Shown piece after piece: positions 1-64,000 of a DNA stretch of 64,000 bases (within the stretch, counting starts at the first letter, position 1; each line of letters starts with the position of its first letter). This DNA is from Candidatus Nomurabacteria bacterium (GTDB lineage: Bacteria > Patescibacteriota > Minisyncoccia > Phycocordibacterales > UBA918). The notes beneath the pieces are model-generated. The model saw only the letters and a program-made list of their open reading frames with translations. It was not told the DNA's origin and ran no database searches. Both the position numbers and the translations under genes were made by a program. The stretch lies in contig CP060227.1 in the NCBI GenBank assembly GCA_023898525.1, positions 173,634 to 237,633 of the forward strand, read 5' to 3'.

Positions 1-67
1 GTGTATTCATGATTCAAAGTCACCACAATGGTCATTTCATGGTCGTGCCGCTAGTTTTTTTGATGAT

Positions 68-262
68 ATGTTGACAGGAATAATATGCGGAGCAACAACA
101 GGGCTTGTTTTAGGTTTCTACGAGTTCGATAGTGATTGGACTTACTATTGGATTCTTTCCTGTGTAATCATCTCTGTATATGGATCACTGATAAGAATGA
201 TTTGTAAATTCTTCAACATAGAAATAGAAACGGTCACAATTAACTTATCTGAAAAACTATAA
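68..262 (+). CDS. small hypothetical protein (64 aa, hydrophobic)
   Basis: ORF-track ORF with no recognisable motif, followed by an imperfect hairpin at about 283-310. Confidence 0.2.
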   Translation: MLTGIICGATTGLVLGFYEFDSDWTYYWILSCVIISVYGSLIRMICKFFNIEIETVTINLSEKL

Positions 263-312
263 CAGTTTCTCAAAATAAAAAGCATCTCTTTTTTGAGGTG
301 CTTTTTTAATTT

Positions 313-374
313 TTATATCAAAAACTCAATCACATCACCGTCTTGTACCACATGCTCCTTGCCTTCGGTGCGGA
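313..374. repeat. diverged 62-bp duplicate of the ychF 3' end (59/62 identical to 1171..1232)
   Basis: direct comparison of the two stretches: tatatcaaaaactcaatcacatcaccgtcttgtaccac(a/g)t(g/a)ctccttgccttcggtgcg(g/a)ag. Confidence 0.7.
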
Positions 375-376
375 GA

Positions 377-1114
377 TTAAAACAAACTAACCCCTAAAAA
401 GACCGTTATTAGAAGCATAGCTATAATACCTATTACGTCAGCGGTCTTTTTAGACAACCTTCCCAAGACTTTTTTACCAAATAAAGTAGCAACTGTTATA
501 ATTGGAACAATGTATACAATAGGTATTACTTGATCTAAAGTTAGTTGTTCTGTCTCTAGACGCACAAGGAAGGCAAGGGACAGAACAACGAAACTTATGA
601 GAGATGTTGTGCCATGCATTTGCTGCAAGCTAATGTTTTCAGACAATAAATACACTTTTCGCAACGCACCACCCGCACCAAGTCCAGTACCCTGCATAAA
701 ACCTGAAATTATACTTACTATCACTAAAGTTGGTTCATGTATATTTTTACGTCTCTCTTGTACATTGTACATTTCATATATTTTCTTAAGGAGAAAATAA
801 GCTGACATAATGAATATCAGTACAAGTAGCATCATTGATGAAACAAGACTGACAACATAAGTACCGATCATTGCCATAACTATCGATATTGGTAACATCT
901 TTTTTATATATTTCGGCAAAACATCTTTTCGGAAGACTATTGTTTTTACCAAACTATTCACCATAAAAAAGAACGCCACTAGACCTATAGCTGTATGTGG
1001 CTCAACAATAAGTGATAACAAAGGATTTAAAACCACCGCCGCCGACATTGGTACAACCACAAAAAAGAACGAGGAAAAGCCAAGTAGTATATATACCAAA
1101 ATTTCCGTGTTCAT
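377..1114 (-). CDS. TauE/SafE (DUF81)-like multi-pass membrane permease
   Basis: 245 aa, about 8 hydrophobic helices, Gly-rich GxGxG stretch (GFMQGTGLGAGGALRKV); family assignment by overall architecture only. Confidence 0.45.
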   Translation of the reverse strand: MNTEILVYILLGFSSFFFVVVPMSAAVVLNPLLSLIVEPHTAIGLVAFFFMVNSLVKTIVFRKDVLPKYIKKMLPISIVMAMIGTYVVSLVSSMMLLVLIFIMSAYFLLKKIYEMYNVQERRKNIHEPTLVIVSIISGFMQGTGLGAGGALRKVYLLSENISLQQMHGTTSLISFVVLSLAFLVRLETEQLTLDQVIPIVYIVPIITVATLFGKKVLGRLSKKTADVIGIIAMLLITVFLGVSLF

Positions 1115-1169
1115 AATTATTAGTTTAGTATAACAGCAAAGGAGCCAGTAAAGTGATCTATAAATCGTC

Positions 1170-2267
1170 TTATATCAAAAACTCAATCACATCACCGTCT
1201 TGTACCACGTACTCCTTGCCTTCGGTGCGAAGCTTGCCTTGCTCGCGGGCCTTAGCGAGCGAGCCTGCTTGCACCAAGTCATCAAAAGTCACTACTTGCG
1301 CGCGGATGTATTTTTTCTCAAAGTCAGTATGAATAGCAGCAGCAGCCTTAGGTCCTAGTGAGCCAATTGGCACAGTCCAAGCTCTGGTTTCTTTTTCACC
1401 AGTCGTGAAGTAACTCATTAGTCCCAATCGGTGGTAACAAGCGCGGATTAGACTCTCTACCCCACTATCCTGCGCCCCATACTCACGACGGAAATCATTC
1501 TTTTCTTCTTCGGACATATCGCGAAGTTCATGCTCCATACCAGCATCTACCACCACATACTCCGCTCCGGTTGCCTCAAAGAAATGAAGAAGTTCCTGCC
1601 ACCGATCATCATTTTGCTCATCAAGATTATAAGCGTCGGTCTTTTTGTTACAAACATACAAGAAAGGCTTCATAGTGAGAAGGTGTAGATGTCTCACAAT
1701 CTTTTTCTCATCATCTGACATCTCAAGTGAGTTAGCCAAGCTACCAGCCTCTAGGTGCGGCAAGAGTCTAGTAAGAAGATCCTTCTCCGCTACTGCTTCT
1801 TTATCACCTCGCTTAGCATCACGCTCGACATTTCCCAATCTCTTACTCACCGTCTCAGCGTCAGCCAAAATAAGCTCAAGATTGATTACTTCAATATCAG
1901 AAAGTGGATTTACTCCCCCTGACACATGATGCACATCGCTATCTTCAAATATACGCACCACTTCCGCAATCATATCGGTCTCGCGAATATTGGCCAAGAA
2001 TTTGTTACCAAGACCTTCACCGGCTGATGCTCCCTGCACCAAACCGGCAATATCAACAAACTCCACCACCGCTGGGATAATTTCTGATGAACCCGAAATA
2101 GCAGATAAGGTCGCTAAACGACTGTCGGGTACTGCTACCAAACCCACCGTTGGGTCAATAGTAGCAAACGGATAATTAGCAATCAGCACCTCATTTTTAG
2201 TGAGGGCGGTAAATAAAGTGGACTTCCCAACATTTGGTAACCCGACAATTCCAACAGATAATGACAT
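1170..2267 (-). CDS. ychF: ribosome-binding ATPase YchF (Obg-family GTPase with C-terminal TGS domain)
   Basis: N-terminus MSLSVGIVGLPNVGKSTLFTALT (P-loop), NKxD-like motif, C-terminal TGS-like DGDVIEF; 365 aa. Confidence 0.85.
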   Translation of the reverse strand: MSLSVGIVGLPNVGKSTLFTALTKNEVLIANYPFATIDPTVGLVAVPDSRLATLSAISGSSEIIPAVVEFVDIAGLVQGASAGEGLGNKFLANIRETDMIAEVVRIFEDSDVHHVSGGVNPLSDIEVINLELILADAETVSKRLGNVERDAKRGDKEAVAEKDLLTRLLPHLEAGSLANSLEMSDDEKKIVRHLHLLTMKPFLYVCNKKTDAYNLDEQNDDRWQELLHFFEATGAEYVVVDAGMEHELRDMSEEEKNDFRREYGAQDSGVESLIRACYHRLGLMSYFTTGEKETRAWTVPIGSLGPKAAAAIHTDFEKKYIRAQVVTFDDLVQAGSLAKAREQGKLRTEGKEYVVQDGDVIEFLI

Positions 2268-2302
2268 ATGGTGGCTAGCGTAACATTTTAATTATAAATT
2301 TA

Positions 2303-2758
2303 CTATAAATCTTCTTTTTTTTCTTTTAATTCTTCAGATTTAAGGCGACTGCCGTACATAAAAACCCAAACCAGTCCAGCAACTGTTCCTGTACCCATAA
2401 TACTTCCCGCCACCGGATTACCAAAAACTCCAATTATAGCCGATACCGACAAACCAACAATTGCAATTATAAAACCAAGTATTTGACCCCATTTTGAACG
2501 GTGTATGTCAGACTCGATTACTTTCTTTTCAAGATCGCGTCTATGTGAAGATTGTTCTTCAGCCATTTTTATAATCCTTTCCGCCGCTCCAGGGGAAACT
2601 TCTTCAAATCTATGTAACACATCAGGGTGCGGTAACGGACCAGAAAATGAATGCCTTACGTGTTGCTTGTGGACCACAACCCCTCTTTCATCTGGTGAGT
2701 TATCAAACGAATGGGGTACAGATCTAACTGTTTTTTGACTTTTTTTCTTTTTGCTCAT
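2303..2758 (-). CDS. DUF2335-like membrane protein
   Basis: FEEVSPGAAERIIKMAEEQ motif followed by two C-terminal TM helices; recalled family resemblance only. Confidence 0.35.
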   Translation of the reverse strand: MSKKKKSQKTVRSVPHSFDNSPDERGVVVHKQHVRHSFSGPLPHPDVLHRFEEVSPGAAERIIKMAEEQSSHRRDLEKKVIESDIHRSKWGQILGFIIAIVGLSVSAIIGVFGNPVAGSIMGTGTVAGLVWVFMYGSRLKSEELKEKKEDL

Positions 2759-2951
2759 AGCTTTTAATGGATTTGCTTAAATCTTCACCTACAGCCATCC
2801 AATCGTTTTTTAGAGCAATAATATCAGCTTCTCTTTCAGACATTGATTCATTATATCTTTGCATTGTAGCCCCAATGTCTACAACACTACCCATCCCCTC
2901 AATCAGTGACGGTTCAGCAAAAAGACTCCCGAATACATAGCGACGTTTCAT
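2724..2951 (-). CDS. hypothetical protein (75 aa)
   Basis: ORF only; overlaps the next gene by 35 nt. Confidence 0.2.
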   Translation of the reverse strand: MKRRYVFGSLFAEPSLIEGMGSVVDIGATMQRYNESMSEREADIIALKNDWMAVGEDLSKSIKSYEQKEKKSKNS

Positions 2952-2999
2952 TATACACTCATGTTAACAAACAAGGTATTACAAAGCAAATGATCAGAC

Positions 3000-3836
3000 C
3001 TAAAACGGCAACAAACTTCGCTCGTATTCACAAAATACTACATCGCTTGAGTCGATACCTAAGCGGTTAGCAAACTCCTGTCTAGCGATTTCGCGATTAC
3101 CAACCATATCGACAAGACCAGCGTCAACCGCTTTAGCTCCCGGCATGGTCGAACCATCAGCCAGCTCTTGGACATTTTCTACTGAGAGCCCACGGAGATC
3201 AGCGACCTGTCGCACAAATTCGTTATGGATTATCTCCAAATCAGCTTCAAACTTTTCTCTTTCTGCATCAGTCAAGGGTTTGTTTGGATTACCGGCATCT
3301 TTAAACTCACCCGTTGATAACTCCACAAAAGTCAGTCCTTTCTTTTCATTCTTTTTAGAATTTTCTACATAGGACATAGTGACCCCAATACTACCGACAT
3401 CTGACATAGCTGAAGCAATGATCTTATTAGAACCAGCCGCTACCAAGTAGCCACCAGAAGCCCCGATATCACCAATCAAACTAATGGTTGGCAATGAAGT
3501 AGACCGTATCATTTGACTAATCTGCTCGGCCGCCACTGGTGTGCCACCAGGAGAATTTATTTCAAGTAATAATCCGTCAACTCCAAGGTCTTTTTCGGCG
3601 CTAGCAATAAAATCACGCACCATACCCGGTGTCGTGACTAAACCATAGTCTTCGAACCCATTGTATGGCAATATCACCCCTTCAATCGGCAACACTCCAA
3701 TGTTACAAAAACCATCACTGATAGTATCAGACCGGTACCACGCATCAGTAATACCCAATATCAAAATGAAGGTTAATAAGACTGCTACCACCCGTAAAAA
3801 TACCCCAGCCACTTCTCTACCAAATGTTTTTTCCAT
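3000..3836 (-). CDS. sppA: signal peptide peptidase SppA (S49 family, 36K type) with N-terminal membrane anchor
   Basis: N-terminal TM helix, then SPGGTPVAAEQI and GDIGASGGYLVAAGSNKIIASAMSDVGSIGV (S49/ClpP-fold serine-lysine dyad region). Confidence 0.75.
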   Translation of the reverse strand: MEKTFGREVAGVFLRVVAVLLTFILILGITDAWYRSDTISDGFCNIGVLPIEGVILPYNGFEDYGLVTTPGMVRDFIASAEKDLGVDGLLLEINSPGGTPVAAEQISQMIRSTSLPTISLIGDIGASGGYLVAAGSNKIIASAMSDVGSIGVTMSYVENSKKNEKKGLTFVELSTGEFKDAGNPNKPLTDAEREKFEADLEIIHNEFVRQVADLRGLSVENVQELADGSTMPGAKAVDAGLVDMVGNREIARQEFANRLGIDSSDVVFCEYERSLLPF

Positions 3837-3914
3837 AATTAACCTATCTTATCATAAATACTAAACACACTCGGCAACAAAACCTTTTATATAGTGTAGA
3901 ATAAGCGTATCATT

Positions 3915-4961
3915 ATGAAAATTCCGACCCTACCGCTAAAAACGGCTACCACCAAAAAAATTCTGTTTGTTTTTATAGCGGCTACCGGGTTTGTTTTTGT
4001 ATTTGGCCTTTTCGTCTTACTTTTTACCAAATACATAATCAATCATGAGAATTTTGTACTACTACACCCCAACAAAGACACACAGGGTTTGGGAGCTGAT
4101 TATTTTCCTATTGGCGTGGACCCAGCCAAAAAAGAAATTGTTGAAAACGCTTCGGTTGACTGGTACGTTGAAAGCTATCTTTCTATTCATGTTGACGAAT
4201 CACGTAAACAGCGTTTGTTTGACCGTATGGTGGCCGAACTAGCAAAGTGGGATTTCTATCAGCAGTTCGCTTCACCTCGCAGTCGAGTGTTAGTCATTTA
4301 TCCAGGTGAACGAAAAGAGGAAATTGCGAAAAATTTTGGTGATATCCTAAAGTGGACAAAGTCCGAACGTGAACAGTTCATGGCAGCCGTAGTAGAAGCT
4401 GAACCACTTATTAGTGACGGGAAATTCTATCCAGGCAGATACGTAGTAGACATAGATACCTCACCGGAAGTTGTGGCCGAAACTTTAAATAGTCGTTTTG
4501 ATCACGAAATCGCAGACAAGTACAATCCCGAAATCGCCACCAAGGTTCCCCTTAAAGACGCTCTGACCATAGCCTCCTTATTGGAGCGCGAGGCTTATGA
4601 CTTTACTGATATGCGCTACATTTCCGGAATCATCTGGAACCGAACTTTTATAAATATGCCACTGCAGCTCGACGCCACCTTGCAATACGTACGTGGTAGC
4701 AAACCCAGCGAACCAAAATGGTGGCCGGCCGTCAGACCTAATGATAAGTTTTTATCTTCACCCTACAATACTTATAAAAATACCGGCTTACCACCAGCAC
4801 CGATTGCCAATCCGTCGGTGGAGGCAGTAGTAGCTGCTTTAAATCCCCGCGCAACTGACTGCTTGTTTTATTTTCATGATAAAAATGGAGAATTTTACTG
4901 CTCAGCTACCTATGAAGATCATATTGCTTCACTAAAGAAGGTGTACGGTCGCGGACAATAG
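3915..4961 (+). CDS. mltG: endolytic murein transglycosylase MltG (YceG-like)
   Basis: N-terminal TM helix; central YceG-like region; C-terminal LFYFHDKNGEFYCSATYEDHIASL typical of MltG. Confidence 0.75.
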   Translation: MKIPTLPLKTATTKKILFVFIAATGFVFVFGLFVLLFTKYIINHENFVLLHPNKDTQGLGADYFPIGVDPAKKEIVENASVDWYVESYLSIHVDESRKQRLFDRMVAELAKWDFYQQFASPRSRVLVIYPGERKEEIAKNFGDILKWTKSEREQFMAAVVEAEPLISDGKFYPGRYVVDIDTSPEVVAETLNSRFDHEIADKYNPEIATKVPLKDALTIASLLEREAYDFTDMRYISGIIWNRTFINMPLQLDATLQYVRGSKPSEPKWWPAVRPNDKFLSSPYNTYKNTGLPPAPIANPSVEAVVAALNPRATDCLFYFHDKNGEFYCSATYEDHIASLKKVYGRGQ

Positions 4962-5010
4962 AAAACAGCGTAAATTTTGCTTTACTTCACAAAATTTACG
5001 CTGTTTGGTT

Positions 5011-5301
5011 TTATCGATTTCCTCTCCAGCCTGGATTATCCCAAATATGTCTGTTATCAGGTGTTCTATAGAACCCATGATTGCGGGTGTTGACCCCAGG
5101 CCTTTTCCTGAATCTAGTTGCTCCTGTGCCTGGGTTGTAATCACCGAAATATTGATTACCACGAACTCCACTGTGATAACCTCCAGGGTTCCCGTATACT
5201 TGTCCACCATATCCACCGAACCCTCCATACGGTGCAACCCCAACACATCCAACAAGAAAAGGAAATGCTAATATAATTAAAATCAAAGGAACTTTTTTCA
5301 T
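5011..5301 (-). CDS. Gly/Tyr-rich putative lipoprotein (96 aa)
   Basis: signal peptide with lipobox-like LVGC, then GYGG/GGY-rich low-complexity sequence. Confidence 0.3.
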   Translation of the reverse strand: MKKVPLILIILAFPFLVGCVGVAPYGGFGGYGGQVYGNPGGYHSGVRGNQYFGDYNPGTGATRFRKRPGVNTRNHGFYRTPDNRHIWDNPGWRGNR

Positions 5302-5407
5302 TTTGACCTCCCAGTCAAAAAATGTTAATCAAATTCAATTTAAATAATATCACAAAACACCAAACTTGTCAATAGAAAAGTTCGGTGTTTTGCTAATTCC
5401 GCTTGAA

Positions 5408-5992
5408 TTATACCCCTTTTTGTCCTAATTCGACCACTTCTTTTTCCCACTTTTTGCGGGTTTTGTCGTCTACCTTTTCACATGGACCAAAAGCACTAAC
5501 TGCTGTGCGAATACCGGCAAACTCCATAATTCCGTACTGGATTTCGTTGGTATAATCACCATATTGCCACCACGTCTTAAATGGACTATGTGAACCGGAA
5601 AGGATAATCACGCGACCAGTTCTCCCCTTTAAATGTTTTTCTACTTGCTTAGTTTCTTTATTGAAGTTAAAGGCAAACCCGGGAAGCCAAAAACGGTCAA
5701 ACAAGCCTTTAAGTAAAGCCGGCATGGTACACCACCAATTTGGATAAACAATCACAATATGCTCAGCCCATAAAAACTTCTCTTGTAGATCAACTAAGTC
5801 CGGCTCCAATTCCTGAATTTCTTTATAACCCTTATGTAGTATCGGATCAAAACTCAAATCACCCAAATTTACCCGCTGTACATTATGACCCGCTTCTTCC
5901 GCTGCCAGCTGGTAATTATCAGTCATTTGTCCACTGTATGATTCTTTGTCAGGGTGTCCGCATAAAACTAAAATATTCTTCGGGTTTTTCAT
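5408..5992 (-). CDS. flavodoxin-like fold NAD(P)H-dependent (quinone) oxidoreductase
   Basis: MKNPKNILVLCGHPDKESYSG N-terminus and overall Flavodoxin_2 (MdaB/KefG-like) pattern; 194 aa. Confidence 0.6.
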   Translation of the reverse strand: MKNPKNILVLCGHPDKESYSGQMTDNYQLAAEEAGHNVQRVNLGDLSFDPILHKGYKEIQELEPDLVDLQEKFLWAEHIVIVYPNWWCTMPALLKGLFDRFWLPGFAFNFNKETKQVEKHLKGRTGRVIILSGSHSPFKTWWQYGDYTNEIQYGIMEFAGIRTAVSAFGPCEKVDDKTRKKWEKEVVELGQKGV

Positions 5993-6058
5993 ATCTCTCT
6001 AGTATAACGGAAAAGGCGCCAGCGTAGCTGGCGCCTTGTTGATTACTTTCGATCTAAT

Positions 6059-6373
6059 TTAATTACGTATTGTTCCGTTAGGGTTAAATCTTCCCTGTGA
6101 CCCCATCTGCATTTTCATCAACTGCTCCTTCATCTCAGGACTCATTACAGCCATGATCTCTGCTTGATATTTTGGCAGCACTTTTTGAGCAGCTGCCATT
6201 TGGTTATTCCCATTTACTTTTAGTTCAGCTTGCATTTCCTTGGCTATTTTTTCAAATAAGGCCGGATCCTTTTCGATCATTTCCATGATCATTTTTTGCT
6301 GCTCTTCAGGTACCCCTTTCATCTGTGACTGAAGAACCTTTTTAAGTGCAAATTGTTTTAATTTTCCAAACAT
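6059..6373 (-). CDS. Met/Lys/Glu-rich hypothetical protein (104 aa)
   Basis: ORF with Met-rich helical composition, no assignable family. Confidence 0.3.
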   Translation of the reverse strand: MFGKLKQFALKKVLQSQMKGVPEEQQKMIMEMIEKDPALFEKIAKEMQAELKVNGNNQMAAAQKVLPKYQAEIMAVMSPEMKEQLMKMQMGSQGRFNPNGTIRN

Positions 6374-6422
6374 AATGTGTCTGATTGTATCACAAATGTC
6401 TAATTATTTAGAGTCTTTGTAA

Positions 6423-7715
6423 TTACTTTCTTTTCTGCCACTCTCTACCCTGTCTGACCAGCAGCTCAGATGCTCGTTCTGGCTCCTGCATTATTTCTTC
6501 AACAATCCTTTCGGCTCGCACTCCTTGTGAACCCTTAATCAAAATAACATCACCAGGCTTGATAAAAGCTTGTAACTCTCGACCAGCTCTAGCGGCATCG
6601 TCGTATTGATAGACCGTTTTGTCACTCAAGCCATTATTTAGAGACGCTTCTGCCATACTCCGCGCCCTGACTCCAACTGTAAACAAGACATCAGCACAGT
6701 GTGGCACGAATTCACCTATTTTCTCGTGTTCACGTGCCGAAAATTGACCCAACTCCAACATATCACCTAGTACAGCAATTTTGCGCTTGGCGTAACGAAT
6801 CTCTTTTAAGGTGGCGAGGGCTTGGACTGTAGCAGCTGGTGATGCGTTGTATGAGTCATCAATAATCACCGTCCCTTTAATACCGGCTAATATATTCATC
6901 CGACCAGGTGGAGGCAGATATTCCTCAAGCGCCTTAGCCGCCTCTGCTACTGAGACTCCACACGAAACGGCAGTAGCAATGGCGGCGGCGCATGTATAGA
7001 CATACTGCACACCAACGGCTCCCGCCACTTTAACTTCATACTTGTCACCAAGATTATCAATCACAAAACTGATTCCGGCTGGTACATCATCCCGATAGTA
7101 TATCTGGTCTTTCCCAGCTAAAAAATGAGAGCTTAGATAACGACTAAAACCGATTGCTTTATGTCTGAACTCGGGTAACTTTGATTGGATAATTTCATCA
7201 TCGTGGTTATAAACTATAACCCCTTCCGGATCAAGCGCGTCAACGAGTCTTAATTTTTCTTCAACTACGGCTTCAGGTGAAGCAAAATATTCAACATGTA
7301 CCGGCACATCAGGCAATCTAGTCAAAACTACAATGTGTGGCTTGAGCCATTTAGTTAAATTTACCATGTCATTTGGCCTATCGATACCAGCTTCGATAAT
7401 CAAATATTCAGGATAATCCTTAGCAAAAAAGGCAATAAAAAAACCGTCCACTATATTTTTAAGCCACAAAAAAGGATTGTTCCAAGCATTCGGTAAACCA
7501 AGGACAGTAAGTGGGACTCCAATTTCAGAATTAAAACTTTTCTCACTTTTCCTGGTCACATAGTGATTTTTTAAGATACTATAGATAGCATCTTTGGCGG
7601 CTGTCTTACCGACACTACCTGTTACCGCCACAATTACCGGGCGACGACGATTCAAGAGCCGTTTGGCCTCAAAAGTAAGAATTCTAACAACAACTGATTT
7701 CAAAAACTTTTTCAT
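6423..7715 (-). CDS. murF: Mur ligase, most likely UDP-MurNAc-tripeptide--D-Ala-D-Ala ligase MurF
   Basis: AVTGSVGKTAAKD (Mur ligase P-loop), DDSYNASP (MurF-type motif rather than MurE DNPR); immediately downstream of ftsI. Confidence 0.65.
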   Translation of the reverse strand: MKKFLKSVVVRILTFEAKRLLNRRRPVIVAVTGSVGKTAAKDAIYSILKNHYVTRKSEKSFNSEIGVPLTVLGLPNAWNNPFLWLKNIVDGFFIAFFAKDYPEYLIIEAGIDRPNDMVNLTKWLKPHIVVLTRLPDVPVHVEYFASPEAVVEEKLRLVDALDPEGVIVYNHDDEIIQSKLPEFRHKAIGFSRYLSSHFLAGKDQIYYRDDVPAGISFVIDNLGDKYEVKVAGAVGVQYVYTCAAAIATAVSCGVSVAEAAKALEEYLPPPGRMNILAGIKGTVIIDDSYNASPAATVQALATLKEIRYAKRKIAVLGDMLELGQFSAREHEKIGEFVPHCADVLFTVGVRARSMAEASLNNGLSDKTVYQYDDAARAGRELQAFIKPGDVILIKGSQGVRAERIVEEIMQEPERASELLVRQGREWQKRK

Positions 7716-7716
7716 G

Positions 7717-9435
7717 TTAACGGTCAGGTGGAATGGTGTAATAATTGATTAAAAACTTTGCAATATTCATAAATGGGTCAGTTAAGGTCTCAGACGCATA
7801 TCTCACCCCCTTTGGTTCTACAGTATACATGAAAACAATAAATTTTGGGTCGAAGGCTGGAAAGTAGCCAAAAAATGAGTGTAAGTAGCGATCATCGTAG
7901 TATCCGCCACCGTTAGGATTGGCAATCTGAGCTGTCCCAGTCTTGGCCCCAATGGTATGCTGTGGTAAGGATTTCTTACCATTGGCCAAAGCATCATCGA
8001 CCACGATTGTAAGCATTCTGGATATTTCTTCACTAGTTCTTTCAGACAAGACCTGATCTCCTTCAGGATACCGAATCTCACGAGTTGTACCATTATCATA
8101 GATAACTTCTGAAGCTATATGCGGTGTCACTAATCGTCCTCCATTACCTAAGGTAGCCAAAGCTCTAATCGTCGCAATCGGCGTGAGAGCAATACCTTGG
8201 CCAAACGAAGCAGTAGCATATTCAACCTCTCGCGGTGAGTTAAGGTTGTCGACCAATCCATAAACTTCATTGGGTTGATCTATACCAGTCTCACTCCCTA
8301 ACTTGAAATTAAGAAAATATTCTCGGAACTTATCTTTACCCATTTTCTGAGCTATGTACGAAACACCAGTGTTCAAAGATTGATTTAAAATCTCTTGCAT
8401 CGGTACAGTACCACGCCCGCGACCATCATAATTGCTTATAGTCATTGAATTAAGAGTGATGGTTCCCGCATCATAATAAGTTGAATCACGAGTAATCACC
8501 CCACTATCAAGACCGGCCGCCATGGTTAAGGCTTTTATAGTCGAACCAAACTCATAAACATCTTCAACTAGCGGGTTTCTAAATTGCTCGACCGTAGAAG
8601 TTCCACGGTCATTTAGGTTATAACCAGGTACGACATCCATCGCATAGATAGCACCGGTTTTTGGATCCATTATAATGGCACCGGTCATCTTACTTTGATA
8701 TTTATCGTTAGTTTCCTGCAACTGGGTACTCAGCATTCTGGCCACCACCGGCTCAATTGTCGTCACCACGTCACCCTTGGGTGACTCATCTTTCTCATAG
8801 ACCGCGCGTCCTAGATTACTAAATATTTCAGCAAAGAAGTTGACTGACTGCACTTCTGTATCATGAAATAAAACTTCATCATAATAACGTTCCAAACCAT
8901 ATTTCCCATGCAGCTCATTTTCTGTCTCAGCACTATAGCCCACAAAGCCAATGGTTCTAGCTACTAAATCGGCACCGGGATAATATCGCCACTGATTGCG
9001 ATACAACTGTACACCGTCTATATCAAGGTCTGATATCTTATCAGCCACGTCATCTGACAAAGTGGTTTCAATTTCAACATAAGTGCGATCAGGTAAGGTC
9101 GCCCGATTTATACAGCGGTCTTTAGAAATAGATAGATAAGGCAATAATTTTTCACAGACGATTGCCGCATCTTGTATCATCTCCGGATTAAATGATAATA
9201 AGTAACCAGAGCTAATTGAAGCGGCTGAAACCTTTTCGCCATCCTTGGTCGTAAAATATATTGAGCCACGGGAATACAAATCCTGTTTAGTATGAACATA
9301 CTGACTCTCCGCTTTTTCTGTATATTCCTCCCCATGAACAACTTGAATCTGATATAGACGAAAAACCAAGACCAGTGCCAAAAAAAGCACTAATCCGGTT
9401 ATAATGCGAATTCTTAAAACCATTTGCTGTCTCAT
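7717..9435 (-). CDS. ftsI: penicillin-binding protein, division transpeptidase FtsI (class B PBP)
   Basis: N-terminal TM helix, SxxK (GSTIK), SxN, KTG (GAKTGTAQ) motifs; position in mraZ-rsmH-ftsL-ftsI order. Confidence 0.8.
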   Translation of the reverse strand: MRQQMVLRIRIITGLVLFLALVLVFRLYQIQVVHGEEYTEKAESQYVHTKQDLYSRGSIYFTTKDGEKVSAASISSGYLLSFNPEMIQDAAIVCEKLLPYLSISKDRCINRATLPDRTYVEIETTLSDDVADKISDLDIDGVQLYRNQWRYYPGADLVARTIGFVGYSAETENELHGKYGLERYYDEVLFHDTEVQSVNFFAEIFSNLGRAVYEKDESPKGDVVTTIEPVVARMLSTQLQETNDKYQSKMTGAIIMDPKTGAIYAMDVVPGYNLNDRGTSTVEQFRNPLVEDVYEFGSTIKALTMAAGLDSGVITRDSTYYDAGTITLNSMTISNYDGRGRGTVPMQEILNQSLNTGVSYIAQKMGKDKFREYFLNFKLGSETGIDQPNEVYGLVDNLNSPREVEYATASFGQGIALTPIATIRALATLGNGGRLVTPHIASEVIYDNGTTREIRYPEGDQVLSERTSEEISRMLTIVVDDALANGKKSLPQHTIGAKTGTAQIANPNGGGYYDDRYLHSFFGYFPAFDPKFIVFMYTVEPKGVRYASETLTDPFMNIAKFLINYYTIPPDR

Positions 9436-9438
9436 AGC

Positions 9439-9750
9439 TTATTCGGAAACAGTATTATATACCAGATTTTGTTCAGACCGACTAACAAATATCTTGTTGT
9501 CACTCAATTCAAAATTATCCAAGGTAGCTACCTCTGAACTGATTTCATGACGAGCTTCTATATACGAAGCTTCCAGCTTTGCAATCTGAGAACGAAGTTC
9601 ATTTAAATCATGTAATGCCTCCTTACGCATCACTACATGCATAACAGATAAGCTTAAAAAATACATATACAAAGCAATACCAACTAAAAACAAACCTACC
9701 CCTAAAGACGTGATTAAGTGATTATTCTTGGTGATTACCTTTGTATTCAT
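9439..9750 (-). CDS. ftsL: FtsL/FtsB-like septum formation protein (single TM plus coiled coil)
   Basis: 103 aa, TM helix then heptad-like LNELRSQIAKLEASYIEARHEI; conserved position between rsmH and ftsI. Confidence 0.45.
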   Translation of the reverse strand: MNTKVITKNNHLITSLGVGLFLVGIALYMYFLSLSVMHVVMRKEALHDLNELRSQIAKLEASYIEARHEISSEVATLDNFELSDNKIFVSRSEQNLVYNTVSE

Positions 9751-10666
9751 GCTGTGTTTTGTCTGTTAAAAAAATTTTTCTGATAATTCTTAATTTTGCA
9801 CTTCGTGCTCTGGGATTTTTGGACAACTCTTCTTCATTGGCTGTGATCGGTTTTTTGACCACTAGTTCAAATTCCTCAGTTTCAGCCAATTCCCTAAATT
9901 TGAGCTTTACTATCCGGTCTTCAATCGAATGAAAACTTATGATAGCCAACCTTCCCTCTTGCTCTAGAAAAAACGCAGCTTGATCAACAAATTTTTCTAG
10001 AACCTTAAGCTCATCATTAACGGCAATGCGTATCGCTTGGAAACTTTTAGTGGCTGGGTTGATGCTCTTTTTGTAGGCAGATTGTTTTGGTACAGCTTGG
10101 GTAATGATTTCAGCCAACTGTCTGGCGGTACTAATCGGAGTTTTTTCGCGAGCCGTTACTATCGCCTTGGCAATTCGTCGAGCAAATCGTTCGTCACCGT
10201 ATCCGTATAGAACATTCGCCAAATCCTCCTCAGCCCAAGTATTAACCAAGTCATAGGCGGTAAAGATGTTATCTTCCGGCTGACCGTAGGTCATGAGAAG
10301 TGGTTCATCCGCTTGAAACGAAAAACCCTTTCCACCACCCTCAAACTGGTCTGTACGCCACCCTAAATCCGCTAAAATTGCGTCAACCTTTTTAATATGT
10401 AAAGAACCTAATATTTGTTCTAAATTTGAAAAATTATCATTCACTAGATGAATGACTGGTTTGGTTTCCTCTAATTCCTTTCTTTTGTTTAGAAAGGCAG
10501 CTTTGTCGGCATCAATACCAATATATACTCCGTTTTCATCTAAGCTTCTGCAAATTGACAATGCGTGACCTCCGCCACCATAAGTAGCATCGACAACGAC
10601 ACTATCTGGTTTTAGATTGAGAGCCCTGACAGCCTCAGCTTGTAAGACGGTAATATGTTTCTTCAT
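9722..10666 (-). CDS. rsmH: 16S rRNA (cytosine1402-N4)-methyltransferase RsmH (MraW)
   Basis: DATYGGGGHA SAM-binding motif, IISFHSIEDRIVK; 314 aa. Confidence 0.85.
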   Translation of the reverse strand: MKKHITVLQAEAVRALNLKPDSVVVDATYGGGGHALSICRSLDENGVYIGIDADKAAFLNKRKELEETKPVIHLVNDNFSNLEQILGSLHIKKVDAILADLGWRTDQFEGGGKGFSFQADEPLLMTYGQPEDNIFTAYDLVNTWAEEDLANVLYGYGDERFARRIAKAIVTAREKTPISTARQLAEIITQAVPKQSAYKKSINPATKSFQAIRIAVNDELKVLEKFVDQAAFFLEQEGRLAIISFHSIEDRIVKLKFRELAETEEFELVVKKPITANEEELSKNPRARSAKLRIIRKIFLTDKTQHEYKGNHQE

Positions 10667-10677
10667 GTCGGTAGTTG

Positions 10678-11112
10678 TTATAGGACACCTATTTCACCGA
10701 GTTTTTCAGCAAGCGAATCGGCTTCGATTTCTATCTTGCGTTTGTACTCAGTCCATCTTTCCTCATCCCAAATTTCGATACGATCATGTATACCTGCAAG
10801 CACTACACTTGAATTCAGGTGTGCAAAATCTTTCAAAAAGTCTGGCACGAGAATACGTCCAACTGAATCTACCTCCACCTCTACTGCTCCTGATAAGAAG
10901 AATCGATTGAAACTTCTTGTATCCGCCTGTCCGAGTGGCAGTTGACCAATCTTTTCAGTGATCTTCTGCCACTCCCGGAGCGGATATACAAAGAGACAGT
11001 TGTCGAGACCTCGGGTTACCACCAGCTTTTTCCCAAGTTCCTTACGCCATTTAGACGGTAAGGACAGCCGTTTCTTAGGATCCAACGTATGCTTGTGTTC
11101 GCCGATTAACAT
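10678..11112 (-). CDS. mraZ: transcriptional regulator MraZ
   Basis: two MraZ-type repeats (TLDPKKRLSLPSKWRKEL; VDSVGRILVPDFLKDF); 144 aa; leads the dcw fragment. Confidence 0.8.
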   Translation of the reverse strand: MLIGEHKHTLDPKKRLSLPSKWRKELGKKLVVTRGLDNCLFVYPLREWQKITEKIGQLPLGQADTRSFNRFFLSGAVEVEVDSVGRILVPDFLKDFAHLNSSVVLAGIHDRIEIWDEERWTEYKRKIEIEADSLAEKLGEIGVL

Positions 11113-11240
11113 ATCTCAACTAGTCTATACGATTCTCATCGCACATTCCACTATCTCCCACCACATCTACATTTTACACCACTTCATCCCACCTGCAACT
11201 ATTTTATATTCAAAAATTGGGTATAACTTTTTAAAATACA

Positions 11241-11280
11241 AAAAACCGATGGATTCCATATGGAATCCATCGGTTTTTAT
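11241..11280. terminator. bidirectional intrinsic terminator (16-bp stem ACCGATGGATTCCATA/TATGGAATCCATCGGT flanked by A5 and T5)
   Basis: perfect palindrome with A/T runs on both sides, just downstream of lysS. Confidence 0.6.
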
Positions 11281-11285
11281 GTTAT

Positions 11286-12776
11286 CTATTCAGAGACTAT
11301 TTCTTTTAATTCACTACCTACAACTTTAGGCTTCATCAGTGGAAATAATTGCGTCTCGCGGATTGGCTTGTCTTCCAAAATAGCAAACAGACGCTCACCA
11401 AAGCCAAAACCACAGGCTGGTGGCATACCGTGCTCAAGCATCTCTACAAACTCAAAGTCAGGCATCATCGCCTCTTCGTCACCACTCTCAATTAGTTCCT
11501 GTTGCTGATAAAAACGAGCTTTTTGTTCCAGTGGGTCATTTAATTCAGAGTAACCATTCCCAACCTCTGTACCGGCAATAATCGGCTGAAAGCGTTGGGT
11601 AGCTCCCGCTTGCCCTGGTACTTCTTTAGCTAGTGGTGAAACTAGCTTTGGATGGTTAATTAGAAAAGCAGGACCAGCAATATTTTTGCGGCAATATTTC
11701 CAAAGTGTATCGGTCAGTCTTTCAATATTATCTCCTTCATACTTAACACCCAGTTCTGACAACTTAGCTTTTATTTCTTCTTCTGAAGTTGAATTCAGAT
11801 CAATACCGGTTTGTCTTTTTACTTCTTCAACATAGTCTACTCTCTGCCATTCGTCAGCTAAGTCAAAGGTGTGTTCACCGCGAGTAAATTCGGTCTTACC
11901 ATACACTTCAGTGGCAATAGTACGATAGAGATTTTCTACCAAATGCATTCCATCCTCATAATCAGCAAAGGCCTGGTAAAACTCAAGGTTAGTAAATTCT
12001 TGTAAGTGATTTGGACTAGAACCTTCATTACGATAAGTGCGACCAATTTCAAATATTTTTTCAAAGCCGGCCGCCATCAATCGCTTTTGCCACAATTCTC
12101 CGACCGATATACGCAAAAAGACATCAATATCAAAATCATTATGATGAGTGGCAAACGGTCGCGCTTCCGCTCCGCCGGTTGTAATCTCCAGAGTTGGAGT
12201 CTCTACTTCAGTAAAGCCCTGTTCTTTCATAAAGTTCCTGGTCACATCCCAGAACTTTTCTTTGCGCTTAAACATTTCTCGAAGCTCGTCTTTATCCAGA
12301 AGATCTAAATAACGTTTACGAAAACGTTCGTCTTCGTTCTGTAGACCGTGGTATTTGTCTGGAAGTGGTAAAAGACTTTTACTCACCATTCGCCACGATT
12401 CAGCCATCACCGACTTCTCTCCCCTTTGGGTCACAAAAAGTTTACCGGTCACCTCGATAAAATCACCACCATCGGCTGCGTCTTTGAATAATTGAAAATC
12501 TTCAGCTGACAGTACATCTTCCTTGAAAACAGCCTGTAGTCGGCCAGTAGCGTCTTGCAGGACCACAAACATAATCGCTCCCTGCCCACGGATTATCATT
12601 ACCCGCCCCACTATTGTCACAATAGTCTCAGAACTTTCTAATTCAGAAAAAGACTCCAGTGCCGTCACTATTTCATGAGTACGGTTTACCTTTGATACAT
12701 AAGGGTTAATTCCCTTATCTTTTAATATCTGTAATTTCTTTAGTCGCTCGTCGCGAATCTCTTCTAGTGATGACAT
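11286..12776 (-). CDS. lysS: lysine--tRNA ligase (class II)
   Basis: class II motifs (FTNLEFYQAFADYED; GFGFGERL); start moved to MSSLEEIRDE (ATG at 12776) because the upstream 57 nt overlap the greA terminator hairpin. Confidence 0.85.
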   Translation of the reverse strand: MSSLEEIRDERLKKLQILKDKGINPYVSKVNRTHEIVTALESFSELESSETIVTIVGRVMIIRGQGAIMFVVLQDATGRLQAVFKEDVLSAEDFQLFKDAADGGDFIEVTGKLFVTQRGEKSVMAESWRMVSKSLLPLPDKYHGLQNEDERFRKRYLDLLDKDELREMFKRKEKFWDVTRNFMKEQGFTEVETPTLEITTGGAEARPFATHHNDFDIDVFLRISVGELWQKRLMAAGFEKIFEIGRTYRNEGSSPNHLQEFTNLEFYQAFADYEDGMHLVENLYRTIATEVYGKTEFTRGEHTFDLADEWQRVDYVEEVKRQTGIDLNSTSEEEIKAKLSELGVKYEGDNIERLTDTLWKYCRKNIAGPAFLINHPKLVSPLAKEVPGQAGATQRFQPIIAGTEVGNGYSELNDPLEQKARFYQQQELIESGDEEAMMPDFEFVEMLEHGMPPACGFGFGERLFAILEDKPIRETQLFPLMKPKVVGSELKEIVSE

Positions 12777-12805
12777 AATGTTGTTTAGTGTAACGGAAAA
12801 ACAAC

Positions 12806-12845
12806 AAAAATAAAAGCCCTGCATGCTAAGCATGCAGGGCTTTTA
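12806..12845 (-). terminator. intrinsic terminator downstream of greA (GCCCTGCATGC-TAA-GCATGCAGGGC followed by U-run on the minus strand)
   Basis: perfect 11-bp stem at 12816..12840 followed, on the coding strand of greA, by TTTTATTTTT. Confidence 0.6.
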
Positions 12846-12854
12846 TTTACAATA

Positions 12855-13349
12855 TTACTCTACCTTAAGCACTTTATACTTCTGCTTTCCTGCCGGAGTA
12901 TCGAAAGTAAATTCATCCCCCTTAGTCTTACCCATCAAAGCCTCCCCAAGTGGTGACAAGTAAGAGAGCTTCTTCTCATGAATATTAGCTTCATCAGATC
13001 CTACGATGGTGTAAGCCCTGGTATCTTTTTCCTTATCCTTCTGAATTGAAACGATTGACCCCAGCCCAACGACTCCTCCTTTCTTCTCATGAGCAACGAT
13101 CTTAGCCTCTTTGATAACCTTTTCCAAGTAACCAATTCTCTCCTCAATCGCGGCCTGCATATCACGCGCCTCTTGATATTCGGCGTTCTCTGATAAGTCC
13201 CCTAAACTACGAGCGTACTCCAATGACTCGGCCACTTCCTTTCTTCTGACCGTCTTTAGGTGATCTAGTTCTTTCTTTAGTTCTTCAAACTTCTCGGCGG
13301 TTAAAAATGCTTGTGTATCGTTCATATTGTGTTTTAAAAATTTACCCAA
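12855..13349 (-). CDS. greA: transcription elongation factor GreA
   Basis: LTAEKFEELKKELDHL...GDLSENAEYQEARDMQA (GreA coiled-coil fingertip with conserved acidic residues), C-terminal FKBP-like domain. Confidence 0.85.
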   Translation of the reverse strand: MGKFLKHNMNDTQAFLTAEKFEELKKELDHLKTVRRKEVAESLEYARSLGDLSENAEYQEARDMQAAIEERIGYLEKVIKEAKIVAHEKKGGVVGLGSIVSIQKDKEKDTRAYTIVGSDEANIHEKKLSYLSPLGEALMGKTKGDEFTFDTPAGKQKYKVLKVE

Positions 13350-13383
13350 TTATACTTACTTAGCTCCGCAGGTCAAATATTTA

Positions 13384-15126
13384 TTAATTATCTTCGTCGC
13401 TGTCTTTCTCTAAACTAAGGTATTCTGGACGATTTTTCGACATCCATTCTACCACATCACCCATAATCCTAGTGGCCCCCAGGGCGTTACTGCGTGGCGC
13501 CCTATCCATCATCAAAATAAAAGCATACTGCGGATCTTCGTACGGAAAGAATCCGGCAGCCCAAGAGTTCACATAGGCATTTCCAGAACCCACCTCGGCC
13601 GTACCAGACTTGGCAGCAATAGCTACATCCTTTCTTTCTAAAGCTCTCGCAGTTCCGCCTGGATAGATAACGGTTTTACGCATCCCCTCGTGGATGATTT
13701 TTAAATACTCCGGATTCAAGTGAAGGTCAACTGAATCTCCTTGTTTATCTTTAATGACGTGTGGTGACAATAAATATCCACCATTGGCTAGAGAAGCATA
13801 AGCTCTAAGCATCTGAATTGGGGTTACCAAAAAACCAAACTGCCCAATCGCAGTAAAATAAGTATCACCAAGTCGCCAATCATCATCAAATACTTCCTTC
13901 TTCCAGTCCGGGTCCGGCACTACTCCAATCTGCTCCTGCGCTATATTGATACCAGTCGGAGAACCTAGGCCGAATTTTCGGTAATTTTCAGCCATCTTAG
14001 TGATACCAAGCCCGGTCATAGGTGATGTAATACCAGCCTGTGGTACAGCATTTTTCGGCAAACCGCCGCCAACGATATAGAAATAAACATTAGAGGAAAA
14101 AGCAATTGCCTCCCGCATCGTCATCGCGCCATGCGCACGCCAGTCATTAAAACGTGAAGGGTTACTTGGGTTATAGGGGTTAGGAATAACAATTGAACCA
14201 TTGCTGAAAACCTCCTTGTTTGGATCGATAACCTTTTCTGCGAGCGCCGCATAAGCTACAAAGGGTTTCACAATTGAACCTGGCGTATAGGCGCCACTGA
14301 CAATCTTATTCAAAAAAGGCAATCGATCATCATTATTATATTTTTCGATTGTCTCAATATCATAACCATCAGCCATTACCTCAGGGTCATAGCTAGGGAA
14401 ACTGGTAAGAGCAATCAATTCACCTGTATGAACATCCATAATCGCTCCGGCACCACTTCGAAAACCCGCCTTGGCACTGGACGTTGAAATTATTTGATAC
14501 ATAGCCTCTGATAGTTCAGCATCAATTGATAAATACAGTGGCTCCCCAGCCACCGGCTGATCCAAAGCATGTTCACTGACCACATTGTTAAGCGCATCCG
14601 TAACCACGATTCGGCTGCCATTAACCCCTTTTAGCATATCATCGTAAGCCGCCTCCACCCCATTTCGACCAATATACTCGGTTCTGAAATAAAACCCACG
14701 ACTGTCTTTTTTGGGATAACTAACATAACCTAAGACCTGTCCCAAGCCCAAGCGGTCTGTATAAGCCCGAATGGGAAAATTATGAACGCCTCGATCGTCA
14801 ATTTCGTTCCAAACCACCATCTCCCCCATTCGGTCATAAACAACACCACGTTCTGCAATAATTGTATCCTTATCAACCGTATTTGACTCAGCTATTTTCT
14901 TATACTCATCACCATGAACCACTTGTAAGGAATACACCTTACTAACAAAAAATAACGCGATTACGATAAAAACAAACCCGACTATATAAATATTACGTGG
15001 AGATATAGGTAATTCACGTTTACCCTCCAAACGCTCCATGTTTAAACCCAGAACATTTGAAGCATCAAATAGAACCTCGTCTAATTCCACTCGTGATTTG
15101 CGTTTTTTGTTACGAAACCATCTCAT
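13384..15126 (-). CDS. mrdA: penicillin-binding protein 2 (elongation transpeptidase)
   Basis: SIVKP (SxxK), SSN, KSGTAE motifs; directly downstream of mreBCD. Confidence 0.8.
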   Translation of the reverse strand: MRWFRNKKRKSRVELDEVLFDASNVLGLNMERLEGKRELPISPRNIYIVGFVFIVIALFFVSKVYSLQVVHGDEYKKIAESNTVDKDTIIAERGVVYDRMGEMVVWNEIDDRGVHNFPIRAYTDRLGLGQVLGYVSYPKKDSRGFYFRTEYIGRNGVEAAYDDMLKGVNGSRIVVTDALNNVVSEHALDQPVAGEPLYLSIDAELSEAMYQIISTSSAKAGFRSGAGAIMDVHTGELIALTSFPSYDPEVMADGYDIETIEKYNNDDRLPFLNKIVSGAYTPGSIVKPFVAYAALAEKVIDPNKEVFSNGSIVIPNPYNPSNPSRFNDWRAHGAMTMREAIAFSSNVYFYIVGGGLPKNAVPQAGITSPMTGLGITKMAENYRKFGLGSPTGINIAQEQIGVVPDPDWKKEVFDDDWRLGDTYFTAIGQFGFLVTPIQMLRAYASLANGGYLLSPHVIKDKQGDSVDLHLNPEYLKIIHEGMRKTVIYPGGTARALERKDVAIAAKSGTAEVGSGNAYVNSWAAGFFPYEDPQYAFILMMDRAPRSNALGATRIMGDVVEWMSKNRPEYLSLEKDSDEDN

Positions 15127-15373
15127 TATCGCTAGTATACATCAACAAACGAGGCTTGAGTAAATCTATAAAAAGCACCAGGGCCAGTGAGCAAATTGTA
15201 ATTAGTGGTAAATGATAAAAAGCCCCAAAATAACCATCAAGCAGCACAGCCACAAACACTAGCTCATAACCGCCAAACTTAAACATATACCAGACAGACA
15301 AAACAACACCAACAATATATAACGGCGTTATCATAAACATAACTATTGCCACTAACAATAATAATCTAAGCAT
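15110..15373 (-). CDS. mreD: rod shape-determining protein MreD (small polytopic membrane protein)
   Basis: 87 aa, entirely hydrophobic, located between mreC and mrdA. Confidence 0.4.
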   Translation of the reverse strand: MLRLLLLVAIVMFMITPLYIVGVVLSVWYMFKFGGYELVFVAVLLDGYFGAFYHLPLITICSLALVLFIDLLKPRLLMYTSDNEMVS

Positions 15374-15384
15374 ATTTACTATTA

Positions 15385-16356
15385 TTAATCACTGACTGTT
15401 GTCGACGCACTCGAAGACGCAACCTCTAATACTGCTATATCTTGAGTAGCTAAAACGTCGGTAAGTGAATCAGTCAACTCGCGATTTAATTTTAACTTTT
15501 GCTCAATCTCCTCTTCTATATTATCTACAATTTCTACCTCTGTCTTTGGTTGAACCACATTTGTGTCGATTGAAACATAAAAAATACTGTTCATTGCTAC
15601 CGGTGGTACAACATATCCATATTGTTCCGGCTGGGTCGGGTGATTTTCAACCCAAGCGATCTCACCATAGACCCCGCTAGTTAGGGCTGGCAACAATACC
15701 TCATTGCCAACCGTCATTGGTACCCCTTGTGGCAAACTAACCCGTGCCACCCCACCACCAACTCCCTGAATATCCGCAAATACATTTGGTCCAATTATGT
15801 AAGCAGTGGCCTCAAACCCAGAGGTGGTAAATAATTCTACAAAGGAATATTTTGGAGTCACATGACTAACAATACCAAGAACAGAGTCTAACCCGGAATA
15901 CACCGGCATCCCAACTTCAAGCCCAGCCTCTGAACCTTGATCAATTTGAAGTGAATCATAGACCAAAGTACTAGGTTGAGCGATAACCCGAGCTACTATG
16001 CGCTGATTGGGAGTATCAACATTTGCCAACTTCCTCAACTGCATATTCTCCATTAACAAACGCTGGATTGTAAGTTGAGTACCGGTTTCGGTAGCGTCTT
16101 TTGCTCGCAATTCTTCCAACTCTGTCACGAGTTCCGCCTTTGAACGTAAATAAGTAGGAAAAACACCATTTGAATTTTTAACCCAGACAGTAACCACATG
16201 AAATGGATAAAGGGCAACCGAAGCCACTTGTGACGTAAGCCAAGGTAGTAACCAGCCAATAAAAATAAGCGCCGCTGCCACCAAAATCCAAGTCCGTCGT
16301 TTTTTATGACTGATATGGCGATAATTCACCTTCGTTGTCGATGAGTATTTCTTCAT
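15385..16356 (-). CDS. mreC: rod shape-determining protein MreC
   Basis: N-terminal TM helix, coiled coil (LVTELEELRAKDAT), beta-rich C-terminal part; start is ambiguous (16374 or 16356), both overlap the mreB 3' end. Confidence 0.65.
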   Translation of the reverse strand: MKKYSSTTKVNYRHISHKKRRTWILVAAALIFIGWLLPWLTSQVASVALYPFHVVTVWVKNSNGVFPTYLRSKAELVTELEELRAKDATETGTQLTIQRLLMENMQLRKLANVDTPNQRIVARVIAQPSTLVYDSLQIDQGSEAGLEVGMPVYSGLDSVLGIVSHVTPKYSFVELFTTSGFEATAYIIGPNVFADIQGVGGGVARVSLPQGVPMTVGNEVLLPALTSGVYGEIAWVENHPTQPEQYGYVVPPVAMNSIFYVSIDTNVVQPKTEVEIVDNIEEEIEQKLKLNRELTDSLTDVLATQDIAVLEVASSSASTTVSD

Positions 16357-17377
16357 ATTCTTCAAAATTTTCAATCACAATCCCCGTACCCCTGATTACC
16401 GAACGGAGGGGGTCGGGTACTACAATAACCGGAACCTGGAGACTTTCTTCAAGTAAAGTAGACAAGCCCGGTATCAACGCCCCACCACCACAGACATGAA
16501 CACCACGCTGCATAACATCGGCCAGGACTTCCGGTGGTGTTTTTTCAAGGACAGCTTTAGTGGTTTCCACAATGCTATCAATCTGATTTACTACCGCATC
16601 TCTAACATCACTAGCAGTGATGATTACTTCACGTGGTAACCCAGTCATAACGTCACGTCCTCGAATAATCATTTCATTACCACTTCCCTCCGGATTAACT
16701 GAAGCTAAGGCAATTTTAGCATCTTCTGCCGTCTTTTCACCGACATAAACTTTGAATTGATCACGAACATAAGACGAAATAGCAGCATTCAAATGATCAC
16801 CGGCCACCCGTAAATTTTTGGCCACCACAATACCATTAAGAGAAATAACCGCGATATCGGTAGTTCCTCCACCGATATCAATAATCATGTTACCGGCTGC
16901 TTTATTTATTGGTAATTTGGCGCCAATAGCGGCAGCCATAGGTTCTTCAATTAGAAACACATCACGAGCACCAGCGTTCTTAGCCGCATCTCGAGCCGCT
17001 CGCATTTCCACATTAGTGATACCAGACGGTACACCAATCAAAATTCGTGGCGGAACTAATGAACGAGTTTCGTTTTGTACTTTATTTATCAGGTAACCAA
17101 GCATTTCCTCGGTTACTTCAAAATCAGAGATCACACCATCCACCAATGGTCGCACCACTTCAATGTGCTGTGGCGTACGCCCCTGCATAGTTTTAGCCTC
17201 GATACCGACCGCCACTAACTGGCCAGTTTTCTTATTAACCGCTACTATCGTTGGCTCATTTAGTACAATACCCTTGTTTTTAACGTAAACCAGAGTATTA
17301 GCCGTACCTAGGTCAATAGCCATATCAGTTGAAACAACCGATAAAAGCTTGTTGAAATTTTGCGATAACCTACCCAT
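16304..17377 (-). CDS. mreB: rod shape-determining actin homologue MreB (with acidic C-terminal extension)
   Basis: MAIDLGTANTLVY (phosphate-1), DIGGGTTDIAV (phosphate-2), GGGALIPGL (adenosine motif). Confidence 0.9.
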   Translation of the reverse strand: MGRLSQNFNKLLSVVSTDMAIDLGTANTLVYVKNKGIVLNEPTIVAVNKKTGQLVAVGIEAKTMQGRTPQHIEVVRPLVDGVISDFEVTEEMLGYLINKVQNETRSLVPPRILIGVPSGITNVEMRAARDAAKNAGARDVFLIEEPMAAAIGAKLPINKAAGNMIIDIGGGTTDIAVISLNGIVVAKNLRVAGDHLNAAISSYVRDQFKVYVGEKTAEDAKIALASVNPEGSGNEMIIRGRDVMTGLPREVIITASDVRDAVVNQIDSIVETTKAVLEKTPPEVLADVMQRGVHVCGGGALIPGLSTLLEESLQVPVIVVPDPLRSVIRGTGIVIENFEEYEEILIDNEGELSPYQS

Positions 17378-17391
17378 TAATTTTTATTTTA

Positions 17392-18660
17392 CTATGTATC
17401 GCTATTAGTATCAAAATCTCTATATAATTCCTCTTCGGTTAGATGTCTAACTTCTCCAGTAGCCCGGTTTACCACTTCAAACTTACCTTCTTCTTTAGCC
17501 TTCTTGCTCAACACGACCCGATACGGAATACCAATCAAATCACTGTCTGCAAACTTTTCACCAGCCCGAGTAGCTTCACGATCATCAAAAAGTACTTCAA
17601 CTCCGCGCTCTAACAGATTCATATAAATACCTGTAACCCAGTCAGCTACTGCTTCGTCTTCCATATTGAGACCCACCAAATGAACCTTGTAAGGAGCGAT
17701 ATTTTCAGGCCAAACAATCCCCTTTTCATCGGCAAATTTCTCGACAATAACCCCCATTACGCGAGTGATTCCAATACCATATGAACCCATCCAAACCGGA
17801 AGATCGTTTCCTTCCTCAGTTTTGAAAGTCAAACCGATATCGTCAGCTTTCTGACGTCCGAAATTAAAAATGTTTCCCACCTCAGCCGTTTTGACCTTAG
17901 TTAGGTCAGATTCGGTTATTCCAAGCTTGGCCAGAGTCTCATCGTTTAAAACCTCTTCGTTTATGGCTATATCTTTTTCGCGGTTGATATATATTGCATC
18001 TTCACCGGCCTCACAAATAGTCTGAAATTCGTGACTAAATTCTGTAAAGGCACCACCAGATGCAAAAGTCACAAAAGTATCTTCACCAAGCCCTAATCTA
18101 TCGTAGACACGATTATAAGCGTCTATAGTCTCTTTATAAAAAGCTTCGTGTGCATCACCATCAACACAAAAAGAATACATGTCTTTCATGACAAATTCTC
18201 GGCCGCGCATGATGCCGCTTTTGGCTCTAAGCTCATTACGTAGTTTAGTTTGAAACTGGTAAACATAAACCGGTAAATCCTTATAACTGGCAATGTAGTT
18301 TTTGAGCATTTCTCCAATCGGTTCTTCGTGACTCCAGCCGAAACCAACCTCTCCACCGGCTTTAAGCTCAGATTTAAACCACACATCAACCACCTCATCA
18401 TCCCACCGACCAGTCCGCTCCCAGAGCTCCTTTCGCTGCAGAGCTGTCATAATCAGTTCCTGGCCACCAACCATGTTCATCTCTTCTCTGACAATAGCTT
18501 TTATCTTTTCGAGCACCTTAAGACCAAGTGGTAAGTAAGCATAAACCCCAGCCATTTCTTTATAGACATATCCGGCCCGTATTAACAACTGAGCATTTTT
18601 AGACTGTTCGTCAGCTGGTGCTTCTCGTCTGGTTTTGGTAAATAATTTTGATTGTCGCAT
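17392..18660 (-). CDS. proS: proline--tRNA ligase, short form lacking the INS editing insertion
   Basis: N-terminus MRQSKLFTKTRREAPADEQSKNAQLLIRAGY matches bacterial ProS; class II motifs; only 422 aa. Confidence 0.8.
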   Translation of the reverse strand: MRQSKLFTKTRREAPADEQSKNAQLLIRAGYVYKEMAGVYAYLPLGLKVLEKIKAIVREEMNMVGGQELIMTALQRKELWERTGRWDDEVVDVWFKSELKAGGEVGFGWSHEEPIGEMLKNYIASYKDLPVYVYQFQTKLRNELRAKSGIMRGREFVMKDMYSFCVDGDAHEAFYKETIDAYNRVYDRLGLGEDTFVTFASGGAFTEFSHEFQTICEAGEDAIYINREKDIAINEEVLNDETLAKLGITESDLTKVKTAEVGNIFNFGRQKADDIGLTFKTEEGNDLPVWMGSYGIGITRVMGVIVEKFADEKGIVWPENIAPYKVHLVGLNMEDEAVADWVTGIYMNLLERGVEVLFDDREATRAGEKFADSDLIGIPYRVVLSKKAKEEGKFEVVNRATGEVRHLTEEELYRDFDTNSDT

Positions 18661-18671
18661 AGGCAGAATTT

Positions 18672-19769
18672 CTAATTAGTAAAAAGACGAACAATATCGT
18701 TATAAGTAACCACGATCATTAAAAGCATCAATAGTGCAAAACCGATAAGATTTAAGTGGCCGGCCCAATTTGGGTTAATTGGTCGGCGAGTTACCGCTTC
18801 TATAGCCACAAACACCAACCGGCCTCCATCCAGAGCTGGAATTGGTAGAAGATTAATAACAGCCAGATTAAGAGAAATAACAGCCGTGAACGTTAACAAA
18901 GCTACCACCCCAAATTGGGCCGCGTCACCAACCATGTTAACAATACCAACCGGTCCAGCCACTTGTGATAAATCAGCTGTGCCAGAAACTGCTCCAACCA
19001 ACAAAGAATAAAGACCGGTCACAATTTGCTCCAAACCATTAACGGTAGCAAAAAACGAGTCGACGATAGCGGTGAAAAATGAACGAGGTACAGTTTCAAC
19101 TAGCGCTAGAGAGACACCGACAGCTGCCTTGCTTTCCTCTCCCGGTATTAAACCGGTTTCTGGTGTAACATTAACCGTCCCAGTGTCGTCTCCATTTTTA
19201 TAATTAATACTTAATTCTTCGTCAGCATGAGCTTGAATAAATTCCGTAAAAGTTGACGGGGTCGGTTTCATCAACTCATCGTCTGCCGACCCTACGCTTA
19301 AAATCTCAGAACCAGCTGATAACTTCTCATATAGCGGACTACCTGGCAAAACACCTGAGACATACAGTACCGCTTCATCGGTAGCCACTGACTCTTCAAC
19401 CGCTGTCGGCGTACCCAACATGAAAACAACGAAAAACAAAAACCAAGCAAATAAGACATTCATGGCAACGCCAGCTACCAAAACGAGGGCTTGGGCCCAT
19501 TTTGGGCGCGAGCCGAAGGCTCGCGCCTTATCCACCTCATCACCAGGAATCTCTTCCAAGTTTTCCCCATAAATTTTTACAAATCCACCAATCGGCAGAG
19601 CATTAAATGAATATTCGGTTTCACCTTTTTTAATACCGTACATTTTTGGCGGAAACCCAATACCAAACTCATCCACCCGCATGCCGGTTTTTTTGGCTAC
19701 AATAAAATGCCCCCATTCATGCACCAGAATAAGTACAAATAATACTAATAGGAATAAAATAATTGTCAT
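18672..19769 (-). CDS. rseP: RIP zinc metalloprotease RseP (site-2 protease)
   Basis: HEWGHFIVAK (HExxH), PDZ-like middle, LNLAVINLLPIPALDGGR (LDG motif). Confidence 0.8.
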   Translation of the reverse strand: MTIILFLLVLFVLILVHEWGHFIVAKKTGMRVDEFGIGFPPKMYGIKKGETEYSFNALPIGGFVKIYGENLEEIPGDEVDKARAFGSRPKWAQALVLVAGVAMNVLFAWFLFFVVFMLGTPTAVEESVATDEAVLYVSGVLPGSPLYEKLSAGSEILSVGSADDELMKPTPSTFTEFIQAHADEELSINYKNGDDTGTVNVTPETGLIPGEESKAAVGVSLALVETVPRSFFTAIVDSFFATVNGLEQIVTGLYSLLVGAVSGTADLSQVAGPVGIVNMVGDAAQFGVVALLTFTAVISLNLAVINLLPIPALDGGRLVFVAIEAVTRRPINPNWAGHLNLIGFALLMLLMIVVTYNDIVRLFTN

Positions 19770-19772
19770 AAA

Positions 19773-20315
19773 TTATTTCTGCAACTCAGCTTCTTTACTC
19801 GTAAAAAGTGCTTCCAAGGCTCGATTTGTCTCCTCTACACTTTTTTGAATATCCTCTTTCATGGCAAACTTATCATCCTCACTAATTTCAGCAGCCTTGA
19901 ACTGACTTTCCACTCCTTTCATAGTCTCATCTCGCACAGAACGAACTGATATACGGGCATCTTCCAATTTACTTTTAGCCAACTTTAAAAGCTGCTCTCT
20001 TCTTTCACTAGTAAGTTCCGGAAAAATGACTCGTAGACCTGAAGAATCAACAGCCAAAGAAACACCAAGTTCTGCGTCTCTGATCGCTCTTTCAATCGCT
20101 GGGATACTACTCGCATCCCATGGAGCAACTCTCAGGGTTCTCATATCTTCTATATTTACTGAACCAACTTGCTGGATCGGCATAAACGAACCATAGCTTT
20201 CAACTTTTATACTATCAAGCAAAGCCGGCGTGGCTTGACCAGTCCTAATCCCTGCATACTCTTTTACCAACCAATCCTCAACTTCTTTAAGTTTTTGTTT
20301 TAATTCATTCGTCAT
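19773..20315 (-). CDS. frr: ribosome recycling factor
   Basis: 180 aa, LDSIKVESYGSFMPIQQVGSVNIEDMRTLRVAPWD, typical Frr length and pattern. Confidence 0.9.
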   Translation of the reverse strand: MTNELKQKLKEVEDWLVKEYAGIRTGQATPALLDSIKVESYGSFMPIQQVGSVNIEDMRTLRVAPWDASSIPAIERAIRDAELGVSLAVDSSGLRVIFPELTSERREQLLKLAKSKLEDARISVRSVRDETMKGVESQFKAAEISEDDKFAMKEDIQKSVEETNRALEALFTSKEAELQK

Positions 20316-20419
20316 ACATGATTTTTATTCCATTATTATAACAGTTTAACATTAAACCTATTTCAAAAGTAGAGGCAAGTTACAAGCTAATATATAGCTT
20401 TAGAAATAAGACTATCTTG

Positions 20420-21058
20420 TTATTTTTCAGCCCCAGGAGGCAAAAGCAAAGCCATTTCCTCCAATAACATCTTATTGGATGCACCGCGAGTATTTAGACT
20501 GGTTACCACCACCAACAAACTGTGCATAGTATCAACATCTAGACTATTAGCCCTCTTTGATAAATATTTAGCTAGGCCAACTTTTATATTAACCACCCAG
20601 TCACCTTTAGCATCCAAATTTTTACCTATTAATACAAGCCGCTGTGCGTAATTTAATTTACAGAAATCTGCAAAATCATCAGTAGTATTAGTCTCTGTAC
20701 CCTGATACGACCCTTCATATGTCTGAAAACGTGACAATAGCGTAGGCAGTAGCTCCGTGTCATTACCAACCAAAAAAATAAATTTTGTAGTACTTGGCGG
20801 CTCCTCCAATAATTTCAATAAAGCCTGTTGTGCTTCGCTAGTAATTTTCTTTAAGATTACTACCAATAGCTTTGCGTCGCCTTGACCGGGTTTTAAAAAA
20901 GCCAAACGAACCAACTCCCTAGCATCATCTATACCAAAATTTTCCTTCTCAATATAGGAAATTTCCTCTATCTTAAGTTCACAAATAAGCTCCTCTCCTA
21001 CTTGGCGGTTCGTCAGATTAGACCGAATTAGAAAAGCGTGATGGTCGAGCATTGGCAC
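20420..21058 (-). CDS. holB: short DNA polymerase III delta'-like protein lacking the N-terminal P-loop module
   Basis: QQALLKLLEEPPSTTKFIFLV and LLPTLLSRFQ (delta' sensor/SRC-like motifs); no Walker A; 212 aa. Confidence 0.5.
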   Translation of the reverse strand: MPMLDHHAFLIRSNLTNRQVGEELICELKIEEISYIEKENFGIDDARELVRLAFLKPGQGDAKLLVVILKKITSEAQQALLKLLEEPPSTTKFIFLVGNDTELLPTLLSRFQTYEGSYQGTETNTTDDFADFCKLNYAQRLVLIGKNLDAKGDWVVNIKVGLAKYLSKRANSLDVDTMHSLLVVVTSLNTRGASNKMLLEEMALLLPPGAEK

Positions 21059-21059
21059 A

Positions 21060-22742
21060 TTATGCTGGATTACGTTTTTTTTGTAAATCTAGAATATGCT
21101 TGATGACGCGACGTAAATACAACTCAAAAGTCTCTCCTTGCTCATAGATAATACCCTGCTCATAGCGCCAACCATTCATGTAGTCTGTGATGCTTTGTCT
21201 GATTTCTTGAGTAGCTCCCTCAAAACGACCGGCTAGTAAAAGTGGGATCTGCAACCCAGCTATCTTCTTAAAGAGAGGGTGCTCCCGTCCACTTGGGCCG
21301 GTACCAAACAGTCCACTTTTCTTGAACAGACTCCAATCCGACAATAACTGCTCTAAGCCACTGTCAATTTCTGCGGTATACAAAGGATTGGTAACGCCAG
21401 CTTCAGTTTTTGAGCTATCAGCTAAATCATTAGGTGTAAGGTTGCGCTTTCGGTCAGCCAGCGAAGGAACATTTGATTGTACCGGTAAAGTAGATTCTGC
21501 TGACGGCTGTCTTGGCGGAGTTGGTGGTGTAACCGCTACCGGAGTAACTGGGTTTGGGGCTGATGGCACAGTATTAATCTGAGATGCTGGAACATTCTCT
21601 GGTGTTGGTGAAATTGGTTCCGGCTCCACCATCGGCATAGGAGTGACCTCAACCACCGGTCTAGGTGGTATAACAGGCTCTACCGCGGCCGGGGGCGGAG
21701 TTGGTGGTGGTGTAACTACTACCGGTTTTGGTGTGACCGGAGCAACCGATTGAGAGGTAACAGGCTCAGGCGGTGTAGAAACGGGAGTTGGTGTTGAGGC
21801 TGGTTGTGGTGTAGTCTGGGCAACTTCTGAAACAACAGACGGTTTTTGCTTAGCTTGTTCTTTCATTTCAATTGCCTTTTGAACTGCTACAAAGGCAGTT
21901 TCCAATCTCTGCATTGCCACGTCTATACCTCCAACTCCACCATTCATTTTCTTCATCGCATCCAAAAGTGCGTTCATGTATTCGCGACCAACTTCATTAT
22001 CTATATCTACCAAATTCACTGGATTACCAACTTTTTGGTTTACTACCGCTTTAATTTCTCGAATACGATTTAGGTAGCTTGACTGTTCTGGAGATGGTGT
22101 AGGAGCGGCGGCAGGTGTAGATGGAGCCGGTTGCACCGGTGAAGTGGTTTGTGTCGGCGGATTTGTCGACGCTGGTGAAGCCGAAGCAGGGGGCACTGGT
22201 GTGGTAGTAGCCGTGTCAGAAACTGACGGAGTAATTGGTGGAGTCACCTTCGGTATATCAGCTGGCGCAGCCATCGTAACAGGAGAAACTGTCACCTGAT
22301 CAGCTTGTTTTACTTCTTCAAGAGGTTTTTGACTTACTGCAGGGGACACCTCTCCAGTCTGAGTCTGAGCTGAAGCTGGAGGAGGCACTGGCTGAGTATC
22401 CAAAGCTTTAGCTTCAGAAGCAGATACGGTTGGTTTACGAAAAGTTGGAGCTGGACGCATACTACCAAAAGGTAAGTCTGGTTCGGGAGCAGGTGCCACC
22501 TCAGGCTCTGTCGGTTTTTTGATAGCCGCCACCGGAGTAATATTGTGTGCCGAAAGTTTCTGCTCTAAAGAAATTCTTACCGACTCATCTTGCCCTCCGT
22601 TTTTATATAAAAAGACAAGGTCGCGTAATTCATTTTTTTCAGCTGAGGACAACTCACTCTGACGAATACCAGCCAAGAGAGCGGTGATACCTGCCTGTGT
22701 AGTAAAGTCATAACTTGAAACCAAGGAACCAGTTTTATCCAT
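21060..22742 (-). CDS. hypothetical protein with about 300-aa Pro/Thr/Ala/Val/Ser-rich low-complexity core
   Basis: 560 aa, no signal peptide, structured N- and C-terminal domains separated by PTPP/PVTP-rich repeats. Confidence 0.4.
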   Translation of the reverse strand: MDKTGSLVSSYDFTTQAGITALLAGIRQSELSSAEKNELRDLVFLYKNGGQDESVRISLEQKLSAHNITPVAAIKKPTEPEVAPAPEPDLPFGSMRPAPTFRKPTVSASEAKALDTQPVPPPASAQTQTGEVSPAVSQKPLEEVKQADQVTVSPVTMAAPADIPKVTPPITPSVSDTATTTPVPPASASPASTNPPTQTTSPVQPAPSTPAAAPTPSPEQSSYLNRIREIKAVVNQKVGNPVNLVDIDNEVGREYMNALLDAMKKMNGGVGGIDVAMQRLETAFVAVQKAIEMKEQAKQKPSVVSEVAQTTPQPASTPTPVSTPPEPVTSQSVAPVTPKPVVVTPPPTPPPAAVEPVIPPRPVVEVTPMPMVEPEPISPTPENVPASQINTVPSAPNPVTPVAVTPPTPPRQPSAESTLPVQSNVPSLADRKRNLTPNDLADSSKTEAGVTNPLYTAEIDSGLEQLLSDWSLFKKSGLFGTGPSGREHPLFKKIAGLQIPLLLAGRFEGATQEIRQSITDYMNGWRYEQGIIYEQGETFELYLRRVIKHILDLQKKRNPA

Positions 22743-22826
22743 AACTCCTAAATAATAACATCTAGCAAATCAAAACGCAGTAACGAAGCAGTCGATAAAT
22801 GTGAATTAAAAAAAATATGACCATCA

Positions 22827-23126
22827 CTAAAGTATAGAGCTCACTTCGGATTGAAAAGCTTTCATTTCTTCGTCCAACAGTTCACAAAAATCCGGATATT
22901 TTTCACAAAGGATTTCAAAAAAGTTCTCTGCTCCCACGTTTAGATTAATAAAAGACTCAAATTCTCGAGAAGTTTCTTCAGGGGTAATGGCTAGATATTT
23001 CATTAGCGCACTTTGAAAAACCAGAGTACCTACTTCCTCCGCGAATGCCTGCTCTACTTCGCCCTGAACAGCACTTTGGTCTGATGGTGATTGCGTGTCT
23101 CCAATTTTATTGTTGTCTGTTATCAT
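22827..23126 (-). CDS. small acidic hypothetical protein (99 aa)
   Basis: ORF in operon position between the giant protein and the PT-rich protein. Confidence 0.3.
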   Translation of the reverse strand: MITDNNKIGDTQSPSDQSAVQGEVEQAFAEEVGTLVFQSALMKYLAITPEETSREFESFINLNVGAENFFEILCEKYPDFCELLDEEMKAFQSEVSSIL

Positions 23127-23135
23127 AATTTTATT

Positions 23136-26100
23136 TTATCTATAAACATTTTGATTAGCTAATGTTTGAGCACTATGCTCCACAACAAATCGAGAAAACA
23201 GATCAGATATCTTTGTGTTATCTGTATATTGTAGACCAGACTGCTTTAAATTATTTATTGCATCCATCCAAGCTACCGCTGCTTCGTACTTAATATTATG
23301 AACTTCACTAGAAGGAACAGTGTCTCTACCCAGGTAGTGCAGTTGACCACTTTCCGGTGCAGTATTGTTTAGCGCATGAATAAGATAGTCTCTACCGTAC
23401 TGATCATATAAGTACTGCATATCACCAAACTCCTTCATGGTCATATTCCCATACACAGACATAAAGCTGTCATAATGATTCCTAGCATCAAAGAAGTCAT
23501 AGGCTCCGGCATCAACTTGATTCGTTGCTTCATTTATAGCTGCGTTTAGATTTTTTTCACTACCAAAAACCTGTAGAGCATAATCCTTGTACTCTGGGCT
23601 ATGGAAGAAATTGTCAGAATTATAAGTTTCCGGCGGCTGGATATTAGCCGAGACAACGTTTTCTACACTAGGTAAATTTAAATTTGTTTGATCTACTTCA
23701 AATTTCAAAACCGAGTGGATATCCCAAGCTGGATTACGAGCAGCTTCAGCCGTAAGTGCTTGCCAGACCCCAGCCTTTAATTCATATGGTGCTATACTAG
23801 GATCTTTGGCAACCAATTCAGCTGCGACAGTTTGTGCATAGTCATTCATTGCCAAGGTCACCGGAGTTGAGGTGCCGGGCTTAGTGGCAAATTCAATTAA
23901 TGGTGATTCCTCGACCCTCTCAGCAATTTCACTTACTTGGATATCCGGATGATTGGCAGTAATAGGTATGACTTCTTCACTTGACCCATCCGCCACTACT
24001 TCTAGGTGACCGGAAGAAGGTGAAGTTGGAAGATCTATATCGTTTTTCTCAAGTTCAATTAACTTATTCAATTCCCCTTCTAAGGGACCTAAATTGATCT
24101 TATCTCCAGGATAAATTAATTCTGTATCATTGATATTGGCTAACTCACGCAAAACCTCATCGGCCCGAACTTTATCAAAGAGAGCGTCTAGCACTTGATT
24201 ACGCTCACTTGGTGACAAATCTGCCAACTCAGACTGATACCTGTCTTCTACAATATCCCAAAGAGTATCGCCCTTTACAACCGTATGAATATTCTCAACA
24301 TTTTCTACATTTGATGTAGTCTGATCTACCGCATGCTCTCGCCAAGCTTCTGCCACCTCGTTATTTAAGGCATTCTCAGCGGTTGAGTTTACCTCAGCGG
24401 TAGCCGAAGAAGCTAAGTCGGAAGCGTCGATTTTTTCTATACTACCAATCTCAACTTTAGTGATTGGACTTTCCTGCCACCAGTCAGTTTCGCCAAACTT
24501 ACCCTCCAGCTTCCCAAGCAGGGTCTCGGATAGATTATCGGCTGTCATATTAGGATGAAGCGCCAACAGGTTGCTGGTATTTAGACGCAGGTAGCTTTCA
24601 ACTTGTACTAGGTTTTCACCGCTTAAATCTTCCGCGCCAACCACAGACAAATCTTTAACCAGAGTACTGAATTGTTCATGACTAAAGCTATAATTAGGTA
24701 CAGTAATCTTATCAACCACTTCAGTTACACCAACATTTCCTGCTACTGCTTCAGTAGCCGAAGAAGTTTCCTCACCACCAAGCATGTCAAGAATCTCAGG
24801 ATTTTTATCCAAAGCTGCTGCTATTTGTTCACTGGTGGCATCTGTCGCCTTACTTACACTTTCAGAAATTTGATCAGCAGAGCCCAGATGAGACATTCCA
24901 TAGCCGGTCAATCCTCCGGCTAGGAAACCGGCTCCTATAGTAGCTGCTGTTCTTTGGCTCTGTGCAGCCTTAGCTTTTCGCAATGCCTGCATTACTTCCT
25001 CTTCATAATTATCTATATCATCGACTGAAAAATCTTCGCCTTCCATAAGCTTCTCAGCTTTTGCCTCAGCTTTCCTGACCTTAAAACTCATTACCTGATC
25101 AGCACCCAAGGCAGCACCGGAGCTGATAGCCATACGAGCACCAGCCACACCAGCCGCCGCAGCACCAGCCAGTACACCCGCGCCGAGTATAATTCCCCCT
25201 CTGACCCACCACTTGGTCTTTTTAAGTTTCATCATTACTCTGCCCACCGTCTTTGCCTGCTCTTCAGTCAGAATCTCAGTTTTCTGTATATCCAACCTTT
25301 CCTTACCAGGTCGCAAAACGAACTTTTTTAAGAATGCCTGATCCACTTTTTGTTCATAGCCTGTTGGTTTAGGAGCTTTTTCTTTATTGTAGGAGGCAAG
25401 ATAGGCTGCCGTCTCACTTTCAAGCTTACTCTTATGAAACTCTTCGTTCACAGACAACTTACCCCTCTCTTTCATTGCTAAGCGTAATTTCCTTGTATAT
25501 TCCTTTCTGGATACTTTGTACTTATCTTCCAAGACTTTGATGTTGTCAGGTAATTTAGGCTTTAAACCAAGGAACTTTTTACCCCAATCTTTAATCTTAC
25601 CAAGTCCACCACGATTAGCGTAATAATTTTTTACCGCATCTTCGTACTCTTTTTTGTTGTCTTGATATGCTTCCTTGAACGTCTTATCAGTTCCCTCAAC
25701 TTTAGAAAACAAAAGATCTTGTTTAGCTTTTTGATAATCGGTTAGTTCTATTTCTTTTTCGTCTTTTGTTTTAAGTTCAACTTTTTCTTTATCGCTTAAT
25801 TCAAGAGTTTCCACAGCTTCGTTATCCATGTCCACAAATTCAGCTTCTTTTTTAGTAGCGACATCACTTTCTTCAAGGTCAAAAAGTTTATCTGGAGTTG
25901 ATTTATCAATATTTATAACTTCCCCTTCACTTTCGGTACTTAAGTCGTCTTCTGAACCTACTTCTGCATCAACTACACCGTCCCTAAGCTTAATCTCTTC
26001 CTGGAGAGTTGGAATTTCATCAGCCTTTGGTTCAAATTTTTCATCCGCATCTCCATCGCCACCATTTTCCTTATTATCTGTCTTCTGAACACCATCAATT

Positions 26101-27413
26101 TCATCATTACTTTCAACTTCTTCCATCTCACCAACTTTTTTTGACAAACTTGCAATTACAGATTCCAGCTTTACTTTTTTCTCTTCTAATTCATTACACA
26201 CTTCCTCGGAAGCTTCATTTTTTACAACTTCATTAAATTCTTTTACTATATTTTGACCCTCTTCAATAAATCGTCTTACTGTGGGTGTGGGTGTGGGTGT
26301 AGGTATTTGAGATCTTGTGTTTTTAGCAACACTTTTAGCTTTATTTACTGTATTTTCAAATTTAGACTCAACTAAGCTAAACTCTGAAACAATTTCACTC
26401 TTTCTTTCTGCAAAATCCTGAACCTCTTCTGCTTTTGTATCTGCTACTTCTTTTTGATCTTCAGCACCATTTGACTTACTGGCATCTGTACGTCTGTTTT
26501 TATATTTAAAGTTTTCATCTTTTATTTTTTTAATCAAATCGTATAGACCGTACTTCAATTCTACTAATTTATCTCGAAACGTCCTAGAATTTTGTACATC
26601 ACTATTACTATTATTCAGCAAATTATTAAATTCAACCTCTTTTTGTTTTAAAAGTTTAAGCTTAGAAACCAGAGTTTCTGGTAAGCCATTCAAAATAGGC
26701 TCTGGTAGACTATCTAGATCACCGCCAAAGTTAAGCCTTAAAAAGCCATTATTGAAGTTATCAAAAACTCCAGCGATTTTATTTTTTAGATTCGCATATT
26801 TATCTTCGTTTTTTTCTGGTTGAGCATTACCTTCTTCATTTATACCTTCTCTTTTTTCTTTAATCTCATCCAACTTATCTTTATTTTCTTCAATTAGTTG
26901 ACTAATTGAGCTTATCGTCTCATTGAATAATCGAAAACTCCTCGGAAGTCGATTCTCTATATGATTCTTTAGCAAATTTTGATCAGATTCCCTTAGAAGG
27001 TTGCCTATGGCCATTAGGACAGAATTTGCAGTCACTATATGACTATTCATGAGATGAATAGAATCTCTTAATAATTCAGCATCTTCTTTTATTCTTTCAA
27101 ACTCTTGTCTAGAATTCTCAAGCAACTCTTTTAACTCCCCTACATCATCAGGCAGTTTTTCAGCATCAATTTCTAATTTTAGTTCAACCTCATCTATCTG
27201 AGGTTCTTCTAAGGGCTCGTCTACGGGGTCAGTATTTACTTCTACACCTGAATCTTGCTCGACTGTATTATCGCCATTAGACCTTTCAACCGTTTCTGTA
27301 TCAGAGTTTTCATTTGATTCATTTTCGCCAACATCCTCAACAATCTCAGCGTCCACTATTTCGGCTCCAGGTTTATTAGCTTTTTGAGACAAACTTTCTA
27401 TTCTCATAGACAA
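23136..27413 (-). CDS. giant (1425 aa) coiled-coil membrane protein with C-terminal LysM domain
   Basis: about 720-aa acidic coiled-coil N-terminal part (PTPTPT linker), TM segments (WWVRGGIILGAGVLAGAAAAGVAG; TAATIGAGFLAGGLTGYG), LysM-like HTVVKGDTLWDIVEDRY...IYPGDKINL. Confidence 0.5.
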   Translation of the reverse strand: MSMRIESLSQKANKPGAEIVDAEIVEDVGENESNENSDTETVERSNGDNTVEQDSGVEVNTDPVDEPLEEPQIDEVELKLEIDAEKLPDDVGELKELLENSRQEFERIKEDAELLRDSIHLMNSHIVTANSVLMAIGNLLRESDQNLLKNHIENRLPRSFRLFNETISSISQLIEENKDKLDEIKEKREGINEEGNAQPEKNEDKYANLKNKIAGVFDNFNNGFLRLNFGGDLDSLPEPILNGLPETLVSKLKLLKQKEVEFNNLLNNSNSDVQNSRTFRDKLVELKYGLYDLIKKIKDENFKYKNRRTDASKSNGAEDQKEVADTKAEEVQDFAERKSEIVSEFSLVESKFENTVNKAKSVAKNTRSQIPTPTPTPTVRRFIEEGQNIVKEFNEVVKNEASEEVCNELEEKKVKLESVIASLSKKVGEMEEVESNDEIDGVQKTDNKENGGDGDADEKFEPKADEIPTLQEEIKLRDGVVDAEVGSEDDLSTESEGEVINIDKSTPDKLFDLEESDVATKKEAEFVDMDNEAVETLELSDKEKVELKTKDEKEIELTDYQKAKQDLLFSKVEGTDKTFKEAYQDNKKEYEDAVKNYYANRGGLGKIKDWGKKFLGLKPKLPDNIKVLEDKYKVSRKEYTRKLRLAMKERGKLSVNEEFHKSKLESETAAYLASYNKEKAPKPTGYEQKVDQAFLKKFVLRPGKERLDIQKTEILTEEQAKTVGRVMMKLKKTKWWVRGGIILGAGVLAGAAAAGVAGARMAISSGAALGADQVMSFKVRKAEAKAEKLMEGEDFSVDDIDNYEEEVMQALRKAKAAQSQRTAATIGAGFLAGGLTGYGMSHLGSADQISESVSKATDATSEQIAAALDKNPEILDMLGGEETSSATEAVAGNVGVTEVVDKITVPNYSFSHEQFSTLVKDLSVVGAEDLSGENLVQVESYLRLNTSNLLALHPNMTADNLSETLLGKLEGKFGETDWWQESPITKVEIGSIEKIDASDLASSATAEVNSTAENALNNEVAEAWREHAVDQTTSNVENVENIHTVVKGDTLWDIVEDRYQSELADLSPSERNQVLDALFDKVRADEVLRELANINDTELIYPGDKINLGPLEGELNKLIELEKNDIDLPTSPSSGHLEVVADGSSEEVIPITANHPDIQVSEIAERVEESPLIEFATKPGTSTPVTLAMNDYAQTVAAELVAKDPSIAPYELKAGVWQALTAEAARNPAWDIHSVLKFEVDQTNLNLPSVENVVSANIQPPETYNSDNFFHSPEYKDYALQVFGSEKNLNAAINEATNQVDAGAYDFFDARNHYDSFMSVYGNMTMKEFGDMQYLYDQYGRDYLIHALNNTAPESGQLHYLGRDTVPSSEVHNIKYEAAVAWMDAINNLKQSGLQYTDNTKISDLFSRFVVEHSAQTLANQNVYR

Positions 27414-27441
27414 ATAATTATTGGTTTAATCATACCACACC

Positions 27442-30213
27442 CTATAAAACCAGCGGCGTCTCTTTAGCATACCGTGCGGATATCTCAGCTTCGACCTCAG
27501 CCCGCGGACGGCCGTGGGTATGATAACTTAATTCGATCATTTCATTGATTCTGGTGAGATCAGTCGGTGGTGGTGGCATGGTCTTAATATTGAAAGGCTT
27601 GGTCGGTGTGCCGTTGGCCAAAATACGCACCAAGGCATTGCGGTTTGGAATATTCATTAAATTGCTGGCATTAAATGGTGGTGAGAACTGATGTTCCAGG
27701 AACTGAGCATCCTCGGGACCAACCCGAAAAGCCGCCATTGAACCCACGTTGCCAAACACAGCATCTTTAATGTTGGGATCAAGCTGGGCAATAAATTGAT
27801 GAGCAATAGTGAGGCCAAGCTTATACTTACGCGCCTCAGACAAAATCGCCGATATGGAATTGGTTGAGACATTCTGAAACTCATCCATATGGAGATAAAA
27901 CGGTGCAAACCCTCGAGTTGGATCATCCACTCGAGACAATGCCGCCATCAGTATCTTGCCAACAATTATCATACCAATCAGATTGGCATTAATTTCTCCC
28001 AATCGACCTTTCGATAGATTGACTAAGAGAATCTTACGTTCGTCCATTACCTGCCGGAAGTTAAAGGCTGATTTTTGTTGCCCGATGATTGGCCGCATGT
28101 AGTCATTGGCGGTAAAAACATCGAATTTAGATACGATATAAGGCACAATATTCTCAAGCGACGCTTCACCACCAGCCTTTGAAGCAATTTCCCGCCAAAA
28201 CTGTACAACCACAGGGTTGGTAGCCTTTTCTAGTTTCATTCGACGATATTTAGCGTCGGCCATAACTCGCGAGATATCCATCAAAGTATTGCCGCTGTCA
28301 GGGTCTTCCATGACTAACAAAGTGGCGTTACGGAAGTATTGTTCAAACATTGGCCCCATTGACTCCGGATTGGCTCCGTAGAGCTTTTGGAAAATTGAAA
28401 ACAGCTCATTGACCACAAAGGTCTTCTGCTCCGGCTTGGTAATATCATACTCAAGCATGTTGAGTGCGAGGATGCGGTCGAGTCGCGATGGGTCAAAGTA
28501 AATAACATCCTGTTCTCGCTCTTTTGGTACCGCACTGAGCACATCCTCAATATCGGTTCCATGAGGATCTATCATACACACACCATCACCCCGCAAAATA
28601 TCTTGCGTTATCATATTTTTCATTAGCGTGGTCTTACCAGTACCAGTCTGTCCAATGATATAGAAGTGTCGCAAACGGTCTTCGTTGGTTATGTAGATTT
28701 CACGTTCTGAATTGCGATGATTATTTATACCAAGCAATGTTCCTTCGGTTGGCATGTCATTGGGAGCCGCTGCCGTGTTGGCATGCGATTGTTTAAACTG
28801 CGGTGAAGATAGAACACCATTACCTGGAAAATGAATCAAAGTTGATAATTCAGTCAAGTTGAACGGAATAATCGCTTTAGTCCAAAATTCGCGAAAAGCA
28901 AAAGCTTTCTGAAGTGATTTAAGACTTCCTTTGGCCCGCTTAGGCGCAAAACTATTACCATCAACCAGATCAAATTGATTGAAGGTAGATTCAATCTCTC
29001 CTAAAATTTGCTCGGCTCTAGCGCTGTCTCGAGCTGAAACTGCTATCCGAATATTTGTTTCTACAATCTCTGACTTGACCTTTCGGGAGAATACTTCAAT
29101 TTTATCGGACTCTATGGTCGATGATGAACCTTCACCCTCTTTTGGTTTTTTGCTAAAGATTAAATCAGACAAAGAACCCATAATCTCACCACCAATAGTG
29201 CTACGCGAAATTGCCTCACCCGCTTTCATACCTTTCTGCATGTTTTTGATCACTTCGCTGTAACTTTTGTTGTATTTTTTTTGCGGATAACGCATCAAAA
29301 ACTGCACCGCCGCACCGCCGCCTTCGCGCTCAATTTTAGAAAAAGCATTTAAAATAACCGCCAGCGGATCAGAGGTAAAGCCGTCATGCGTACGAATTGG
29401 GTAAATTGGATGCTTTTTTAACTTTAACTCACTGATCAAAGTTACTCCTTGATCAACAAAGATATTATAATCATGCGCCTGCACTGTCAGTTCAGCGTGT
29501 GGAAACAGCGACAATACCTGCTTTTCAAATAAGGTGACAAACTGATTAGGAACCGCAACATAAAATACGATATCATCACTAAAATCCGCCACCGCAATCT
29601 CAATAGCAAAATGATTGTGCGACTGCTCCGAACCAATATTTCTAAGGCCGGCAAACAACTGCTCCATCATCCCGATCAGCTCTGATAACTGATATTCTCG
29701 CCCATCAGCTGCTTTAGTCTCCGGTAAAGTTAGCTCATAAAGTGTCATATGAAGTAGGTGCCAAGTCGGCATCCCCTCTTTTATATCCTGAATATTTACC
29801 CCAGACCGAATTTGCTCCACCAAACGACGATGGACTTGGTCGATAATGTAGGCGTTGTCGGTTTTTTCTAGAACCGACAACGCATTTCTAATCCCTTTTT
29901 CTAGCGCAATATGTACTATTTCTTCCACCGGATCTGCCGCTAAAGCCACCTGCTCGCTGGCCACCGCCACATCAGCTTCAGCAAATTTGTGTTTAGGATC
30001 AAGGACTGACCTAGGAGTAAAAGAAGCGTATTCTCTAATCTCCTGCTTACCAACAGTTTCGATATCAGCCTGGTCTACTTCCGGACTACGAGCCAAAAGC
30101 TCGCGCTCACGCGCCGCAATTTGCTCACGCAGATAACTAATCTCCTCTTCCGGAGAAGTGAATTTCTTAGGTATTCCCTCTGGCATAGCCACATTGTATC
30201 TTAGTTTTGACAC
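27442..30213 (-). CDS. type IV coupling protein-like ATPase (VirD4/TraG/TraD family homologue), 923 aa
   Basis: Walker A IIGQTGTGKTTL, Walker B YLHMDEFQN, then ARKYKLGLTIAHQFIAQL (T4CP-like RxxG...Q...QL region); no VirB-type partners seen nearby. Confidence 0.55.
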   Translation of the reverse strand: MSKLRYNVAMPEGIPKKFTSPEEEISYLREQIAARERELLARSPEVDQADIETVGKQEIREYASFTPRSVLDPKHKFAEADVAVASEQVALAADPVEEIVHIALEKGIRNALSVLEKTDNAYIIDQVHRRLVEQIRSGVNIQDIKEGMPTWHLLHMTLYELTLPETKAADGREYQLSELIGMMEQLFAGLRNIGSEQSHNHFAIEIAVADFSDDIVFYVAVPNQFVTLFEKQVLSLFPHAELTVQAHDYNIFVDQGVTLISELKLKKHPIYPIRTHDGFTSDPLAVILNAFSKIEREGGGAAVQFLMRYPQKKYNKSYSEVIKNMQKGMKAGEAISRSTIGGEIMGSLSDLIFSKKPKEGEGSSSTIESDKIEVFSRKVKSEIVETNIRIAVSARDSARAEQILGEIESTFNQFDLVDGNSFAPKRAKGSLKSLQKAFAFREFWTKAIIPFNLTELSTLIHFPGNGVLSSPQFKQSHANTAAAPNDMPTEGTLLGINNHRNSEREIYITNEDRLRHFYIIGQTGTGKTTLMKNMITQDILRGDGVCMIDPHGTDIEDVLSAVPKEREQDVIYFDPSRLDRILALNMLEYDITKPEQKTFVVNELFSIFQKLYGANPESMGPMFEQYFRNATLLVMEDPDSGNTLMDISRVMADAKYRRMKLEKATNPVVVQFWREIASKAGGEASLENIVPYIVSKFDVFTANDYMRPIIGQQKSAFNFRQVMDERKILLVNLSKGRLGEINANLIGMIIVGKILMAALSRVDDPTRGFAPFYLHMDEFQNVSTNSISAILSEARKYKLGLTIAHQFIAQLDPNIKDAVFGNVGSMAAFRVGPEDAQFLEHQFSPPFNASNLMNIPNRNALVRILANGTPTKPFNIKTMPPPPTDLTRINEMIELSYHTHGRPRAEVEAEISARYAKETPLVL

Positions 30214-30231
30214 ATAAAAGCAAGACTATCC

Positions 30232-30278
30232 CCTTAATAGAACTGCCCCGCGCCTACGGCGCGGGGCAGTTCTATTAA
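30232..30278. promoter_or_regulatory. 22-bp perfect inverted repeat (CTTAATAGAACTGCCCCGCGCC-TAC-GGCGCGGGGCAGTTCTATTAAG) between the mreB-like gene and the T4CP-like gene
   Basis: seen directly; GC-rich stem in AT-rich context, no U-tract. Confidence 0.5.
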
Positions 30279-30282
30279 GTCA

Positions 30283-31299
30283 CTATCGTTTAGCTAGCAC
30301 TGTCCGTTTGTAGGTATCAAGGTGCTCTAATGCAATACCAGTACCGGTAGCCACACAAAAGAGTGCTTGGTCGGCCAATTGCGCCTTAACACCGGTACGC
30401 CGCTTGATTAATTCGGGAAAATTGCGCAACTGTGAAGTTCCACCAGTCATTATTATTCCACCATCGATAATATCCGAGGCTAGTTCCGGAGGAGTGTCTT
30501 GAAAAACATCCTTAATAGCTTTGACCATTTCTCGCAATTCTCGGCCAATTGCCCGCACTACTTCATTGGTACGCATCTCGGTAGTACGCGGCAAACCAGA
30601 CAAGACATCACGCCCTTTAATATCCATCACCAACTCCTCTTCCAAGGGCAAGGCCGAGCCGATAGTTATCTTAATTTCTTCAGCCGTTTTTTCACCAATA
30701 GATAAATTGCGAGTTTTTTTCACATAATCAACAATCGCTGTATCTATCCGGTTACCGGCGCATTTAACTGAGTTGGAAGCCACGATACCTCCCAAAGAAA
30801 TAACCGCCACATCGATCGTACCACCACCAATATCAATAATCATATGCCCCTGCGCCTCATAGATCGGCACCCCAGCCCCAATCGCCGCCAATATCGGCTC
30901 TTTTACCACATAGGCGTTCTTGGCCCCCGCCTTGATTGTCGCTTCCACCACAGCCCGTCTTTCGGTCGAAGTGACTCCCGCCGGCACTGACACCATCACA
31001 TCCGGTTTAAAAATATTGAATCGACCAAGGGCTTTGCGCAAAAAGTAGCGAAGCATAGCCTCAGTCACCCGATAGTCCGCAATTACTCCATCCTTCATCG
31101 GACGGTAAGCACGAATCGTATCTGGCGTACGACCAATCATCCGTTTTGCTTCAGCTCCAACTGCCACCACTCGGTTATCATCAGACACCGCCACCACCGA
31201 TGGTTCGTTTAGTACAATCCCGTGACCAGGTACAAACACCAGAATGCTGGTAGTACCAAGATCTATGCCAATTTTTGGGTTCAAATTATTCCAGGCCAT
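30283..31299 (-). CDS. second MreB-like actin homologue
   Basis: KIGIDLGTTSILVFV, DIGGGTIDVAV, GGIIMTGGTSQL; start set at MAWNNLNPKIGIDLG (ATG at 31299) rather than the ORF-track start 31377. Confidence 0.7.
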   Translation of the reverse strand: MAWNNLNPKIGIDLGTTSILVFVPGHGIVLNEPSVVAVSDDNRVVAVGAEAKRMIGRTPDTIRAYRPMKDGVIADYRVTEAMLRYFLRKALGRFNIFKPDVMVSVPAGVTSTERRAVVEATIKAGAKNAYVVKEPILAAIGAGVPIYEAQGHMIIDIGGGTIDVAVISLGGIVASNSVKCAGNRIDTAIVDYVKKTRNLSIGEKTAEEIKITIGSALPLEEELVMDIKGRDVLSGLPRTTEMRTNEVVRAIGRELREMVKAIKDVFQDTPPELASDIIDGGIIMTGGTSQLRNFPELIKRRTGVKAQLADQALFCVATGTGIALEHLDTYKRTVLAKR

Positions 31300-31465
31300 G
31301 TTTTGGGTATATATTACCTTCTTTCTCGAAAACAACAAAGGGTGGGCTAAAAAAATACCAAGGGTAACCCTAGGCAAGCCTGCCTAGGGTTACCCTTGGT
31401 ATTTCCCTTGGTATTTTTAGCCTTGGTATTCTACACTCTTTGACCACTAGCACCGTATAGCATAT

Positions 31466-32983
31466 ATGCTATACTGTGTTTCTATGTTAAATATTGGACA
31501 CAAGATAGCAGACTTACGAGAAACCAAGGGTATTACTCAGACCGAATTAGCCAAGACATTAAAAACCACCCAAAGTGCCGTAGCCAGAATGGAAGCTGGC
31601 AAGCAAAATATCAGCGCTGACATGCTCAAACGAATCGGTAAGGCGCTAGGCAAGAATCTGATCACTCTCTCCCCTGGTACAGTAAATGTAGAAATTGAAG
31701 GTGGACACAAACTAAACGGTACTATAGAAACCAACACCTCTAAAAATGGCGCTGTTGGCCTACTCTGTGCCAGCTTACTAAACCGTGGTACCACCACCCT
31801 GCACCGCATGCCCCGAATTGAAGAAGTACATCGCATCGTTGAAGTTCTAGAGAGCATCGGTAGTAGAGTTGAGTGGCAAGGTAGCACCATCACGATTACT
31901 CCACCCAAGAAATACCAACTCAACAAAATTGACGTTGAAGCTGCCAAGCGAACCCGCAGCATTGTCATGTTTATCGGTCCACTAATTCATCATTTTGCAA
32001 AATTTAACCTACCACAATCCGGTGGCTGCAAACTCGGTAGCCGCACCGTCAAGCCGCACTTTTTCGCCTTAGAGAACTTTGGTGTAAATATAAAGGCCAC
32101 AAATGACAGCTTTGAAATAACTAAAAGCAACAAGAGACCTTCAGAAGTCATCCTTTACGAATCAGGTGACACGGTTACTGAAAACGCACTGTTTGCCGCC
32201 GCCTTGACTCCTAACACTACCGTCATCAAATACGCCACCGCTAATTACATGGTGCAAGAAATCTGCATCTTTCTTCAACTACTAGGCGTAAAGATAGATG
32301 GCATTGGCACCACCACCCTAACCGTTACTGGAATATCAAATATTAATAAAAATGTTGAATACACCTTATCTGAAGACCCGACCGATAGTATGTTTTTCTT
32401 GGCTGCCGCTATCGTCACCAACTCAGCTATCACCATTACTCGCTGTCCGATTGATTTTCTAGAACTGGAGCTCTTAAAACTAGAAAAAATGGGCTTTAAG
32501 TACACTAAGTCCAAGCCTTACTTATCGCACAATAATTTCACCAAGCTGGTTGATATTACGACAAAACCATCAAAACTGGTCGCTCTTCATGAAAAAATTC
32601 ACCCTTCTGTTTACCCAGGCTTAAACATCGACAACCTTCCCTTCTTCGCCGTTATCGCTACGCAAGCTAAGGGTCAAACCCTGATTCACGACTGGGTCTA
32701 TGAGAAACGCGCCATTTATTTTACCGAACTCGAAAAACTAGGAGCTGACACCGTACTAGCTGACCCGCACCGCATCTTTATCACCGGACCAACCGAACTC
32801 AAAGCTAACGAACTTATCTGTCCACCTGCCCTCCGCCCGGCTACCATCCTTCTCATTGCCATGCTTGGAGCCAAGGGTCATAGCGTGCTTCGCAATATCT
32901 ACAGCATCAACCGTGGTTACGAAAACCTAGTAGAGCGCCTCGCTTCGCTCGGCGCTCAGATTAAGTACTTGGATGAGTTTTAA
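31466..32983 (+). CDS. murA: XRE-type HTH domain fused to UDP-N-acetylglucosamine 1-carboxyvinyltransferase (MurA)
   Basis: N-terminal HTH_3 (IGHKIADLRETKGITQTELAKTLKTTQSAVARMEAGKQNIS); EPT-fold body with catalytic-Cys loop SGGCKLGSRTVKPH aligning to E. coli PGGCTIGARPVDLH; C-terminal NRGYENLVERLASLGAQI. Confidence 0.6.
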   Translation: MLYCVSMLNIGHKIADLRETKGITQTELAKTLKTTQSAVARMEAGKQNISADMLKRIGKALGKNLITLSPGTVNVEIEGGHKLNGTIETNTSKNGAVGLLCASLLNRGTTTLHRMPRIEEVHRIVEVLESIGSRVEWQGSTITITPPKKYQLNKIDVEAAKRTRSIVMFIGPLIHHFAKFNLPQSGGCKLGSRTVKPHFFALENFGVNIKATNDSFEITKSNKRPSEVILYESGDTVTENALFAAALTPNTTVIKYATANYMVQEICIFLQLLGVKIDGIGTTTLTVTGISNINKNVEYTLSEDPTDSMFFLAAAIVTNSAITITRCPIDFLELELLKLEKMGFKYTKSKPYLSHNNFTKLVDITTKPSKLVALHEKIHPSVYPGLNIDNLPFFAVIATQAKGQTLIHDWVYEKRAIYFTELEKLGADTVLADPHRIFITGPTELKANELICPPALRPATILLIAMLGAKGHSVLRNIYSINRGYENLVERLASLGAQIKYLDEF

Positions 32984-33059
32984 GTTTGACAGAAGATATT
33001 ATTCATGTTATTTTCCAACAGTCTTGTAATTTAATTTGTTTTTTTGAGAGGATCTTTAA

Positions 33060-33395
33060 ATGAATACTAATGATATTAAACGTGTTTCAGCATGGACGAT
33101 TTTATTAACATCCCTTGTGATAGCAGTTCTGCTGGCCTACATAACCACAGAAATGTTAAAGTTTGGTGGATTGATAGTCCTGTCTCTGATTCTATACTTA
33201 TTAAAAACAAAAACCGAAAAGTACCTTGACAAACTCGATGATGAAAAACAACCTGGTTTTCACGACCTTCTATATATCTTACCGATATCTATCCTAACTT
33301 TTATCGTCTCTATGTTTATTTTTTATATATACACCACAGACGACAAACAGATAGTTGAAGCCCTTGAAGTTATAAAGTATTACACAATCAAATAG
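33060..33395 (+). CDS. small membrane protein (111 aa, 3 TM)
   Basis: hydrophobic ORF, no family assigned. Confidence 0.25.
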   Translation: MNTNDIKRVSAWTILLTSLVIAVLLAYITTEMLKFGGLIVLSLILYLLKTKTEKYLDKLDDEKQPGFHDLLYILPISILTFIVSMFIFYIYTTDDKQIVEALEVIKYYTIK

Positions 33396-33503
33396 AACTA
33401 CTAGCAGCTCTAGACCCTCCCGCCCATAAAAAGCGGGAGTTTGTTTTACTTCAAAACTCCCAAACCTTACAACTCCCCGCCATTTTGATACAATACTCCT
33501 CAC

Positions 33504-35399
33504 ATGTTCGTAATTCAGGTAATTCCCCTCATCAAAGCCACCAAAATCAACACCCTGACCTACTTCAGTAGCGTCAATTACGAAATCGGCACCATCTTAT
33601 CAGCGCCAATCAGAGGCAAAAGTCACCAAGCTATTGTGATTTCGAGTAAGGACGCCTCTGACTACAAGACCACCCTCCGCAATGCCTCATTCACCCTTCG
33701 CAAACTTCCCGAACAACAAAACACCACAACCGTACCGGCCAGTCTTCGCCAAACAGCTGAGAAACTAACCGAGAGCTATCCCAGCTCACTAGGAGCCATC
33801 ATGTATCAACTCCTATCACCCGACATTAGAAACGGCAACTATCAATACCCCACAGTCTCAGCCTTAACCCATCAAGAGGAAACGATACCGCAAATCCTCA
33901 CCGCTACCACCACCGAACGTTACGTAGCCTACCGCAGCTACATCCGTAGCACTTTGGCTAGACGTGGTTCGGTGATGTTCGTAGTTCCTAATTCAGCTGA
34001 TCTAGAGTACGCCAAAGCCAACCTCTCTCATGGGATTGAAGATAGAATCGTTATTTTTTCACCCTACCAGTCAAAGTCAGAAAGAAAGAAAGCTTACGCC
34101 GCCTTTGAAGACACTAGTATCGCTAAAGTGATTATCACAACCACCAGTCACGCTTATTTGGACCGAGTTGATCTGCTGACCATAATTATGGAAAACAGCG
34201 CCAGTAATCTGTATAAAGACCGTACTCGTCCCTACCTAGATCACCGCACTGCTCTTACTACCTTATCGAAAATCACCGGACGCAGTGTGTTACTGGGCGA
34301 TATTTTACCGCGCAGCGAAGATGAGCATTATCGTCGTCAGGATCTGTTCATTACCTACAACGAGGAAACCAAGCGCATCCCCTTTTCCAGTCCGATTACC
34401 ATTATCGAACAAAAAGACAAACCTTCACCCGACCTACCTTTCATGTTATTTTCCCCGGAGTTGAAAAGGCGTGCTATCAGTGCCCTAGAAGGTCGAGGAC
34501 GAGTCTTCATGTATGGAGCCAGACGAGGTATTGCGCCTGTCGTAGCCTGTGTTGACTGTGGTTTTATTTTTCGTTGTCCTGACTCAAACACTCCCTACTC
34601 TCTAATCCGTACTTACAACAAAGCCGGTGAGGAAGATAGGTGGTTTGTTTCTAGCACCTCCGGTCGACGCGTACGCGCTTCTGACACCTGTACCAACTGT
34701 GGTTCATGGCGGCTAAAGCAACGCGGCATTGGTATTCAGCACGTTTTTGATGAATGTGTGGCTAACTTCCCAAACAATAAAGTACTGTTATTTGATAACC
34801 AGACCGCTTCCACCAAACGTCGCGCTAGCAAAATTATCGACGAATTCTATTCTGACCGAGGCACGATACTCGTTGGTACACAAATGGCTTTAGCTTATCT
34901 GAGTCAAAAAGGAATAGACCTAAGCGCCGTAGTATCGCTGGACGCTGCCCGCTCCAACCCAACCTGGCGGGCCGACGAGGAGATTTTCCGTCTTTTGCTA
35001 CAACTACGGGATCTTTCCCATAAAGAAGTGTTGGTCCAAACCAGAACAGAACCAGACGATTTAATGCATTACATAAAAACCGGCAGTCTAGAAAGTTTTT
35101 ACAACGATGAGCTGGCCTTGCGTGAAGCGTTAAATTATCCCCCATTTTCAACCTTTATCCTAATGAGTTGGACCGGCAACAAAGACTTTATAGCCACGAC
35201 CGAAAATACCATTAAGTCACTAACCAAACCGCACGAGGCGTTTTTCTATACCAATCCTAATTTCGGCAAAGATAAATTCTTACGCCATGCTTTATTTAGA
35301 CTACCAGCCAAAAGCCAAGCTCTTAAAGATTTAATCAAAGTCAGCAGCGAACTTCCTCCATACGTACGAATAGAAATTGACCCTAATCGCATTGTCTAG
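33504..35399 (+). CDS. priA: primosomal protein N' (PriA)-like protein with degenerate Walker A and DEAH motifs
   Basis: N-terminal 3'BD-like region, CxxC...C...CxxC zinc-finger block (CVDCGFIFRCPD...CTNCGS), ILVGTQMA helicase-C motif; Walker A position reads TATTTERY and DEEH position reads MENS. Confidence 0.55.
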   Translation: MFVIQVIPLIKATKINTLTYFSSVNYEIGTILSAPIRGKSHQAIVISSKDASDYKTTLRNASFTLRKLPEQQNTTTVPASLRQTAEKLTESYPSSLGAIMYQLLSPDIRNGNYQYPTVSALTHQEETIPQILTATTTERYVAYRSYIRSTLARRGSVMFVVPNSADLEYAKANLSHGIEDRIVIFSPYQSKSERKKAYAAFEDTSIAKVIITTTSHAYLDRVDLLTIIMENSASNLYKDRTRPYLDHRTALTTLSKITGRSVLLGDILPRSEDEHYRRQDLFITYNEETKRIPFSSPITIIEQKDKPSPDLPFMLFSPELKRRAISALEGRGRVFMYGARRGIAPVVACVDCGFIFRCPDSNTPYSLIRTYNKAGEEDRWFVSSTSGRRVRASDTCTNCGSWRLKQRGIGIQHVFDECVANFPNNKVLLFDNQTASTKRRASKIIDEFYSDRGTILVGTQMALAYLSQKGIDLSAVVSLDAARSNPTWRADEEIFRLLLQLRDLSHKEVLVQTRTEPDDLMHYIKTGSLESFYNDELALREALNYPPFSTFILMSWTGNKDFIATTENTIKSLTKPHEAFFYTNPNFGKDKFLRHALFRLPAKSQALKDLIKVSSELPPYVRIEIDPNRIV

Positions 35400-35433
35400 G
35401 TTAGAAAAATGTGTTATTTTTCGCATTATAACT

Positions 35434-35979
35434 ATGTCAAAATTAGTACCAGAAAGTCACACCGCCCTGCATATTATTTCAGAGGAAGTTACACCTGAAG
35501 AATTTACTGATGGCACAGTAAAAAAAATACTAAAAGGCATGCGTGCCGCGATTAAAACCTACGAAGTAGATGGTTTTATCGCTGTAGCTATCGCCGCGCC
35601 GCAGATTGGTGTGGCCAAGCGTATTTTTCTAGTTGAAGACCAAACTCAAAAGAAAAGCGAGGACGAGGAAGATCGACTTCCCACCTTAGTCGCTATTAAC
35701 CCAAGAATAATAAAAACCTCTAAGAAAACCCACCTGGTCGGTGAAGGTTGTCTGTCAGTAAAAGACCGCTATGGTACAGTCCGCCGCGCCACCAATGTCA
35801 CCTTTGAAGCCTTGGACGAGAACGGTGAAAAATACACCAGAGGAGCTGGTGGACTCTTGGCGCAAATAATACAGCACGAATACAATCACTTGGACGGAAT
35901 CCTTTTTGTCGATGTGGCAGAAAAAGTCTGGGAGAAAAAAGACAATGAACCAACCAATGAAGAAAACGATGCAGAATAA
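35434..35979 (+). CDS. def: peptide deformylase
   Basis: GIAVAIAAPQIG (motif 1), EGCLSV (motif 2), HEYNHLDG (motif 3); start taken at MSKLVPESH to avoid overlap with priA. Confidence 0.8.
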   Translation: MSKLVPESHTALHIISEEVTPEEFTDGTVKKILKGMRAAIKTYEVDGFIAVAIAAPQIGVAKRIFLVEDQTQKKSEDEEDRLPTLVAINPRIIKTSKKTHLVGEGCLSVKDRYGTVRRATNVTFEALDENGEKYTRGAGGLLAQIIQHEYNHLDGILFVDVAEKVWEKKDNEPTNEENDAE

Positions 35980-36844
35980 TCTTAATCTAAAAATTACCTA
36001 CTTTGGCGGTGAACCGCTGTCAATGCCGGTACTAGAAGAATTGAAAAAGTCAGGAATCCTCCCTAACTTGGTTATTTGCAACCCCGATCGACCAAGTGGC
36101 CGAAAAAAACAGCTTACTCCCCCGCCAACCAAAGTTTGGGCAGAAGAAAATGGTATCGAAGTTTTCCAACCAGAAAGTTATAAAGACGAAGATGTTAAAA
36201 CCAAACTAGCGTCTGGAAATTTCGACCTGTTTGTCGTGGTGGCATACAACAAAATCTTACCTAAGTGGCTAATTGATCTACCCAAATTTAAAACCATCAA
36301 CGTTCACCCATCACTTCTTCCAAAGTTACGTGGCCCGAGCCCGATTCGTAGTGCTATTTTAAACGACCAGCGCGAAACCGGCGTTTCCATCATAGTCCTA
36401 GACGAAGAAATGGATCACGGACCAATTATCGCCCAAGCTAAAGTGACTATACCATCAGAAAAATGGCCGATTAGCGGCACCGAACTGGACATGACCTTAG
36501 GACAAATCGGTGGCAAACTCTTAGCCAAGACGATACCAAACTGGACTTCGGGCAATATTACACCTACAGACCAAGACCACAGCCAAGCAACTTTATGTAC
36601 CAAAATCACTAAAAACATGGGTGAGTTGCAGCTCGACCCATACAACTTGCCCAAAGGAGAAGGAGCCTATAAAGCCCTTCTAAAAATCCGCGCTTTTGCT
36701 GGCTGGCCGGAAACTTTTTTTATATACAATGACAAGCGTTTTAAAATCAAAGAGGCTGTGTTGACTAACTCTGGTCAGCTTGTAATCAACAAAATAGTAC
36801 CAGAAGGAAAATCCGAGACTGATTTTTCAGCTTATTTTAAGTAG
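35969..36844 (+). CDS. fmt: methionyl-tRNA formyltransferase
   Basis: ITYFGGEPLSMPVLEEL, NVHPSLLPKLRGPSPIRSAIL (formyltransferase SLLP/HxSLLP motif), C-terminal Fmt domain; start ambiguous (35945-35969). Confidence 0.8.
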   Translation: MQNNLNLKITYFGGEPLSMPVLEELKKSGILPNLVICNPDRPSGRKKQLTPPPTKVWAEENGIEVFQPESYKDEDVKTKLASGNFDLFVVVAYNKILPKWLIDLPKFKTINVHPSLLPKLRGPSPIRSAILNDQRETGVSIIVLDEEMDHGPIIAQAKVTIPSEKWPISGTELDMTLGQIGGKLLAKTIPNWTSGNITPTDQDHSQATLCTKITKNMGELQLDPYNLPKGEGAYKALLKIRAFAGWPETFFIYNDKRFKIKEAVLTNSGQLVINKIVPEGKSETDFSAYFK

Positions 36845-36850
36845 AATTTA

Positions 36851-36900
36851 AAAATAAAAGCCGCGTCGAGCAAATTTGCTCGACGCGGCTTTTATTTTTT
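36851..36900. terminator. bidirectional intrinsic terminator (GCCGCGTCGAGCAAA/TTTGCTCGACGCGGC flanked by A-run and T-run)
   Basis: perfect 15-bp palindrome between convergent fmt (+) and hpf (-). Confidence 0.7.
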
Positions 36901-37270
36901 AAATTTCTCCTCCTGACCGCATCGCTTCCTTTATTTCTCGACCACCCTTTTTCATTAAAGTCTGTCGCTTACTACTATCCTTATTTAACTCCCGATCAAG
37001 CTCCTCCTTAACTTCATCGATAGCGTTTTCAAAAGTATCTTTAGTTGCTTCCGCGCGGTGCATTTTTCCACTCAACCATAGATTAGCTTCAACTCTGTAT
37101 ATATCACCAGTATTATGTGAAGCGATTTTTTCAAATTCTACTTCACACTTCAAATCAGTTTCATCACCAATATATTTCTCTAGAGAAGTAAACTTTTGCT
37201 CAACCAGATCGTGAAGTTTTTCTTCAACCGTTACATTTGTGTTCCTGAATATTATGTTTGAGAATGACAT
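36899..37270 (-). CDS. hpf: ribosome hibernation promoting factor (short HPF/RaiA type)
   Basis: 123 aa; NVTVEEKLHDLVEQKFTSLEKY...VEANLWLSGKMHRAEA typical of sigma-54 modulation/S30EA family. Confidence 0.7.
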   Translation of the reverse strand: MSFSNIIFRNTNVTVEEKLHDLVEQKFTSLEKYIGDETDLKCEVEFEKIASHNTGDIYRVEANLWLSGKMHRAEATKDTFENAIDEVKEELDRELNKDSSKRQTLMKKGGREIKEAMRSGGEI

Positions 37271-37293
37271 ATTTTTTTCTTAATTCTTATACC

Positions 37294-37515
37294 CTACATC
37301 TTTACATCAAAAATTTTGTTACCCGAGTGATGTCCAGAGACAATCCTTACCGCTTTTACACTTACCCCGAGGTTTTCTGCCAGCAATTCTCTGACTCTCT
37401 GATTGGCTAAATTTCTTTCCGCTGGCGCTTTAACTGCCATTTCATAAACCAACTCACCTGTTTTCTCTACTGTCTCCTTTTTGGCTTTTGGTGTCACCCG
37501 CACCTTTACATACAT
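37294..37515 (-). CDS. DUF167 (YggU-like) protein
   Basis: 73 aa; VRVTPKAKKETVEKTG...VKAPAERNLANQRVRELLAENLGV pattern of DUF167. Confidence 0.55.
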   Translation of the reverse strand: MYVKVRVTPKAKKETVEKTGELVYEMAVKAPAERNLANQRVRELLAENLGVSVKAVRIVSGHHSGNKIFDVKM

Positions 37516-37518
37516 ACA

Positions 37519-37830
37519 CTAACCCTCACAAGAGACACAGGCGCTGTCACTAATGTGTATACGAGGTCGAGCCGGAGTAGCAGCCGTCTTTCCATAGTTA
37601 GTTTGCAAATGTGCCACTATATCATCGGATTCGTGAAGGGCAGCTTCTTTGTCAGTGTCTATCAAAAATGGAGTTTGTGAGCTATTCCCTTTTTCTTGAA
37701 GTTCAGCCAAATTAGCCGACTCAGTCACATCTTTTAGTTCAACCTCTAGATCCAAACGGTCAATTACCGCCAGTACTCGACGGCAAAAAGAACAATTGGG
37801 TTTATAGTAAAGTGTAAGCATACAAAACAT
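37519..37830 (-). CDS. glutaredoxin/NrdH-like small thioredoxin-fold protein
   Basis: LTLYYKPNCSFCRRV (CxxC), TPFLI motif; C-terminal extra Cys pair (CVSC). Confidence 0.5.
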   Translation of the reverse strand: MFCMLTLYYKPNCSFCRRVLAVIDRLDLEVELKDVTESANLAELQEKGNSSQTPFLIDTDKEAALHESDDIVAHLQTNYGKTAATPARPRIHISDSACVSCEG

Positions 37831-37908
37831 TAAACTTGTAACTCGTTCATTATACTACATCTCATAAAGTTGAACACCAGTTGATAAATACACCAAAATA
37901 GAGCTTAT

Positions 37909-37931
37909 GCCCCGCAGCTACGCTGCGGGGC
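37909..37931. repeat. GC-rich palindrome GCCCCGCAGC-TAC-GCTGCGGGGC (related to the 30232..30278 hairpin)
   Basis: seen directly in the 235-bp intergenic region upstream of the tRNA. Confidence 0.5.
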
Positions 37932-37975
37932 ACCCACCATCCCTCCACACAAACACATGCCTCCAGCGGCAAAAG

Positions 37976-38003
37976 TTGAATATTCCAATTTTTTCTGTAC
38001 AAT
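37976..38003 (+). promoter_or_regulatory. candidate sigma70-like promoter (TTGAAT-16 nt-TACAAT) about 60 nt upstream of tRNA-Asn
   Basis: hexamer match by eye; spacing 16 nt. Confidence 0.3.
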
Positions 38004-38099
38004 ACAACCACTTGAGTCAAACCAGACTTAAGTGGCTAATAGCCAGAACAATCACAATTAAATATTCCGCCGTAGCTCAGTGGTAGAGCAGTTGGCTGT

Positions 38100-38705
38100 G
38101 AACACACCGTGTTTCAAGCCTGATATACTAAATACAATGAGTGTACCAGACAAAAGAACATATGCCGATCGTGCCGAGTATTTGAAAAAAGCTGTTTCTG
38201 ACAGAAGAAGAAAACTGAAGGAAATGGCAATTGAATACGGGGGTGGCAAATGTCAAATTTGTGGTTATAAAAAATGCAAGAGAGCTTTAAGCTTTCACCA
38301 CAAAGATGCTAACAAGAAAGACTTTGGTCTTTCTGCAAAAGGACTCACTAGATCTTGGAATAAGATCAAGAAAGAACTTGATAAATGCATCCTAGTTTGT
38401 GCAAATTGCCACATGGAACTACACGATGGTATCACGCAGCTTCCTACTGAAAAGTAGGTCGAAAACGAGGTGAATTGCTGGAAGCCTTAGCAAGTAATGT
38501 TGCAGGTAATCAGCAGCCAAGCTTGAGTTGAAAAACTCTTGAAGGTTCAGAGACTATCCTTTATGGAGTACCCAGCTCTAGATTTAATTTTCAAAATTTT
38601 GAAAATTAAATCTAGAGCTGGGGAAGCGCCTCGCATCCAACAACAGCAAAAAACTGAAAAGGATGATGATATAGTCCACCCCTTTTAGAAATATTAGGAC
38701 AAGTG
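38100..38705 (+). mobile_element. group I self-splicing intron with embedded HNH homing endonuclease ORF
   Basis: conserved P (AATTGCTGGAAG 38473-84), Q (AATCAGCAGCC 38508-18), R (GTTCAGAGACTA 38545-56), S (ATGATATAGTCC 38665-76) elements; 26-bp perfect P8-position hairpin 38571..38623; intron preceded by U and ends in G. Confidence 0.75.
38137..38457 (+). CDS. HNH (His-Me finger) homing endonuclease encoded in the 5' peripheral region of the group I intron
   Basis: CQICGY...ALSFHHKD...CANCHMELH (four Cys plus HH...N...H); 107 aa from ATG 38137 (ORF track extends upstream via GTG into the tRNA exon). Confidence 0.7.
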   Translation: MSVPDKRTYADRAEYLKKAVSDRRRKLKEMAIEYGGGKCQICGYKKCKRALSFHHKDANKKDFGLSAKGLTRSWNKIKKELDKCILVCANCHMELHDGITQLPTEK

Positions 38706-38749
38706 TAACCAATTGGTCGTAGGTTCGAATCCTACCGGCGGAGCAAATC

Positions 38750-39825
38750 TGAATAATCTCACATACATATGAGACTCCTTAAATAAGGAGTAATGAGAAT
38801 ACATAACATTTTAAGGAACACCAGAGGGTTTGCCAAAGCGGCTGATAGTGCTCTAAAGTGGCAGACAATGAAAAACAAACAGGAGGTCGAAAGAAGAGTT
38901 AAAATACTCACGTTTTGGCAAAAACATGGTACTAATACCACCAAAGATGCTTTTGGCGTATCTAGACCAACTTTATTTAGATGGCAAAAAGAACTAAATG
39001 ATAGTAATGGTAATATCCAAGCCCTAGACCCCAAGAGTACTGCTCCTAAGAAACGAAGAGTGAGACAGATATCACCACCACTAGAGCAAGCTATTATCAA
39101 CTGGCGTACTAAGCGACCACGGATTGGTGGGAAAAAGCTGGTACCGCTATTGAAGAAGGAAGGATTCAAGGTGTCAGTTTCCTATGTTAATCGCTGTATC
39201 AGTGATCTTAAAGAACTAGGTAGACTACCGAATCCAGTTAAGCTCTCTTGGTACGCTAAGAGTGGTACACACAAAGAACAAAGAAAAACCAAGGTTAAAA
39301 AACAAAGAAGACCACAAAAACAAGGTTTGGAGATAGACACTATCGTGAGACACATAGATGGCACTAAACGGTACATACTCACCGCCATAGACATAGAAAG
39401 ACGGTTTGCTTACGCTCGTACTTATACCAGTCATTCTTCAAATAGTGCTCGAGACTTTCTAAAACAACTTATACACTATACCCCTTTTAGTATAGATGAG
39501 ATACAGACTGATAATGGTTCAGAATTCGCTAAATACTTCCACGAAGCTTGTTTAACTCTTAACATCAACCATTATCACACTTATCCACGTTGTCCTAAGA
39601 TGAATGCCTATATAGAGCGATTCAATCGTACCGTTCAAGAAGAACACATTATTTATCACCGATCCCTGCTTCGAGATAGTATTCCTGACTTCAATGATTC
39701 ACTGAATGAATGGTTGTATTGGTATAACCATGAGAGACCGCATGAAGGACTGGGTCTTTTGTCGCCCATGGAGTATTATAGAGAACATTATGAGATAGAG
39801 TCTCAAAGGTGGTGAGATCGTACAA
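38750..39825 (+). mobile_element. IS481-family insertion sequence, copy 1 (1076 bp), inserted 7 bp downstream of the tRNA-Asn 3' end
   Basis: 100% identical over 1076 bp (compared directly in sequence) to 62627..63702; imperfect terminal IRs around TGAATAATCTCAC / GGTGAGATCGTACAA; possible 5-bp flanking repeat AAATC. Confidence 0.8.
38793..39815 (+). CDS. IS481-family DDE transposase (HTH + rve integrase core)
   Basis: DDE triad context: IDTIVRHIDG..., TDNGSEFAKYF, NAYIERFNRTVQEE; YNHERPHEGLG; 340 aa single ORF. Confidence 0.85.
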   Translation: MRIHNILRNTRGFAKAADSALKWQTMKNKQEVERRVKILTFWQKHGTNTTKDAFGVSRPTLFRWQKELNDSNGNIQALDPKSTAPKKRRVRQISPPLEQAIINWRTKRPRIGGKKLVPLLKKEGFKVSVSYVNRCISDLKELGRLPNPVKLSWYAKSGTHKEQRKTKVKKQRRPQKQGLEIDTIVRHIDGTKRYILTAIDIERRFAYARTYTSHSSNSARDFLKQLIHYTPFSIDEIQTDNGSEFAKYFHEACLTLNINHYHTYPRCPKMNAYIERFNRTVQEEHIIYHRSLLRDSIPDFNDSLNEWLYWYNHERPHEGLGLLSPMEYYREHYEIESQRW

Positions 39826-39898
39826 ATCATTGACACTTTACCCAAAAAAATGTATAATTTACAAAGATTTCAAACAACCAGATAGGAGATTATTTATG

Positions 39899-40210
39899 TC
39901 TGAAGTAACTTTTAACTGCCGTATTGTAATTGCTGACGGTCACCCATATGTTGTATACGCTCGCTCAGGAAATCACTACCATTCGTTCACTGCTCGGTAT
40001 GCAGTCAGTATAGATATGAAGAACAATAAATGTACTGTAAGTGAAATAGCCCTACAGATGGCACAACAGGCGCCCGAGGAGTTACCTTTAAGCAGACTGG
40101 TTCAAAATTTTGTCTACAGCTTCTCAGCAACCTCTTTTTCTTGTGATGAAAAAAGTGGGTGGCAAGAACTATTTGAAAAGCATGACAAATCTAAAGTAGT
40201 TACTGAATAA
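39899..40210 (+). CDS. hypothetical protein (about 103 aa from MSEVTFNCRI)
   Basis: ORF followed by hairpin CTCGTGGTG...CACCACGAG plus T-run (40265..40310). Confidence 0.3.
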   Translation, partial: SEVTFNCRIVIADGHPYVVYARSGNHYHSFTARYAVSIDMKNNKCTVSEIALQMAQQAPEELPLSRLVQNFVYSFSATSFSCDEKSGWQELFEKHDKSKVVTE

Positions 40211-40321
40211 TCTGAGCAAGTTGATGTTCAATTAAGATAAACCTATATGTTTTATAATAGCTCACTCGTGGTGTAACTAGTAATAGTTTTCACCACGAGT
40301 TTTTGTTTTATATTGATATCA

Positions 40322-40352
40322 ACAAGTTCGAACATCCTCCACCCAGCGGAGC
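40322..40352 (+). repeat. 31-bp direct repeat, copy 1 (ACAAGTTCGAACATCCTCCACCCAGCGGAGC)
   Basis: identical to 41061..41091. Confidence 0.8.
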
Positions 40353-40432
40353 TAGACAGATTAAGTTTTTTATGATTTAATACAGATTGATGTAGCGTTT
40401 TAAATTTCAGACACTCGTGAGGAGAACCAAAA

Positions 40433-40996
40433 ATGGCAATAACTGAAACCGATTACATTAAAAAGGTACCGCTTCAAAAAATTCATGCACTCATGACTAG
40501 ACAGGACATGAATATTGGGTATATGTTACTTATGGGTAAATGGGCTGATTCAGCACTAACATGCGAAGAACATCCTTTTGGTTTAGATTTACCCGCATAC
40601 GAGAACGATAGTTGTGGTCCTTATAAAAATAGACAAGTAAGATTTATACCAAGAACAGATGCTGATGCGGAAATCAACACGTTAATCGCCCATCTTAATT
40701 GGACCCTAGATGGTAGTAGTACAGTTTCGCGCTTGCGTGTCATATACGCAGAATGCAATGAAAACAATCCTAATGAACATTCCGTCTATGTGGAAATATG
40801 GACCAATGCAGGAGTACTCATGGCTGGCGGCTCTGATTGTGACATTGAAGGTGGTATAGCAGCCTCTAATCTCCTGGGTATAGTGCACTTACTTAAATTA
40901 CTATACGTGACAGAAATTGAAACAATTGAGATACCCTATTGTATAGCAAAAGTACATAGTGACAATTTTCACAATAAGTATAGATACCTCATTTAA
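40433..40996 (+). CDS. hypothetical protein (187 aa) bracketed by the 31-bp direct repeats
   Basis: ORF with no recognisable motif. Confidence 0.35.
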   Translation: MAITETDYIKKVPLQKIHALMTRQDMNIGYMLLMGKWADSALTCEEHPFGLDLPAYENDSCGPYKNRQVRFIPRTDADAEINTLIAHLNWTLDGSSTVSRLRVIYAECNENNPNEHSVYVEIWTNAGVLMAGGSDCDIEGGIAASNLLGIVHLLKLLYVTEIETIEIPYCIAKVHSDNFHNKYRYLI

Positions 40997-41060
40997 CATT
41001 TAAATTCTGTTCTCAACATACTACCCTCAGCAATAGCTGTAGGGTAGCTTTTTATATAAT

Positions 41061-41091
41061 ACAAGTTCGAACATCCTCCACCCAGCGGAGC
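41061..41091 (+). repeat. 31-bp direct repeat, copy 2; its 3' end is part of a strong hairpin
   Basis: identical to 40322..40352. Confidence 0.8.
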
Positions 41092-41119
41092 ACAAAATCC
41101 CCTTTCGGGGATTTTGTGC
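41090..41119. terminator. hairpin GCACAAAATCCCC-TTTC-GGGGATTTTGTGC
   Basis: perfect 13-bp stem; lies between the convergent 40433..40996 (+) and 41156..41473 (-) genes. Confidence 0.5.
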
Positions 41120-41155
41120 TCACGTCTTATCCTAAGATAATCAATGACAAAGTTC

Positions 41156-41473
41156 TTATAGACCCATTTCTTGTACAGCGTGTACACCAACACTTCCTCC
41201 TAGAGTTAATGATGGTGAACCTTTTGCTATTTCTACCGCAGCGTCCATATCGTCTGCGTTTACCACCAGATATCCACCAACCTCAGCTTGATAATCGGAA
41301 ACTGACATGTCGGTACCAATTATATCCTTTCCTTTTTCCTCAAAAGGTCCCATACTATCTAAAATACCCTTTCCTCTTAGATCATCTACCCAAGTCTTCC
41401 ATTGATCCATAATTTCCTCTCGATTTGAATCATCGGGACTGCCGCCCTTGATTAACAATATAAATTTTTGCAT
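41156..41473 (-). CDS. YciI-like (DGPF domain) protein
   Basis: MQKFILLIKGG...W..W...L...G.L....GPFEEKG...DY.AEVGGYLVVNADDMDAAVEIAKGSP matches the YciI-like pattern; 105 aa. Confidence 0.5.
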   Translation of the reverse strand: MQKFILLIKGGSPDDSNREEIMDQWKTWVDDLRGKGILDSMGPFEEKGKDIIGTDMSVSDYQAEVGGYLVVNADDMDAAVEIAKGSPSLTLGGSVGVHAVQEMGL

Positions 41474-41567
41474 AGTTATTATTTTTCTTATCTAGCAATT
41501 ATTTAATTCTAACAGATAAGATGAGGGTATCCTACTTCAGCTTAAGATTATTACACCAATCACCTAA

Positions 41568-42446
41568 CTACCGTATACCCGTGTCACACGACAAATCAAC
41601 GTCTAGCATTGTGTCCGGCGTCACAGTAATATCAACCGTGCCACAACTTGGAAATGGACTTCCGCCGACTGGCTGAAGTGTGTAATTTCCAGGTGGAAGC
41701 ATTGCTTTATAAACTCCAGTTTTATCAGTATTTATTATCGAAAATGGCGCATTACTATGACTGCCAATTGCGTAGACTTCTACAGTTGTAGGGTACGGTT
41801 TGTCGGCACACCCAGGATCTGGCGGTTCACGCATGACCGGACAGGTCGGACCAAGTAATACCCTACCCGATACACCTGAATCAAATGGTAATATACCTCC
41901 TCCGCCACTCATAACCACATCGTCATCCACATCAGCAATACCCTCGTCCTCAGCACCATCTTCATCACCATTGATTTCTTTTATATCTTTTCCCTCTCCC
42001 TCCCTCTCCTCATTTTGTGTTAATACTGCGAGTAGAGTTGCGACATCAGATTCACTCTTTACCTCTACCTCTAACCGCTTTGAGAGATTGGCAAGGAGCG
42101 TTCTGTAGCCTTCACTAGATATAGTCTGTTCAGCTGAAGTCACTGGTTGACCAGCGGTTCTTTGGTATGTAAGTTCATTTCCATCGAAGTGATACACGCC
42201 TTCAAGGGTTTTTACTCCACCAAAATCCGACGGCACAAGGTCCGGAAATATCTGCATAAAAATAAACGCGCTAAAACCCTCTATCGGGTGTCCACCACGT
42301 TCAACCCCGGCTTGTATGATCTCTGACTGAAAGAGTTCGCTATATTGATTTAATTCGTACCCAGGAACTTCTTTAGTTAGCTGCCAAAAAATACCAATTC
42401 CAAGCACAATGACCATAACCATCATTGGTGACAAATATTTCTTCAT
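41568..42446 (-). CDS. membrane-anchored secreted hypothetical protein with acidic linker and C-terminal beta-rich (carboxypeptidase-regulatory-like?) domain
   Basis: N-terminal TM helix; GDEDGAEDEGIADVDDD linker; C-terminal GVYKAMLPPGNYTLQPVGGS. Confidence 0.3.
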   Translation of the reverse strand: MKKYLSPMMVMVIVLGIGIFWQLTKEVPGYELNQYSELFQSEIIQAGVERGGHPIEGFSAFIFMQIFPDLVPSDFGGVKTLEGVYHFDGNELTYQRTAGQPVTSAEQTISSEGYRTLLANLSKRLEVEVKSESDVATLLAVLTQNEEREGEGKDIKEINGDEDGAEDEGIADVDDDVVMSGGGGILPFDSGVSGRVLLGPTCPVMREPPDPGCADKPYPTTVEVYAIGSHSNAPFSIINTDKTGVYKAMLPPGNYTLQPVGGSPFPSCGTVDITVTPDTMLDVDLSCDTGIR

Positions 42447-42511
42447 GTACTTATTTTACCCCAAACCCTAACTAACTTGAAGCTGGTTAGGTAAGACTAT
42501 ACCTATCAACC

Positions 42512-43072
42512 CTAAGACGCAGCTTGTAGTTTTAACAGTTTTTGTAGTTGCTGAAGTAGGTCGAGGAGTTGCAAAAGCTGTTTAATTTTTGCTTCCAATT
42601 CTTCCCGAGTCGGCTGTACCATACCCTGCTTATCATTGCTATTAACACTAGTCACAACTGGCGCGACCGGGTTCTTTAAACACGATATCCAAGGTGTAGT
42701 ACTTTGCTTGTCATAAACATATTTGGCGTAGGCGAGATTATCCTCAAGAGTATTAATATCAAAACCAAGTTTTTTAGCAGTATTTAGATGAATAGATTCA
42801 TTAAACTGAAATACCCCGATCATCTGACCACCTGAGCCGCCCCGCAAAACAGCGCCGCTGTTGGTGTATTGACGGAAGTTTGATTCACAACGAGCAATCT
42901 CAATCATATCTGGAATGTCCACGAAATACTCTCGAACTTTTTTCTCTGTCTCAACCTGATTACGATAATCCGAGACTCCAGCTGTGAGTGGTGTTTCAGC
43001 GTAGGCTGAGCTAGACACACCAAAAGCTACCAACAAGAAGGTAGATAGAAATATTATAGATTGTATTTTCAT
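42512..43072 (-). CDS. secreted protein with lysozyme-like/transglycosylase (Rpf/SLT-like) domain
   Basis: signal peptide; IEIARCESNFRQY...GQMIGVFQFNESIHLNTAKKLG resembles the CES...G..Q..W core of Rpf-type transglycosylases; weak. Confidence 0.3.
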   Translation of the reverse strand: MKIQSIIFLSTFLLVAFGVSSSAYAETPLTAGVSDYRNQVETEKKVREYFVDIPDMIEIARCESNFRQYTNSGAVLRGGSGGQMIGVFQFNESIHLNTAKKLGFDINTLEDNLAYAKYVYDKQSTTPWISCLKNPVAPVVTSVNSNDKQGMVQPTREELEAKIKQLLQLLDLLQQLQKLLKLQAAS

Positions 43073-43156
43073 AGTTGGATATTATATCACCAAAACCTCT
43101 CAACCTGCACCCGTCAAACTTTTTTATTTTACCCCAACACTGCTATAATCCAAGCT

Positions 43157-43579
43157 ATGGAAATTCCAGTTTTTAGTATCATATCGCTTATTACCGAAAT
43201 ATTGGTCACAGTATCAGTTTTAGTCATTATCTATAAAGCCTATTACACCGGTGTTTTTATGCGGGGTTTTGCTTTCTTTGTTCTTGGCTACGAGATCATG
43301 TTCAATATCTCATATATGCTTTCTCGAGTACTACACCACCTACCAGAACACCACGACTCACACCACGAACCTTTTGAGCTTGGACTCGCTATTTTTCACG
43401 GCACCTTTTCCTTGATAATGTTTATTGGTCTAGTTATTTTCTTTCTTATGGCTGCCAAAAAATACGCCACTGGTGAAAATTACTTTGCTAAACACCCCCG
43501 CTTCACTTCCCTCTTTATCGCCGCTTGGCTGGTATCGGTATTTTCTGGAATGCTATTCTTTTATCTTTTGTATGTTTAA
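43157..43579 (+). CDS. polytopic membrane protein (about 140 aa)
   Basis: four hydrophobic helices; start taken at MEIPVFSII to avoid overlap with the convergent upstream gene. Confidence 0.3.
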   Translation: MEIPVFSIISLITEILVTVSVLVIIYKAYYTGVFMRGFAFFVLGYEIMFNISYMLSRVLHHLPEHHDSHHEPFELGLAIFHGTFSLIMFIGLVIFFLMAAKKYATGENYFAKHPRFTSLFIAAWLVSVFSGMLFFYLLYV

Positions 43580-43604
43580 TATCTTATTTTTTTAACTATA
43601 GAGT

Positions 43605-43862
43605 ATGGAAGTATTTTTTAGCGTAGCTCCAACATTATTTAACTTTATTGGAACAATTGTTATTGCCTGGGGTCTTTTGATCACAAAAGAAAAAGCTTTA
43701 GAATTAGGCATATCTCGCTGGTCAAGTGATGATGAAGAAGAAAATCTTAAACTTCCAGCCATAAGCGACAGAATTAAACAAAGGAATTTTGCAATCGTAG
43801 GATTAATACTATTAACTATTGGTTTGATTATAGAATTAATCGGTACACTTTGTTACAAGTGA
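43605..43862 (+). CDS. small membrane protein (85 aa, 2 TM)
   Basis: ORF only. Confidence 0.25.
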   Translation: MEVFFSVAPTLFNFIGTIVIAWGLLITKEKALELGISRWSSDDEEENLKLPAISDRIKQRNFAIVGLILLTIGLIIELIGTLCYK

Positions 43863-43874
43863 TATACTTACTCC

Positions 43875-44615
43875 ATGAAAAAGGTTTTGGTTTATGGGGT
43901 TTTACCAATAGCTGTATTTTTGATAGTGCTTTATGTATTAGCTTCTTTTACACATACTGGGCGGGTGTGGTCTTTGTATTTTTTGGCGGCGCCGAAGGCG
44001 CCGCTCGCTGTGAAATACGATTGTATCAAAGAGACCAACCAAAAAGTGTACGATAAGTTTCTATTACCACTGGAATTTGATGAAGTATCCAAAAACGACT
44101 TACGAGAGTATTGGCACTTTAGCTATTATCGTGCCTGCCTTTTTAAAGCCGGCTATGACTTTTGGGGTAATGAAATACCACCAACCTCTCTACTACAAAA
44201 AGACAGTCACACAGAATATACCAACTACTTTGCAGACATATCTCTAACTCTCCCCCCTCAAACTAAACTGGCTTTAGACAATGAAGTAAATCCCGACCAT
44301 GATGATTATATTATCGCCTCTATCCTAGAACTAGATGGAAATGAAATTTATATAAATGTTGACCGAAGCTACAAGCCTGCCAATATGGCGACACTGAAAA
44401 ATGAGTTCGCCGGCTTTCAAAGCCAAAAAGATTTTAAGAGCCCTGACTTAGTTTTCCAAAGTGAAACAAAAGAAAACGTAGCTGCTTTTAGTGACGGTAA
44501 ATTATATGGCTACGTAGTACTAATACCAAACCGACATATTGTAAAAATATATACAGACAAAGATGGGTCAGAAACACTAGACCAGATTATGACTACATTT
44601 AAAACTATTGAATAA
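43875..44615 (+). CDS. membrane-anchored hypothetical protein (246 aa)
   Basis: N-terminal TM helix, no motif. Confidence 0.3.
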   Translation: MKKVLVYGVLPIAVFLIVLYVLASFTHTGRVWSLYFLAAPKAPLAVKYDCIKETNQKVYDKFLLPLEFDEVSKNDLREYWHFSYYRACLFKAGYDFWGNEIPPTSLLQKDSHTEYTNYFADISLTLPPQTKLALDNEVNPDHDDYIIASILELDGNEIYINVDRSYKPANMATLKNEFAGFQSQKDFKSPDLVFQSETKENVAAFSDGKLYGYVVLIPNRHIVKIYTDKDGSETLDQIMTTFKTIE

Positions 44616-44693
44616 AAGAACTGCTAATATAAAATAACCGAGGAACGACCTTTTCCGTCGCAAGCTCCTCCTCAATTTCGCACCTCGGTTATT

Positions 44694-45029
44694 TTAATCG
44701 TCATCATCTTCCTCCTCCCACTCGTCATCCTCGTATTCTTCATCATCTTCCCACTCGTCATCTTCCTCATATTCTTCGTCTTCATATAAACCATTAAAAA
44801 CACTATCATCCACTGGATTAGAAGAAATATCAGCAGAAGTCGGTATTGGAATCGTTTCCAATTCTTCCGGCAACGGGTCAACTTGCTCTATTTCAACACT
44901 AGCGGTAGTGTCATGTATTTCTTTGTTGGCGTTTTTCTTTTTTTCGGCATAACTAGCAAAACCATACGCTAAAATTGCTGTTGCCCCAATCCAGAATACT
45001 ATCAAACTAAGTACAAAAGTCTTTTTCAT
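44694..45029 (-). CDS. membrane-anchored protein with extremely acidic Glu/Asp/Tyr/Trp-rich C-terminus
   Basis: N-terminus MKKTFVLSLIVFWIGATAIL nearly identical in style to the next gene; C-terminal EDEEYEEDDEWEDDEEYEDDEWEEEDDDD. Confidence 0.3.
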   Translation of the reverse strand: MKKTFVLSLIVFWIGATAILAYGFASYAEKKKNANKEIHDTTASVEIEQVDPLPEELETIPIPTSADISSNPVDDSVFNGLYEDEEYEEDDEWEDDEEYEDDEWEEEDDDD

Positions 45030-45039
45030 AATTTATATT

Positions 45040-45900
45040 TTAAGCAGCTACACCGACATAATATTTACTAAGTAATTGGTAAGAACTGGACTTATGCCTA
45101 TGTCCACCGGAAGTTGTACCATTAAATAGTTTAGTCGCATCAATACCACAGTTATTGATAATCCTACTCTTACCACCCGGATGATACGGTATATAGTCAG
45201 TTACATCATACACCTTTCCATCAATCGTCATCCAGCAGTCGGTCGAGCTGTTGTGCTTGGCGACAGTAGCGGCGCTAATCCCCGAAGAGGTCTTGGTGGT
45301 GTTTGTGGTGGTGTTGGTAGTATTAGTTGTATTTGTATTGGTAGTAGTCTTGGTGGTGTTTGTGGTTTGAGTTTTAGTATTGGTTGTACCTGAAGTTGAT
45401 TTAACCTCAACCTTAGGTTTGAAACTAAGATCATTAGTTAAATAATTCTCTACCGACCACCCTCTCGTTCCATCGTCATACGATATTCTGTACCACCAAT
45501 AACCATCAGCAGCTACCGGATCTACCAATACTCTCCCAATGGTACCTGGTAACACTGTACCTACTACCCCTGCTTCAATGGAAGGCTCCTTACGAACCTT
45601 TAAACTTTCCATTGCCATTAAAGTATCAAGATCAGTATATTTGGCCGAATCACTTAGTGTATTATCGCCATTAGATTTTTCTTTATCGCCACCAAATATA
45701 CCTTTGGTAATCTCAGATAAAAAACCATTCCCCTCTTCAGAAACACCTTCTGTATCTTCCACCCTTTCAAGCGAATTCATATCTGAAGACATCAGGCCAA
45801 CCTCCGGCGCAGTATTATCATAAACCACAAAAGCCGCCGCCAAGAGAGCAGTAACCACTGACCAAAAGATTGCAACAAAGATAACGAAAGTTTTTTTCAT
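45040..45900 (-). CDS. membrane-anchored SH3b-like domain / poly-Thr-Asn linker / cytochrome b5-like haem-binding domain protein
   Basis: SH3b-like VRKEPSIEAGVVGTVLPGTIGRV...WWYRISYDDGTRGW; TTNTTKTTTNTNTTNTTNTT linker; b5-like HNSSTDCWMTIDGKVYDVTDYIPYHPGG. Confidence 0.5.
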   Translation of the reverse strand: MKKTFVIFVAIFWSVVTALLAAAFVVYDNTAPEVGLMSSDMNSLERVEDTEGVSEEGNGFLSEITKGIFGGDKEKSNGDNTLSDSAKYTDLDTLMAMESLKVRKEPSIEAGVVGTVLPGTIGRVLVDPVAADGYWWYRISYDDGTRGWSVENYLTNDLSFKPKVEVKSTSGTTNTKTQTTNTTKTTTNTNTTNTTNTTTNTTKTSSGISAATVAKHNSSTDCWMTIDGKVYDVTDYIPYHPGGKSRIINNCGIDATKLFNGTTSGGHRHKSSSYQLLSKYYVGVAA

Positions 45901-45917
45901 AATAAATACATTCTACC

Positions 45918-47234
45918 CTACAAGAGCTTAAATTCTTCGGTATGAATCAAGCGACGCGGTACCCCAGCGGCAGTAAATTGCTTAATTAAACCCTGCATCA
46001 TTGGCGGCGGACCACAGACGAATATGTCAGTGTTGGAAAGGTCACCACTGGTACTCTTTATGACGTCCGCTGACAAAAAACCTTTCTCATCTGATTGATG
46101 AGGAATAATACTAATATTAGAATTTTCTTCACTAATAGCCTTAAGTTCATTATAAAAAACCATTTCATCCTCTGTTTTGGTCGCATAATAAAAATCAATT
46201 ACCAAGTCATCACGTTGATTTACCCTTAAGTTGCGTGCCATGTTAAGAAACGGAGTAATACCAATACCACCTGCTATCCAGATTTGACGCCCGCACTTGC
46301 CTTTAAGATAAGAAAAGCCACCAAACGGACCCTCAATCCTCGCGGTTGCTCCCGCGTTTAAGTACTTAAGTTGACCAGTCCAGTCACCAAGCGCTTTTAC
46401 AGAGATGCGCAAATATTTCTCTGTAGGTGCCGAACTAATCGAAAATGGATGCACTTCTTTGGTCATACCACCATCCACAAAACTAATAAAAATAAATTGT
46501 CCGGGCACATAATGCATTACTTCATTTTCTGGACGCATAACTACCTCAATAATACCTTCCCCTAAATCATTGACCGCTTCAACTATATACGTATATCTTT
46601 TCTTAAACGCATGACCGAGCAGAGTATGATAAATATAAGCAGCAATAGCTAAAGCAGCCAGACTAAAAATATATACTTTAAGCCAAGGATTGATTGACAC
46701 ATCGCTCGGAATCAAAAAAGCATGCAAAGCGCCAAGAAAAAAAGCCCCACCCAAAATCTGATGGGCAAATCGTAAGTACTGATAACGCCACTTGGCGAAG
46801 AAAGTAATAACGAGAAGCGACATCATAAGTAAAAGTCCTAGGATACCGAAGTTTACCGCCCAGTCACCACCAGGAATAAGTAGCTTAGCGGCTTCAACTA
46901 CAGATATAGGCACGAGTGCCACGGCCAGAGCCAATGGGTGCACTAAGATAAAAAGAAAAGCAATCGTCCCAGAATAGTGATGTATCCGATAAACCCGATC
47001 CAGACTCCCAAAGTATTCCTCAAGAAAATGCAATCTGGCACTAAGGATAATTGTAAGAGAAAAAAGTGTAATACCGACAAGAGCAGTTAATTGCCCAACA
47101 CTGGTGAGAGCGGAAAATGAGTCACCAAATCGCATAGACAACGGCATCATGGTGAGCCACATAAACATAGGCAATAAAGTCGCCAAAATAACAACTGTCA
47201 ATCCAACCCGATTTTTAAATATCCTTTGTGGCAT
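45918..47234 (-). CDS. ferric reductase/NOX-like flavocytochrome (6-TM di-haem domain fused to FAD- and NAD(P)H-binding FNR-like domains)
   Basis: His pairs in TM helices (HHYSGTIAFLFILVHP; HQILGGAFFLGALHAF), HPFSISSAP (FAD-binding HPF motif), AGGIGITPF (NAD-binding GGxGxxP). Confidence 0.6.
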   Translation of the reverse strand: MPQRIFKNRVGLTVVILATLLPMFMWLTMMPLSMRFGDSFSALTSVGQLTALVGITLFSLTIILSARLHFLEEYFGSLDRVYRIHHYSGTIAFLFILVHPLALAVALVPISVVEAAKLLIPGGDWAVNFGILGLLLMMSLLVITFFAKWRYQYLRFAHQILGGAFFLGALHAFLIPSDVSINPWLKVYIFSLAALAIAAYIYHTLLGHAFKKRYTYIVEAVNDLGEGIIEVVMRPENEVMHYVPGQFIFISFVDGGMTKEVHPFSISSAPTEKYLRISVKALGDWTGQLKYLNAGATARIEGPFGGFSYLKGKCGRQIWIAGGIGITPFLNMARNLRVNQRDDLVIDFYYATKTEDEMVFYNELKAISEENSNISIIPHQSDEKGFLSADVIKSTSGDLSNTDIFVCGPPPMMQGLIKQFTAAGVPRRLIHTEEFKLL

Positions 47235-47374
47235 ATGTTTTTATGATTATACGCTAAATGGATAAAAAACGAAGAGCCTGAAATCATTTGCTTACAAGAA
47301 ATAAAAGCCAACCTCAGTGATGAGATTAAAAAGATCCACTGATATTACTTATATTTTAATTCCGCCGAGAAAAA

Positions 47375-48829
47375 CTAGTCCGTGGTCTTTACCGCACCAT
47401 TGTCTGATTCGACTGCAGTGGTAGCCACACCAAAGTCATCTAGCAAGTTTTTTCCTGAGTCAACAACCACATCTTCATCAATTTCCAAATCGTTATTAGA
47501 AGTCTCAACAAACTCGTTGGTTGGAGCAAAGATATCCGGTCGCGGGTCACCCTCGACTTTAATAATCGCCCACGCCCCCTTATTCATACGAGCTAGAGCG
47601 TGGTCAACTAAGATGATATTACCTGGTACTTCAGCGGTAAATTCAACAATCGAAGCCCCGCCCGGCAACACCGCGGTAGTTTGGATATTTTGTAGTGGCA
47701 ATGCCCCAATTCCTCCCTCAGCATAAACTAAATCAAAAATCTCACCAATTGGATGGAACGAAGAAATTAAATTCACACCACCATTACCAACGTAAATACG
47801 CACCTTCTCTCCAGTCTTTACTTTCATACGCGGCTCCCCATCCTTTTCAATTCGTCCGTTGAAGGTCACGTAGTTTGGATTACCGTCGAGCAAAGCCTCT
47901 GAGTCAAACACCGTTAGACCCTTTTTACCCAAGGCGCCCTTAGTATATAGTTCGCCTTGTACTAAATAAAACTCTTTATCAACTGGTGGCAGACCTTCCT
48001 TTGGTTCAACCAAAATAAGTCCGTACTGGCCGTGAGAATTGTGAGTACTGACATTCGGCGAGGCGCAGTGATAGATGTATAAACCGGGATTCAAAGCTTT
48101 CCAAGAAAATTGTTTGGTTTCTCCAGGCTCCACAAACGAAAGAGTGGCTCCACCTCCTGGACCTGTAACAGCGTGTAAGTCTATATTATGCCCATGTAAA
48201 CTGGATTCATGATTGGTAATAGTCATCTCTACCGTATCGCCCTCCCTGACTCGAAGCATCGGACCCGGTACCTGCTTATTAAAAGTCCAGTAATTAAAAT
48301 ACACTTCATCAGCCACTTCTGATATTACTTCTTGGGTCACCAATGACACTTTTACCGTTTCACTCCAATCTCTATCAATTGGTGGCGGCACAGCATTTGG
48401 ATCAGCTCCAATGTCATCTACCCACTCAAAATTACTGTAGCCTTGGAAGAAATGTAAAACATTTCTAAAAGGCAAATCTGCCGTATGACCGCCCGGATGA
48501 TAACTGTGCATAAAGGCCGGCATGGCAAAGTGCGGCGGATGAGTTTCGTCACCCCACACGTAAAAAATTCCGCCAGTTATAAAAAGCGCCATGGAGATAG
48601 CCAAAGGTTTTGAATGAAAACGATAAGCCACCCTCGCTACAAAGAAAATCGAGGAGCCGATAAGTAGTAAAATGCCTATTTTTTGGAGTAATTCGTATTG
48701 AATCAACGGAAAAATTTTAAAGAAAGACAAAGCTCCCAAAAGAACCACTACCAGGACTATTGACGCAACAATTATTAAATAAAAAATAAAAGACTTTGAT
48801 CGGCCTTCATTTTGTTTTTCTTCATCCAT
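47375..48829 (-). CDS. nirK: copper-containing nitrite reductase (NirK)-like two-domain cupredoxin protein with N-terminal 3-TM extension
   Basis: SLHGHNIDLHAVTGPGGGA (NirK HNxDxH type-1/type-2 Cu region) and YIYHCASPNVSTH (Cys-His Cu site); axial position appears as Gln rather than Met. Confidence 0.55.
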   Translation of the reverse strand: MDEEKQNEGRSKSFIFYLIIVASIVLVVVLLGALSFFKIFPLIQYELLQKIGILLLIGSSIFFVARVAYRFHSKPLAISMALFITGGIFYVWGDETHPPHFAMPAFMHSYHPGGHTADLPFRNVLHFFQGYSNFEWVDDIGADPNAVPPPIDRDWSETVKVSLVTQEVISEVADEVYFNYWTFNKQVPGPMLRVREGDTVEMTITNHESSLHGHNIDLHAVTGPGGGATLSFVEPGETKQFSWKALNPGLYIYHCASPNVSTHNSHGQYGLILVEPKEGLPPVDKEFYLVQGELYTKGALGKKGLTVFDSEALLDGNPNYVTFNGRIEKDGEPRMKVKTGEKVRIYVGNGGVNLISSFHPIGEIFDLVYAEGGIGALPLQNIQTTAVLPGGASIVEFTAEVPGNIILVDHALARMNKGAWAIIKVEGDPRPDIFAPTNEFVETSNNDLEIDEDVVVDSGKNLLDDFGVATTAVESDNGAVKTTD

Positions 48830-48947
48830 AGGTTATTTATATGACAACTTATAAGGCAAAATGACTTGCTTTAACTAATTGTACCACCAGATAAATATTA
48901 GAGCGTGAGTTAATCACCTTTAATAAATTATTATTCTTATAAATGAT

Positions 48948-49796
48948 TTATTTAAACAATTTAGTAATATCATCAATATACTTGCCGTAGGAGCCGAAGT
49001 TATAAAAACGAGACCACAAGGCCGGTGAACCAAGGTGACTAAGATAATCGAGTAATTTAACTTTACTGCCATCGGGTAAGGTAATAATTTTCATATGCAC
49101 CTTCTCAGACACCAATTGCATCGTACATTCACCAGTCACCGGATCAAAATCATCAAGGTGATGCCAAGTATAACCTTCTGGTTTTTTTGCCAGGTCTGCC
49201 GCGGCGTTAGCCAGCTCATCGTCAACACTTCTGATTCCACTCATCTTAATTTTAATCTTTGCAAAAAAAGACTCGCCTTGATAAATAACCGGTTCTTCAA
49301 GATAGATAGTTTCAGCCAAAGAGGTATAGTCGGGAGCAAAACCACGCTTTGACGCTTTTATTTCTAAACCAAGATACTCACGAGCTTTTTCTACATCAAA
49401 TAACCAACCTTCGTCCTCTAATTCTCTGATTATTTCTCTTATGTATCGTTTCTTGGTCGCTCGTGACAGTCGATAAACGTTCATAAAATTCTCTAGTTGA
49501 GCTTTGGTACCACGACAAAGCATCTCGCCCGCTTCGGTGAAAAGATCGATTCCACCAGAAAACCTTCCCCGATAAACAACCAATCGATAAGCCATCTTAG
49601 TTTCTTTCATGAAAGCCACTGACTCATCTCCAATCGTTCGGAATAATGCAATTGAATTTTCACCGAAAGAATCCATTCCGATAGCCATCACATCTTCCAT
49701 GTAGGCTGGGATATTTTTTGCATATACAAAAACATCTTTAAAGCGCGCTCGCCCATTATCAACAACACCGTAGATGAATTCAATACAAAAAGACAT
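48948..49796 (-). CDS. protein with C-terminal Tox-WHH (HNH/EndoVII-fold) predicted nuclease domain
   Basis: GYTWHHLDDFDPVTGECTMQLVSEKVH matches the WHH toxin-nuclease signature (YTWHH...MQLV...H); N-terminal 200 aa unassigned. Confidence 0.45.
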   Translation of the reverse strand: MSFCIEFIYGVVDNGRARFKDVFVYAKNIPAYMEDVMAIGMDSFGENSIALFRTIGDESVAFMKETKMAYRLVVYRGRFSGGIDLFTEAGEMLCRGTKAQLENFMNVYRLSRATKKRYIREIIRELEDEGWLFDVEKAREYLGLEIKASKRGFAPDYTSLAETIYLEEPVIYQGESFFAKIKIKMSGIRSVDDELANAAADLAKKPEGYTWHHLDDFDPVTGECTMQLVSEKVHMKIITLPDGSKVKLLDYLSHLGSPALWSRFYNFGSYGKYIDDITKLFK

Positions 49797-49798
49797 AA

Positions 49799-51547
49799 TC
49801 AGGTACGTATCTTACAAATAGCACAACCGTCTTCAGCTGTTTTAACCAAAGCCATACCAATATCATCCAGCCAAGATTTTAGTTTGCTACTGGTTGTACC
49901 AATCTTGCCGGCAACCTCTGCAATATACTCCATACCCAAAGTAGCTGCTTTTTCAATGACCAAGAAGATTTCACGAATAGCAGTACGAATCGCTGCTCTG
50001 CCACCTCTTAGGACACTGATGATTTTTCTAATAATTGGCAGTATGGTTTCAATAGAAAATTTAGTAATTCCACCTAGAACTGTATTGATTGAAGCTTTCA
50101 AAAAAGCTAGCACATCCTCTCCTATCTTACCCATCTTGGTGAGAAGCGAACTTACGCTACTCATACCACCGGAAGAAATAAGACCTACCACCAATTCCAC
50201 TATAAAACCAACAATCGCGCCGACCATATACGCTACTTTATCAAGCGTGATATCAGCAGTAAGAGCACTGAGATTGAAACTACTAACTTCTTCTACAATA
50301 GTATCTATCGCCTCGCTAAATATTCCGGAAATATCTGCACTTAAAACCGTCTGCACCATTTCATCAAGTATCTCTAGAGCTTCTGGTATTACCGTCGCGG
50401 CATTTTTAATCGCTTCCCCCGCCGCTCCTAGAGCGACAAAGATCCAACCAAGAAGATCGATAAGTCCAAGTACCGCTTCAACCAAAGCATTCCAAAGACC
50501 ACAAAAATAAGCGTTAATAGCACTAATTACTTGCTCACCAACATCAGCCAAAGCTCCGACCGCCGCCTCAACCTTAGCGGTCAATTCGGCGGCAAAGATA
50601 TCTACCTTGGCAAACACGCTATCTAAAATATAAGTGATATCTTCAGATTGCACCAAAACTGCAGCGTATGATTTTGACATAGCGGTCCGAACATATGACT
50701 CTAAATCTCGTTTACGACTATCAATCTCAGCTCTAATGGTACGACTAATATCTTCAATTAAATCTTCGGATAAAGATTCAAAGGAATTAACAGCTAGGTT
50801 TGAGTAGTGAGTAAGAATCGGCGAATAACCAGCCTTGCTTGAATCCCAATGCTTTTCTTTAAACTTGACCTTATCTCGCAGAAACTCGGTAACCGCTAAA
50901 ATACCGTCTCCAACAAGGGAGTAAGCGCCTGACAGCAGTACTGTCTGCCAGTTGAGGATCATCAAGAAAGTAGCCAAAAATTCCATTGATGGATCCTCTA
51001 TCCTACCGGTACGAATCAGCTCTGATATTTCTGCACCGGTAAAATCAAGACTGTATCCTTGGTCATTTTGATTTATAAGACTAATGATTTCCATTTGCTC
51101 ACCATCAAAACGAGCCGCTTTTTCCCTGAGACCTTCCAGCTCATTCTTGAAATCATCACCAACCGCAATATAAGCCGTGCGTCCACTAAACAAATCCTTA
51201 CTATTATCTTCTAAGAACAAGCATATTTCATTTGACAGAGGCTCGGCGGCCGTAAAAGCCTCCTTAAGATAACCAGCATCGCGCGATACAAAGACCCACA
51301 CCTTATACTGATACTCACCCGGATCCAATGTCTTATTTCCATCTCTATCCATGAAAGCCCAAAATTCCTTAACCAATGGGGTTGATACATTTGTCTCTGC
51401 CACCAACTCAACACCACTAACTTCTTCGCTCTCAGCACTACCGAAATAATATTGTTTTATATCATCACTACCAAGACTAAAGGGCGAATCAGCCAAAGGG
51501 CTAGTGTAACGCAAGGTTGCCAGATCTTTTTCTGAGGATAAGGACAT
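49799..51547 (-). CDS. 582-aa hypothetical protein with long Ala/Ile/Val/Gly/Glu-rich amphipathic and hydrophobic helical C-terminal half
   Basis: operon partner (3-nt gap to the WHH gene, 17-nt gap to the 1126-aa gene); hydrophobic helices such as VGAIVGFIVELVVGLISSGG. Confidence 0.35.
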   Translation of the reverse strand: MSLSSEKDLATLRYTSPLADSPFSLGSDDIKQYYFGSAESEEVSGVELVAETNVSTPLVKEFWAFMDRDGNKTLDPGEYQYKVWVFVSRDAGYLKEAFTAAEPLSNEICLFLEDNSKDLFSGRTAYIAVGDDFKNELEGLREKAARFDGEQMEIISLINQNDQGYSLDFTGAEISELIRTGRIEDPSMEFLATFLMILNWQTVLLSGAYSLVGDGILAVTEFLRDKVKFKEKHWDSSKAGYSPILTHYSNLAVNSFESLSEDLIEDISRTIRAEIDSRKRDLESYVRTAMSKSYAAVLVQSEDITYILDSVFAKVDIFAAELTAKVEAAVGALADVGEQVISAINAYFCGLWNALVEAVLGLIDLLGWIFVALGAAGEAIKNAATVIPEALEILDEMVQTVLSADISGIFSEAIDTIVEEVSSFNLSALTADITLDKVAYMVGAIVGFIVELVVGLISSGGMSSVSSLLTKMGKIGEDVLAFLKASINTVLGGITKFSIETILPIIRKIISVLRGGRAAIRTAIREIFLVIEKAATLGMEYIAEVAGKIGTTSSKLKSWLDDIGMALVKTAEDGCAICKIRT

Positions 51548-51563
51548 GGGAAATTAAAATTGA

Positions 51564-54500
51564 TTATGGGTTTTCATCCGTATCGGTATCAGTGTCGACA
51601 TCTGTATCTGCATCCTCATCGGTTTCGTCGCTGCTTGACCCACCCAAGACAGAGGAAGAACCGAGCAATTGTGTGTCACCCTCGTACTTTCCACAACACG
51701 GCAAACCTTCATCATCCAGATAAACAGAATTGCCCTGAATAATGGTTAACGAAGTTGGAACCCGAGTTTGCCACTCTTCCTCAACAAAACCTTCCACCTC
51801 AGCCAACTCCTCTTCAATTGAAAGATAAAGATCATCATCAGTCTCGATTACCAAGTCTCCTCCGTTCCAGATGTCACCAGTCTCTAAATAATAATCAATC
51901 GCTGATTCAAAACCGATGCGTACCGGCACCACCACTCGCGCCATACCACTTTGCAAGAAAGCTTCAAAAGTCTCGTCTGATTCGTTCAGAGTATTTACCA
52001 AATTAGCCCAGTCACACTTACCGGCCCAGTAGTAAGGATAAAATAGATACGACATAATACTCCAATCAAAAGCTTGTTCGAAGAATTTCACATGTGATGA
52101 ATACTCTTCCCAACTTGAGCTTTGGTTTACTTGTGGCACGTTACAGTACATACTATCTTGGTAAAAATCTTGTCCCTGAGTTATTCCAAATGGGCTAGTC
52201 AACATCTCTATTGCCACTCGTTTGATCTCTCGCTGCTCAATACTACGGTATGAGCTAGACGGAATCGCCCCAGCCACCTCTTCCTCACTACTACTTAGAG
52301 CCGCTTCTTGCTCGGCCACATCACTCTCATATTCACGAAGCGCCTCTTCGTAAGCATCAAGCAGACTGTCATAAGCATCAGATTGCCAAGCTGCATACTC
52401 ATCAGGATCAATCTCACAATTCAAGGTAACATTTAAACTGTAGCTTAAAGTACGATGTCCGGAAATTGCCACCTCCACCAAGTCACCAATTGGCTCATCC
52501 ATGTTTAAGGTAAATGAATAATCCTTATGTCTATCATCATTACCGCTTCCTTTAACATCTTTTGTCCAAACCTCACTTCCAACAGTAATTCGCCAGTTGG
52601 TGCCAACATTCTTTTTTGAATCATAACGAAACGAAACACTGACATTAGCACTGGTACACTGATAGCCAGCCGGTAGAGCAACTTGCCCACCACCGGTGAA
52701 TTCGTCACCTTTATCTAAATTTGAAGCATTATATGTCTTAGAGGTCGAACTGGTTTCCGTCTCTGGAGCACTGATAGTAATACCATATTCGGCTGCTAAT
52801 TCTTCGTAGTTTGGCTCATCATAACCCTCGATATCAGATGGTCCCTTAATACCCAGATCTGCCAAAGTTGGTGGTGGAGTAATGCTGGCGATTTCTTCTT
52901 CAGTTACACCACTAGCTTCTAGCGCTTGCTGTTCTAGAGCAAATTTATAAAACTTAGCCGGTTCAGGAATCAAGAATTCTACCATCAGTCGCTTGCCGTA
53001 GTTTATAAGTCGATTAACATAAACAATATCGATCCAACGATATACACCGGTCACATGTTCGTCACCCTCACGGTTGTCATAGCCATGACGGTTGTTTTCC
53101 TCATACTCTTCAAGCATTTTGACAGTTCGTTTATAAGAGGTCTTTTGAACAATACGTTCAAGCGCGTTGTTTACCACTTCTTCAGCATAAGTCTTGGCGT
53201 CAGTGTCTGAGGTGGAAGCAGAGTTAGCAGAAGCGTAATCAAAATTACCTTCCGCCGATACAGTAACGCCCATATACTCACCAGACACACCAGCCGAGGC
53301 TCCCGCCCCAAGATCCGTCCCCTTTTCCAGCACCTTAGCAATTTCTGACTGCAACTCATTGCGTACCGTTGATGAAGTGTCGGTCTGATTTTCAACTTCA
53401 GATTCAGTTGACTCTTCAGTGGTAGTCTCAGTCGATGACAGAGTTCGAGTATGTCGCTCTTTGTACTCACGTGCCATAATATTTTCAATCCGTGATACTT
53501 CACCCGGCACATAACAACAAACCTCTTGTTCAACCTTACGGAAAATACCAATCCCGAGTCGATTAACCCCATACAATTCGGTTGATCCCTCCTCAGTTTC
53601 CTCTGTCTCTTCGGTTTCTTTAGTGCCTTTGCCAACACCAATTGAAGGTAGTTCAGGTATTATGTTTGGAATCTCGAGCTCCATTTCAGATCCATCATCG
53701 AAAATAAATTTACCGGTAAAACCAAAATTATCATCGGTTGAAGTGTCTATGTCCTTACCTGGAAAAAGTTTAAGGTTCAACAGACTATCGTCATTCTCCA
53801 CTATCTCCACCTCCTTTCCTGAAGCGACTTTTGTATTACCTTTCTTTAAACTATAAGAAACTGAGGTGGGCTTGGCCCCAACTGTGTTAGTGTTAAGAGT
53901 AAGAAAAACATCCGACCCAAGGTCATCTGCTTCGCTTATAGTTAAGTAAGAGGTAAAAGGTTTTATGTCTGCATTACCGTCATACCGCAGAGCCCCAGTA
54001 TCTCTAGCTACACTATGCAGTTCGCTCCGAGTCCGACGGATAGAGCTATTCAAGTCACTTTCCAGTGCTGTAACGGTTTTCTTTTTAGTGTTGCTGCGAT
54101 CAAAAAAATCCTTGGCGGTGGTACTTAAAGATATCTTTTTGGATACAATTTCTGATCCAACAGCCGCAATCGTAGCATCCTCATCAACCTTACTACTCAC
54201 TAAAGATACGTCATTCTTTAGAGTTTTATAAGTATTTAAACGACTTTTGCCACGCGCCATCTTTTGTGAACGACCAAAACGATCCAATATACCCCCTTTA
54301 CCAAAACCAGAACCAGCTGAGGTACTACTATCGGTTTGTCGTTCGGTCGAAAAGGCCTTTGGTATCACCACCTTAGCATTAGCCAATCGACGCAGATAGA
54401 GTTCGACCCGCTTCTCTTTTGACGGCGACTTTGGAGTCCGCGGAGTTTCTATCAACTCAACTGCCAAATCTTTAAAATCAGTTTCCTTAAAGTGGTACAA

Positions 54501-54944
54501 GAAATTATCCGCTACTAAAAGACGACTGCAAGCCTGCCTAGTGACCGGCGAGTCTCGTACAATAAGTTGATAAAAAAGGTTATCCCACACAACCCGAGCG
54601 TTCTTTGCGCTAAGACCATTTAGACCAGCCAGCTTTTTCTCTACATCAGCTAAAGTAATACTGGCTCGCCGTTTAGAAAGCCAATGCGAAAAATCATATA
54701 ATCCTGGTGCCAATTCCCGGACCTCTCGATAAGTTTTTATCGACTTGAATTTTTTAGCGGCTGACTGCAATTCTTCTCGGGCCGTCGGCAAATCATCGCT
54801 AAGGTCTTTAATGATCAAACTTTTAGCACTTAATTCAGAAGATATATAAATAAAACCCGAATCACGGCGGGCAGGGTCTAAAAGTTGAGGTGTTCTAAGG
54901 GTAAAAAAACGAAAAAGATCGCTAGTGACAGGTCGTTGTTGCAT
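51564..54944 (-). CDS. 1126-aa hypothetical protein with acidic DTDVDTDTDTDENP C-terminal tail
   Basis: long uninterrupted ORF with no recognisable motif, first gene of the three-gene operon. Confidence 0.4.
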   Translation of the reverse strand: MQQRPVTSDLFRFFTLRTPQLLDPARRDSGFIYISSELSAKSLIIKDLSDDLPTAREELQSAAKKFKSIKTYREVRELAPGLYDFSHWLSKRRASITLADVEKKLAGLNGLSAKNARVVWDNLFYQLIVRDSPVTRQACSRLLVADNFLYHFKETDFKDLAVELIETPRTPKSPSKEKRVELYLRRLANAKVVIPKAFSTERQTDSSTSAGSGFGKGGILDRFGRSQKMARGKSRLNTYKTLKNDVSLVSSKVDEDATIAAVGSEIVSKKISLSTTAKDFFDRSNTKKKTVTALESDLNSSIRRTRSELHSVARDTGALRYDGNADIKPFTSYLTISEADDLGSDVFLTLNTNTVGAKPTSVSYSLKKGNTKVASGKEVEIVENDDSLLNLKLFPGKDIDTSTDDNFGFTGKFIFDDGSEMELEIPNIIPELPSIGVGKGTKETEETEETEEGSTELYGVNRLGIGIFRKVEQEVCCYVPGEVSRIENIMAREYKERHTRTLSSTETTTEESTESEVENQTDTSSTVRNELQSEIAKVLEKGTDLGAGASAGVSGEYMGVTVSAEGNFDYASANSASTSDTDAKTYAEEVVNNALERIVQKTSYKRTVKMLEEYEENNRHGYDNREGDEHVTGVYRWIDIVYVNRLINYGKRLMVEFLIPEPAKFYKFALEQQALEASGVTEEEIASITPPPTLADLGIKGPSDIEGYDEPNYEELAAEYGITISAPETETSSTSKTYNASNLDKGDEFTGGGQVALPAGYQCTSANVSVSFRYDSKKNVGTNWRITVGSEVWTKDVKGSGNDDRHKDYSFTLNMDEPIGDLVEVAISGHRTLSYSLNVTLNCEIDPDEYAAWQSDAYDSLLDAYEEALREYESDVAEQEAALSSSEEEVAGAIPSSSYRSIEQREIKRVAIEMLTSPFGITQGQDFYQDSMYCNVPQVNQSSSWEEYSSHVKFFEQAFDWSIMSYLFYPYYWAGKCDWANLVNTLNESDETFEAFLQSGMARVVVPVRIGFESAIDYYLETGDIWNGGDLVIETDDDLYLSIEEELAEVEGFVEEEWQTRVPTSLTIIQGNSVYLDDEGLPCCGKYEGDTQLLGSSSVLGGSSSDETDEDADTDVDTDTDTDENP

Positions 54945-55202
54945 GAGTTGTGCTTATTAAATTAAAACTTTTAATTGCGTTCAACCATGCCACCAAGCCC
55001 CCCACTACCGTTGCGCATTACTGGTTAGTATAGCCAGACATCTTTAAGCATGCAAAAAAAATCTGTGGAAGCGCACATTCACTACTTCAATAATCCACCT
55101 TATTTAATTTTTACCCACACTAAACATGTATAATAAATAAATATTTACCACACATACCTTCTTGTATAGGATTGGTAAAATTATTTTTAATATTAAATTG
55201 TT

Positions 55203-55619
55203 ATGTCAAATTTAAAGAAATGGATTTTGTATATCCCGGCTTTAATCTTAGTATTTATTTACGCTGGACACGCTTGGGGTGGACTCATGCAAGACCCGGA
55301 GTTTATTGAGTTAGTAGGTACCTTAGGATTTAGTGAAGAAATAACTAAATATCTAGTTTACCTTGTATTTATATTGGATGGTGCGGTTGTTCTACTTATT
55401 CTGTTTGGTAGTCGTATCACTAACCTTTCCTGGAAATTTGTTTATCTCTGGGCTGGACTTTGGCCATGGATTCCACGCTATCTGGAAATACAAGGCGGAC
55501 ATGAGTCAGAGTGGGGTGAGGCTTTGTTTATAACCATACTAGCTTTCATCGCTTACAAGCTCCACACCACCAAAAACATAAAATTGTTCCCAAAGAAAGA
55601 ACAATACTTGTACCAGTAA
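55203..55619 (+). CDS. membrane protein (138 aa, 4 TM)
   Basis: hydrophobic ORF followed by an intrinsic terminator. Confidence 0.3.
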   Translation: MSNLKKWILYIPALILVFIYAGHAWGGLMQDPEFIELVGTLGFSEEITKYLVYLVFILDGAVVLLILFGSRITNLSWKFVYLWAGLWPWIPRYLEIQGGHESEWGEALFITILAFIAYKLHTTKNIKLFPKKEQYLYQ

Positions 55620-55629
55620 AACTCGCAAC

Positions 55630-55662
55630 AAAAAGCCGCCTTTCATGAAAGGCGGCTTTTTG
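55630..55662 (+). terminator. intrinsic terminator AGCCGCCTTTCATGAAAGGCGGCT + T-run
   Basis: perfect 10-bp stem, U-tract. Confidence 0.65.
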
Positions 55663-55705
55663 TATGTTATATTTATTACGTTATTTATATAAAAGCTAAA
55701 TATCT

Positions 55706-55906
55706 ATGAAAACTCTAAAATGTGATTTATGCGAACACGAAGCTCAAGGCGAAACTTTTGAGGAGTGGATGGAAGCTCTAAAACCTCACTATGCAGAAGC
55801 TCACGCTGATTTTATGCAGCAACAAGGAAACAGGACCGAGGAAGAACAGAAGGCAGAAATGCAAAAATGGATGACGGAAAATAAAGCTAGGTTTGAGGCT
55901 GCTTAG
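55706..55906 (+). CDS. small Cys/His-containing protein (66 aa), possibly DUF1059-like
   Basis: MKTLKCDLCEHEAQGETFEEWMEALKPHYAEAH; weak family guess. Confidence 0.3.
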   Translation: MKTLKCDLCEHEAQGETFEEWMEALKPHYAEAHADFMQQQGNRTEEEQKAEMQKWMTENKARFEAA

Positions 55907-55914
55907 AAACCGTC

Positions 55915-55950
55915 TAAAACCCCTCAAAATTGAGGGGTTTATTATTTTTA
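55915..55950. terminator. bidirectional terminator AAACCCCTCAAAATTGAGGGGTTT + AT-rich run
   Basis: hairpin between convergent genes. Confidence 0.6.
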
Positions 55951-56568
55951 TTTTATCCTCTCATACTTACCCATCAAAACAGCACTTTCTATCGCTGACT
56001 CTTTGGCTATTACCTCTACCTCATCAAGGGTTGGGACTTTAATAAAATTCACAATATCAGGCAATGCATAAAGTCGGAAAAAGTACCGGTGCTCACGATC
56101 TGGCGGACAAGAACCAACGTACCCGACCTCACCACGCGAAGATAAGCCTTCACTACCAACCATCTCTCCTTCCTTAATCACGGTTGTATCTGGCGGAATA
56201 TTGTACAACACCCAATGATCAAACTTCTCTATTCCCCGACTTTCCTTCACACTATCCGGAATATCTGGATCATCCATCACTAGAACCAACGATTTTGTAC
56301 CCTCTGGAACACCAGAAATGTGTAACTCAGGATTTACATTTTCACCATCACAGGTGTATCTTGCCGGAATTGACCCACCATCAGCAAAAGCTGGTGAAGT
56401 TAAAGTGAGTGCCATAGTTGTCTCATTGTTATCACTATTAATTTGACTCTTATCTTCACCCAAGCCACCATCAATCGCAACTGGTGCATGAACTGGCTTA
56501 TATAAAAGATAAGAACCGACCAAAACAACCACTAACGTGAAAATAAAAATTTTATGCAGGTTGTTCAT
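55948..56568 (-). CDS. YbhB/YbcL-family PEBP (Raf kinase inhibitor-like) protein with N-terminal signal/anchor
   Basis: ADGGSIPARYTCDGENVNP, DHWVLYNIP, HRYFFRLYAL (PEBP motifs); start moved to MNNLHKIFIF to avoid overlap with the MATE promoter region. Confidence 0.7.
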   Translation of the reverse strand: MNNLHKIFIFTLVVVLVGSYLLYKPVHAPVAIDGGLGEDKSQINSDNNETTMALTLTSPAFADGGSIPARYTCDGENVNPELHISGVPEGTKSLVLVMDDPDIPDSVKESRGIEKFDHWVLYNIPPDTTVIKEGEMVGSEGLSSRGEVGYVGSCPPDREHRYFFRLYALPDIVNFIKVPTLDEVEVIAKESAIESAVLMGKYERIK

Positions 56569-56639
56569 ATTTGAATATTTTATCACTGTCATACTACCAG
56601 TACCAGATAAATATAACGAATAATGTATACTTAAAAAAC

Positions 56640-57986
56640 ATGACAAATACCGAACACCGTTCACTGACCAATGAACCAGTACCAATACTGCTTCGTTCTA
56701 TCGCTGTGCCTGCTTCTATTGGTTTCTTCTTTAATACCATGTATAACGTCGTGGACAGTTGGGTAGCAGGTCAAATTTCCGGAGAAGCTTTAGCAGCACT
56801 CTCTGTTACCTTTCCTGTCTTCTTTATAATCATCGCCTTGGCCATTGGTATCGGTACCGGTGTAACCGCTCTTATCGCCAACGAGCTGGGCGCTCAAAAA
56901 ACCGAAAAAGCCAAGCTATACGCCACCCAAACCATTTCCTTTGGTCTTATCACTTCTATCATCATAACCATTGCCGGTTACCTGGCCGCTCCAACTTTAT
57001 TTAAATTTCTAGGTGCCTCTGACTCATACCTTACGGCCACCCTAGCCTATATGCAGCCAATTTTCCTTGGCTCAATTTTCATTGCCATGGTAATTATCCT
57101 AAACGGTATTCTTAACGCCGTTGGAAATACTAAATCGTACCGCAACGTGCTTGTTGCAGGTTTTTTCTTAAATGTTCTTCTTAGTCCAACCTTAGCCCTC
57201 GGTTGGTTTGGTCTGCCAACCCTAGGTATCTTGGGTATCGCTGTCGCGACCCTCATCAGTAATTTGCTCGGGCTTATCTATATTAGTTACAAAGTTTGGC
57301 AGACCAAATTAATTGACCGAGAATGCCTCAGTTGCTACCTAAAACCAAACAAAAAGATTTACGCGGACATAATGTCACAAGGTTTACCAGCCAGTTTAAA
57401 TATGATGACGGTGGCTATCGGCGCCTTTATTATTACTTATTTTGTCAGTCAATACGGTAAAGAGGCGGTGGCCGGTTACGGAACCGCTATTCGTGTTGAA
57501 CAAATGGTTCTTATTCCTAGTATGGGTATAAATATGGCTGTGTTAGCCCTGATAGGACAAAATAACGGCGCTAAAAGACACGACCGTATTACAGAAATTG
57601 CCGCTGTCGGAATAAGGTATATTTTAATCCTGGGAACCATTGGCACCACCATCCTCTTCTTTGCAGCTGCTCCACTCATGAAACTCTTTACAGAGGAGCC
57701 AGATATAATTGGCTTTGGAGTTGGATACTTAGCTGTCGCGGCCTTTATCACTTGGGCATACGGAATAATATTTGTGACAGAAGCCATTTTGCGCGGGCTT
57801 AAAAAACCAATCTTCCCTTTGATTTTAGGAGTAGTTAGACAGACTATAGTGCCATTAACTGCTTTTTATTTAGTGACTTTCGTTTTCACCTTAAGTATCG
57901 TTGGGCTATGGTGGAGTATTTTTATCATCGTTTGGTCATCGGCTTTGATCTCACTTTGGTACACCAGGCGACAAATGAGTCTGTAA
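56640..57986 (+). CDS. MATE-family multidrug/oligosaccharidyl-lipid efflux transporter
   Basis: 12 TM helices; N-terminal PILLRSIAVPASIGFFFNTMYNVVDSWVAGQISGEALAAL typical MATE TM1; start taken at MTNTEHRS. Confidence 0.7.
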   Translation: MTNTEHRSLTNEPVPILLRSIAVPASIGFFFNTMYNVVDSWVAGQISGEALAALSVTFPVFFIIIALAIGIGTGVTALIANELGAQKTEKAKLYATQTISFGLITSIIITIAGYLAAPTLFKFLGASDSYLTATLAYMQPIFLGSIFIAMVIILNGILNAVGNTKSYRNVLVAGFFLNVLLSPTLALGWFGLPTLGILGIAVATLISNLLGLIYISYKVWQTKLIDRECLSCYLKPNKKIYADIMSQGLPASLNMMTVAIGAFIITYFVSQYGKEAVAGYGTAIRVEQMVLIPSMGINMAVLALIGQNNGAKRHDRITEIAAVGIRYILILGTIGTTILFFAAAPLMKLFTEEPDIIGFGVGYLAVAAFITWAYGIIFVTEAILRGLKKPIFPLILGVVRQTIVPLTAFYLVTFVFTLSIVGLWWSIFIIVWSSALISLWYTRRQMSL

Positions 57987-58079
57987 CCAGCTCCTCTTAG
58001 GAACACCCCCACAATTAAATAGGACATATAATACCGCGTCTAGTCTTTTTAATTTGTGCAGATGTAATATGATTCATAT

Positions 58080-59081
58080 ATGACCAGACGCCAACATAAA
58101 AAAGATAAAACCTACATCATTTTGAGAATAATGGCTATTTTGATTTTTCTACTCTTAATTACAATCATAGCCACCATTGAAGTAAATAAAGTAGACTTTA
58201 AAGCAAACCAACCAATCACAATTGACCCTGTAAATATAGACTACAAACACGAAACTGCCCCAAGTAGCCCTTTTCTACACTCTGAAGAAGCAGTCATCGT
58301 GGAGGTCGGCACATCTACCGAGAAAGAGGTTATACCAATTGATAAAGTTTTATTTGAATATGTAGAAGTGACAAACGGTTGCGGACCACATTTTGAAGGC
58401 GACTGTCTAAATGTCCGCAGCGGCCCCGGTCTTGATTATCCGGTTGTAGCCCAACTTAGAAACGGCATTGTTCTAAAAGTTGGTGGTAAGGTGGAGAGAG
58501 ACGATGAAACTTGGTTTAAAATTATTTTTGACGAATGGCTCCGCTACCCAGAACGAATAAAAGATGATTGGTATATATCTGCTGATTATGTAGAGGTTTT
58601 ATTAGACGAGGGAGATAAAACTGTTTGGGATAAAAAAGACACCGACGCCAAAACCGCGTCAAGCACTATCGCTTCAGACCAAAGTCAATCAACGACCACA
58701 CCAATTAAGAAAATCATTGTCGATCGTTCCGAACAAAAACTCTACGCATACGAGGATGAAGATATCTTTATGGAAATTGATATATCGACCGGGCTAGAAT
58801 TAACACCCACTCCACGCGGTGAATTTACCATCTTCAAAAAAACACCGAGCCGGTATATGCAAGGACCATTACCAAACCTAATTGATCAACAATACTACGA
58901 TCTGCCAGGAGTACCCTGGAACCTCTATTTCACTCATGGCGGAGCCGTTATCCATGGAGCCTATTGGCACAATAGCTTTGGCCATCCATACTCACACGGC
59001 TGCGTAAACGTTGAACCAAACAATGCCAGAAAATTATATAATTGGGCAGACTTAGGAACCAAAGTAATCGTTCGAGACTAG
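58080..59081 (+). CDS. L,D-transpeptidase (YkuD catalytic domain) with SH3b-like N-terminal domain
   Basis: catalytic HGGAVIHGAYWHNSFGHPYSHGCVNV (His...Cys motif of YkuD); TM anchor; SH3b-like NVRSGPGLDYPVVAQLRNGIVLKV. Confidence 0.75.
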   Translation: MTRRQHKKDKTYIILRIMAILIFLLLITIIATIEVNKVDFKANQPITIDPVNIDYKHETAPSSPFLHSEEAVIVEVGTSTEKEVIPIDKVLFEYVEVTNGCGPHFEGDCLNVRSGPGLDYPVVAQLRNGIVLKVGGKVERDDETWFKIIFDEWLRYPERIKDDWYISADYVEVLLDEGDKTVWDKKDTDAKTASSTIASDQSQSTTTPIKKIIVDRSEQKLYAYEDEDIFMEIDISTGLELTPTPRGEFTIFKKTPSRYMQGPLPNLIDQQYYDLPGVPWNLYFTHGGAVIHGAYWHNSFGHPYSHGCVNVEPNNARKLYNWADLGTKVIVRD

Positions 59082-59133
59082 ACCATAAAAAACGTTTTGT
59101 GTCATATTGACCTTATTGTATAATTTCTAGACT

Positions 59134-59961
59134 TTGAAATCATTTAAAGTTATTTCTACTTTATCTATATTGACCGTTGTCGGAGCGACCTACGGTCTAC
59201 TAGAAACTACTCAAGCCTCTCCCTCCCCTCTACCCAATGAAGACCAAAGTCAAAATATATATCCAAGGATAGTTCAGGTTGCATCCGCTAGCGAACTTGA
59301 ATCAAAATCCCCTGAATCAAACCAGACCGACTCAATTAAAAAAACAGAAAAGGTCGAAGATAAAAACTATATTGCAAAAAAAGAAAAACAGACCGAGAAG
59401 ACCAAACTAGCCACAGCCAGTAAAGATAATCTGATCAAGACCAACAAAACCAGCCAAACAAAAGATAATTTTTTTGTTCCTTTCTACTCTCAGTTTCAGG
59501 ACATCTCTGACCCCAGTTGGAAAAAAGTCGGCTGTGGCATTGCCAGCCTGGCCATGCTTATAGAACTATATGAACCAGGAAAAGTTTCGGTCGATAGCTT
59601 ACTTCAAGAAGGTATTGAGGGCGGAGCATACCTAAACGACGCCGGCTGGATACACAGCGGTCTTATTAGCTTAGCCCGGGATTATGGACTTAATGGATCA
59701 ACCAACGACTTGTCAGGTTTGGGTACCGAAAAAGCCTTTTCAAAACTAAAAGAAGCTTTAAATGAAGGACCTGTCATGGCCTCAGTCCATTACACTTTTG
59801 ACCCGAAAAATCCAATTCCCCATTTAGTAGTAATAAACGGAGTTGACGGCAACACCGTCTACTATAACGACCCATCAGAAAAAACCGGTGGTGGCACCAT
59901 CACTTCGGAAAAATTCATCAAAGCTTGGAAAAAAAGATATATAGAAATCAGACCTGTTTAG
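59134..59961 (+). CDS. secreted C39-like (papain-fold) peptidase domain protein
   Basis: signal peptide; KVGCGIASLAMLIELYEP (catalytic Cys context of Peptidase_C39_2), downstream His (VHYTFD...PHLVVINGVD). Confidence 0.5.
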   Translation: MKSFKVISTLSILTVVGATYGLLETTQASPSPLPNEDQSQNIYPRIVQVASASELESKSPESNQTDSIKKTEKVEDKNYIAKKEKQTEKTKLATASKDNLIKTNKTSQTKDNFFVPFYSQFQDISDPSWKKVGCGIASLAMLIELYEPGKVSVDSLLQEGIEGGAYLNDAGWIHSGLISLARDYGLNGSTNDLSGLGTEKAFSKLKEALNEGPVMASVHYTFDPKNPIPHLVVINGVDGNTVYYNDPSEKTGGGTITSEKFIKAWKKRYIEIRPV

Positions 59962-59970
59962 TAAATAGAA

Positions 59971-60010
59971 AAAGCCTGGGTATGTGTTATATATACATAC
60001 CCAGGCTTTC
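59971..60010 (+). terminator. intrinsic terminator-like hairpin AGCCTGGGTATGT...ACATACCCAGGCT
   Basis: 13-bp stem immediately after the C39-like gene. Confidence 0.5.
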
Positions 60011-60293
60011 GCAGAAGTTTTTCCGGACACAAGACCGTAACCCAAACCGCCATTAAGGGGTTATGCTACACCCAAATGTACCCAATTGTACCTTAAGCAG
60101 TCCTGGTACGCCTCTGCAACTTGCCACTCAATGCTATTTTGCTTCGGAGGTGAATGTCCCCCCAAATAATCTTTTATCGCATATATCCTCCTCAACTACA
60201 ATGCAATATTTGTAGTTGAAGCAATATAACACATGTTCTTGCTTTCGTCAATACATCTATCCTGAATTCTCACCCTAATTGCACAATCCTTTG

Positions 60294-61290
60294 CACCCTA
60301 ATTGCACAGGTCAAGATGACATACATACTGCTTTTGTATGTCACACAAACAAATAGGACCGGAAGACTGGCCGGTTATTTCACGTATGCTCAAAGCGGGA
60401 TACTCAGGAGTGGAGATTGCGCACATTATCAACAAAGATCCAAGTGCGGTTAATAGACATATTAAAGCGTATGGTGGTCGGGATAGATACGATGCTCGCG
60501 AGGTTCGCAGAAAGAAAAAACAGGCACGTATCATTGCTATGGAAGGTACTAGAATACTCAAAGGAGTATTATTACGAGAAGTGAAACGATTATTAAAACA
60601 ACACTACTCACCGGAACAGATAGTCGGAGTACGTGATGACATCTCTGCGAGCACTATCTACCGATACATTAACGAACGAGCTCCACACCTTAAACAATTT
60701 CTTCGTTCTCAGAAAGGCAAGTATCGGCGCAAACGAGGCACCAAAATACGTGAAAAAGTTCGTGAAAGAGCCAAGAAACGTCGTATTGATGAACGACCGC
60801 CCATTATTGAACGTCGCTCCCGTTTGGGAGATTGGGAGGGAGATACTATGCTGGGAAGAGACAAACGAGTACGTATTGTCACCTTCGTTGATCGCAGAAG
60901 CGGGTATCTAATTGCGTATCTTCTGCCAAAATTAAATGCTACTTTACTCACTAAACTGGCGGTGGAAAAATTCAGGCGTATACCCAAAAACAAACGAAAG
61001 ACCGCTACCTTTGATAACGGTACCGAGTTCAGTGACTGGGAACGGTTTGAGAAACAAACGAGTATGACTGTGTACTTTGCTTATCCATACCACTCTTGGG
61101 AGCGTGGTACCAATGAAAATACTAACGGGCTACTTCGACAATATTTTCCGAAAGACTTGGATTTCAACACCATTACTCCACAAGAACTTTCTGAAGCGGT
61201 TCGTCGTATAAATCATCGTCCTAGAAAGAGACATAATTTCAAGTCTCCACATCAGATATTTTGGAAGTGATGGTCTGTGCAATTAGGGTG
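60294..61290 (+). mobile_element. IS30-family insertion sequence (997 bp) with 16-bp perfect terminal inverted repeats CACCCTAATTGCACAG; an extra 15/16 copy of the left IR lies at 60271..60285
   Basis: IR at 60294..60309 equals the reverse complement of 61275..61290; contains a single IS30-type transposase ORF. Confidence 0.75.
60338..61270 (+). CDS. IS30-family DDE transposase
   Basis: N-terminal HTH; DWEGDTM (first Asp), FDNGTEF (second Asp), ENTNGLLRQYFPK (Glu), INHRPRK; 310 aa. Confidence 0.85.
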   Translation: MSHKQIGPEDWPVISRMLKAGYSGVEIAHIINKDPSAVNRHIKAYGGRDRYDAREVRRKKKQARIIAMEGTRILKGVLLREVKRLLKQHYSPEQIVGVRDDISASTIYRYINERAPHLKQFLRSQKGKYRRKRGTKIREKVRERAKKRRIDERPPIIERRSRLGDWEGDTMLGRDKRVRIVTFVDRRSGYLIAYLLPKLNATLLTKLAVEKFRRIPKNKRKTATFDNGTEFSDWERFEKQTSMTVYFAYPYHSWERGTNENTNGLLRQYFPKDLDFNTITPQELSEAVRRINHRPRKRHNFKSPHQIFWK

Positions 61291-61317
61291 GTGATTCAAG
61301 TATGTTTGAACCCTTAA

Positions 61318-61360
61318 CCAAAACACACAAACCCTACTTTAAAGTAGGGTTTGTGTGTTC
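61318..61360. terminator. hairpin AACACACAAACCCTACTTT-AAAGTAGGGTTTGTGTGTT between the IS30 right end and the bactofilin-like gene
   Basis: 18-bp stem; no clear U-tract. Confidence 0.4.
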
Positions 61361-61376
61361 ATAAGAAATTAACTTG

Positions 61377-62525
61377 CTAACGCTCTAACCAAAACTTCTT
61401 TTGCATCACATTCACTATAGTTCCCACCGTTATTAAGAATACTAGGAAAGTAATTATCCAACCCACAATCGGTATCAAACTAACCAAGGTGAGCAACAAA
61501 ACTCCGATCACAACTTTGAACCAAGTTATAGTGATCTGCCCGTTTCCAATTAATTTTAGAAGCCATACCCCAGCCAAAACACCGGCATAAATACCAGAAA
61601 GCATTAAAAGTAAAATGTAGGCTAAAATAGTTAAGATTCCTAGCGGCAAGCCAAATATAGTTACAAATAGGAGCACGATAACCACTGGTACAATAACCAC
61701 CGCCACGAATCCCTTACCAAGCTTAGCTAGCGGGTCAGCTATCGCATCTTGAACCACTGTTTCAGAAAAGCGCCTAAATAACCAAACCAGGATCAATGCT
61801 GCCACAATAGTAGTGATCAATTTGAAAACAAACAAAGCTCCCAGCAAAGCTGCGATCACATTCTCAGCATCGGGTTTTTGTGGCCTTTCAACCATTTTGA
61901 ATACAGTTTCGCCTTCCACCACCGCTGCCTCATCTTTCTTTAAAATATTTTCACTCCGCCCCGCATAACCTAGACCACTATTTATAACAGCGGTTTCGCC
62001 CAGAGTTAAGCTGTCAGTTACCTCAGCTTCCACTTTCCCCGACACTTGTCCATTAATAGTCGCCACTCCGCCGTTTATCCTTACGTTACCAAGCACATTT
62101 CCGTCTAATGTCACCTGACCACCAACCAGAATTAGGTCTTTATTGACTGTCACATCAGACGAAACCAGGACCGATCCACCCATCACGATCAACTCGCCAC
62201 CTACGTCACCGGTTAGTAAAATATTTCCACCCGCCACTCTCACATCGCCACCTACGTCACCGAGTACGGTCACCGAGCCACCAACCAGAGCAATATCGTC
62301 AGAAACCTTACCAGTAACTAAAACATTGCCACCAGCCGCGAATAAATCACCAGCGATATCAGCTGCTAGCGTAACATTACCTCCCGCTACATAGAGATTG
62401 TCATTTACCTCAACCCCTTTTTTGATTGACACCTCTTCACCGGCCTGTATGGTAGCCGCCAAAGATACTGTTGGCACCAAAACAACAGCCATTGCCATCA
62501 AAATAATTTTGTTTATTTTTTTCAT
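61377..62525 (-). CDS. bactofilin-like (polymer-forming cytoskeletal repeat) secreted domain fused to a C-terminal 4-5 TM domain
   Basis: signal peptide; repeated GGNVxLxGDVxGDLxxxGG beta-helix repeats (GGNVTLAADIAGDLFAAGGNVLVTGKVSDDIALVGGSVTVLGDVGGDVRVAGGNILLTGDVGG...); hydrophobic C-terminal third. Confidence 0.5.
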   Translation of the reverse strand: MKKINKIILMAMAVVLVPTVSLAATIQAGEEVSIKKGVEVNDNLYVAGGNVTLAADIAGDLFAAGGNVLVTGKVSDDIALVGGSVTVLGDVGGDVRVAGGNILLTGDVGGELIVMGGSVLVSSDVTVNKDLILVGGQVTLDGNVLGNVRINGGVATINGQVSGKVEAEVTDSLTLGETAVINSGLGYAGRSENILKKDEAAVVEGETVFKMVERPQKPDAENVIAALLGALFVFKLITTIVAALILVWLFRRFSETVVQDAIADPLAKLGKGFVAVVIVPVVIVLLFVTIFGLPLGILTILAYILLLMLSGIYAGVLAGVWLLKLIGNGQITITWFKVVIGVLLLTLVSLIPIVGWIITFLVFLITVGTIVNVMQKKFWLER

Positions 62526-62626
62526 ATTAAGAATTATGAATTGTTCAATAAAACTACCCTCTTTATTTAATATGGTACTCCTATTATGGTCTTTTTACCA
62601 GAACAAACGCACTTTCTTCATAGCTT

Positions 62627-63702
62627 TGAATAATCTCACATACATATGAGACTCCTTAAATAAGGAGTAATGAGAATACATAACATTTTAAGGAACACCA
62701 GAGGGTTTGCCAAAGCGGCTGATAGTGCTCTAAAGTGGCAGACAATGAAAAACAAACAGGAGGTCGAAAGAAGAGTTAAAATACTCACGTTTTGGCAAAA
62801 ACATGGTACTAATACCACCAAAGATGCTTTTGGCGTATCTAGACCAACTTTATTTAGATGGCAAAAAGAACTAAATGATAGTAATGGTAATATCCAAGCC
62901 CTAGACCCCAAGAGTACTGCTCCTAAGAAACGAAGAGTGAGACAGATATCACCACCACTAGAGCAAGCTATTATCAACTGGCGTACTAAGCGACCACGGA
63001 TTGGTGGGAAAAAGCTGGTACCGCTATTGAAGAAGGAAGGATTCAAGGTGTCAGTTTCCTATGTTAATCGCTGTATCAGTGATCTTAAAGAACTAGGTAG
63101 ACTACCGAATCCAGTTAAGCTCTCTTGGTACGCTAAGAGTGGTACACACAAAGAACAAAGAAAAACCAAGGTTAAAAAACAAAGAAGACCACAAAAACAA
63201 GGTTTGGAGATAGACACTATCGTGAGACACATAGATGGCACTAAACGGTACATACTCACCGCCATAGACATAGAAAGACGGTTTGCTTACGCTCGTACTT
63301 ATACCAGTCATTCTTCAAATAGTGCTCGAGACTTTCTAAAACAACTTATACACTATACCCCTTTTAGTATAGATGAGATACAGACTGATAATGGTTCAGA
63401 ATTCGCTAAATACTTCCACGAAGCTTGTTTAACTCTTAACATCAACCATTATCACACTTATCCACGTTGTCCTAAGATGAATGCCTATATAGAGCGATTC
63501 AATCGTACCGTTCAAGAAGAACACATTATTTATCACCGATCCCTGCTTCGAGATAGTATTCCTGACTTCAATGATTCACTGAATGAATGGTTGTATTGGT
63601 ATAACCATGAGAGACCGCATGAAGGACTGGGTCTTTTGTCGCCCATGGAGTATTATAGAGAACATTATGAGATAGAGTCTCAAAGGTGGTGAGATCGTAC
63701 AA
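62627..63702 (+). mobile_element. IS481-family insertion sequence, copy 2 (identical to copy 1, same orientation)
   Basis: 1076 bp identical to 38750..39825 by direct comparison; flanks differ; possible short flanking repeat AGCTT/GCTT. Confidence 0.8.
62670..63692 (+). CDS. IS481-family DDE transposase (identical to 38793..39815)
   Basis: identical 340-aa translation. Confidence 0.85.
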   Translation: MRIHNILRNTRGFAKAADSALKWQTMKNKQEVERRVKILTFWQKHGTNTTKDAFGVSRPTLFRWQKELNDSNGNIQALDPKSTAPKKRRVRQISPPLEQAIINWRTKRPRIGGKKLVPLLKKEGFKVSVSYVNRCISDLKELGRLPNPVKLSWYAKSGTHKEQRKTKVKKQRRPQKQGLEIDTIVRHIDGTKRYILTAIDIERRFAYARTYTSHSSNSARDFLKQLIHYTPFSIDEIQTDNGSEFAKYFHEACLTLNINHYHTYPRCPKMNAYIERFNRTVQEEHIIYHRSLLRDSIPDFNDSLNEWLYWYNHERPHEGLGLLSPMEYYREHYEIESQRW

Positions 63703-64000
63703 GCTTTTGACAAGCACAAACAAATAAAGTAACTTACCGTCAGAATCATTTGTCATAGGAGAAAAAACAAATGAGTAGGTATAAGTACTTAGTGATAATG
63801 ACAATATCTGGACCTTCTAAGTCGACATTGATAAGACTGATGGACTTTGCAGCTAACCAAGCACAAACAGAAGCACCTCACCATAAGCTAGCTCCGAACA
63901 TTATGTTACATAGACCGTTTGAAACTACTGATGACACCAACCTCGTAGTTGACTCGTTAAATAAGTCTCTACGAAATGCAAGAAAAACACATGTGACTGT

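Follow-up and report, generated by a model that had tools for sequence, protein, structure and literature searches.

A chromosomally fixed coupling-protein-family ATPase and its variable modular partner in a Candidatus Nomurabacteria genome

The locus lies within a 64-kb stretch of the genome of a Candidatus Nomurabacteria bacterium (contig CP060227.1); the whole stretch is referred to here as the window. The following genes and features are discussed.

30283..31299, minus strand: mreB2, a second MreB-family actin of 338 aa, assigned by Pfam and NCBIfam
30233..30279, minus strand: perfect inverted repeat of 22 nt with a 3-nt loop, a terminator-like or stabiliser hairpin
30193..30198, minus strand: -10-like hexamer with the sequence TACAAT, 7 nt before the ATG of the ATPase
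27442..30186, minus strand: T4CP-family ATPase of 914 aa, delimited by public gene calls and homologue alignments
23136..27413, minus strand: modular partner protein of 1423-1425 aa, an acidic N-terminal part of ~570 aa and modules A-D
24849..25688, minus strand: partner module A (aa 576-855), basic juxtamembrane helices and Gly/Ala-rich hydrophobic segments
23940..24320, minus strand: partner module C (aa 1032-1158), LysM-like
23154..23642, minus strand: partner module D (aa 1258-1420), a helical domain
22827..23126, minus strand: small acidic protein of 99 aa, a distant DUF5663 relative
21060..22742, minus strand: P/T-rich protein of 560 aa with conserved modules at 1-60, 221-280 and 455-560

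The ATPase, actin and giant (here, partner) reading frames share the minus strand, as the initial annotation had stated, and the small acidic and P/T-rich proteins that it placed downstream are both present. The ATPase frame was listed as 27442..30213 on the minus strand, 923 aa from a GTG; gene and strand stand, while public gene calls and homologue alignments favour the shorter product of 914 aa from the ATG at 30186. The same sources prefer the ATG at 31299 for mreB2 (listed as 30283..31377, 364 aa from a TTG) and a length of 1423 aa for the partner, which is 1425 aa as a listed ORF. The partner starts 34 nt past the stop codon of the ATPase, or 28 nt past it if counted from the TTG of the listed partner ORF, and the small acidic gene starts 9 nt past the stop codon of the partner.

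By direct reading of the translation, the ATPase contains the Walker A motif GQTGTGKTT, the Walker B motif FYLHMDEF and then ARKYKLGLTIAHQFIAQL, so that all three reported motifs, including the downstream AHQ..AQL segment, are found; they are invariant or nearly so in alignments of 41-61 homologues. The protein is laid out as a helical N-terminal extension (residues 1-~130), a DUF8128 alpha/beta domain (~145-450) and a P-loop motor (~480-905). Residues ~586-715, which separate Walker A (512-520) from Walker B (765-770), form an all-helical insertion placed like the T4CP all-alpha domain. Residues 1-700 harbor no hydrophobic segment, and the one membrane helix that Saccharimonadia homologues retain at the N-terminus has been lost in this lineage.

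The 914-aa ATPase is a chromosomally fixed member of the T4CP (VirD4/TrwB/TraD) family and belongs to its DUF8128-bearing branch. In Pfam, DUF87 and TrwB_AAD_bind both pass their cut-offs, and NCBIfam yields weak matches to TraD/VirD4-like families, including one of residues 509-826 to the VirD4-like CD1115 family, and to the archaeal DNA-translocating ATPase CedD. The top sequence matches in the PDB are TrwB and DotL. With hhalign, the ATPase aligns over 601 columns with an Embleya plasmid T4CP that adjoins Replic_Relax (probability 99.96, E 4e-39) and does not match plasmid VirB4. The fold model (pLDDT 77) matches TrwB with a TM-score of 0.57-0.64 over about 410 columns and also matches VirB4 and HerA, with no FtsK among the best 50 fold matches. 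FtsK and SpoIIIE are absent from the Pfam and NCBIfam results, and an FtsK gamma domain was not detected. The description of the ATPase as T4CP-like rather than FtsK-like is borne out by Pfam, NCBIfam, PDB, hhalign and fold comparisons. T4CPs of the DUF8128 branch on Actinomycetota and Bacillota plasmids adjoin the relaxase-like Replic_Relax inside monoderm conjugation clusters.

At least 567 relatives of the ATPase were confirmed among GTDB species genomes, and the family comprises 5,242 clusters of 50% identity at E <= 1e-30. Across relatives its identity is about as high as that of the frr, def and proS genes of those loci, and it lies among mre, mur, PBP and translation genes, in agreement with the view that it is core to the organism; purifying selection on it is very strong. 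VirB4, VirB6 and relaxase families, already reported as not visible, are absent from the 64-kb window (ORFs of at least 150 aa and the gene table), and family scans of the window ORFs revealed no integrase, relaxase or T4SS gene near the ATPase and no xer recombinase family among the ORFs scanned. That T4CP homologues of Patescibacteria are orphans has been described before (2025; PMC12102498): only 148 of 5,713 such homologues lie near virB4. The initial suggestion of an apparatus other than a classical T4SS is weakened on the scale of a 64-kb window, as about 80% of Patescibacteria genomes have a virB4 cluster elsewhere, usually near dnaA (PMC12102498). For Southlakia epibionticum, epibiotic growth is reported to need the T4SS genes but not the t4cp homologue (PMC12102498), which argues against an obligate T4SS partnership of the ATPase. 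The partner genes appear new to the literature.

The second actin is a genuine MreB (Pfam MreB_Mbl, E 2.4e-127; NCBIfam MreB, 429 bits with a cut-off of 293) and, as first described, is separate from the mre-linked copy. It is 41% identical to that copy, mreB1 (16304..17377), after which come mreC (15385..16374) and then a transpeptidase of the PBP2 type; among relatives, mreB2 is 78-95% identical. The perfect inverted repeat reported between the actin and ATPase genes begins 3 nt past the mreB2 stop codon, with 22-nt arms (30233-30254 and 30258-30279) that are 100% complementary across a 3-nt loop; it lacks a clear U-tract. The 96-nt intergenic RNA has a predicted folding energy of -52.5 kcal/mol, and relatives carry GC-rich, non-homologous hairpins at the equivalent position. 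A TAnnAT hexamer is found at -20 to -8 (mostly -12 to -15) in 58 of 77 related loci, distant ones included. From this element and the lack of a Shine-Dalgarno sequence before the ATPase ATG, we infer that the ATPase operon is probably transcribed from a promoter of its own, with a very short leader or none. In the close clade, 55 of 57 loci have mreB2 no more than 3.5 kb upstream of the ATPase, and it stays nearby in four loci with one to three inserted ORFs; outside the clade, one of eight loci has it. Adjacency of mreB2 is limited to loci in which the ATPase is at least 55% identical, and Saccharimonadia homologues have no MreB neighbour. This distribution looks like clade-wide synteny, and the adjacency is little informative since synteny in the close clade extends over 20 kb, from fmt to mreB1. 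mreB2 is probably its own transcription unit and a mere neighbour of the ATPase module.

The partner begins with an acidic part (D+E 26-31% in blocks 1-200 and 400-600), and residues 1-~570 are genome-specific, without a homologue in even the closest relatives. Across relatives, the partner varies from 204 to about 1850 aa with shuffled domains or is absent, so the picture of a conserved giant protein fails. Hydrophobic segments are clear at 741-759 and weaker and Gly-rich at 822-840, where homologues have three. The initial annotation gave two TM helices. Exactly two spans would put the N- and C-terminal parts on one side of the membrane, which makes its topology with an extracytoplasmic C-terminal part internally inconsistent, and one or three spans would rescue that placement. 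Iterative HMM searches match module A in 27 distinct loci (L072, L077 and L081 among them), and its consensus has a weak match to ApoL (E 8e-4, below cut-off). In module C, the strand motifs YTVxxGDTLW and IYPGxKINL are split by a helical insertion of ~45 aa. LysM scores 18 bits in the whole partner (cut-off 20.9) and 25.8 bits in the isolated module, over the first 12 profile positions only, and is supported in three of 20 members; the wording "LysM-like" is fair. Module D always forms the very C-terminal end, and short partner proteins without TM segments in other loci end with it too.

The small acidic protein, with 20 acidic and five basic residues, scores 19-21 bits against Pfam DUF5663 (cut-off 23.7), and its consensus covers positions 7-83 of the 84 in the profile. 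Its gene family follows the partner in 29 distinct loci, L072 and L077 among them, and is present in 27 of the 65 informative loci; it co-occurs only with partners that carry membrane or LysM modules, never with soluble partners of N and/or D modules only. The suggested check of synteny gives a divided answer: the mreB2 neighbourhood is kept in the close clade and largely lost outside, while the string of ATPase, partner and small acidic gene recurs in distant lineages. Gaps from the ATPase to the next ORF are 0-30 bp. Partner modules (A, B, C, D or N) lie next to the ATPase in 41 of the 65 informative loci, including distant lineages with other neighbours; in twelve loci the partner is TM-less, with N and/or D modules only. 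No recognisable partner is present in 24 of the 65, and the P/T-rich gene directly follows the ATPase in ten. In L072 and L077 the triad is found again, flanked by recJ and RNase H-comEC, a context that represents a single syntenic lineage of four loci. One MAG has the triad twice. The co-transcriptional arrangement of the three genes is upheld, with the pairing present in lineages whose other neighbours differ, and gene order suggests that the ATPase is functionally linked to the genes downstream of it rather than to the actin gene. Throughout the syntenic clade, the P/T-rich gene directly precedes holB; it is absent after the triad in L072 and L077; its membership in the ATPase module is uncertain.

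Tentatively, and with somewhat less than even confidence, we favor a model in which the ATPase, the partner and the small acidic protein form a coupling-complex-like membrane unit, with mreB2 as a separate housekeeping neighbour. The ATPase is assumed to be a hexamer, like its relatives TrwB, VirB4 and HerA, and would be tethered to the membrane through the basic juxtamembrane region that is conserved in the partner. This protein would span the membrane via its Gly/Ala-rich segments and grip peptidoglycan via the LysM-like module, and the small acidic protein may act as an adaptor or chaperone. ATP hydrolysis would drive a macromolecule, protein or DNA, toward an envelope channel, most plausibly a Patescibacteria T4SS presumed to be encoded elsewhere in the genome and less plausibly the Gly-zipper segments of the partner itself. 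Precedents are DotL, which works together with a membrane protein, DotM, and with IcmS/IcmW as small acidic adaptors (PMC7251119), and Cagbeta, which functions with CagZ (PDB 8dol). The distribution of anchors also speaks for the model: the window ATPase has no membrane helix and has a partner, while the Saccharimonadia homologues have the helix and no partner. Counting against the model are the wholly unconserved cytoplasmic N-terminal ~570 aa of the partner, the loci in which it is missing and the weak LysM assignment. In addition, the TM-less partners cannot anchor the ATPase, and module D, if cytoplasmic in those proteins, is awkward after membrane segments and LysM in an N-in/C-out anchor.

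Alternatively, the variable partner may be a substrate or effector that is recognised by the ATPase through module D or the C-terminal LysM-like module, shielded by the small acidic protein as chaperone and passed to a secretion channel, with the Gly-zipper hairpin and LysM acting outside the cell, on the wall or a host cell. This reading is doubtful, yet it accounts for the extreme divergence and domain shuffling of the partner beside an ATPase conserved at 60-80%. Xanthomonas VirD4 substrates carry a C-terminal XVIPCD, to which the strictly C-terminal module D bears a formal resemblance. The restriction of the small acidic gene to membrane or LysM partners is expected of a chaperone shielding hydrophobic segments; module A weakly matches the pore-former ApoL; and a WHH/colicin-DNase toxin ORF elsewhere in the window indicates that the organism encodes a polymorphic-toxin-type nuclease domain. 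However, a T4CP normally serves many effectors, whereas the pairing here is one-to-one and is even duplicated as a pair. Module A has a conserved, strongly basic juxtamembrane stretch of the kind that resident membrane proteins typically carry; none of the partners yielded a toxin or enzymatic domain, and an immunity-like membrane protein is absent. The dispensability reported for the Saccharimonadia homologue (PMC12102498) speaks neither for nor against this reading.

A T4SS-independent DNA pump like FtsK/SpoIIIE or Streptomyces TraB, serving segregation or DNA uptake/export, is unlikely. T4CPs are DNA-dependent ATPases, and such a role would suit the weak CedD match, the housekeeping-level conservation, the site among cell-wall and division genes and the recJ/comEC context; against it stand the failure of FtsK/SpoIIIE to appear in the profile results or best 50 fold matches, the undetected gamma domain, the lack of xer among the scanned ORFs and the confinement of the recJ/comEC context to one lineage. 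Very unlikely is the apparatus of the initial annotation, an actin-guided, wall-tethered translocation or attachment machine of MreB2, ATPase and giant. The persistent adjacency and very strong constraint on mreB2 speak for it, but the hairpin past the mreB2 stop codon, the promoter-like hexamer, the block synteny and the near-absence of an MreB neighbour outside the clade speak against the actin as part of the module. Finally, the idea that the region is left over from an integrated conjugative element, or is a HerA-type defence system, is already largely refuted. Homologues are indeed found in 432 plasmid records, among them conjugative clusters and a Bacillus phage-plasmid, and PADLOC reports weak mad8 and HerA matches. 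These matches are limited to the P-loop, however, and the PADLOC partner genes are absent; composition is not atypical, integrase, relaxase and T4SS genes were not found nearby, and the site is stable between housekeeping genes across dozens of species, with the ATPase under very strong purifying selection.

Among known systems, FtsK/SpoIIIE and Streptomyces TraB share with the ATPase the ASCE superfamily of hexameric translocases and a chromosomal, housekeeping-like setting, but they are not the best match by sequence or fold and differ in N-terminal architecture. VirB4/TrwK give the best full-length Foldseek matches (E 5e-13) and share with the ATPase a two-domain layout, in which an alpha/beta domain at the N-terminus precedes the motor. 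Plasmid VirB4 (AAA_10) shows no sequence-profile similarity, and the T4CP-type helical insertion and Q-x-x-x-Q-L set the ATPase apart; kinship of the N-domains, with full-length TM-scores of about 0.3 in the modelled fold, is only suggestive. The Saccharimonadia t4cp homologue is of the same family (34-38% identical over residues ~190-905), orphan and chromosomal. It sits between pheST and gyrBA without a LysM or DUF5663 partner and consists of a TM helix, DUF8128, the motor and a disordered Pro/Ala/Thr-rich tail of 100-1200 aa ending in a conserved PGEVYVDExGNV motif, a tail that the window ATPase does not share. The DUF8128-bearing plasmid T4CPs (Embleya sp. NBC_00896 WP_331738717.1; Shouchella clausii WP_248290882.1) are homologous over about 600 residues, with the same Walker A/B and ARK...AHQxxAQL motifs, inter-Walker helical insertion, TrwB-like motor fold and DUF8128 N-domain. 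Unlike these, the window ATPase lacks an N-terminal membrane helix and adjacent relaxase-like or T4SS genes; it is chromosomal, single-site and vertically conserved, and is paired with LysM-like and DUF5663-like proteins. In the Legionella Dot/Icm (DotL, DotM, DotN, IcmS/IcmW, LvgA) and H. pylori Cagbeta-CagZ complexes, partner homology is not detected by sequence, DotL has its own membrane helices, and the complexes are encoded with a T4SS that they are proven to feed. They serve as the working analogy for the proposed unit, in that a T4CP motor acts together with a membrane partner and with small acidic adaptors or chaperones, some of them encoded adjacently.

The ATPase encoded next to mreB2, the second MreB gene of the window, is a conjugation-derived coupling ATPase now domesticated as a core gene, with a rapidly evolving set of partners that appears not to have been described before. 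The genes lie in a long minus-strand array of housekeeping genes with unremarkable base composition across the region, and the genes, ATPase motifs and inverted repeat listed in the initial annotation all exist in the window. One gene start was revised, as the ATPase previously read as 923 aa begins at the ATG at 30186, where homologue alignments and public gene calls also begin, and is 914 aa long. The protein is 100% identical to one from the Candidatus Nomurabacteria MAG GCA_020632175.1. In minus-strand reading order, the features are as follows.

30283..31299, minus strand: mreB2, the first gene
27442..30186, minus strand: ATPase, next after mreB2
23136..27413, minus strand: giant partner protein, next after the ATPase
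22827..23126, minus strand: small acidic protein of 99 aa, next after the giant
21060..22742, minus strand: P/T-rich protein of 560 aa, next after the small acidic protein
After the P/T-rich gene, minus strand, in order: holB, frr, rseP, proS
Past proS, minus strand: mreB1, mreC, PBP2-type transpeptidase
Then, minus strand: greA, class II tRNA synthetase, mraW, second PBP, Mur ligase
Divergent from mreB2: HTH-MurA fusion gene, 631-aa gene without Pfam match, def, fmt

The ATPase belongs to the type IV coupling protein (T4CP) family, for which the nucleotide-binding domain is the defining feature (PMC7431656). The Walker A and Walker B motifs and the ARK...AHQxxAQL motif after Walker B can be read directly in the protein, in agreement with the initial annotation, and GQTGTGKTT, HMDEF and ARKYKLGLTIAHQFIAQL are invariant or nearly so in 41-61 homologues. 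Among Pfam profiles, TrwB_AAD_bind scores 24.2 bits (cut-off 20.5), DUF87 scores 33.5 bits, above its cut-off and over the motor region only, and TraG-D_C, which is recorded for many close homologues, reaches 17.1 bits, below its cut-off of 22. NCBIfam adds weak TraD and VirD4-like matches, one of them over residues 509-826, and TrwB and DotL are the only matches in a PDB sequence search. On plasmids, tblastn returned homologues 22-26% identical over residues ∼145-905 in 432 records. In Embleya and Shouchella clausii plasmids, the homologue is directly followed by a Replic_Relax gene, and the clusters also hold a separate VirB4-like (AAA_10) ATPase, PrgI and a wall hydrolase. The Embleya protein, encoded between the VirB4-like ATPase and the Replic_Relax gene, matches T4SS-DNA_transf, TrwB_AAD_bind and TraG-D_C, and hhalign aligns the window family to it with a probability of 99.96 (E 4e-39, 601 columns), which makes the window family homologous to the coupling protein of a bona fide conjugative system. 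A further homologue is found not among conjugation genes but in a phage-plasmid (Bacillus albus plasmid NZ_CP040346.1), beside tail, lysis and arbitrium (AimR) genes, so phage-like elements use the family too.

Two features of conjugative coupling proteins were not seen. An N-terminal transmembrane domain is present in most T4CPs, not all, and a hydropathy scan of the ATPase revealed no hydrophobic segment before residue 732. Neither a VirB4, a VirB6 nor a relaxase family was found within the 64-kb window, which bears out the earlier description of the ATPase as an orphan. A survey from 2025 identified 5,713 VirD4-type homologues in 2,918 of 3,035 Patescibacteria genomes, only 148 of which are near virB4, so the orphan state is already known, and exaptation was raised there as a possibility (PMC12102498). 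As a virB4 cluster is present in about 80% of the surveyed genomes, often near dnaA (PMC12102498), the lack of a T4SS in the 64-kb window says nothing about the genome. In Southlakia, the homologue is dispensable for epibiotic growth, while the T4SS genes are essential (PMC12102498).

The predicted fold is consistent with this assignment. Of two AlphaFold models, the second was built from a more diverse alignment and has a mean pLDDT of 77. Foldseek against the PDB returned TrwK/VirB4 over the full length (E 5e-13), with a TM score of only about 0.3, and TrwB (TrwB-deltaN70) with TM scores of 0.57-0.64 and an rmsd of 5-6 Å over about 410 columns; HerA (TM 0.44-0.53), Cagbeta, DotL and a VirB4 C-terminal domain are also among the matches. 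T4CPs carry an all-helical insertion between the Walker motifs, and in the model eight helices without a strand (residues 586-715) occupy the same place, a likeness of placement rather than a residue-level superposition on the TrwB all-alpha domain. A helical extension of about 130-180 residues stands at the N-terminus in place of a membrane helix. The N-terminal domain is DUF8128, an accession precomputed for homologues, and may, on suggestive evidence, resemble the N-domain of VirB4.

Other identities for the motor were rejected. The initial annotation had named a best match to FtsK/SpoIIIE as a ground against its reading, and this does not apply: Pfam and NCBIfam give no FtsK match, no FtsK chain is among the best 50 Foldseek matches of either model, and neither a gamma/KOPS-binding domain nor a multi-span N-terminal anchor was found. 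A precomputed PF01580 match is recorded for one of 120 close homologues. For VirB4, profile similarity to its families (AAA_10, CagE_TrbE_VirB, TIGR00929) is limited to an NCBIfam match at the P-loop level (E 1e-3, 17 bits against a cut-off of 643), and hhalign against a plasmid AAA_10 VirB4 gives a probability of 0.8%; the fold likeness is full-length at low TM. HerA proteins linked to NurA or to defence combine a HAS-barrel and motor with a NurA, Sir2 or DUF4297 partner, and no partner nuclease is present here.

The family is widespread. A scan of one genome per GTDB species confirmed at least 567 relatives, and among 1.84 billion cluster representatives, searched exhaustively, there are 20,841, of which 5,242 at E <= 1e-30. 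Within Nomurabacteria, Kaiserbacteria and other Paceibacteria, the ATPase is 56-84% identical, a conservation similar to that of frr, def and proS in the same loci. Explanations by a defence system or a decayed mobile element are scarcely credible; PADLOC, including its HerA models, gave P-loop-level matches only and no partners. More distant members from Saccharimonadia (34-38% identical in alignment) begin with a single N-terminal membrane helix, continue with DUF8128 and the motor, and finish in a Pro/Ala/Thr-rich tail of some 100-1200 residues; in the five tailed members that were read over their whole length, the tail closes with a conserved PGEVYVDExGNV motif. Their genes are placed between pheST and gyrBA, without partner genes; neither the small upstream protein of these loci nor the plasmid loci matched the small-protein or partner HMMs. 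The window ATPase lacks the membrane anchor that its Saccharimonadia homologues carry.

The neighbourhood was compared in 80 related loci. Where the ATPase is at least 55% identical, synteny extends over the entire fmt-mreB1 block, so adjacency alone says little. The earlier expectation of a conserved neighbourhood holds for the ATPase, partner and small acidic protein, which recur together in more than one lineage, and fails for mreB2, which lies within 3.5 kb upstream of the ATPase in 55 of 57 loci at or above 55% identity and in only one of eight more distant ones. The second MreB itself is as described: it matches PF06723 over profile positions 3-326 of 327 (424.8 bits, Pfam E 2.4e-127), exceeds the curated cut-offs of NF010539 (429 bits, cut-off 293) and TIGR00904 (418.6 bits, cut-off 365.75), and is distinct from the mreC-linked copy, with 41% identity between the two. 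An actin-linked apparatus of MreB2, ATPase and giant protein, as first proposed, is nevertheless very improbable given this distribution.

The gap between the ATPase and the next ORF is usually 0-30 bp, and the length of that ORF ranges from 204 to about 1850 aa. In 41 of the 65 loci having at least 3 kb downstream, the next two ORFs include a partner that contains one or more of the modules described below. The pairing recurs in three loci of a distant lineage (L072, L077 and L081), with recJ upstream. L072 (8249..17321), where RNase H-comEC lies downstream, is the one such locus with flanks run through Pfam; the recJ / RNase H-comEC context of L076, L077 and L081 was inferred from ORF sizes. 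L076 belongs to the same lineage and has no partner gene. As comEC encodes a DNA-uptake channel, its proximity to the ATPase in that lineage could reflect plain synteny or hint at a DNA-related role. A housekeeping DNA pump, which this context and the conservation of the ATPase might favour, remains improbable beside the missing FtsK features. In six other distant loci, the ATPase follows secY-adk-map without a partner. Two paralogous ATPases occur in the MAG GFS_12610, each with a module-A partner and a small acidic gene, and the triad appears to have been duplicated there as a whole. These comparisons establish an operon-like, cross-lineage association of the ATPase with a modular partner and a small acidic protein.

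A word-index homologue search with the giant protein returned only the protein itself; homologues were therefore sought by position and with iterated HMMs on the fetched loci, which defined the following modules.

Module A, giant residues 576-855: basic juxtamembrane helices and Gly/Ala-rich hydrophobic segments
Module B, giant residues 887-1025
Module C, giant residues 1032-1158: LysM-like
Module D, giant residues 1258-1420: helical domain, always at the extreme C-terminus
Module N, in 13 other partners: N-terminal helical module

The first ∼570 residues of the giant have no homologue in any locus, and module N does not extend to the window protein. The earlier topology of two TM helices with an external C-terminal part is inconsistent with itself; of the giant's hydrophobic segments, that at 741-759 is clear and that at 822-840 weak, and its homologues show three Gly/Ala-rich segments. 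The proposed LysM domain survives as a LysM-like signal with marginal scores. The whole protein scores 18 bits against a gathering threshold of 20.9, isolated module C scores 25.8 bits against PF01476 with only positions 1-12 of 43 aligned, and the module C consensus scores 21.9 bits over positions 1-14 only. LysM is matched at E <= 0.01 by 3 of 20 module C members, and the terminal IYPGxKINL motif fits LysM by eye.

A member of the small acidic family (92-128 aa) comes after the partner gene in 29 distinct loci, among them L072 and L077. The window protein scores 19.0 bits against DUF5663 (PF18908) and the family consensus 21.1 bits, both under the cut-off of 23.7, with the consensus aligning profile positions 7-83 of 84; the protein is best described as a distant DUF5663 relative. 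Its gene accompanies partners having modules A and/or C and never soluble partners with modules N and/or D only. The P/T-rich protein has three conserved modules (aa 1-60, 221-280 and 455-560; up to 78% column identity) with variable Pro/Thr linkers between them, matches no family and shows no significant similarity to the Saccharimonadia ATPase tails. Its gene lies ahead of holB in most syntenic-clade loci and directly after the ATPase in ten loci; as it is absent after the triad elsewhere, it was not counted in the unit. No description of DUF8128, DUF5663 or the partner genes was found in the literature, and nothing was found there on FtsK/MreB in Patescibacteria.

The 22-nt inverted repeat between mreB2 and the ATPase is as reported, with arms 100% complementary, a 3-nt loop and a start 3 nt past the mreB2 stop, and is probably a terminator or stabiliser of mreB2. 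A strong hairpin follows mreB2 in many loci, and these hairpins are not homologous among themselves. A TAnnAT hexamer, mostly 12-15 nt ahead of the ATPase ATG with 7-10 nt remaining to the start codon, is present in 58 of 77 loci, distant ones among them, and no Shine-Dalgarno sequence accompanies it; the window copy of this -10-like hexamer is at 30193..30198. From the hairpin and hexamer, we infer that the ATPase has a separate promoter and heads its own, probably leaderless, transcription unit. The arrangement suggests that leaderless or near-leaderless mRNAs may be widespread in the lineage. No Rfam family reached its gathering score in the intergenic regions concerned.

mreB2 is similarly arranged, with TAATAT 13 nt before its ATG. 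Upstream of this -10-like hexamer, the region 31353..31430 between mreB2 and the divergent HTH-MurA gene contains a perfect palindrome of 24 nt (31353-31376 / 31381-31404). On the minus strand a T7 run comes after the palindrome, and three direct ATACCAAGG repeats come before it. The palindrome may serve as an operator bound by the HTH domain or as a terminator acting in both directions; within the window the 13-nt core is confined to that locus, and a dispersed repeat was rejected. The divergent gene (31466..32983, plus strand, 505 aa) encodes a MurA-like EPSP_synthase domain fused with an XRE-type HTH (HTH_3, E 1e-12), joining a DNA-binding domain to a cell-wall precursor enzyme, and is 63-86% identical in nearly every locus retaining it.

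Elsewhere in the window, a Group I intron (38388..38698, plus strand, within 38137..38745) matches the full Rfam model RF00028 with 69 bits. An ORF ending inside it (38137..38457, plus strand) encodes an HNH motif (…CILVCANCHMELHDG…), and a putative 3' tRNA half (T-arm GTAGGTTCGAATCCTAC and acceptor strand) directly follows at about 38700..38745. ARAGORN calls no tRNA anywhere in the window, and the 5' half was not located. WHH/colicin-DNase nuclease toxin domains occur in a 282-aa ORF (48948..49796, minus strand). Immediately upstream of this ORF are two large minus-strand ORFs without Pfam match, of 582 aa (49799..51547) and 1126 aa (51564..54944), and 48948..54944 may be a polymorphic-toxin-like locus. 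A minus-strand redox cluster (45040..48829) of a cytochrome b5/SH3 protein, a ferric-reductase-like FAD/NAD membrane protein and a multicopper oxidase is unexpected for a CPR genome. Three plus-strand ORFs are of the rve integrase/transposase type (38793..39815, 60338..61270 and 62670..63692); two have 340 aa and the same HTH_32, rve and rve_3 domains, and may be copies of one IS element.

The initial annotation's observation was confirmed, and its interpretation as a translocation or attachment apparatus is partly supported. By analogy, the ATPase, partner and small acidic protein may form a coupling-complex-like assembly, a tentative proposal given somewhat less than an even chance, in which the partner would tie the motor to the membrane and wall and the small acidic protein would act as adaptor or chaperone. 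This assembly fits the complementary distribution, whereby Saccharimonadia have the helix and no partner and Paceibacteria have the partner and no helix. Its weaknesses are the existence of TM-less partners, loci without a recognisable partner, a cytoplasmic N-terminus of the partner that is wholly unconserved, and weak LysM support. The main rival, which we consider less likely, takes the partner to be cargo of the ATPase; this role would suit a protein that is modular, evolves fast and has a recognition-like domain at its C-terminus, with a small acidic chaperone found only alongside hydrophobic segments. It is rather improbable that the TM-less motor, the Gly-zipper/LysM protein and the small acidic protein by themselves make up an envelope translocon independent of any T4SS. 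In that case a conjugative coupling protein would have given rise to a minimal system for secretion or DNA transfer that is specific to CPR, and the fast-evolving partner would supply both the channel and the wall or host contact.

A large part of bacterial diversity belongs to Patescibacteria, which are regarded as epibionts of other microbes; to our knowledge, their exchange of macromolecules with hosts is largely obscure. In nearly all of them, one or two coupling-protein homologues are retained well away from the T4SS genes, and the one published survey left the role of these homologues open (PMC12102498). The ATPase is under selection as strong as that on translation factors, and its link in Paceibacteria to a diversifying, putatively wall-binding membrane protein and a small acidic protein provides candidate partners for an orphan motor. 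The coupling assembly predicts docking to partner residues 576-735, adaptor binding and a localisation for the partner. For the attachment of a coupling protein to the envelope, the lineages offer a natural experiment, with a membrane helix and disordered tail fused to the motor in Saccharimonadia and separate partners encoded in Paceibacteria. Among known systems, the proposed assembly would be analogous to DotL-DotM-IcmS/W (PMC7251119) and to Cagbeta-CagZ.

Follow-up and report, generated by a model that had tools for sequence, protein, structure and literature searches.

We describe a gene that encodes a MurA-type enzyme (UDP-GlcNAc enolpyruvyl transferase) and an XRE-type helix-turn-helix (HTH) domain on one polypeptide, and that is preceded by a conserved palindrome lying on its own promoter. 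Judging from sequence comparison, the product is probably a bifunctional, autorepressing "trigger enzyme", i.e. an enzyme of a MurA sub-lineage tethered to an XRE-type HTH. The gene lies in a 64-kb stretch of DNA, which we call the window. The coding features discussed below are:

31484 to 32983, plus strand: HTH-MurA coding sequence, 499 amino acids plus stop, with corrected start
31505 to 31660, plus strand: XRE/Cro-C1-type HTH_3 DNA-binding domain (Pfam HTH_3, E 1.3e-12)
31565 to 31594, plus strand: start of the recognition helix, TTQSAVARME (aa 28-37); TTQS versus TSQS partitions with the half-site over 82 loci
31649 to 31684, plus strand: HTH-MurA linker (aa 56-67); in the AF2 model, pLDDT is below 50 at aa 62-65 and aa 56-67 lack secondary structure
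31688 to 32971, plus strand: MurA (UDP-GlcNAc enolpyruvyl transferase) domain; the best PDB match is a MurA, E 9e-56
30283 to 31299, minus strand: MreB paralogue, the divergent neighbour (Pfam MreB_Mbl, E 2e-127)

As stated in a preliminary description of this DNA, an uninterrupted open reading frame of 505 amino acids can be read on the plus strand at 31466-32983, running from a complete HTH_3 domain into a full enolpyruvyl-transferase fold; Pfam finds both domains. The gene start given there, 31466, has to be moved downstream. Homologues, both in the databases and at related loci, are nearly all 499 amino acids long and start at the equivalent of ATG 31484, and the first ATG (31466) falls within the conserved palindrome and the -10 element. 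For these two reasons we assign the gene to 31484-32983; by this comparison the true start is ATG 31484, and the longer frame from 31466 is a mechanical artefact. The same description took the gene to be the only one on the plus strand in its region, when in fact it opens a plus-strand block that reaches to about 41 kb. This block holds a PriA-like gene, followed by def and fmt; the PriA-like assignment is our own reading of the sequence, and Pfam gave no match for that gene.

On the opposite strand, the MreB paralogue (likely start at M27 of the listed frame) has its intergenic region in common with the HTH-MurA gene. Of 80 loci, 63 retain this mreB-murA arrangement, as does the locus of P0121, an orthologue without HTH. 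We regard the MreB paralogue as context for the HTH-MurA gene and do not claim its regulation by the fusion. A replication origin at the 31.4-kb strand switch, to which the intergenic repeats would belong, was also considered and rejected, as the GC skew is negative window-wide with no sign change. Rfam returned no RNA family match at the locus, and no terminator was found there.

In the MurA part of the protein, Pfam EPSP_synthase (PF00275) matches aa 78-492 of the 505-aa frame with E 1.2e-44. Of the NCBIfam models, NF006873 for the MurA subfamily is passed with 312 bits against 297; the score for the equivalog model TIGR01072 is 305, below the cutoff of 393, and that for NF009470 is far below its cutoff. 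The AF2 model (pLDDT 91) has the two-domain EPSP-synthase/MurA fold. Foldseek gives TM values of 0.87-0.94 to solved canonical MurA structures (E. coli 1UAE, E. cloacae and others), with which this fold is shared and among which is the locked complex with UDP-MurNAc and a PEP-Cys adduct (PDB 3swd, 3su9, 3swg). Identity in the structure-based matches is just 23-29%, and none of the solved MurAs has an N-terminal HTH, whereas the window protein carries one.

The catalytic cysteine loop, already noted in the preliminary description, is indeed preserved: SGGCKLGSRTVKPH (nt 32018-32059) aligns with PGGCTIGARPVDLH of E. coli, and the equivalent of Cys115 is Cys182, with its codon at nt 32027-32029. 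The E. coli MurA reference used here agrees with PDB 1UAE at 419 of 419 residues. Equivalents of K22, N23, R91, C115, R120, D305, R331, R371 and R397 (shared with canonical MurA) and of L370 all occur in the window protein and show no variation in 78 of 78 orthologues. The domain is thus expected to be enzymatically active. Full MurA activity is not certain, because Asp369 of the PEP/fosfomycin pocket is replaced with Pro or with Ala, according to the alignment used, throughout the sub-lineage, its HTH-less members included. This replacement and the TIGR01072 score below cutoff distinguish the window protein from canonical MurA.

The match to Pfam HTH_3 (aa 14-65 of the 505-aa frame) reaches 48 bits against a gathering cutoff of 23. 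In the AF2 model, with 499-aa numbering, the HTH helices span aa 4-15, 19-26, 30-37 and 45-55, with the turn at aa 27-29, and the linker to the MurA domain is, by the same model, short and flexible. The nearest solved relatives of the HTH are XRE DNA binders (HigA, ClgR, 434 repressor and C.AhdI). The domain also weakly matches NCBIfam PRK08154 ("anaerobic benzoate catabolism transcriptional regulator"), which we take to be a BzdR-type model. We infer that the fused HTH binds DNA.

The fusion is widespread. Searches of GTDB species-representative genomes gave 447 matching stretches, the best 80 of which are all from Patescibacteria, full length and 64-87% identical; the 120 best database homologues all have both domains. 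In cultured Nonomuraea, a cluster of 246 members shares 53% identity with the window protein. The preliminary description had left it to be checked whether the HTH extension is conserved among MurA homologues, and all fused orthologues that we examined retain it. Synonymous sites are close to saturation, and by pN/pS values of 0.22 (HTH) and 0.19 (MurA) purifying selection on the HTH is as strong as on MurA.

In the tree, all fused forms fall within one sub-lineage, separate from the canonical MurAs. HTH-less members of this sub-lineage keep the checked catalytic and binding residues, and one of them, P0121, with its window-like gene arrangement, branches from within the fused orthologues. In distant fused relatives C115, R120 and R91 are gone. 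Two such degenerate relatives are transcribed away from a canonical murA-murB operon that is followed by Mur ligase and Ddl genes, and a palindrome like that of the fusion gene lies in the intervening 60-84 nt. These catalytically dead fused relatives keep the whole MurA fold, which would indirectly point to a sensing role of the fold. The wider family would comprise the intact fusion, secondary HTH loss and catalytically dead fused regulators, and the best reading of the fusion is that it belongs to a family apparently running from enzyme to pure regulator.

The position of the window protein in such a family can be questioned. It could be mainly a transcription factor, its MurA-like domain serving as ligand sensor while a separate canonical MurA catalyses, in the manner of BzdR but with the catalytic residues not yet lost. 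The distant fused relatives fit this account exactly, with catalytic residues lost and a canonical murA adjoining, and the window protein is nearer to them (38.6% identity) than to their canonical MurA (27%). The grouping of all fused forms apart from canonical MurAs also favours it, as does the intact fused copy in Nonomuraea, whose genomes measure 11-13 Mb and presumably hold a housekeeping MurA besides. However, the ten checked residues are invariant in the orthologues despite saturated synonymous divergence. They are also kept by HTH-less members of the sub-lineage, and P0121, nested as it is among fused orthologues, fits an ordinary enzyme gene. Moreover, the 64-kb window has a single MurA-like gene. 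A database search with a canonical CPR (Patescibacteria) MurA, which is a weak test, returned WWE3, Collierbacteria and Patescibacteria-group proteins, none of them known from fusion-bearing contigs. We therefore regard a role as regulator alone as unlikely for the window protein, and retain the reading as a bifunctional enzyme.

This reading depends on the region directly upstream of the gene, where two further features are located:

31457 to 31472, no strand: putative operator ATAGCA-TATA-TGCTAT (ATAGCA-N4-TGCTAT), half-site centres 10 bp, or one helical turn, apart
31467 to 31475, plus strand: extended -10 TGCTATACT, predicted from sequence, in the right half of the palindrome

The putative operator extends to a perfect 20-bp palindrome at 31455-31474, and has a single exact match in the 64-kb window. 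Of 80 related loci, 63 contain it a single time, upstream of the orthologue, and nearly all others have variants. In 66 of 81 loci, 9-14 nt separate the end of the palindrome from the ATG. Per position, the half-sites carry 1.9 bit of information and the flanks 0.2. An operator-like palindrome had been proposed to lie at 31380-31465; a conserved palindrome does exist, but at 31457-31472, just outside that interval. The 24-bp inverted repeat at 31353-31404, which reaches into the interval, was rejected as operator since it is window-specific and not conserved in related loci. The palindrome was also considered, and rejected, as a general promoter motif: there is one copy in 64 kb and one per locus of about 9.5 kb, always at murA.

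The predicted -10 is separated from ATG 31484 by a spacer of 8 nt, GTGTTTCT, without Shine-Dalgarno sequence. In 65 of 79 loci the hexamer is TATACT, TATATT, TATAGT or TATAAT. No -35 element is conserved across related loci, and a consensus promoter scanner gave no match upstream of the gene because it requires a -35. The sequence suggests that the mRNA is leaderless or near-leaderless.

Recognition helix and half-site vary together. Helices with TTQS (73 loci) pair with the half-site ATAGC(A/G), and helices with TSQS (9 loci, including Nonomuraea and the degenerate relatives) pair with ATATCA, ATCTCA or ATAACA; this split may represent one or few evolutionary events, as the sequences are related to one another. 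Nonomuraea genomes have 70-73% GC, and 13 nt ahead of the start they preserve the AT-rich palindrome ATCTCATATGTGAGAT without change. Upstream of four close HTH-less MurA relatives the palindrome is absent in all four, and in P0121, which keeps the TGCTATACT element along with the mreB-murA arrangement, the left half-site has decayed to ATGCAA. The earlier suggestion of autoregulation by the fused HTH thus gains support from a conserved palindrome that lies on the gene's own promoter, co-varies with the helix and is missing in HTH-less relatives.

It is improbable that this palindrome is not the target of the fused HTH, i.e. that it is a promoter element, a 5' RNA hairpin or the site of another, standalone XRE protein while the HTH has its role elsewhere. 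The right half coincides with the extended -10 and would be conserved anyway; yet the left half-site, in a promoter spacer that is normally free, is conserved as strongly as the right half, and it decays in the HTH-less orthologue. Symmetric changes would keep RNA pairing too, but conservation is of the sequence itself, beyond mere pairing, and the stem is AU-rich, short and 0-13 nt from the start codon.

Standalone XRE proteins with a similar helix do use the same palindrome. In a metagenome scan with the exact palindrome, most matches listed were unrelated to murA, and among the matches listed a related XRE HTH was present within about 700 nt in 40 of 120 stretches. One type of standalone XRE protein, about 100 aa long, recurs and begins 0-24 nt past the palindrome. 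HTHs of this type are thereby tied to the palindrome independently of the fusion, which counts in favour of our reading. The recognition helix of these proteins, T-T/K-Q-S-x-I/V-x-R-x-E-x-G, is similar to that of the fusion, and they have the fusion's palindrome, ATAGCATATATGCTAT, immediately ahead of the start codon, as is typical of autoregulated genes; unlike the fusion, they are without enzyme domain and have the HTH at the C-terminal end. The HTH and operator module now fused to murA could plausibly derive from such standalone XRE genes. Nevertheless, the type of half-site tracks the fused helix across CPR (Patescibacteria), Nonomuraea and degenerate clades, and the motif is found in 0 of 4 HTH-less relatives.

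The cytoplasmic domain of RodZ is an XRE-like HTH that binds MreB, and in 63 of 80 loci mreB diverges from the fusion gene, so that the HTH could in principle be a RodZ-like protein-interaction module, tethering MurA to the MreB paralogue rather than binding DNA. We rejected this as very improbable: Pfam matches HTH_3, HTH_31 and HTH_19, but neither HTH_25 (the RodZ-type HTH) nor RodZ_C, the solved relatives of the HTH are all DNA-binding XRE proteins with no RodZ among them, and the protein consists of HTH and MurA only, without transmembrane segment or RodZ C-terminal domain. Next to the fused relatives in Nonomuraea and at murA-murB loci there is no mreB, and the operator evidence would be left unexplained. 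Finally, the idea that faulty annotation or sequencing produced the fusion, be it a frameshift merging two genes or a true start at an internal Met downstream of the HTH, is refuted; it goes back to cautions in the preliminary description and nothing else. The same unbroken frame, with no frameshift involved, recurs in assemblies obtained independently from many sources, purifying selection acts on the HTH, and promoter and operator directly precede the HTH start.

Given the conserved palindrome on the gene's own promoter, the fused enzyme probably controls its own production. In the mechanism that we propose, two HTH domains, as a dimer, would bind ATAGCA-N4-TGCTAT just upstream of the probably leaderless start. 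Because the palindrome overlaps the gene's own extended -10, the bound protein would block RNA polymerase, and MurA would repress its own synthesis (negative autoregulation). The MurA body is probably also the sensor, in that the UDP-GlcNAc/PEP-bound or the locked UDP-MurNAc state would alter DNA affinity or dimerisation. Such ligand sensing would tie transcription of the first committed step of wall synthesis to the precursor pool. Repression rather than activation, dimerisation and ligand control are steps that we infer; MurA usually occurs as a monomer, and we recognised no dimerisation element in the window protein. No second operator was found in the 64-kb window or in about 760 kb of related loci. 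Control that reaches beyond the HTH-MurA gene itself, and perhaps beyond what is read through downstream, given that no terminator was found, has no support in this clade.

At the level of sequence and comparative genomics, the fusion has what characterizes a trigger enzyme, i.e. intact catalytic and DNA-binding domains and a connection to genes of its own pathway. More tentatively, and with doubts outweighing confidence, we suggest that in small-genome Patescibacteria the fusion is the only MurA, that its own substrate/product state sets HTH occupancy of its own promoter, and that the wider family represents a natural enzyme-to-transcription-factor series.

MurA is the target of fosfomycin and the entry point to peptidoglycan synthesis, and its known control is mostly post-translational, by proteolysis in Firmicutes and by UDP-MurNAc feedback. 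Transcriptional inputs on murA, for example CodY and VxrB, are separate regulator proteins (PMC13204101). Our literature search found no description of an HTH-MurA fusion, and no published account of such control of wall synthesis. If the proposal is right, a MurA with its own DNA-binding domain and operator is a new and very compact control circuit, in which the first committed peptidoglycan step is a self-contained loop of enzyme, sensor and repressor. The family would then be a natural series from enzyme to transcription factor, a path that was previously reconstructed by artificial chimeras only (BzdR, PMC3602430). The fusion is common in uncultured Patescibacteria, whose gene regulation is almost unknown, and the pseudo-enzyme regulators adjoining murA-murB point to an undescribed family of peptidoglycan-precursor regulators. 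As the same module and operator are present in cultured Nonomuraea, the hypothesis is directly testable.

Several known systems can be compared with the fusion. PutA, BirA and NadR each combine an active metabolic enzyme and a DNA-binding domain in one chain, and repress genes of their own pathway, including their own gene. Their DNA-binding domains are of the ribbon-helix-helix or winged HTH type, and ligand-dependent switching has been demonstrated. The fusion likewise has enzyme and DNA-binding domain on one polypeptide; however, there is no homology, the DNA-binding domains of the three proteins are not XRE, none of them acts in peptidoglycan synthesis, and the ligand switching demonstrated there is just proposed for the fusion. 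The three proteins count as classical trigger enzymes with a DNA-binding domain of their own (Commichau and Stulke 2008, as cited in PMC6524683).

XRE-cupin regulators, which control metabolic genes, join an XRE DNA-binding domain to a domain that senses small molecules (PMC7901475, PMC10965056). The fusion is similar in joining an XRE domain to a domain with a proposed sensing role, but the small cupin sensor contrasts with a complete, presumably active enzyme of about 430 aa.

BzdR of Azoarcus sp. [quoted passage not shown] The degenerate fused relatives (P0131, P0139 and others) would correspond to BzdR itself, with an enzyme domain turned sensor, and the window protein, its catalytic residues still intact, to the bifunctional intermediate. 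The two systems differ in that BzdR combines shikimate kinase with benzoate degradation, whereas the window protein combines a MurA/EPSP-synthase fold with peptidoglycan synthesis, and in that the putative target of the fusion is its own promoter, and murA-murB in the degenerate clade.

The mechanical ORF is a single uninterrupted frame, and Pfam found both domains that the preliminary description had read into it: HTH_3 at residues 14-65 (E 1.3e-12), then EPSP_synthase/MurA at residues 78-492 (E 1.2e-44). The protein exceeds the cutoff of the NCBIfam MurA subfamily model (312 bits versus 297) and falls below that of the stricter equivalog model TIGR01072 (305 bits, cutoff 393). Databases name such proteins either plain MurA or "helix-turn-helix domain-containing protein". 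The main features are:

31466-32983, + strand: mechanical ORF, uninterrupted in the window
31455-31474: perfect 20-bp palindrome, GTATAGCATA|TATGCTATAC, directly upstream of HTH-murA
31457-31472: palindrome core ATAGCA-N4-TGCTAT, putative operator

The true start codon is ATG 31484, the second one in the ORF, for a protein of 499 aa. The first, at 31466, forms the centre of the palindrome, which accounts for its not serving as start codon. HTH-murA had been taken for the only plus-strand gene of the region, which is wrong, as it is the first gene of a plus-strand block. Across positions 1-64000, GC skew stays negative (-0.05 to -0.22) regardless of gene orientation, and hence does not change at the 31.4 kb strand switch.

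The fusion is conserved among relatives. Both domains were present in 120/120 of the best matches in a large protein database, nearly all of them 499 aa long and named Nomurabacteria, Paceibacterota or Kaiserbacteria; one, on a 1,087,875-bp contig, was 100% identical to the window protein. A scan of species-representative genomes identified 447 stretches encoding a relative of the fused protein. The best 80 of these (64-87% identity, all labelled Patescibacteria) aligned over the whole or nearly the whole protein, HTH included, except for 2 loci truncated at a contig end. With the window sequence as reference, median pN/pS of the orthologues was 0.22 for HTH codons and 0.19 for MurA codons, at synonymous differences of ~0.8, close to saturation. 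The low HTH value indicates that this domain is translated and under selection. Together with the conservation of the HTH, it rules out both a frameshift joining two genes and translation from an internal Met, the start-codon artefact considered earlier.

The fused MurA looks competent as an enzyme, as far as its sequence can tell. The Cys loop pointed out in the preliminary description lies at nt 32018-32059 and aligns with the E. coli loop. The E. coli MurA sequence used as reference is identical to PDB 1UAE. Equivalents of K22, N23, R91, C115, R120, D305, R331, L370, R371 and R397 are present in the window protein and invariant in 78/78 orthologues, and the Asp369 position is Pro or Ala (alignment-dependent) throughout the MurA sub-lineage to which they belong. 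The closest solved relatives are all MurA enzymes (best E 9e-56). An AlphaFold2 model (mean pLDDT 91.3, pTM 0.83) has a four-helix HTH at residues 4-55, a low-confidence linker (pLDDT <50 at residues 62-65) and a confident MurA body, which matches solved MurA structures with TM 0.87-0.94. None of the solved MurA structures compared has an N-terminal domain like this HTH.

The preliminary description suggested looking for an operator-like palindrome at 31380-31465. The palindrome exists, but at 31455-31474, running beyond that interval. Its core occurs once in the 64-kb window. Exactly one core was found in 63 of 80 related loci (~9.5 kb each), in every case immediately 5' of the orthologue, and one-base variants in nearly all remaining loci. 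The half-sites carry 1.9 bit per position, versus 0.2 in the surrounding intergenic DNA, and in 66/81 loci the ATG follows the end of the palindrome by 9-14 nt. A distance of 10 bp separates the half-site centres, as expected if an XRE domain dimer sits on one DNA face. The right half plus three further bases forms TGCTATACT, an extended -10 element (TGnTATAnT), with the hexamer TATACT, TATATT, TATAGT or TATAAT in 65/79 loci; no conserved -35 was found upstream of HTH-murA across related loci. No Shine-Dalgarno is present in the 8 nt that lead from this element to ATG 31484, so that the mRNA is probably leaderless or near-leaderless.

A perfect 24-bp inverted repeat (31353-31376 / 31381-31404), with three direct copies of (C)CTTGGTATT after it (31390-31430), separates the mreB promoter from the murA operator. 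The repeat resembles an intrinsic terminator with a T-run on the minus strand, where no gene lies upstream. The window has no other copy of it, and most related loci, with their shorter intergenic regions, lack it. Two MreB paralogues are encoded in a 15-kb stretch (16304-17377 and 30283-31299), one near PBP, MraW and Mur-ligase genes and the other divergent from HTH-murA, and there are two class B PBP-like genes (7717-9435 and 13384-15126). At 21060-30213, a 923-aa HerA/TrwB-like ATPase adjoins two large ORFs (560 and 1425 aa) without Pfam match, which may be part of a Patescibacteria type IV secretion-like machinery. An Rfam group I intron (38388-38698, + strand, 69 bits) is overlapped at its 5' end by an ORF with an HNH-like motif (38080-38457) and followed by an rve-type transposase-like ORF (38793-39815), both read from translation. 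No tRNA or rRNA genes were detected in the window.

The recognition helix of the HTH and the palindrome vary together. All 73/73 loci with a TTQS helix have ATAGC(A/G) half-sites. Loci with a TSQS helix (n=9), which cover distant Patescibacteria, Nonomuraea and degenerate relatives, have ATATCA, ATCTCA or ATAACA, and ATAGCA in only 2/18 half-sites. As the sequences share kinship, this co-change may stem from only a few evolutionary events. The pattern ATNNCA-N4-TGNNAT is absent across the loci of four close MurA relatives that are HTH-less (P0121, P0123, P0124 and P0133, 45-61% identity). P0121 is the most telling: its locus keeps the divergent mreB, and TGCTATACT at equal distance from the start, and has ATGCAA as left half-site. 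A rough neighbour-joining tree, built without bootstrapping, places this protein among fused orthologues, which suggests secondary loss of the HTH.

This type of HTH and the palindrome also co-occur outside murA. A related XRE HTH is encoded within ~700 nt of the exact 16-mer in 40 of the 120 metagenome matches listed. One recurrent type is a standalone XRE protein (95-105 aa, helix GTKQSVISRLESG) that starts 0-24 nt past the palindrome; the HTH/operator module may plausibly derive from such genes. The standalone family, found at L110, L143, L146, L149, L154, L169 and other loci, has the consensus ...KAEYDKLQPEFAVI...GTKQSVISRLESGRANPS... and a start codon directly adjoining the same palindrome, ATAGCATATATGCTAT; its members are probably autorepressors.

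An exhaustive profile search of protein cluster representatives found more distant fused proteins (31-53% identity). These and the window protein all belong to a single MurA sub-lineage, distinct from the canonical MurA encoded beside two degenerate members. P0122, with intact catalytic residues, stands for a 246-member cluster from cultured Nonomuraea (Actinomycetota). The Nonomuraea palindrome ATCTCATATGTGAGAT, AT-rich within 70-73% GC genomes and exact in three species, is present in a single copy at each locus and precedes the start by 13 nt. The 53% identity to the Patescibacteria protein and the same operator layout hint at an old horizontal transfer between Nonomuraea and Patescibacteria. 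In Nonomuraea the gene belongs to a conserved three-gene module of a formyltransferase-enoyl-CoA hydratase fusion (567 aa), HTH-MurA and a tyrosine recombinase, and the constancy of this module amid differing flanks (L206, L213, L215, L216) suggests a mobile or island-borne unit. One further member of the sub-lineage, P0127 (529 aa, catalytically intact), has another N-terminal extension of ~67 aa (…IRQARIKSGLTLEEISIKVGITLEEQLGMEQE…) that resembles a degraded or divergent HTH and has no Pfam match.

Nonomuraea presumably also has a housekeeping MurA, so that intact catalytic residues are no proof of the fusion being a sole copy. The Patescibacteria protein might then likewise be a regulator paralogue rather than the only MurA of its genome, which we consider unlikely. 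The 64-kb window has one MurA-like gene, and a canonical Patescibacteria MurA used as query matched WWE3, Collierbacteria and Patescibacteria-group proteins, all on other contigs.

Seven other representatives are degenerate in catalytic residues but retain both HTH and MurA fold (P0131, P0132, P0139, P0148, P0149, P0221 and P0243). Arg91 is gone in 7/7 and both Cys115 and Arg120 in 6/7 (P0149 retains Arg120), and several are without further residues. Two of the loci share a layout: canonical murA (438 or 452 aa, GGCxLGxR loop) and murB run in one direction and the fused pseudo-enzyme in the opposite one, with a palindrome (ATATCATATATGATAT or ATAACATATATGCTAT) in the short intergenic region, 10-12 nt before the fused gene. 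A Mur ligase lies 3' of the fused gene in both, and Ddl also in the P0131 locus. That Ddl (L201, 6493-8082) is a fusion of D-Ala-D-Ala ligase and a Peptidase_C39_2 domain (529 aa), and the gene after the Mur ligase encodes a small Trp-repressor/HTH_38 protein. Because a dead enzyme retains the whole fold, the HTH, the operator and a site between wall-precursor operons, the degenerate protein is best read as a putative ligand-sensing regulator of these operons, which supports a sensor role of the MurA body in intact proteins.

Layout and comparison suggest that an HTH-MurA dimer binds the palindrome overlapping its own -10 element, and would thereby repress its own transcription and cap the MurA level. 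The MurA domain probably modulates DNA binding. MurA closes over UDP-GlcNAc and can be locked with UDP-MurNAc and the PEP-Cys adduct, as in structures among the solved matches. Among possible directions of this effect we rank first a PutA-like logic, in which the substrate-engaged enzyme would be off DNA and surplus precursor would raise MurA synthesis; UDP-MurNAc as co-repressor (BirA-like logic) ranks second, and autoregulation without ligand modulation third. As no second operator was found in the window, including upstream of PBP, Mur ligase, mraW and other mreB genes, the circuit looks purely autoregulatory in this clade. Control may reach downstream genes, since no terminator was found after murA.

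Fusion of an enzyme to a transcription factor is a known type; the MurA case appears to be undescribed, as we found no description in the literature searched. What makes it of interest is its link to the entry point of cell-wall synthesis, its wide distribution among Patescibacteria and the prospect of tests in cultured Nonomuraea. The regulators of murA named in a review of peptidoglycan regulation (PMC13204101) are all separate proteins. For BzdR, the authors of PMC3602430 argue that an enzyme first acquires a DNA-binding domain and that its activity is lost afterwards, and their bifunctional intermediate had to be an artificial construct; the HTH-MurA family offers a natural enzyme-to-regulator series. 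Its logic is analogous, and not homologous, to that of PutA, BirA and NadR, the classical trigger enzymes (for the concept, see PMC6524683).

Follow-up and report, generated by a model that had tools for sequence, protein, structure and literature searches.

The window analysed here, a 64-kb stretch of a Candidatus Nomurabacteria genome (GCA_023898525.1), holds at 38066-38743 a split tRNA gene that we identify as tRNA-Asn(GUU), exactly at the coordinates and with the sequences that the first-pass annotation of this DNA had given. The gene, its intron and every feature described within them lie on the forward (+) strand. Exon 1 (38066-38099) comprises tRNA positions 1-35 and ends with ...GGCTGT, the last four bases of which are C32, U33, G34 and U35. 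It is followed by a group I intron of 606 nt (38100-38705, GAACAC...CAAGTG) of the subgroup IA type, the last base of which, G38705, is the omega-G, and then by exon 2 (38706-38743), which begins with TAACC, runs from U36 to the discriminator base G73 and does not encode the CCA end. When the exons were joined (72-73 nt), ARAGORN called a tRNA-Asn(gtt) with U1:A72, G73 and the seven-nucleotide anticodon loop CUGUUAA, which agrees with the canonical 72-nt tRNA that had been proposed. U1:A72 and G73 are features of tRNA-Asn. In a BLAST comparison with the E. coli records, the joined-exon tRNA matched tRNA-Asn at 94.5% over 55 nt, unbroken across the junction, and also tRNA-Lys at 90.2%; there was no tRNA-Thr among the eight best matches listed. 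ARAGORN in its default mode reported no tRNA across the entire 64-kb window. A scan for promoters and terminators around the gene revealed nothing above chance, with a TTGAAT-16-TACAAT site located about 62 nt upstream.

The first-pass annotation had proposed an Rfam search, manual folding of P1-P9 and four recognisable core elements, and all three were borne out. The Rfam model Intron_gpI (RF00028) matched 38388-38698 (+) over its full length (model positions 1-253) with 69 bits, which is above the gathering score of 50 (E 2e-15), and this was the sole Rfam match in the window; together with the ARAGORN call on the joined exons, it confirmed that the tRNA gene is split by a group I intron. 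The introns of the relatives scored 63-91 bits. The P, Q, R and S elements were found at 38473-38484, 38508-38518, 38545-38556 and 38666-38677, each of them unique in the window, and their strings correspond to J3/4-P4, P4'-P6, J6/7-P7 and J8/7-P7' in the Rfam alignment. For the comparative analysis, the species-representative genomes were scanned, which yielded 52 loci with a homologous HNH gene at 51-96% identity, and the 47 loci in which a complete split tRNA-Asn gene could be delimited were used as the comparative set. A hand-drawn structure that comprised P2-P9, the P7 pseudoknot and P7.1 was then tested for covariation on a MAFFT alignment of the 47 cores. In P2-P9, 87.5% of the cells were paired compared to 34-47% when the 3' partners were slid by 1-3 columns; 38 of the 54 pairs had changes on both sides, and none of the 500 shuffles scored as high as the observed alignment. 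P2, P3, P4, P5, P6, P8 and P9 covary, and P7 is invariant in the 47 cores and thus provides no covariation information. The covariation in 47 sequences supports the helices of P2-P9.

The intron begins with a putative short hairpin in the 5' part of the P1 loop (38100-38115, GAACAC-ACC-GTGTTT), which was read from the sequence; the introns of the relatives start similarly (GAAC...GTTC). The internal guide sequence, which forms the 3' strand of P1, is located at 38435-38441 (CGCAGCT), and its GCAGC is invariant in the 47 loci. P1 is short, with 5 to 7 pairs: G38436 forms a wobble with U35, followed by C-G34, A-U33 and G-C32, and C38435 pairs with G38100. In the long introns, the invariant GCAGC comes just after the HxxG(I/T)TQ codons of the ORF and directly before P2, and in five relatives, the introns of which are short (206-269 nt), only 5-8 nt separate CTGT from GCAGC. 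Because nothing but this short loop lies between CTGT and GCAGC in these endonuclease-less relatives, the true guide sequence and P2 can be placed at 38435-38458, and the P1 and P2 that were drawn by Rfam at 38388-38430, inside the ORF, are artefactual, since the model was forced across the ORF. The AAGCC at 38117-38121 was also considered as a guide sequence and rejected; U33 would face A there and there would be no wobble.

Downstream of the guide sequence, the P2 hairpin (38443-38458, CCTACT-GAAA-AGTAGG) has compensatory changes in all six pairs and 94% of its cells are paired. The 5' strand of P3 (38466-38472) pairs with the 3' strand at 38627-38633 (CGCCTCG) in seven pairs, four of them with double changes (95.6% paired). 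The P4-P5 domain (38476-38515), which holds the previously named P and Q elements, was assigned from the Rfam alignment and consists of P4 (TGCTGG/TCAGCA), P5 (GCCT/AGGT) and a distal hairpin; both P4 and P5 covary. P6 (38517-38545), which is based on the Rfam alignment and covariation, is formed by CC/GG and a distal GAGTT-GAAA-AACTC. The P7 strands GACTA (38552-38556, part of element R) and TAGTC (38672-38676, within element S) form five pairs, all of which are invariant in the 47 sequences. P7 is followed by the P7.1 mini-hairpin (38557-38567, TCC-TTTAT-GGA), in which 84% of the cells are paired and the changes are one-sided only. Further downstream are P8 (38634-38665, CATCC...GGATG), in which four of the five pairs have double changes (87.5% paired), and the P9 hairpin (38681-38698, CCTTTTA-GAAA-TATTAGG), in which six of the seven pairs covary (78% paired) and the window copy has two U.U mismatches. 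GAAA loops cap both P2 and P9.

The perfect 26-bp hairpin that had previously been assigned to P8 is indeed present and unique, as a 52-nt perfect palindrome (26+26 nt) at 38571-38622, but its label had to be changed: it lies between P7 and the 3' strand of P3 and is therefore P7.2. No further copy of the palindrome was found within the window. The presence of both P7.1 and P7.2 between P7 (38552-38556) and P3' (38627-38633) is a trait of subgroup IA. In the closest relative (locus L002), the HNH protein of which is 96% identical, the P7.2 slot is no longer than 21 nt, with flanks that are 92-98% identical. The palindrome is not mentioned in the survey PMC13011429, which is discussed below. 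A P7.2 of such unusual length could affect the folding of the intron.

Cleavage between positions 35 and 36 followed by ligation is predicted to give the product GGCUGUUAACC with the junction GGCUGU|UAACC. It had been claimed that only this boundary satisfies both the Asn product and the group I rule that the 5' exon ends in U and the intron ends in G. The 35/36 site itself was corroborated by the 47 loci, but its uniqueness was not, as a site that lies two bases further upstream, at 33/34 (intron 38098-38703), likewise gives an exon-final U and an intron-final G in this sequence. The earlier argument is circular, and because the 33/34 boundary also obeys the rule, independent evidence for 35/36 was sought; the 33/34 boundary had to be excluded using the P1 pairing and the comparative data. 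Splicing at 33/34 would produce the anticodon loop CUUGUAA and hence a tRNA-Thr(UGU) with the junction GGCU|UGUAACC (GGCUUGUAACC). This is the call that ARAGORN makes in the intron mode, and the same call by ARAGORN and tFind was reported for this genome by Nakagawa et al. (2026, mSystems, January 2026, PMC13011429). In the comparative set, however, the omega base in the 35/36 register is G in 47 of 47 loci, whereas the base that would have to serve as omega under 33/34 (position -3) is A in 20 of the 47, and a 33/34 intron in those 20 would thus end in A and lack an omega-G. Exon 1 ends with CTGT and exon 2 starts with TAA in all 47 loci, and the anticodon under 35/36 is GTT in every one of them, while under 33/34 it would be TGT or CGT. 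Moreover, U33 faces the A of the invariant guide GCAG and not its G, and the U.G wobble is found at U35. The adjacent pair, which joins the first intron base to the base that precedes GCAG, is formed by G:C in 39 loci and by A:T in the other eight, and this perfect covariation fixes the P1 register such that the wobble falls at U35 as 35/36 requires.

The body of the tRNA also argues against threonine. It carries U1:A72 and G73, and its best intron-less match according to Nakagawa et al. was tRNA-Asn (96% over 55 nt). ARAGORN counts four tRNA-Thr genes in the complete genome and tRNAscan-SE three, and the additional one is consistent with a miscall of the split tRNA-Asn locus. Furthermore, the sequenced product of a relative showed splicing at 35/36 (PMC13011429). 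We attach almost no probability to the locus being a tRNA-Thr(UGU) gene and consider it very probable that it is the tRNA-Asn(GUU) gene of Candidatus Nomurabacteria (Paceibacteria), with a group I intron of subgroup IA inserted at the 35/36 site of the anticodon.

Based on the anatomy, covariation and conservation that were observed at the locus and on the in vitro self-splicing that is known for a relative, the window copy would be expected to splice itself. The intron would fold after transcription, and P1 would be formed by C32-U35 of the exon and G1 of the intron with the guide CGCAG(CT) at 38435-38441. The wobble pair U35.G would thereby come to lie at the 5' splice site, where exogenous guanosine would attack. 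G38705 would then occupy the G-binding site in P7, and ligation of the exons would yield a normal 72-nt tRNA that would still need the addition of CCA. In the study by Nakagawa et al., GTP-dependent splicing at 35/36 was demonstrated in vitro for the relative from GCA_016700035.1, the intron of which is without an endonuclease gene, and it was abolished by the change of the omega-G to C. Table S2 of the same study lists zero tRNA-Asn genes for the genome analysed here by tRNAscan-SE, ARAGORN and tFind. Because none of the three tools found another tRNA-Asn in the complete genome, the loss of the function of the split gene would probably be lethal; the earlier suggestion that splicing is essential if this tRNA-Asn is the only one is thus supported, and splicing of the split tRNA-Asn is probably essential. 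The same lack of a second tRNA-Asn speaks against the reading of the intron as a decaying remnant without efficient splicing and of the locus as a tRNA pseudogene. Such decay might be suspected from the 52-nt P7.2 palindrome, which is missing from the closest relative, from the two U.U mismatches in P9 and from the insertion sequence 6 nt beyond the tRNA. The invariant core, i.e., P7, the R and S elements, the guide sequence and the omega-G, is nevertheless intact; P7.2 is a peripheral hairpin of variable length among the relatives, and the same P9 sequence is shared by L002 and L023. We regard decay as very unlikely and favour a functional tRNA-Asn gene.

The P1 loop, which is about 335 nt long, contains a gene for a predicted HNH homing endonuclease (38137-38457, 106 aa and a stop codon), and the last seven codons and the stop of this gene overlap the guide sequence and P2. 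The intact HNH ORF that had been noted in the 5' part of the intron was upheld by the invariance of its motif, the matches of its homologues and its selection regime. The ORF has the pattern CxxC...HH...CxxCH...H, and the residues C39, C42, H54, H55, C88, N90, C91, H92 and H96 do not vary among 38 homologues. The window protein itself scored 19.5 bits against Pfam HNH (PF01844), which is below the cut-off of 21.4 (E 1.1e-3), and the model matched 35 of the 38 close homologues at E<=0.01, with the best value being 2.1e-6. An AlphaFold model that was built from the alignment predicted strand-strand-helix elements with a pLDDT of 87.4. The best PDB folds found by Foldseek were all HNH nucleases (Cap5, Cas9 HNH domains, T4 endonuclease VII and Gme HNH), with weak matches (E>=0.17), and the sequence search of the PDB gave marginal matches only, to the HNH region of a group II intron maturase (E 0.03-0.4) and to McrA; neither search yielded a close solved relative. 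The dN/dS of the gene compared to L002 and L003 was 0.06-0.07; the gene thus evolves under purifying selection and is not the remains of a decaying ORF. If it behaves like the HNH enzymes of other introns, the 106-aa protein, as an enzyme of the beta-beta-alpha-metal type, would cut or nick the intron-less tRNA-Asn alleles and thereby drive homing; its endonuclease activity is putative.

The established theory of the homing cycle expects the decay of fixed endonuclease genes, and the strong purifying selection on this gene (dN/dS 0.06-0.07), its 51-96% identity over many Patescibacteria lineages and its position within a single-copy essential gene could also mean that homing is no longer the sole function of the protein and that it is kept for a role that serves the host or the intron, for example as a maturase-like aid in splicing the only tRNA-Asn. 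On the other hand, the catalytic HH...N...H and the zinc-binding cysteines are invariant, in keeping with a nuclease activity that has been retained. Some relatives of the same intron have no endonuclease gene, and one of them splices alone in vitro; repeated horizontal homing would account for the conservation equally well. An additional role of this kind seems unlikely to us, and a homing endonuclease remains our preferred reading of the HNH protein.

Among the known systems, the IC3 introns of the Anabaena/Nostoc tRNA-Leu(UAA) (site 34/35), the Azoarcus tRNA-Ile and the Agrobacterium tRNA-Arg share self-splicing in the anticodon loop with the window intron. The IC3 tRNA introns also share the GNRA tetraloops on P2 and P9. 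The window intron differs from them in its IA architecture, with P7.1 and P7.2 located between P7 and P3', in its 35/36 site and in having an ORF. Its core (P3-P7) gave blastn matches of 60-90% identity to untranslated stretches of Flavobacterium, Staphylococcus, Bacillus, Salmonella and Escherichia phages; the best of the phage matches listed reached 77.8% over about 97 nt, and coverage was limited to about 36% of the core. These partial matches fit a phage-like IA intron. IA introns with homing endonucleases are found in T4 (td) and in SPO1/Twort-like phages, and the P7-P7.1-P7.2 layout resembles that of td. The phage introns, however, reside in phage protein genes, whereas the window intron is located in a cellular tRNA gene and has its ORF in the P1 loop. 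In the cyanobacterial tRNA-fMet(CAU) intron, which is of the IC type, the enzyme is I-Ssp6803I. According to Nakagawa et al., this is likewise a group I intron in a tRNA anticodon loop with a homing endonuclease gene, but its site is 33/34, its enzyme is of the PD-(D/E)XK and not of the HNH family, and its host belongs to the Cyanobacteriota.

The closest counterpart is the class of tRNA-Asn 35/36 introns described in the survey of 95 complete Patescibacteria genomes by Nakagawa et al. The authors identified 15 tRNA-Asn(GUU) genes that are interrupted at 35/36 by a group I intron, many of which were miscalled as Thr(UGU) with a 33/34 intron by ARAGORN and tFind, and four of these introns encode HNH (PF01844) endonucleases. 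Using covariance models, they assigned nearly all of the Patescibacteria tRNA introns to IA, with a homologous HNH-bearing tRNA-Asn intron being IA1; while 81% of the bacterial tRNA introns belong to subgroup IC, none of the Patescibacteria ones do. The window intron shares the host gene, the site, the phylum, the subgroup, the HNH gene of the four members and even the miscall, and nothing essential differs. The survey contains an entry for this very sequence (GCA_023898525.1, 211699-212377, Asn(GTT) 35/36, 606-nt intron), and the 399 nt that it printed are identical to the window from 38066 onwards, which covers the boundary of exon 1 and the first 365 bases of the intron. Previously, Williams (2020, bioRxiv 10.1101/2020.01.27.920355) raised the number of bacterial tRNA classes that are interrupted by group I introns from four to 21, and Nakagawa et al. 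attribute the 'Asn.4Ug' class and its occasional miscall as Thr to that work. The view of the first-pass annotation that an intron in tRNA-Asn, and an HNH ORF inside a tRNA intron, would be unusual is thus out of date, given these 21 classes, the listing of this sequence and the four HNH-bearing members in PMC13011429. Endonucleases in bacterial tRNA introns have further precedents in the same article, namely PD-(D/E)XK in tRNA-fMet and LAGLIDADG in tRNA-Arg introns. Both the locus and the class to which it belongs have already been published, and the finding is not new.

The locus shows why the standard annotation reports the genome as lacking tRNA-Asn: ARAGORN in the default mode finds none and in the intron mode miscalls it as tRNA-Thr. 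A tRNA-Asn that is missed in this way affects the estimates of genome completeness in Patescibacteria. Additionally, this organism would have to rely on a ribozyme to translate any of its Asn codons. Both the annotation gap and this dependence are already in print for this very genome (PMC13011429).

What the present analysis adds to that survey is the position of the HNH gene in the P1 loop, the free-standing HNH copies and the insertion sequence, all of which are minor or lie outside the window. No description of the HNH gene in the P1 loop, or of its overlap with the guide sequence and P2, was found in the accessible part of PMC13011429. The HNH ORF has 1324 homologues at E<=1e-3 in a large protein collection, the best 120 of which are 69-100% identical, and an identical protein is encoded in GCA_020632175.1 (a Candidatus Nomurabacteria MAG) and on a 1.09-Mb contig. 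Most of the 52 loci are labelled as Patescibacteria (Paceibacterota, Kaiser-, Campbell-, Giovannoni-, Moran-, Andersen-, Doudna-, Woese- and Peregrinibacteria), and a few as Bdellovibrionales, Candidatus Fimivivens or just 'bacterium'. In six other genomes (L025, L026, L030, L041, L046 and L051), a free-standing HNH homologue abuts an endonuclease-less tRNA-Asn intron, an arrangement that is not mentioned in PMC13011429. Free-standing copies beside endonuclease-less introns may bear on how introns gain endonuclease genes. Nakagawa et al. concluded that endonuclease genes are rare and that horizontal transfer is limited. It is conceivable, and we propose it only tentatively, that the intron-tied HNH family, which is represented in at least 52 genomes at the species level and by over 1300 protein clusters, is being actively maintained and is not a rare relic, and that the free-standing arrangement may be a living intermediate of endonuclease capture or of 'collaborative homing' in a single-copy essential tRNA. 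As for the insertion sequence, it is 1076 bp long and lies 6 nt after the tRNA-Asn gene, and a second identical copy of it is present within the window.

For a homing endonuclease gene that resides within a single-copy gene, the HNH gene carried by the tRNA-Asn intron (window 38137-38457) is unusually well preserved. Its comparison with the homologous loci L002, which is the closest relative, and L003 gave a dN/dS of 0.06-0.07, and its identity across many lineages of the Patescibacteria is 51-96%. In six other Patescibacteria genomes, an HNH homologue was found to be free-standing, outside of the intron. It sits immediately 5' of the tRNA-Asn gene in L025 (2001-2630) and L051 (2001-2600) as well as in L026 (2001-2566), L030 (1218-1774) and L046 (2001-2652), in which its stop codon falls within the 5' end of the tRNA, and it is downstream and convergent in L041 (2001-2601). 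The neighbouring introns are 206-269 nt long and contain no ORF in the five of the six loci in which they could be delimited; in L051, the boundaries could not be delimited, and the Rfam intron match covers 2346-2551. Most of the free-standing proteins have the signature GA(F/L)(D/E)LHH...CHRE in common, unlike the intronic type, which carries RALSFHH...CHME. This pairing of a free-standing HNH gene with an ORF-less intron is reminiscent of "collaborative homing", or of a transitional state in the capture of an endonuclease, and it is not mentioned in the published survey of Patescibacteria tRNA introns (PMC13011429).

The periphery of the intron was also found to vary. The P7.2 hairpin at window 38571-38622 is a perfect 52-nt palindrome that occurs only once in the window. 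Because the corresponding slot in L002 is 21 nt long while its flanks are 92-98% identical, the P7.2 of the window is a peripheral helix that was recently replaced or expanded. An additional insertion of about 50 nt, which appears to form two hairpins, was observed between P3/J3-4 and P4 in the Moranbacteria-type introns L040, L042, L047 and L050 (columns 49-99 of alignment A1, which comprises 47 intron cores), and it is absent from the other 43 sequences of this alignment.

Default ARAGORN detected no tRNA genes in the whole 64 kb window (1-64000), and its intron mode mislabelled the split tRNA-Asn gene as tRNA-Thr(tgt). Both outcomes reproduce the annotation failure that is described in PMC13011429.

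Only 6 nt 3' of the tRNA-Asn discriminator base begins an insertion sequence of 1076 bp (38750-39825), which encodes a 340-aa rve-type (integrase core) transposase and has a 100% identical second copy at 62627-63702. Short target duplications, ATC/AAATC and GCTT/AGCTT, flank the two copies. No such insertion sequence follows the tRNA-Asn of L002, where a terminator-like hairpin lies immediately 3' of the tRNA. On the 5' side of the tRNA in the window, the 235-nt spacer contains a perfect GC-rich hairpin, GCCCCGCAG-CTACG-CTGCGGGGC (37909-37931), and a promoter-like TTGAAT-16-TACAAT site was seen at 37976-38003; neither was above chance in the scan. Further downstream, a perfect 31-nt direct repeat, ACAAGTTCGAACATCCTCCACCCAGCGGAGC (40322-40352 and 41061-41091), brackets a 187-aa ORF (40433-40996) that had no match in Pfam, and the two repeat copies may delimit a small cassette that was inserted here.
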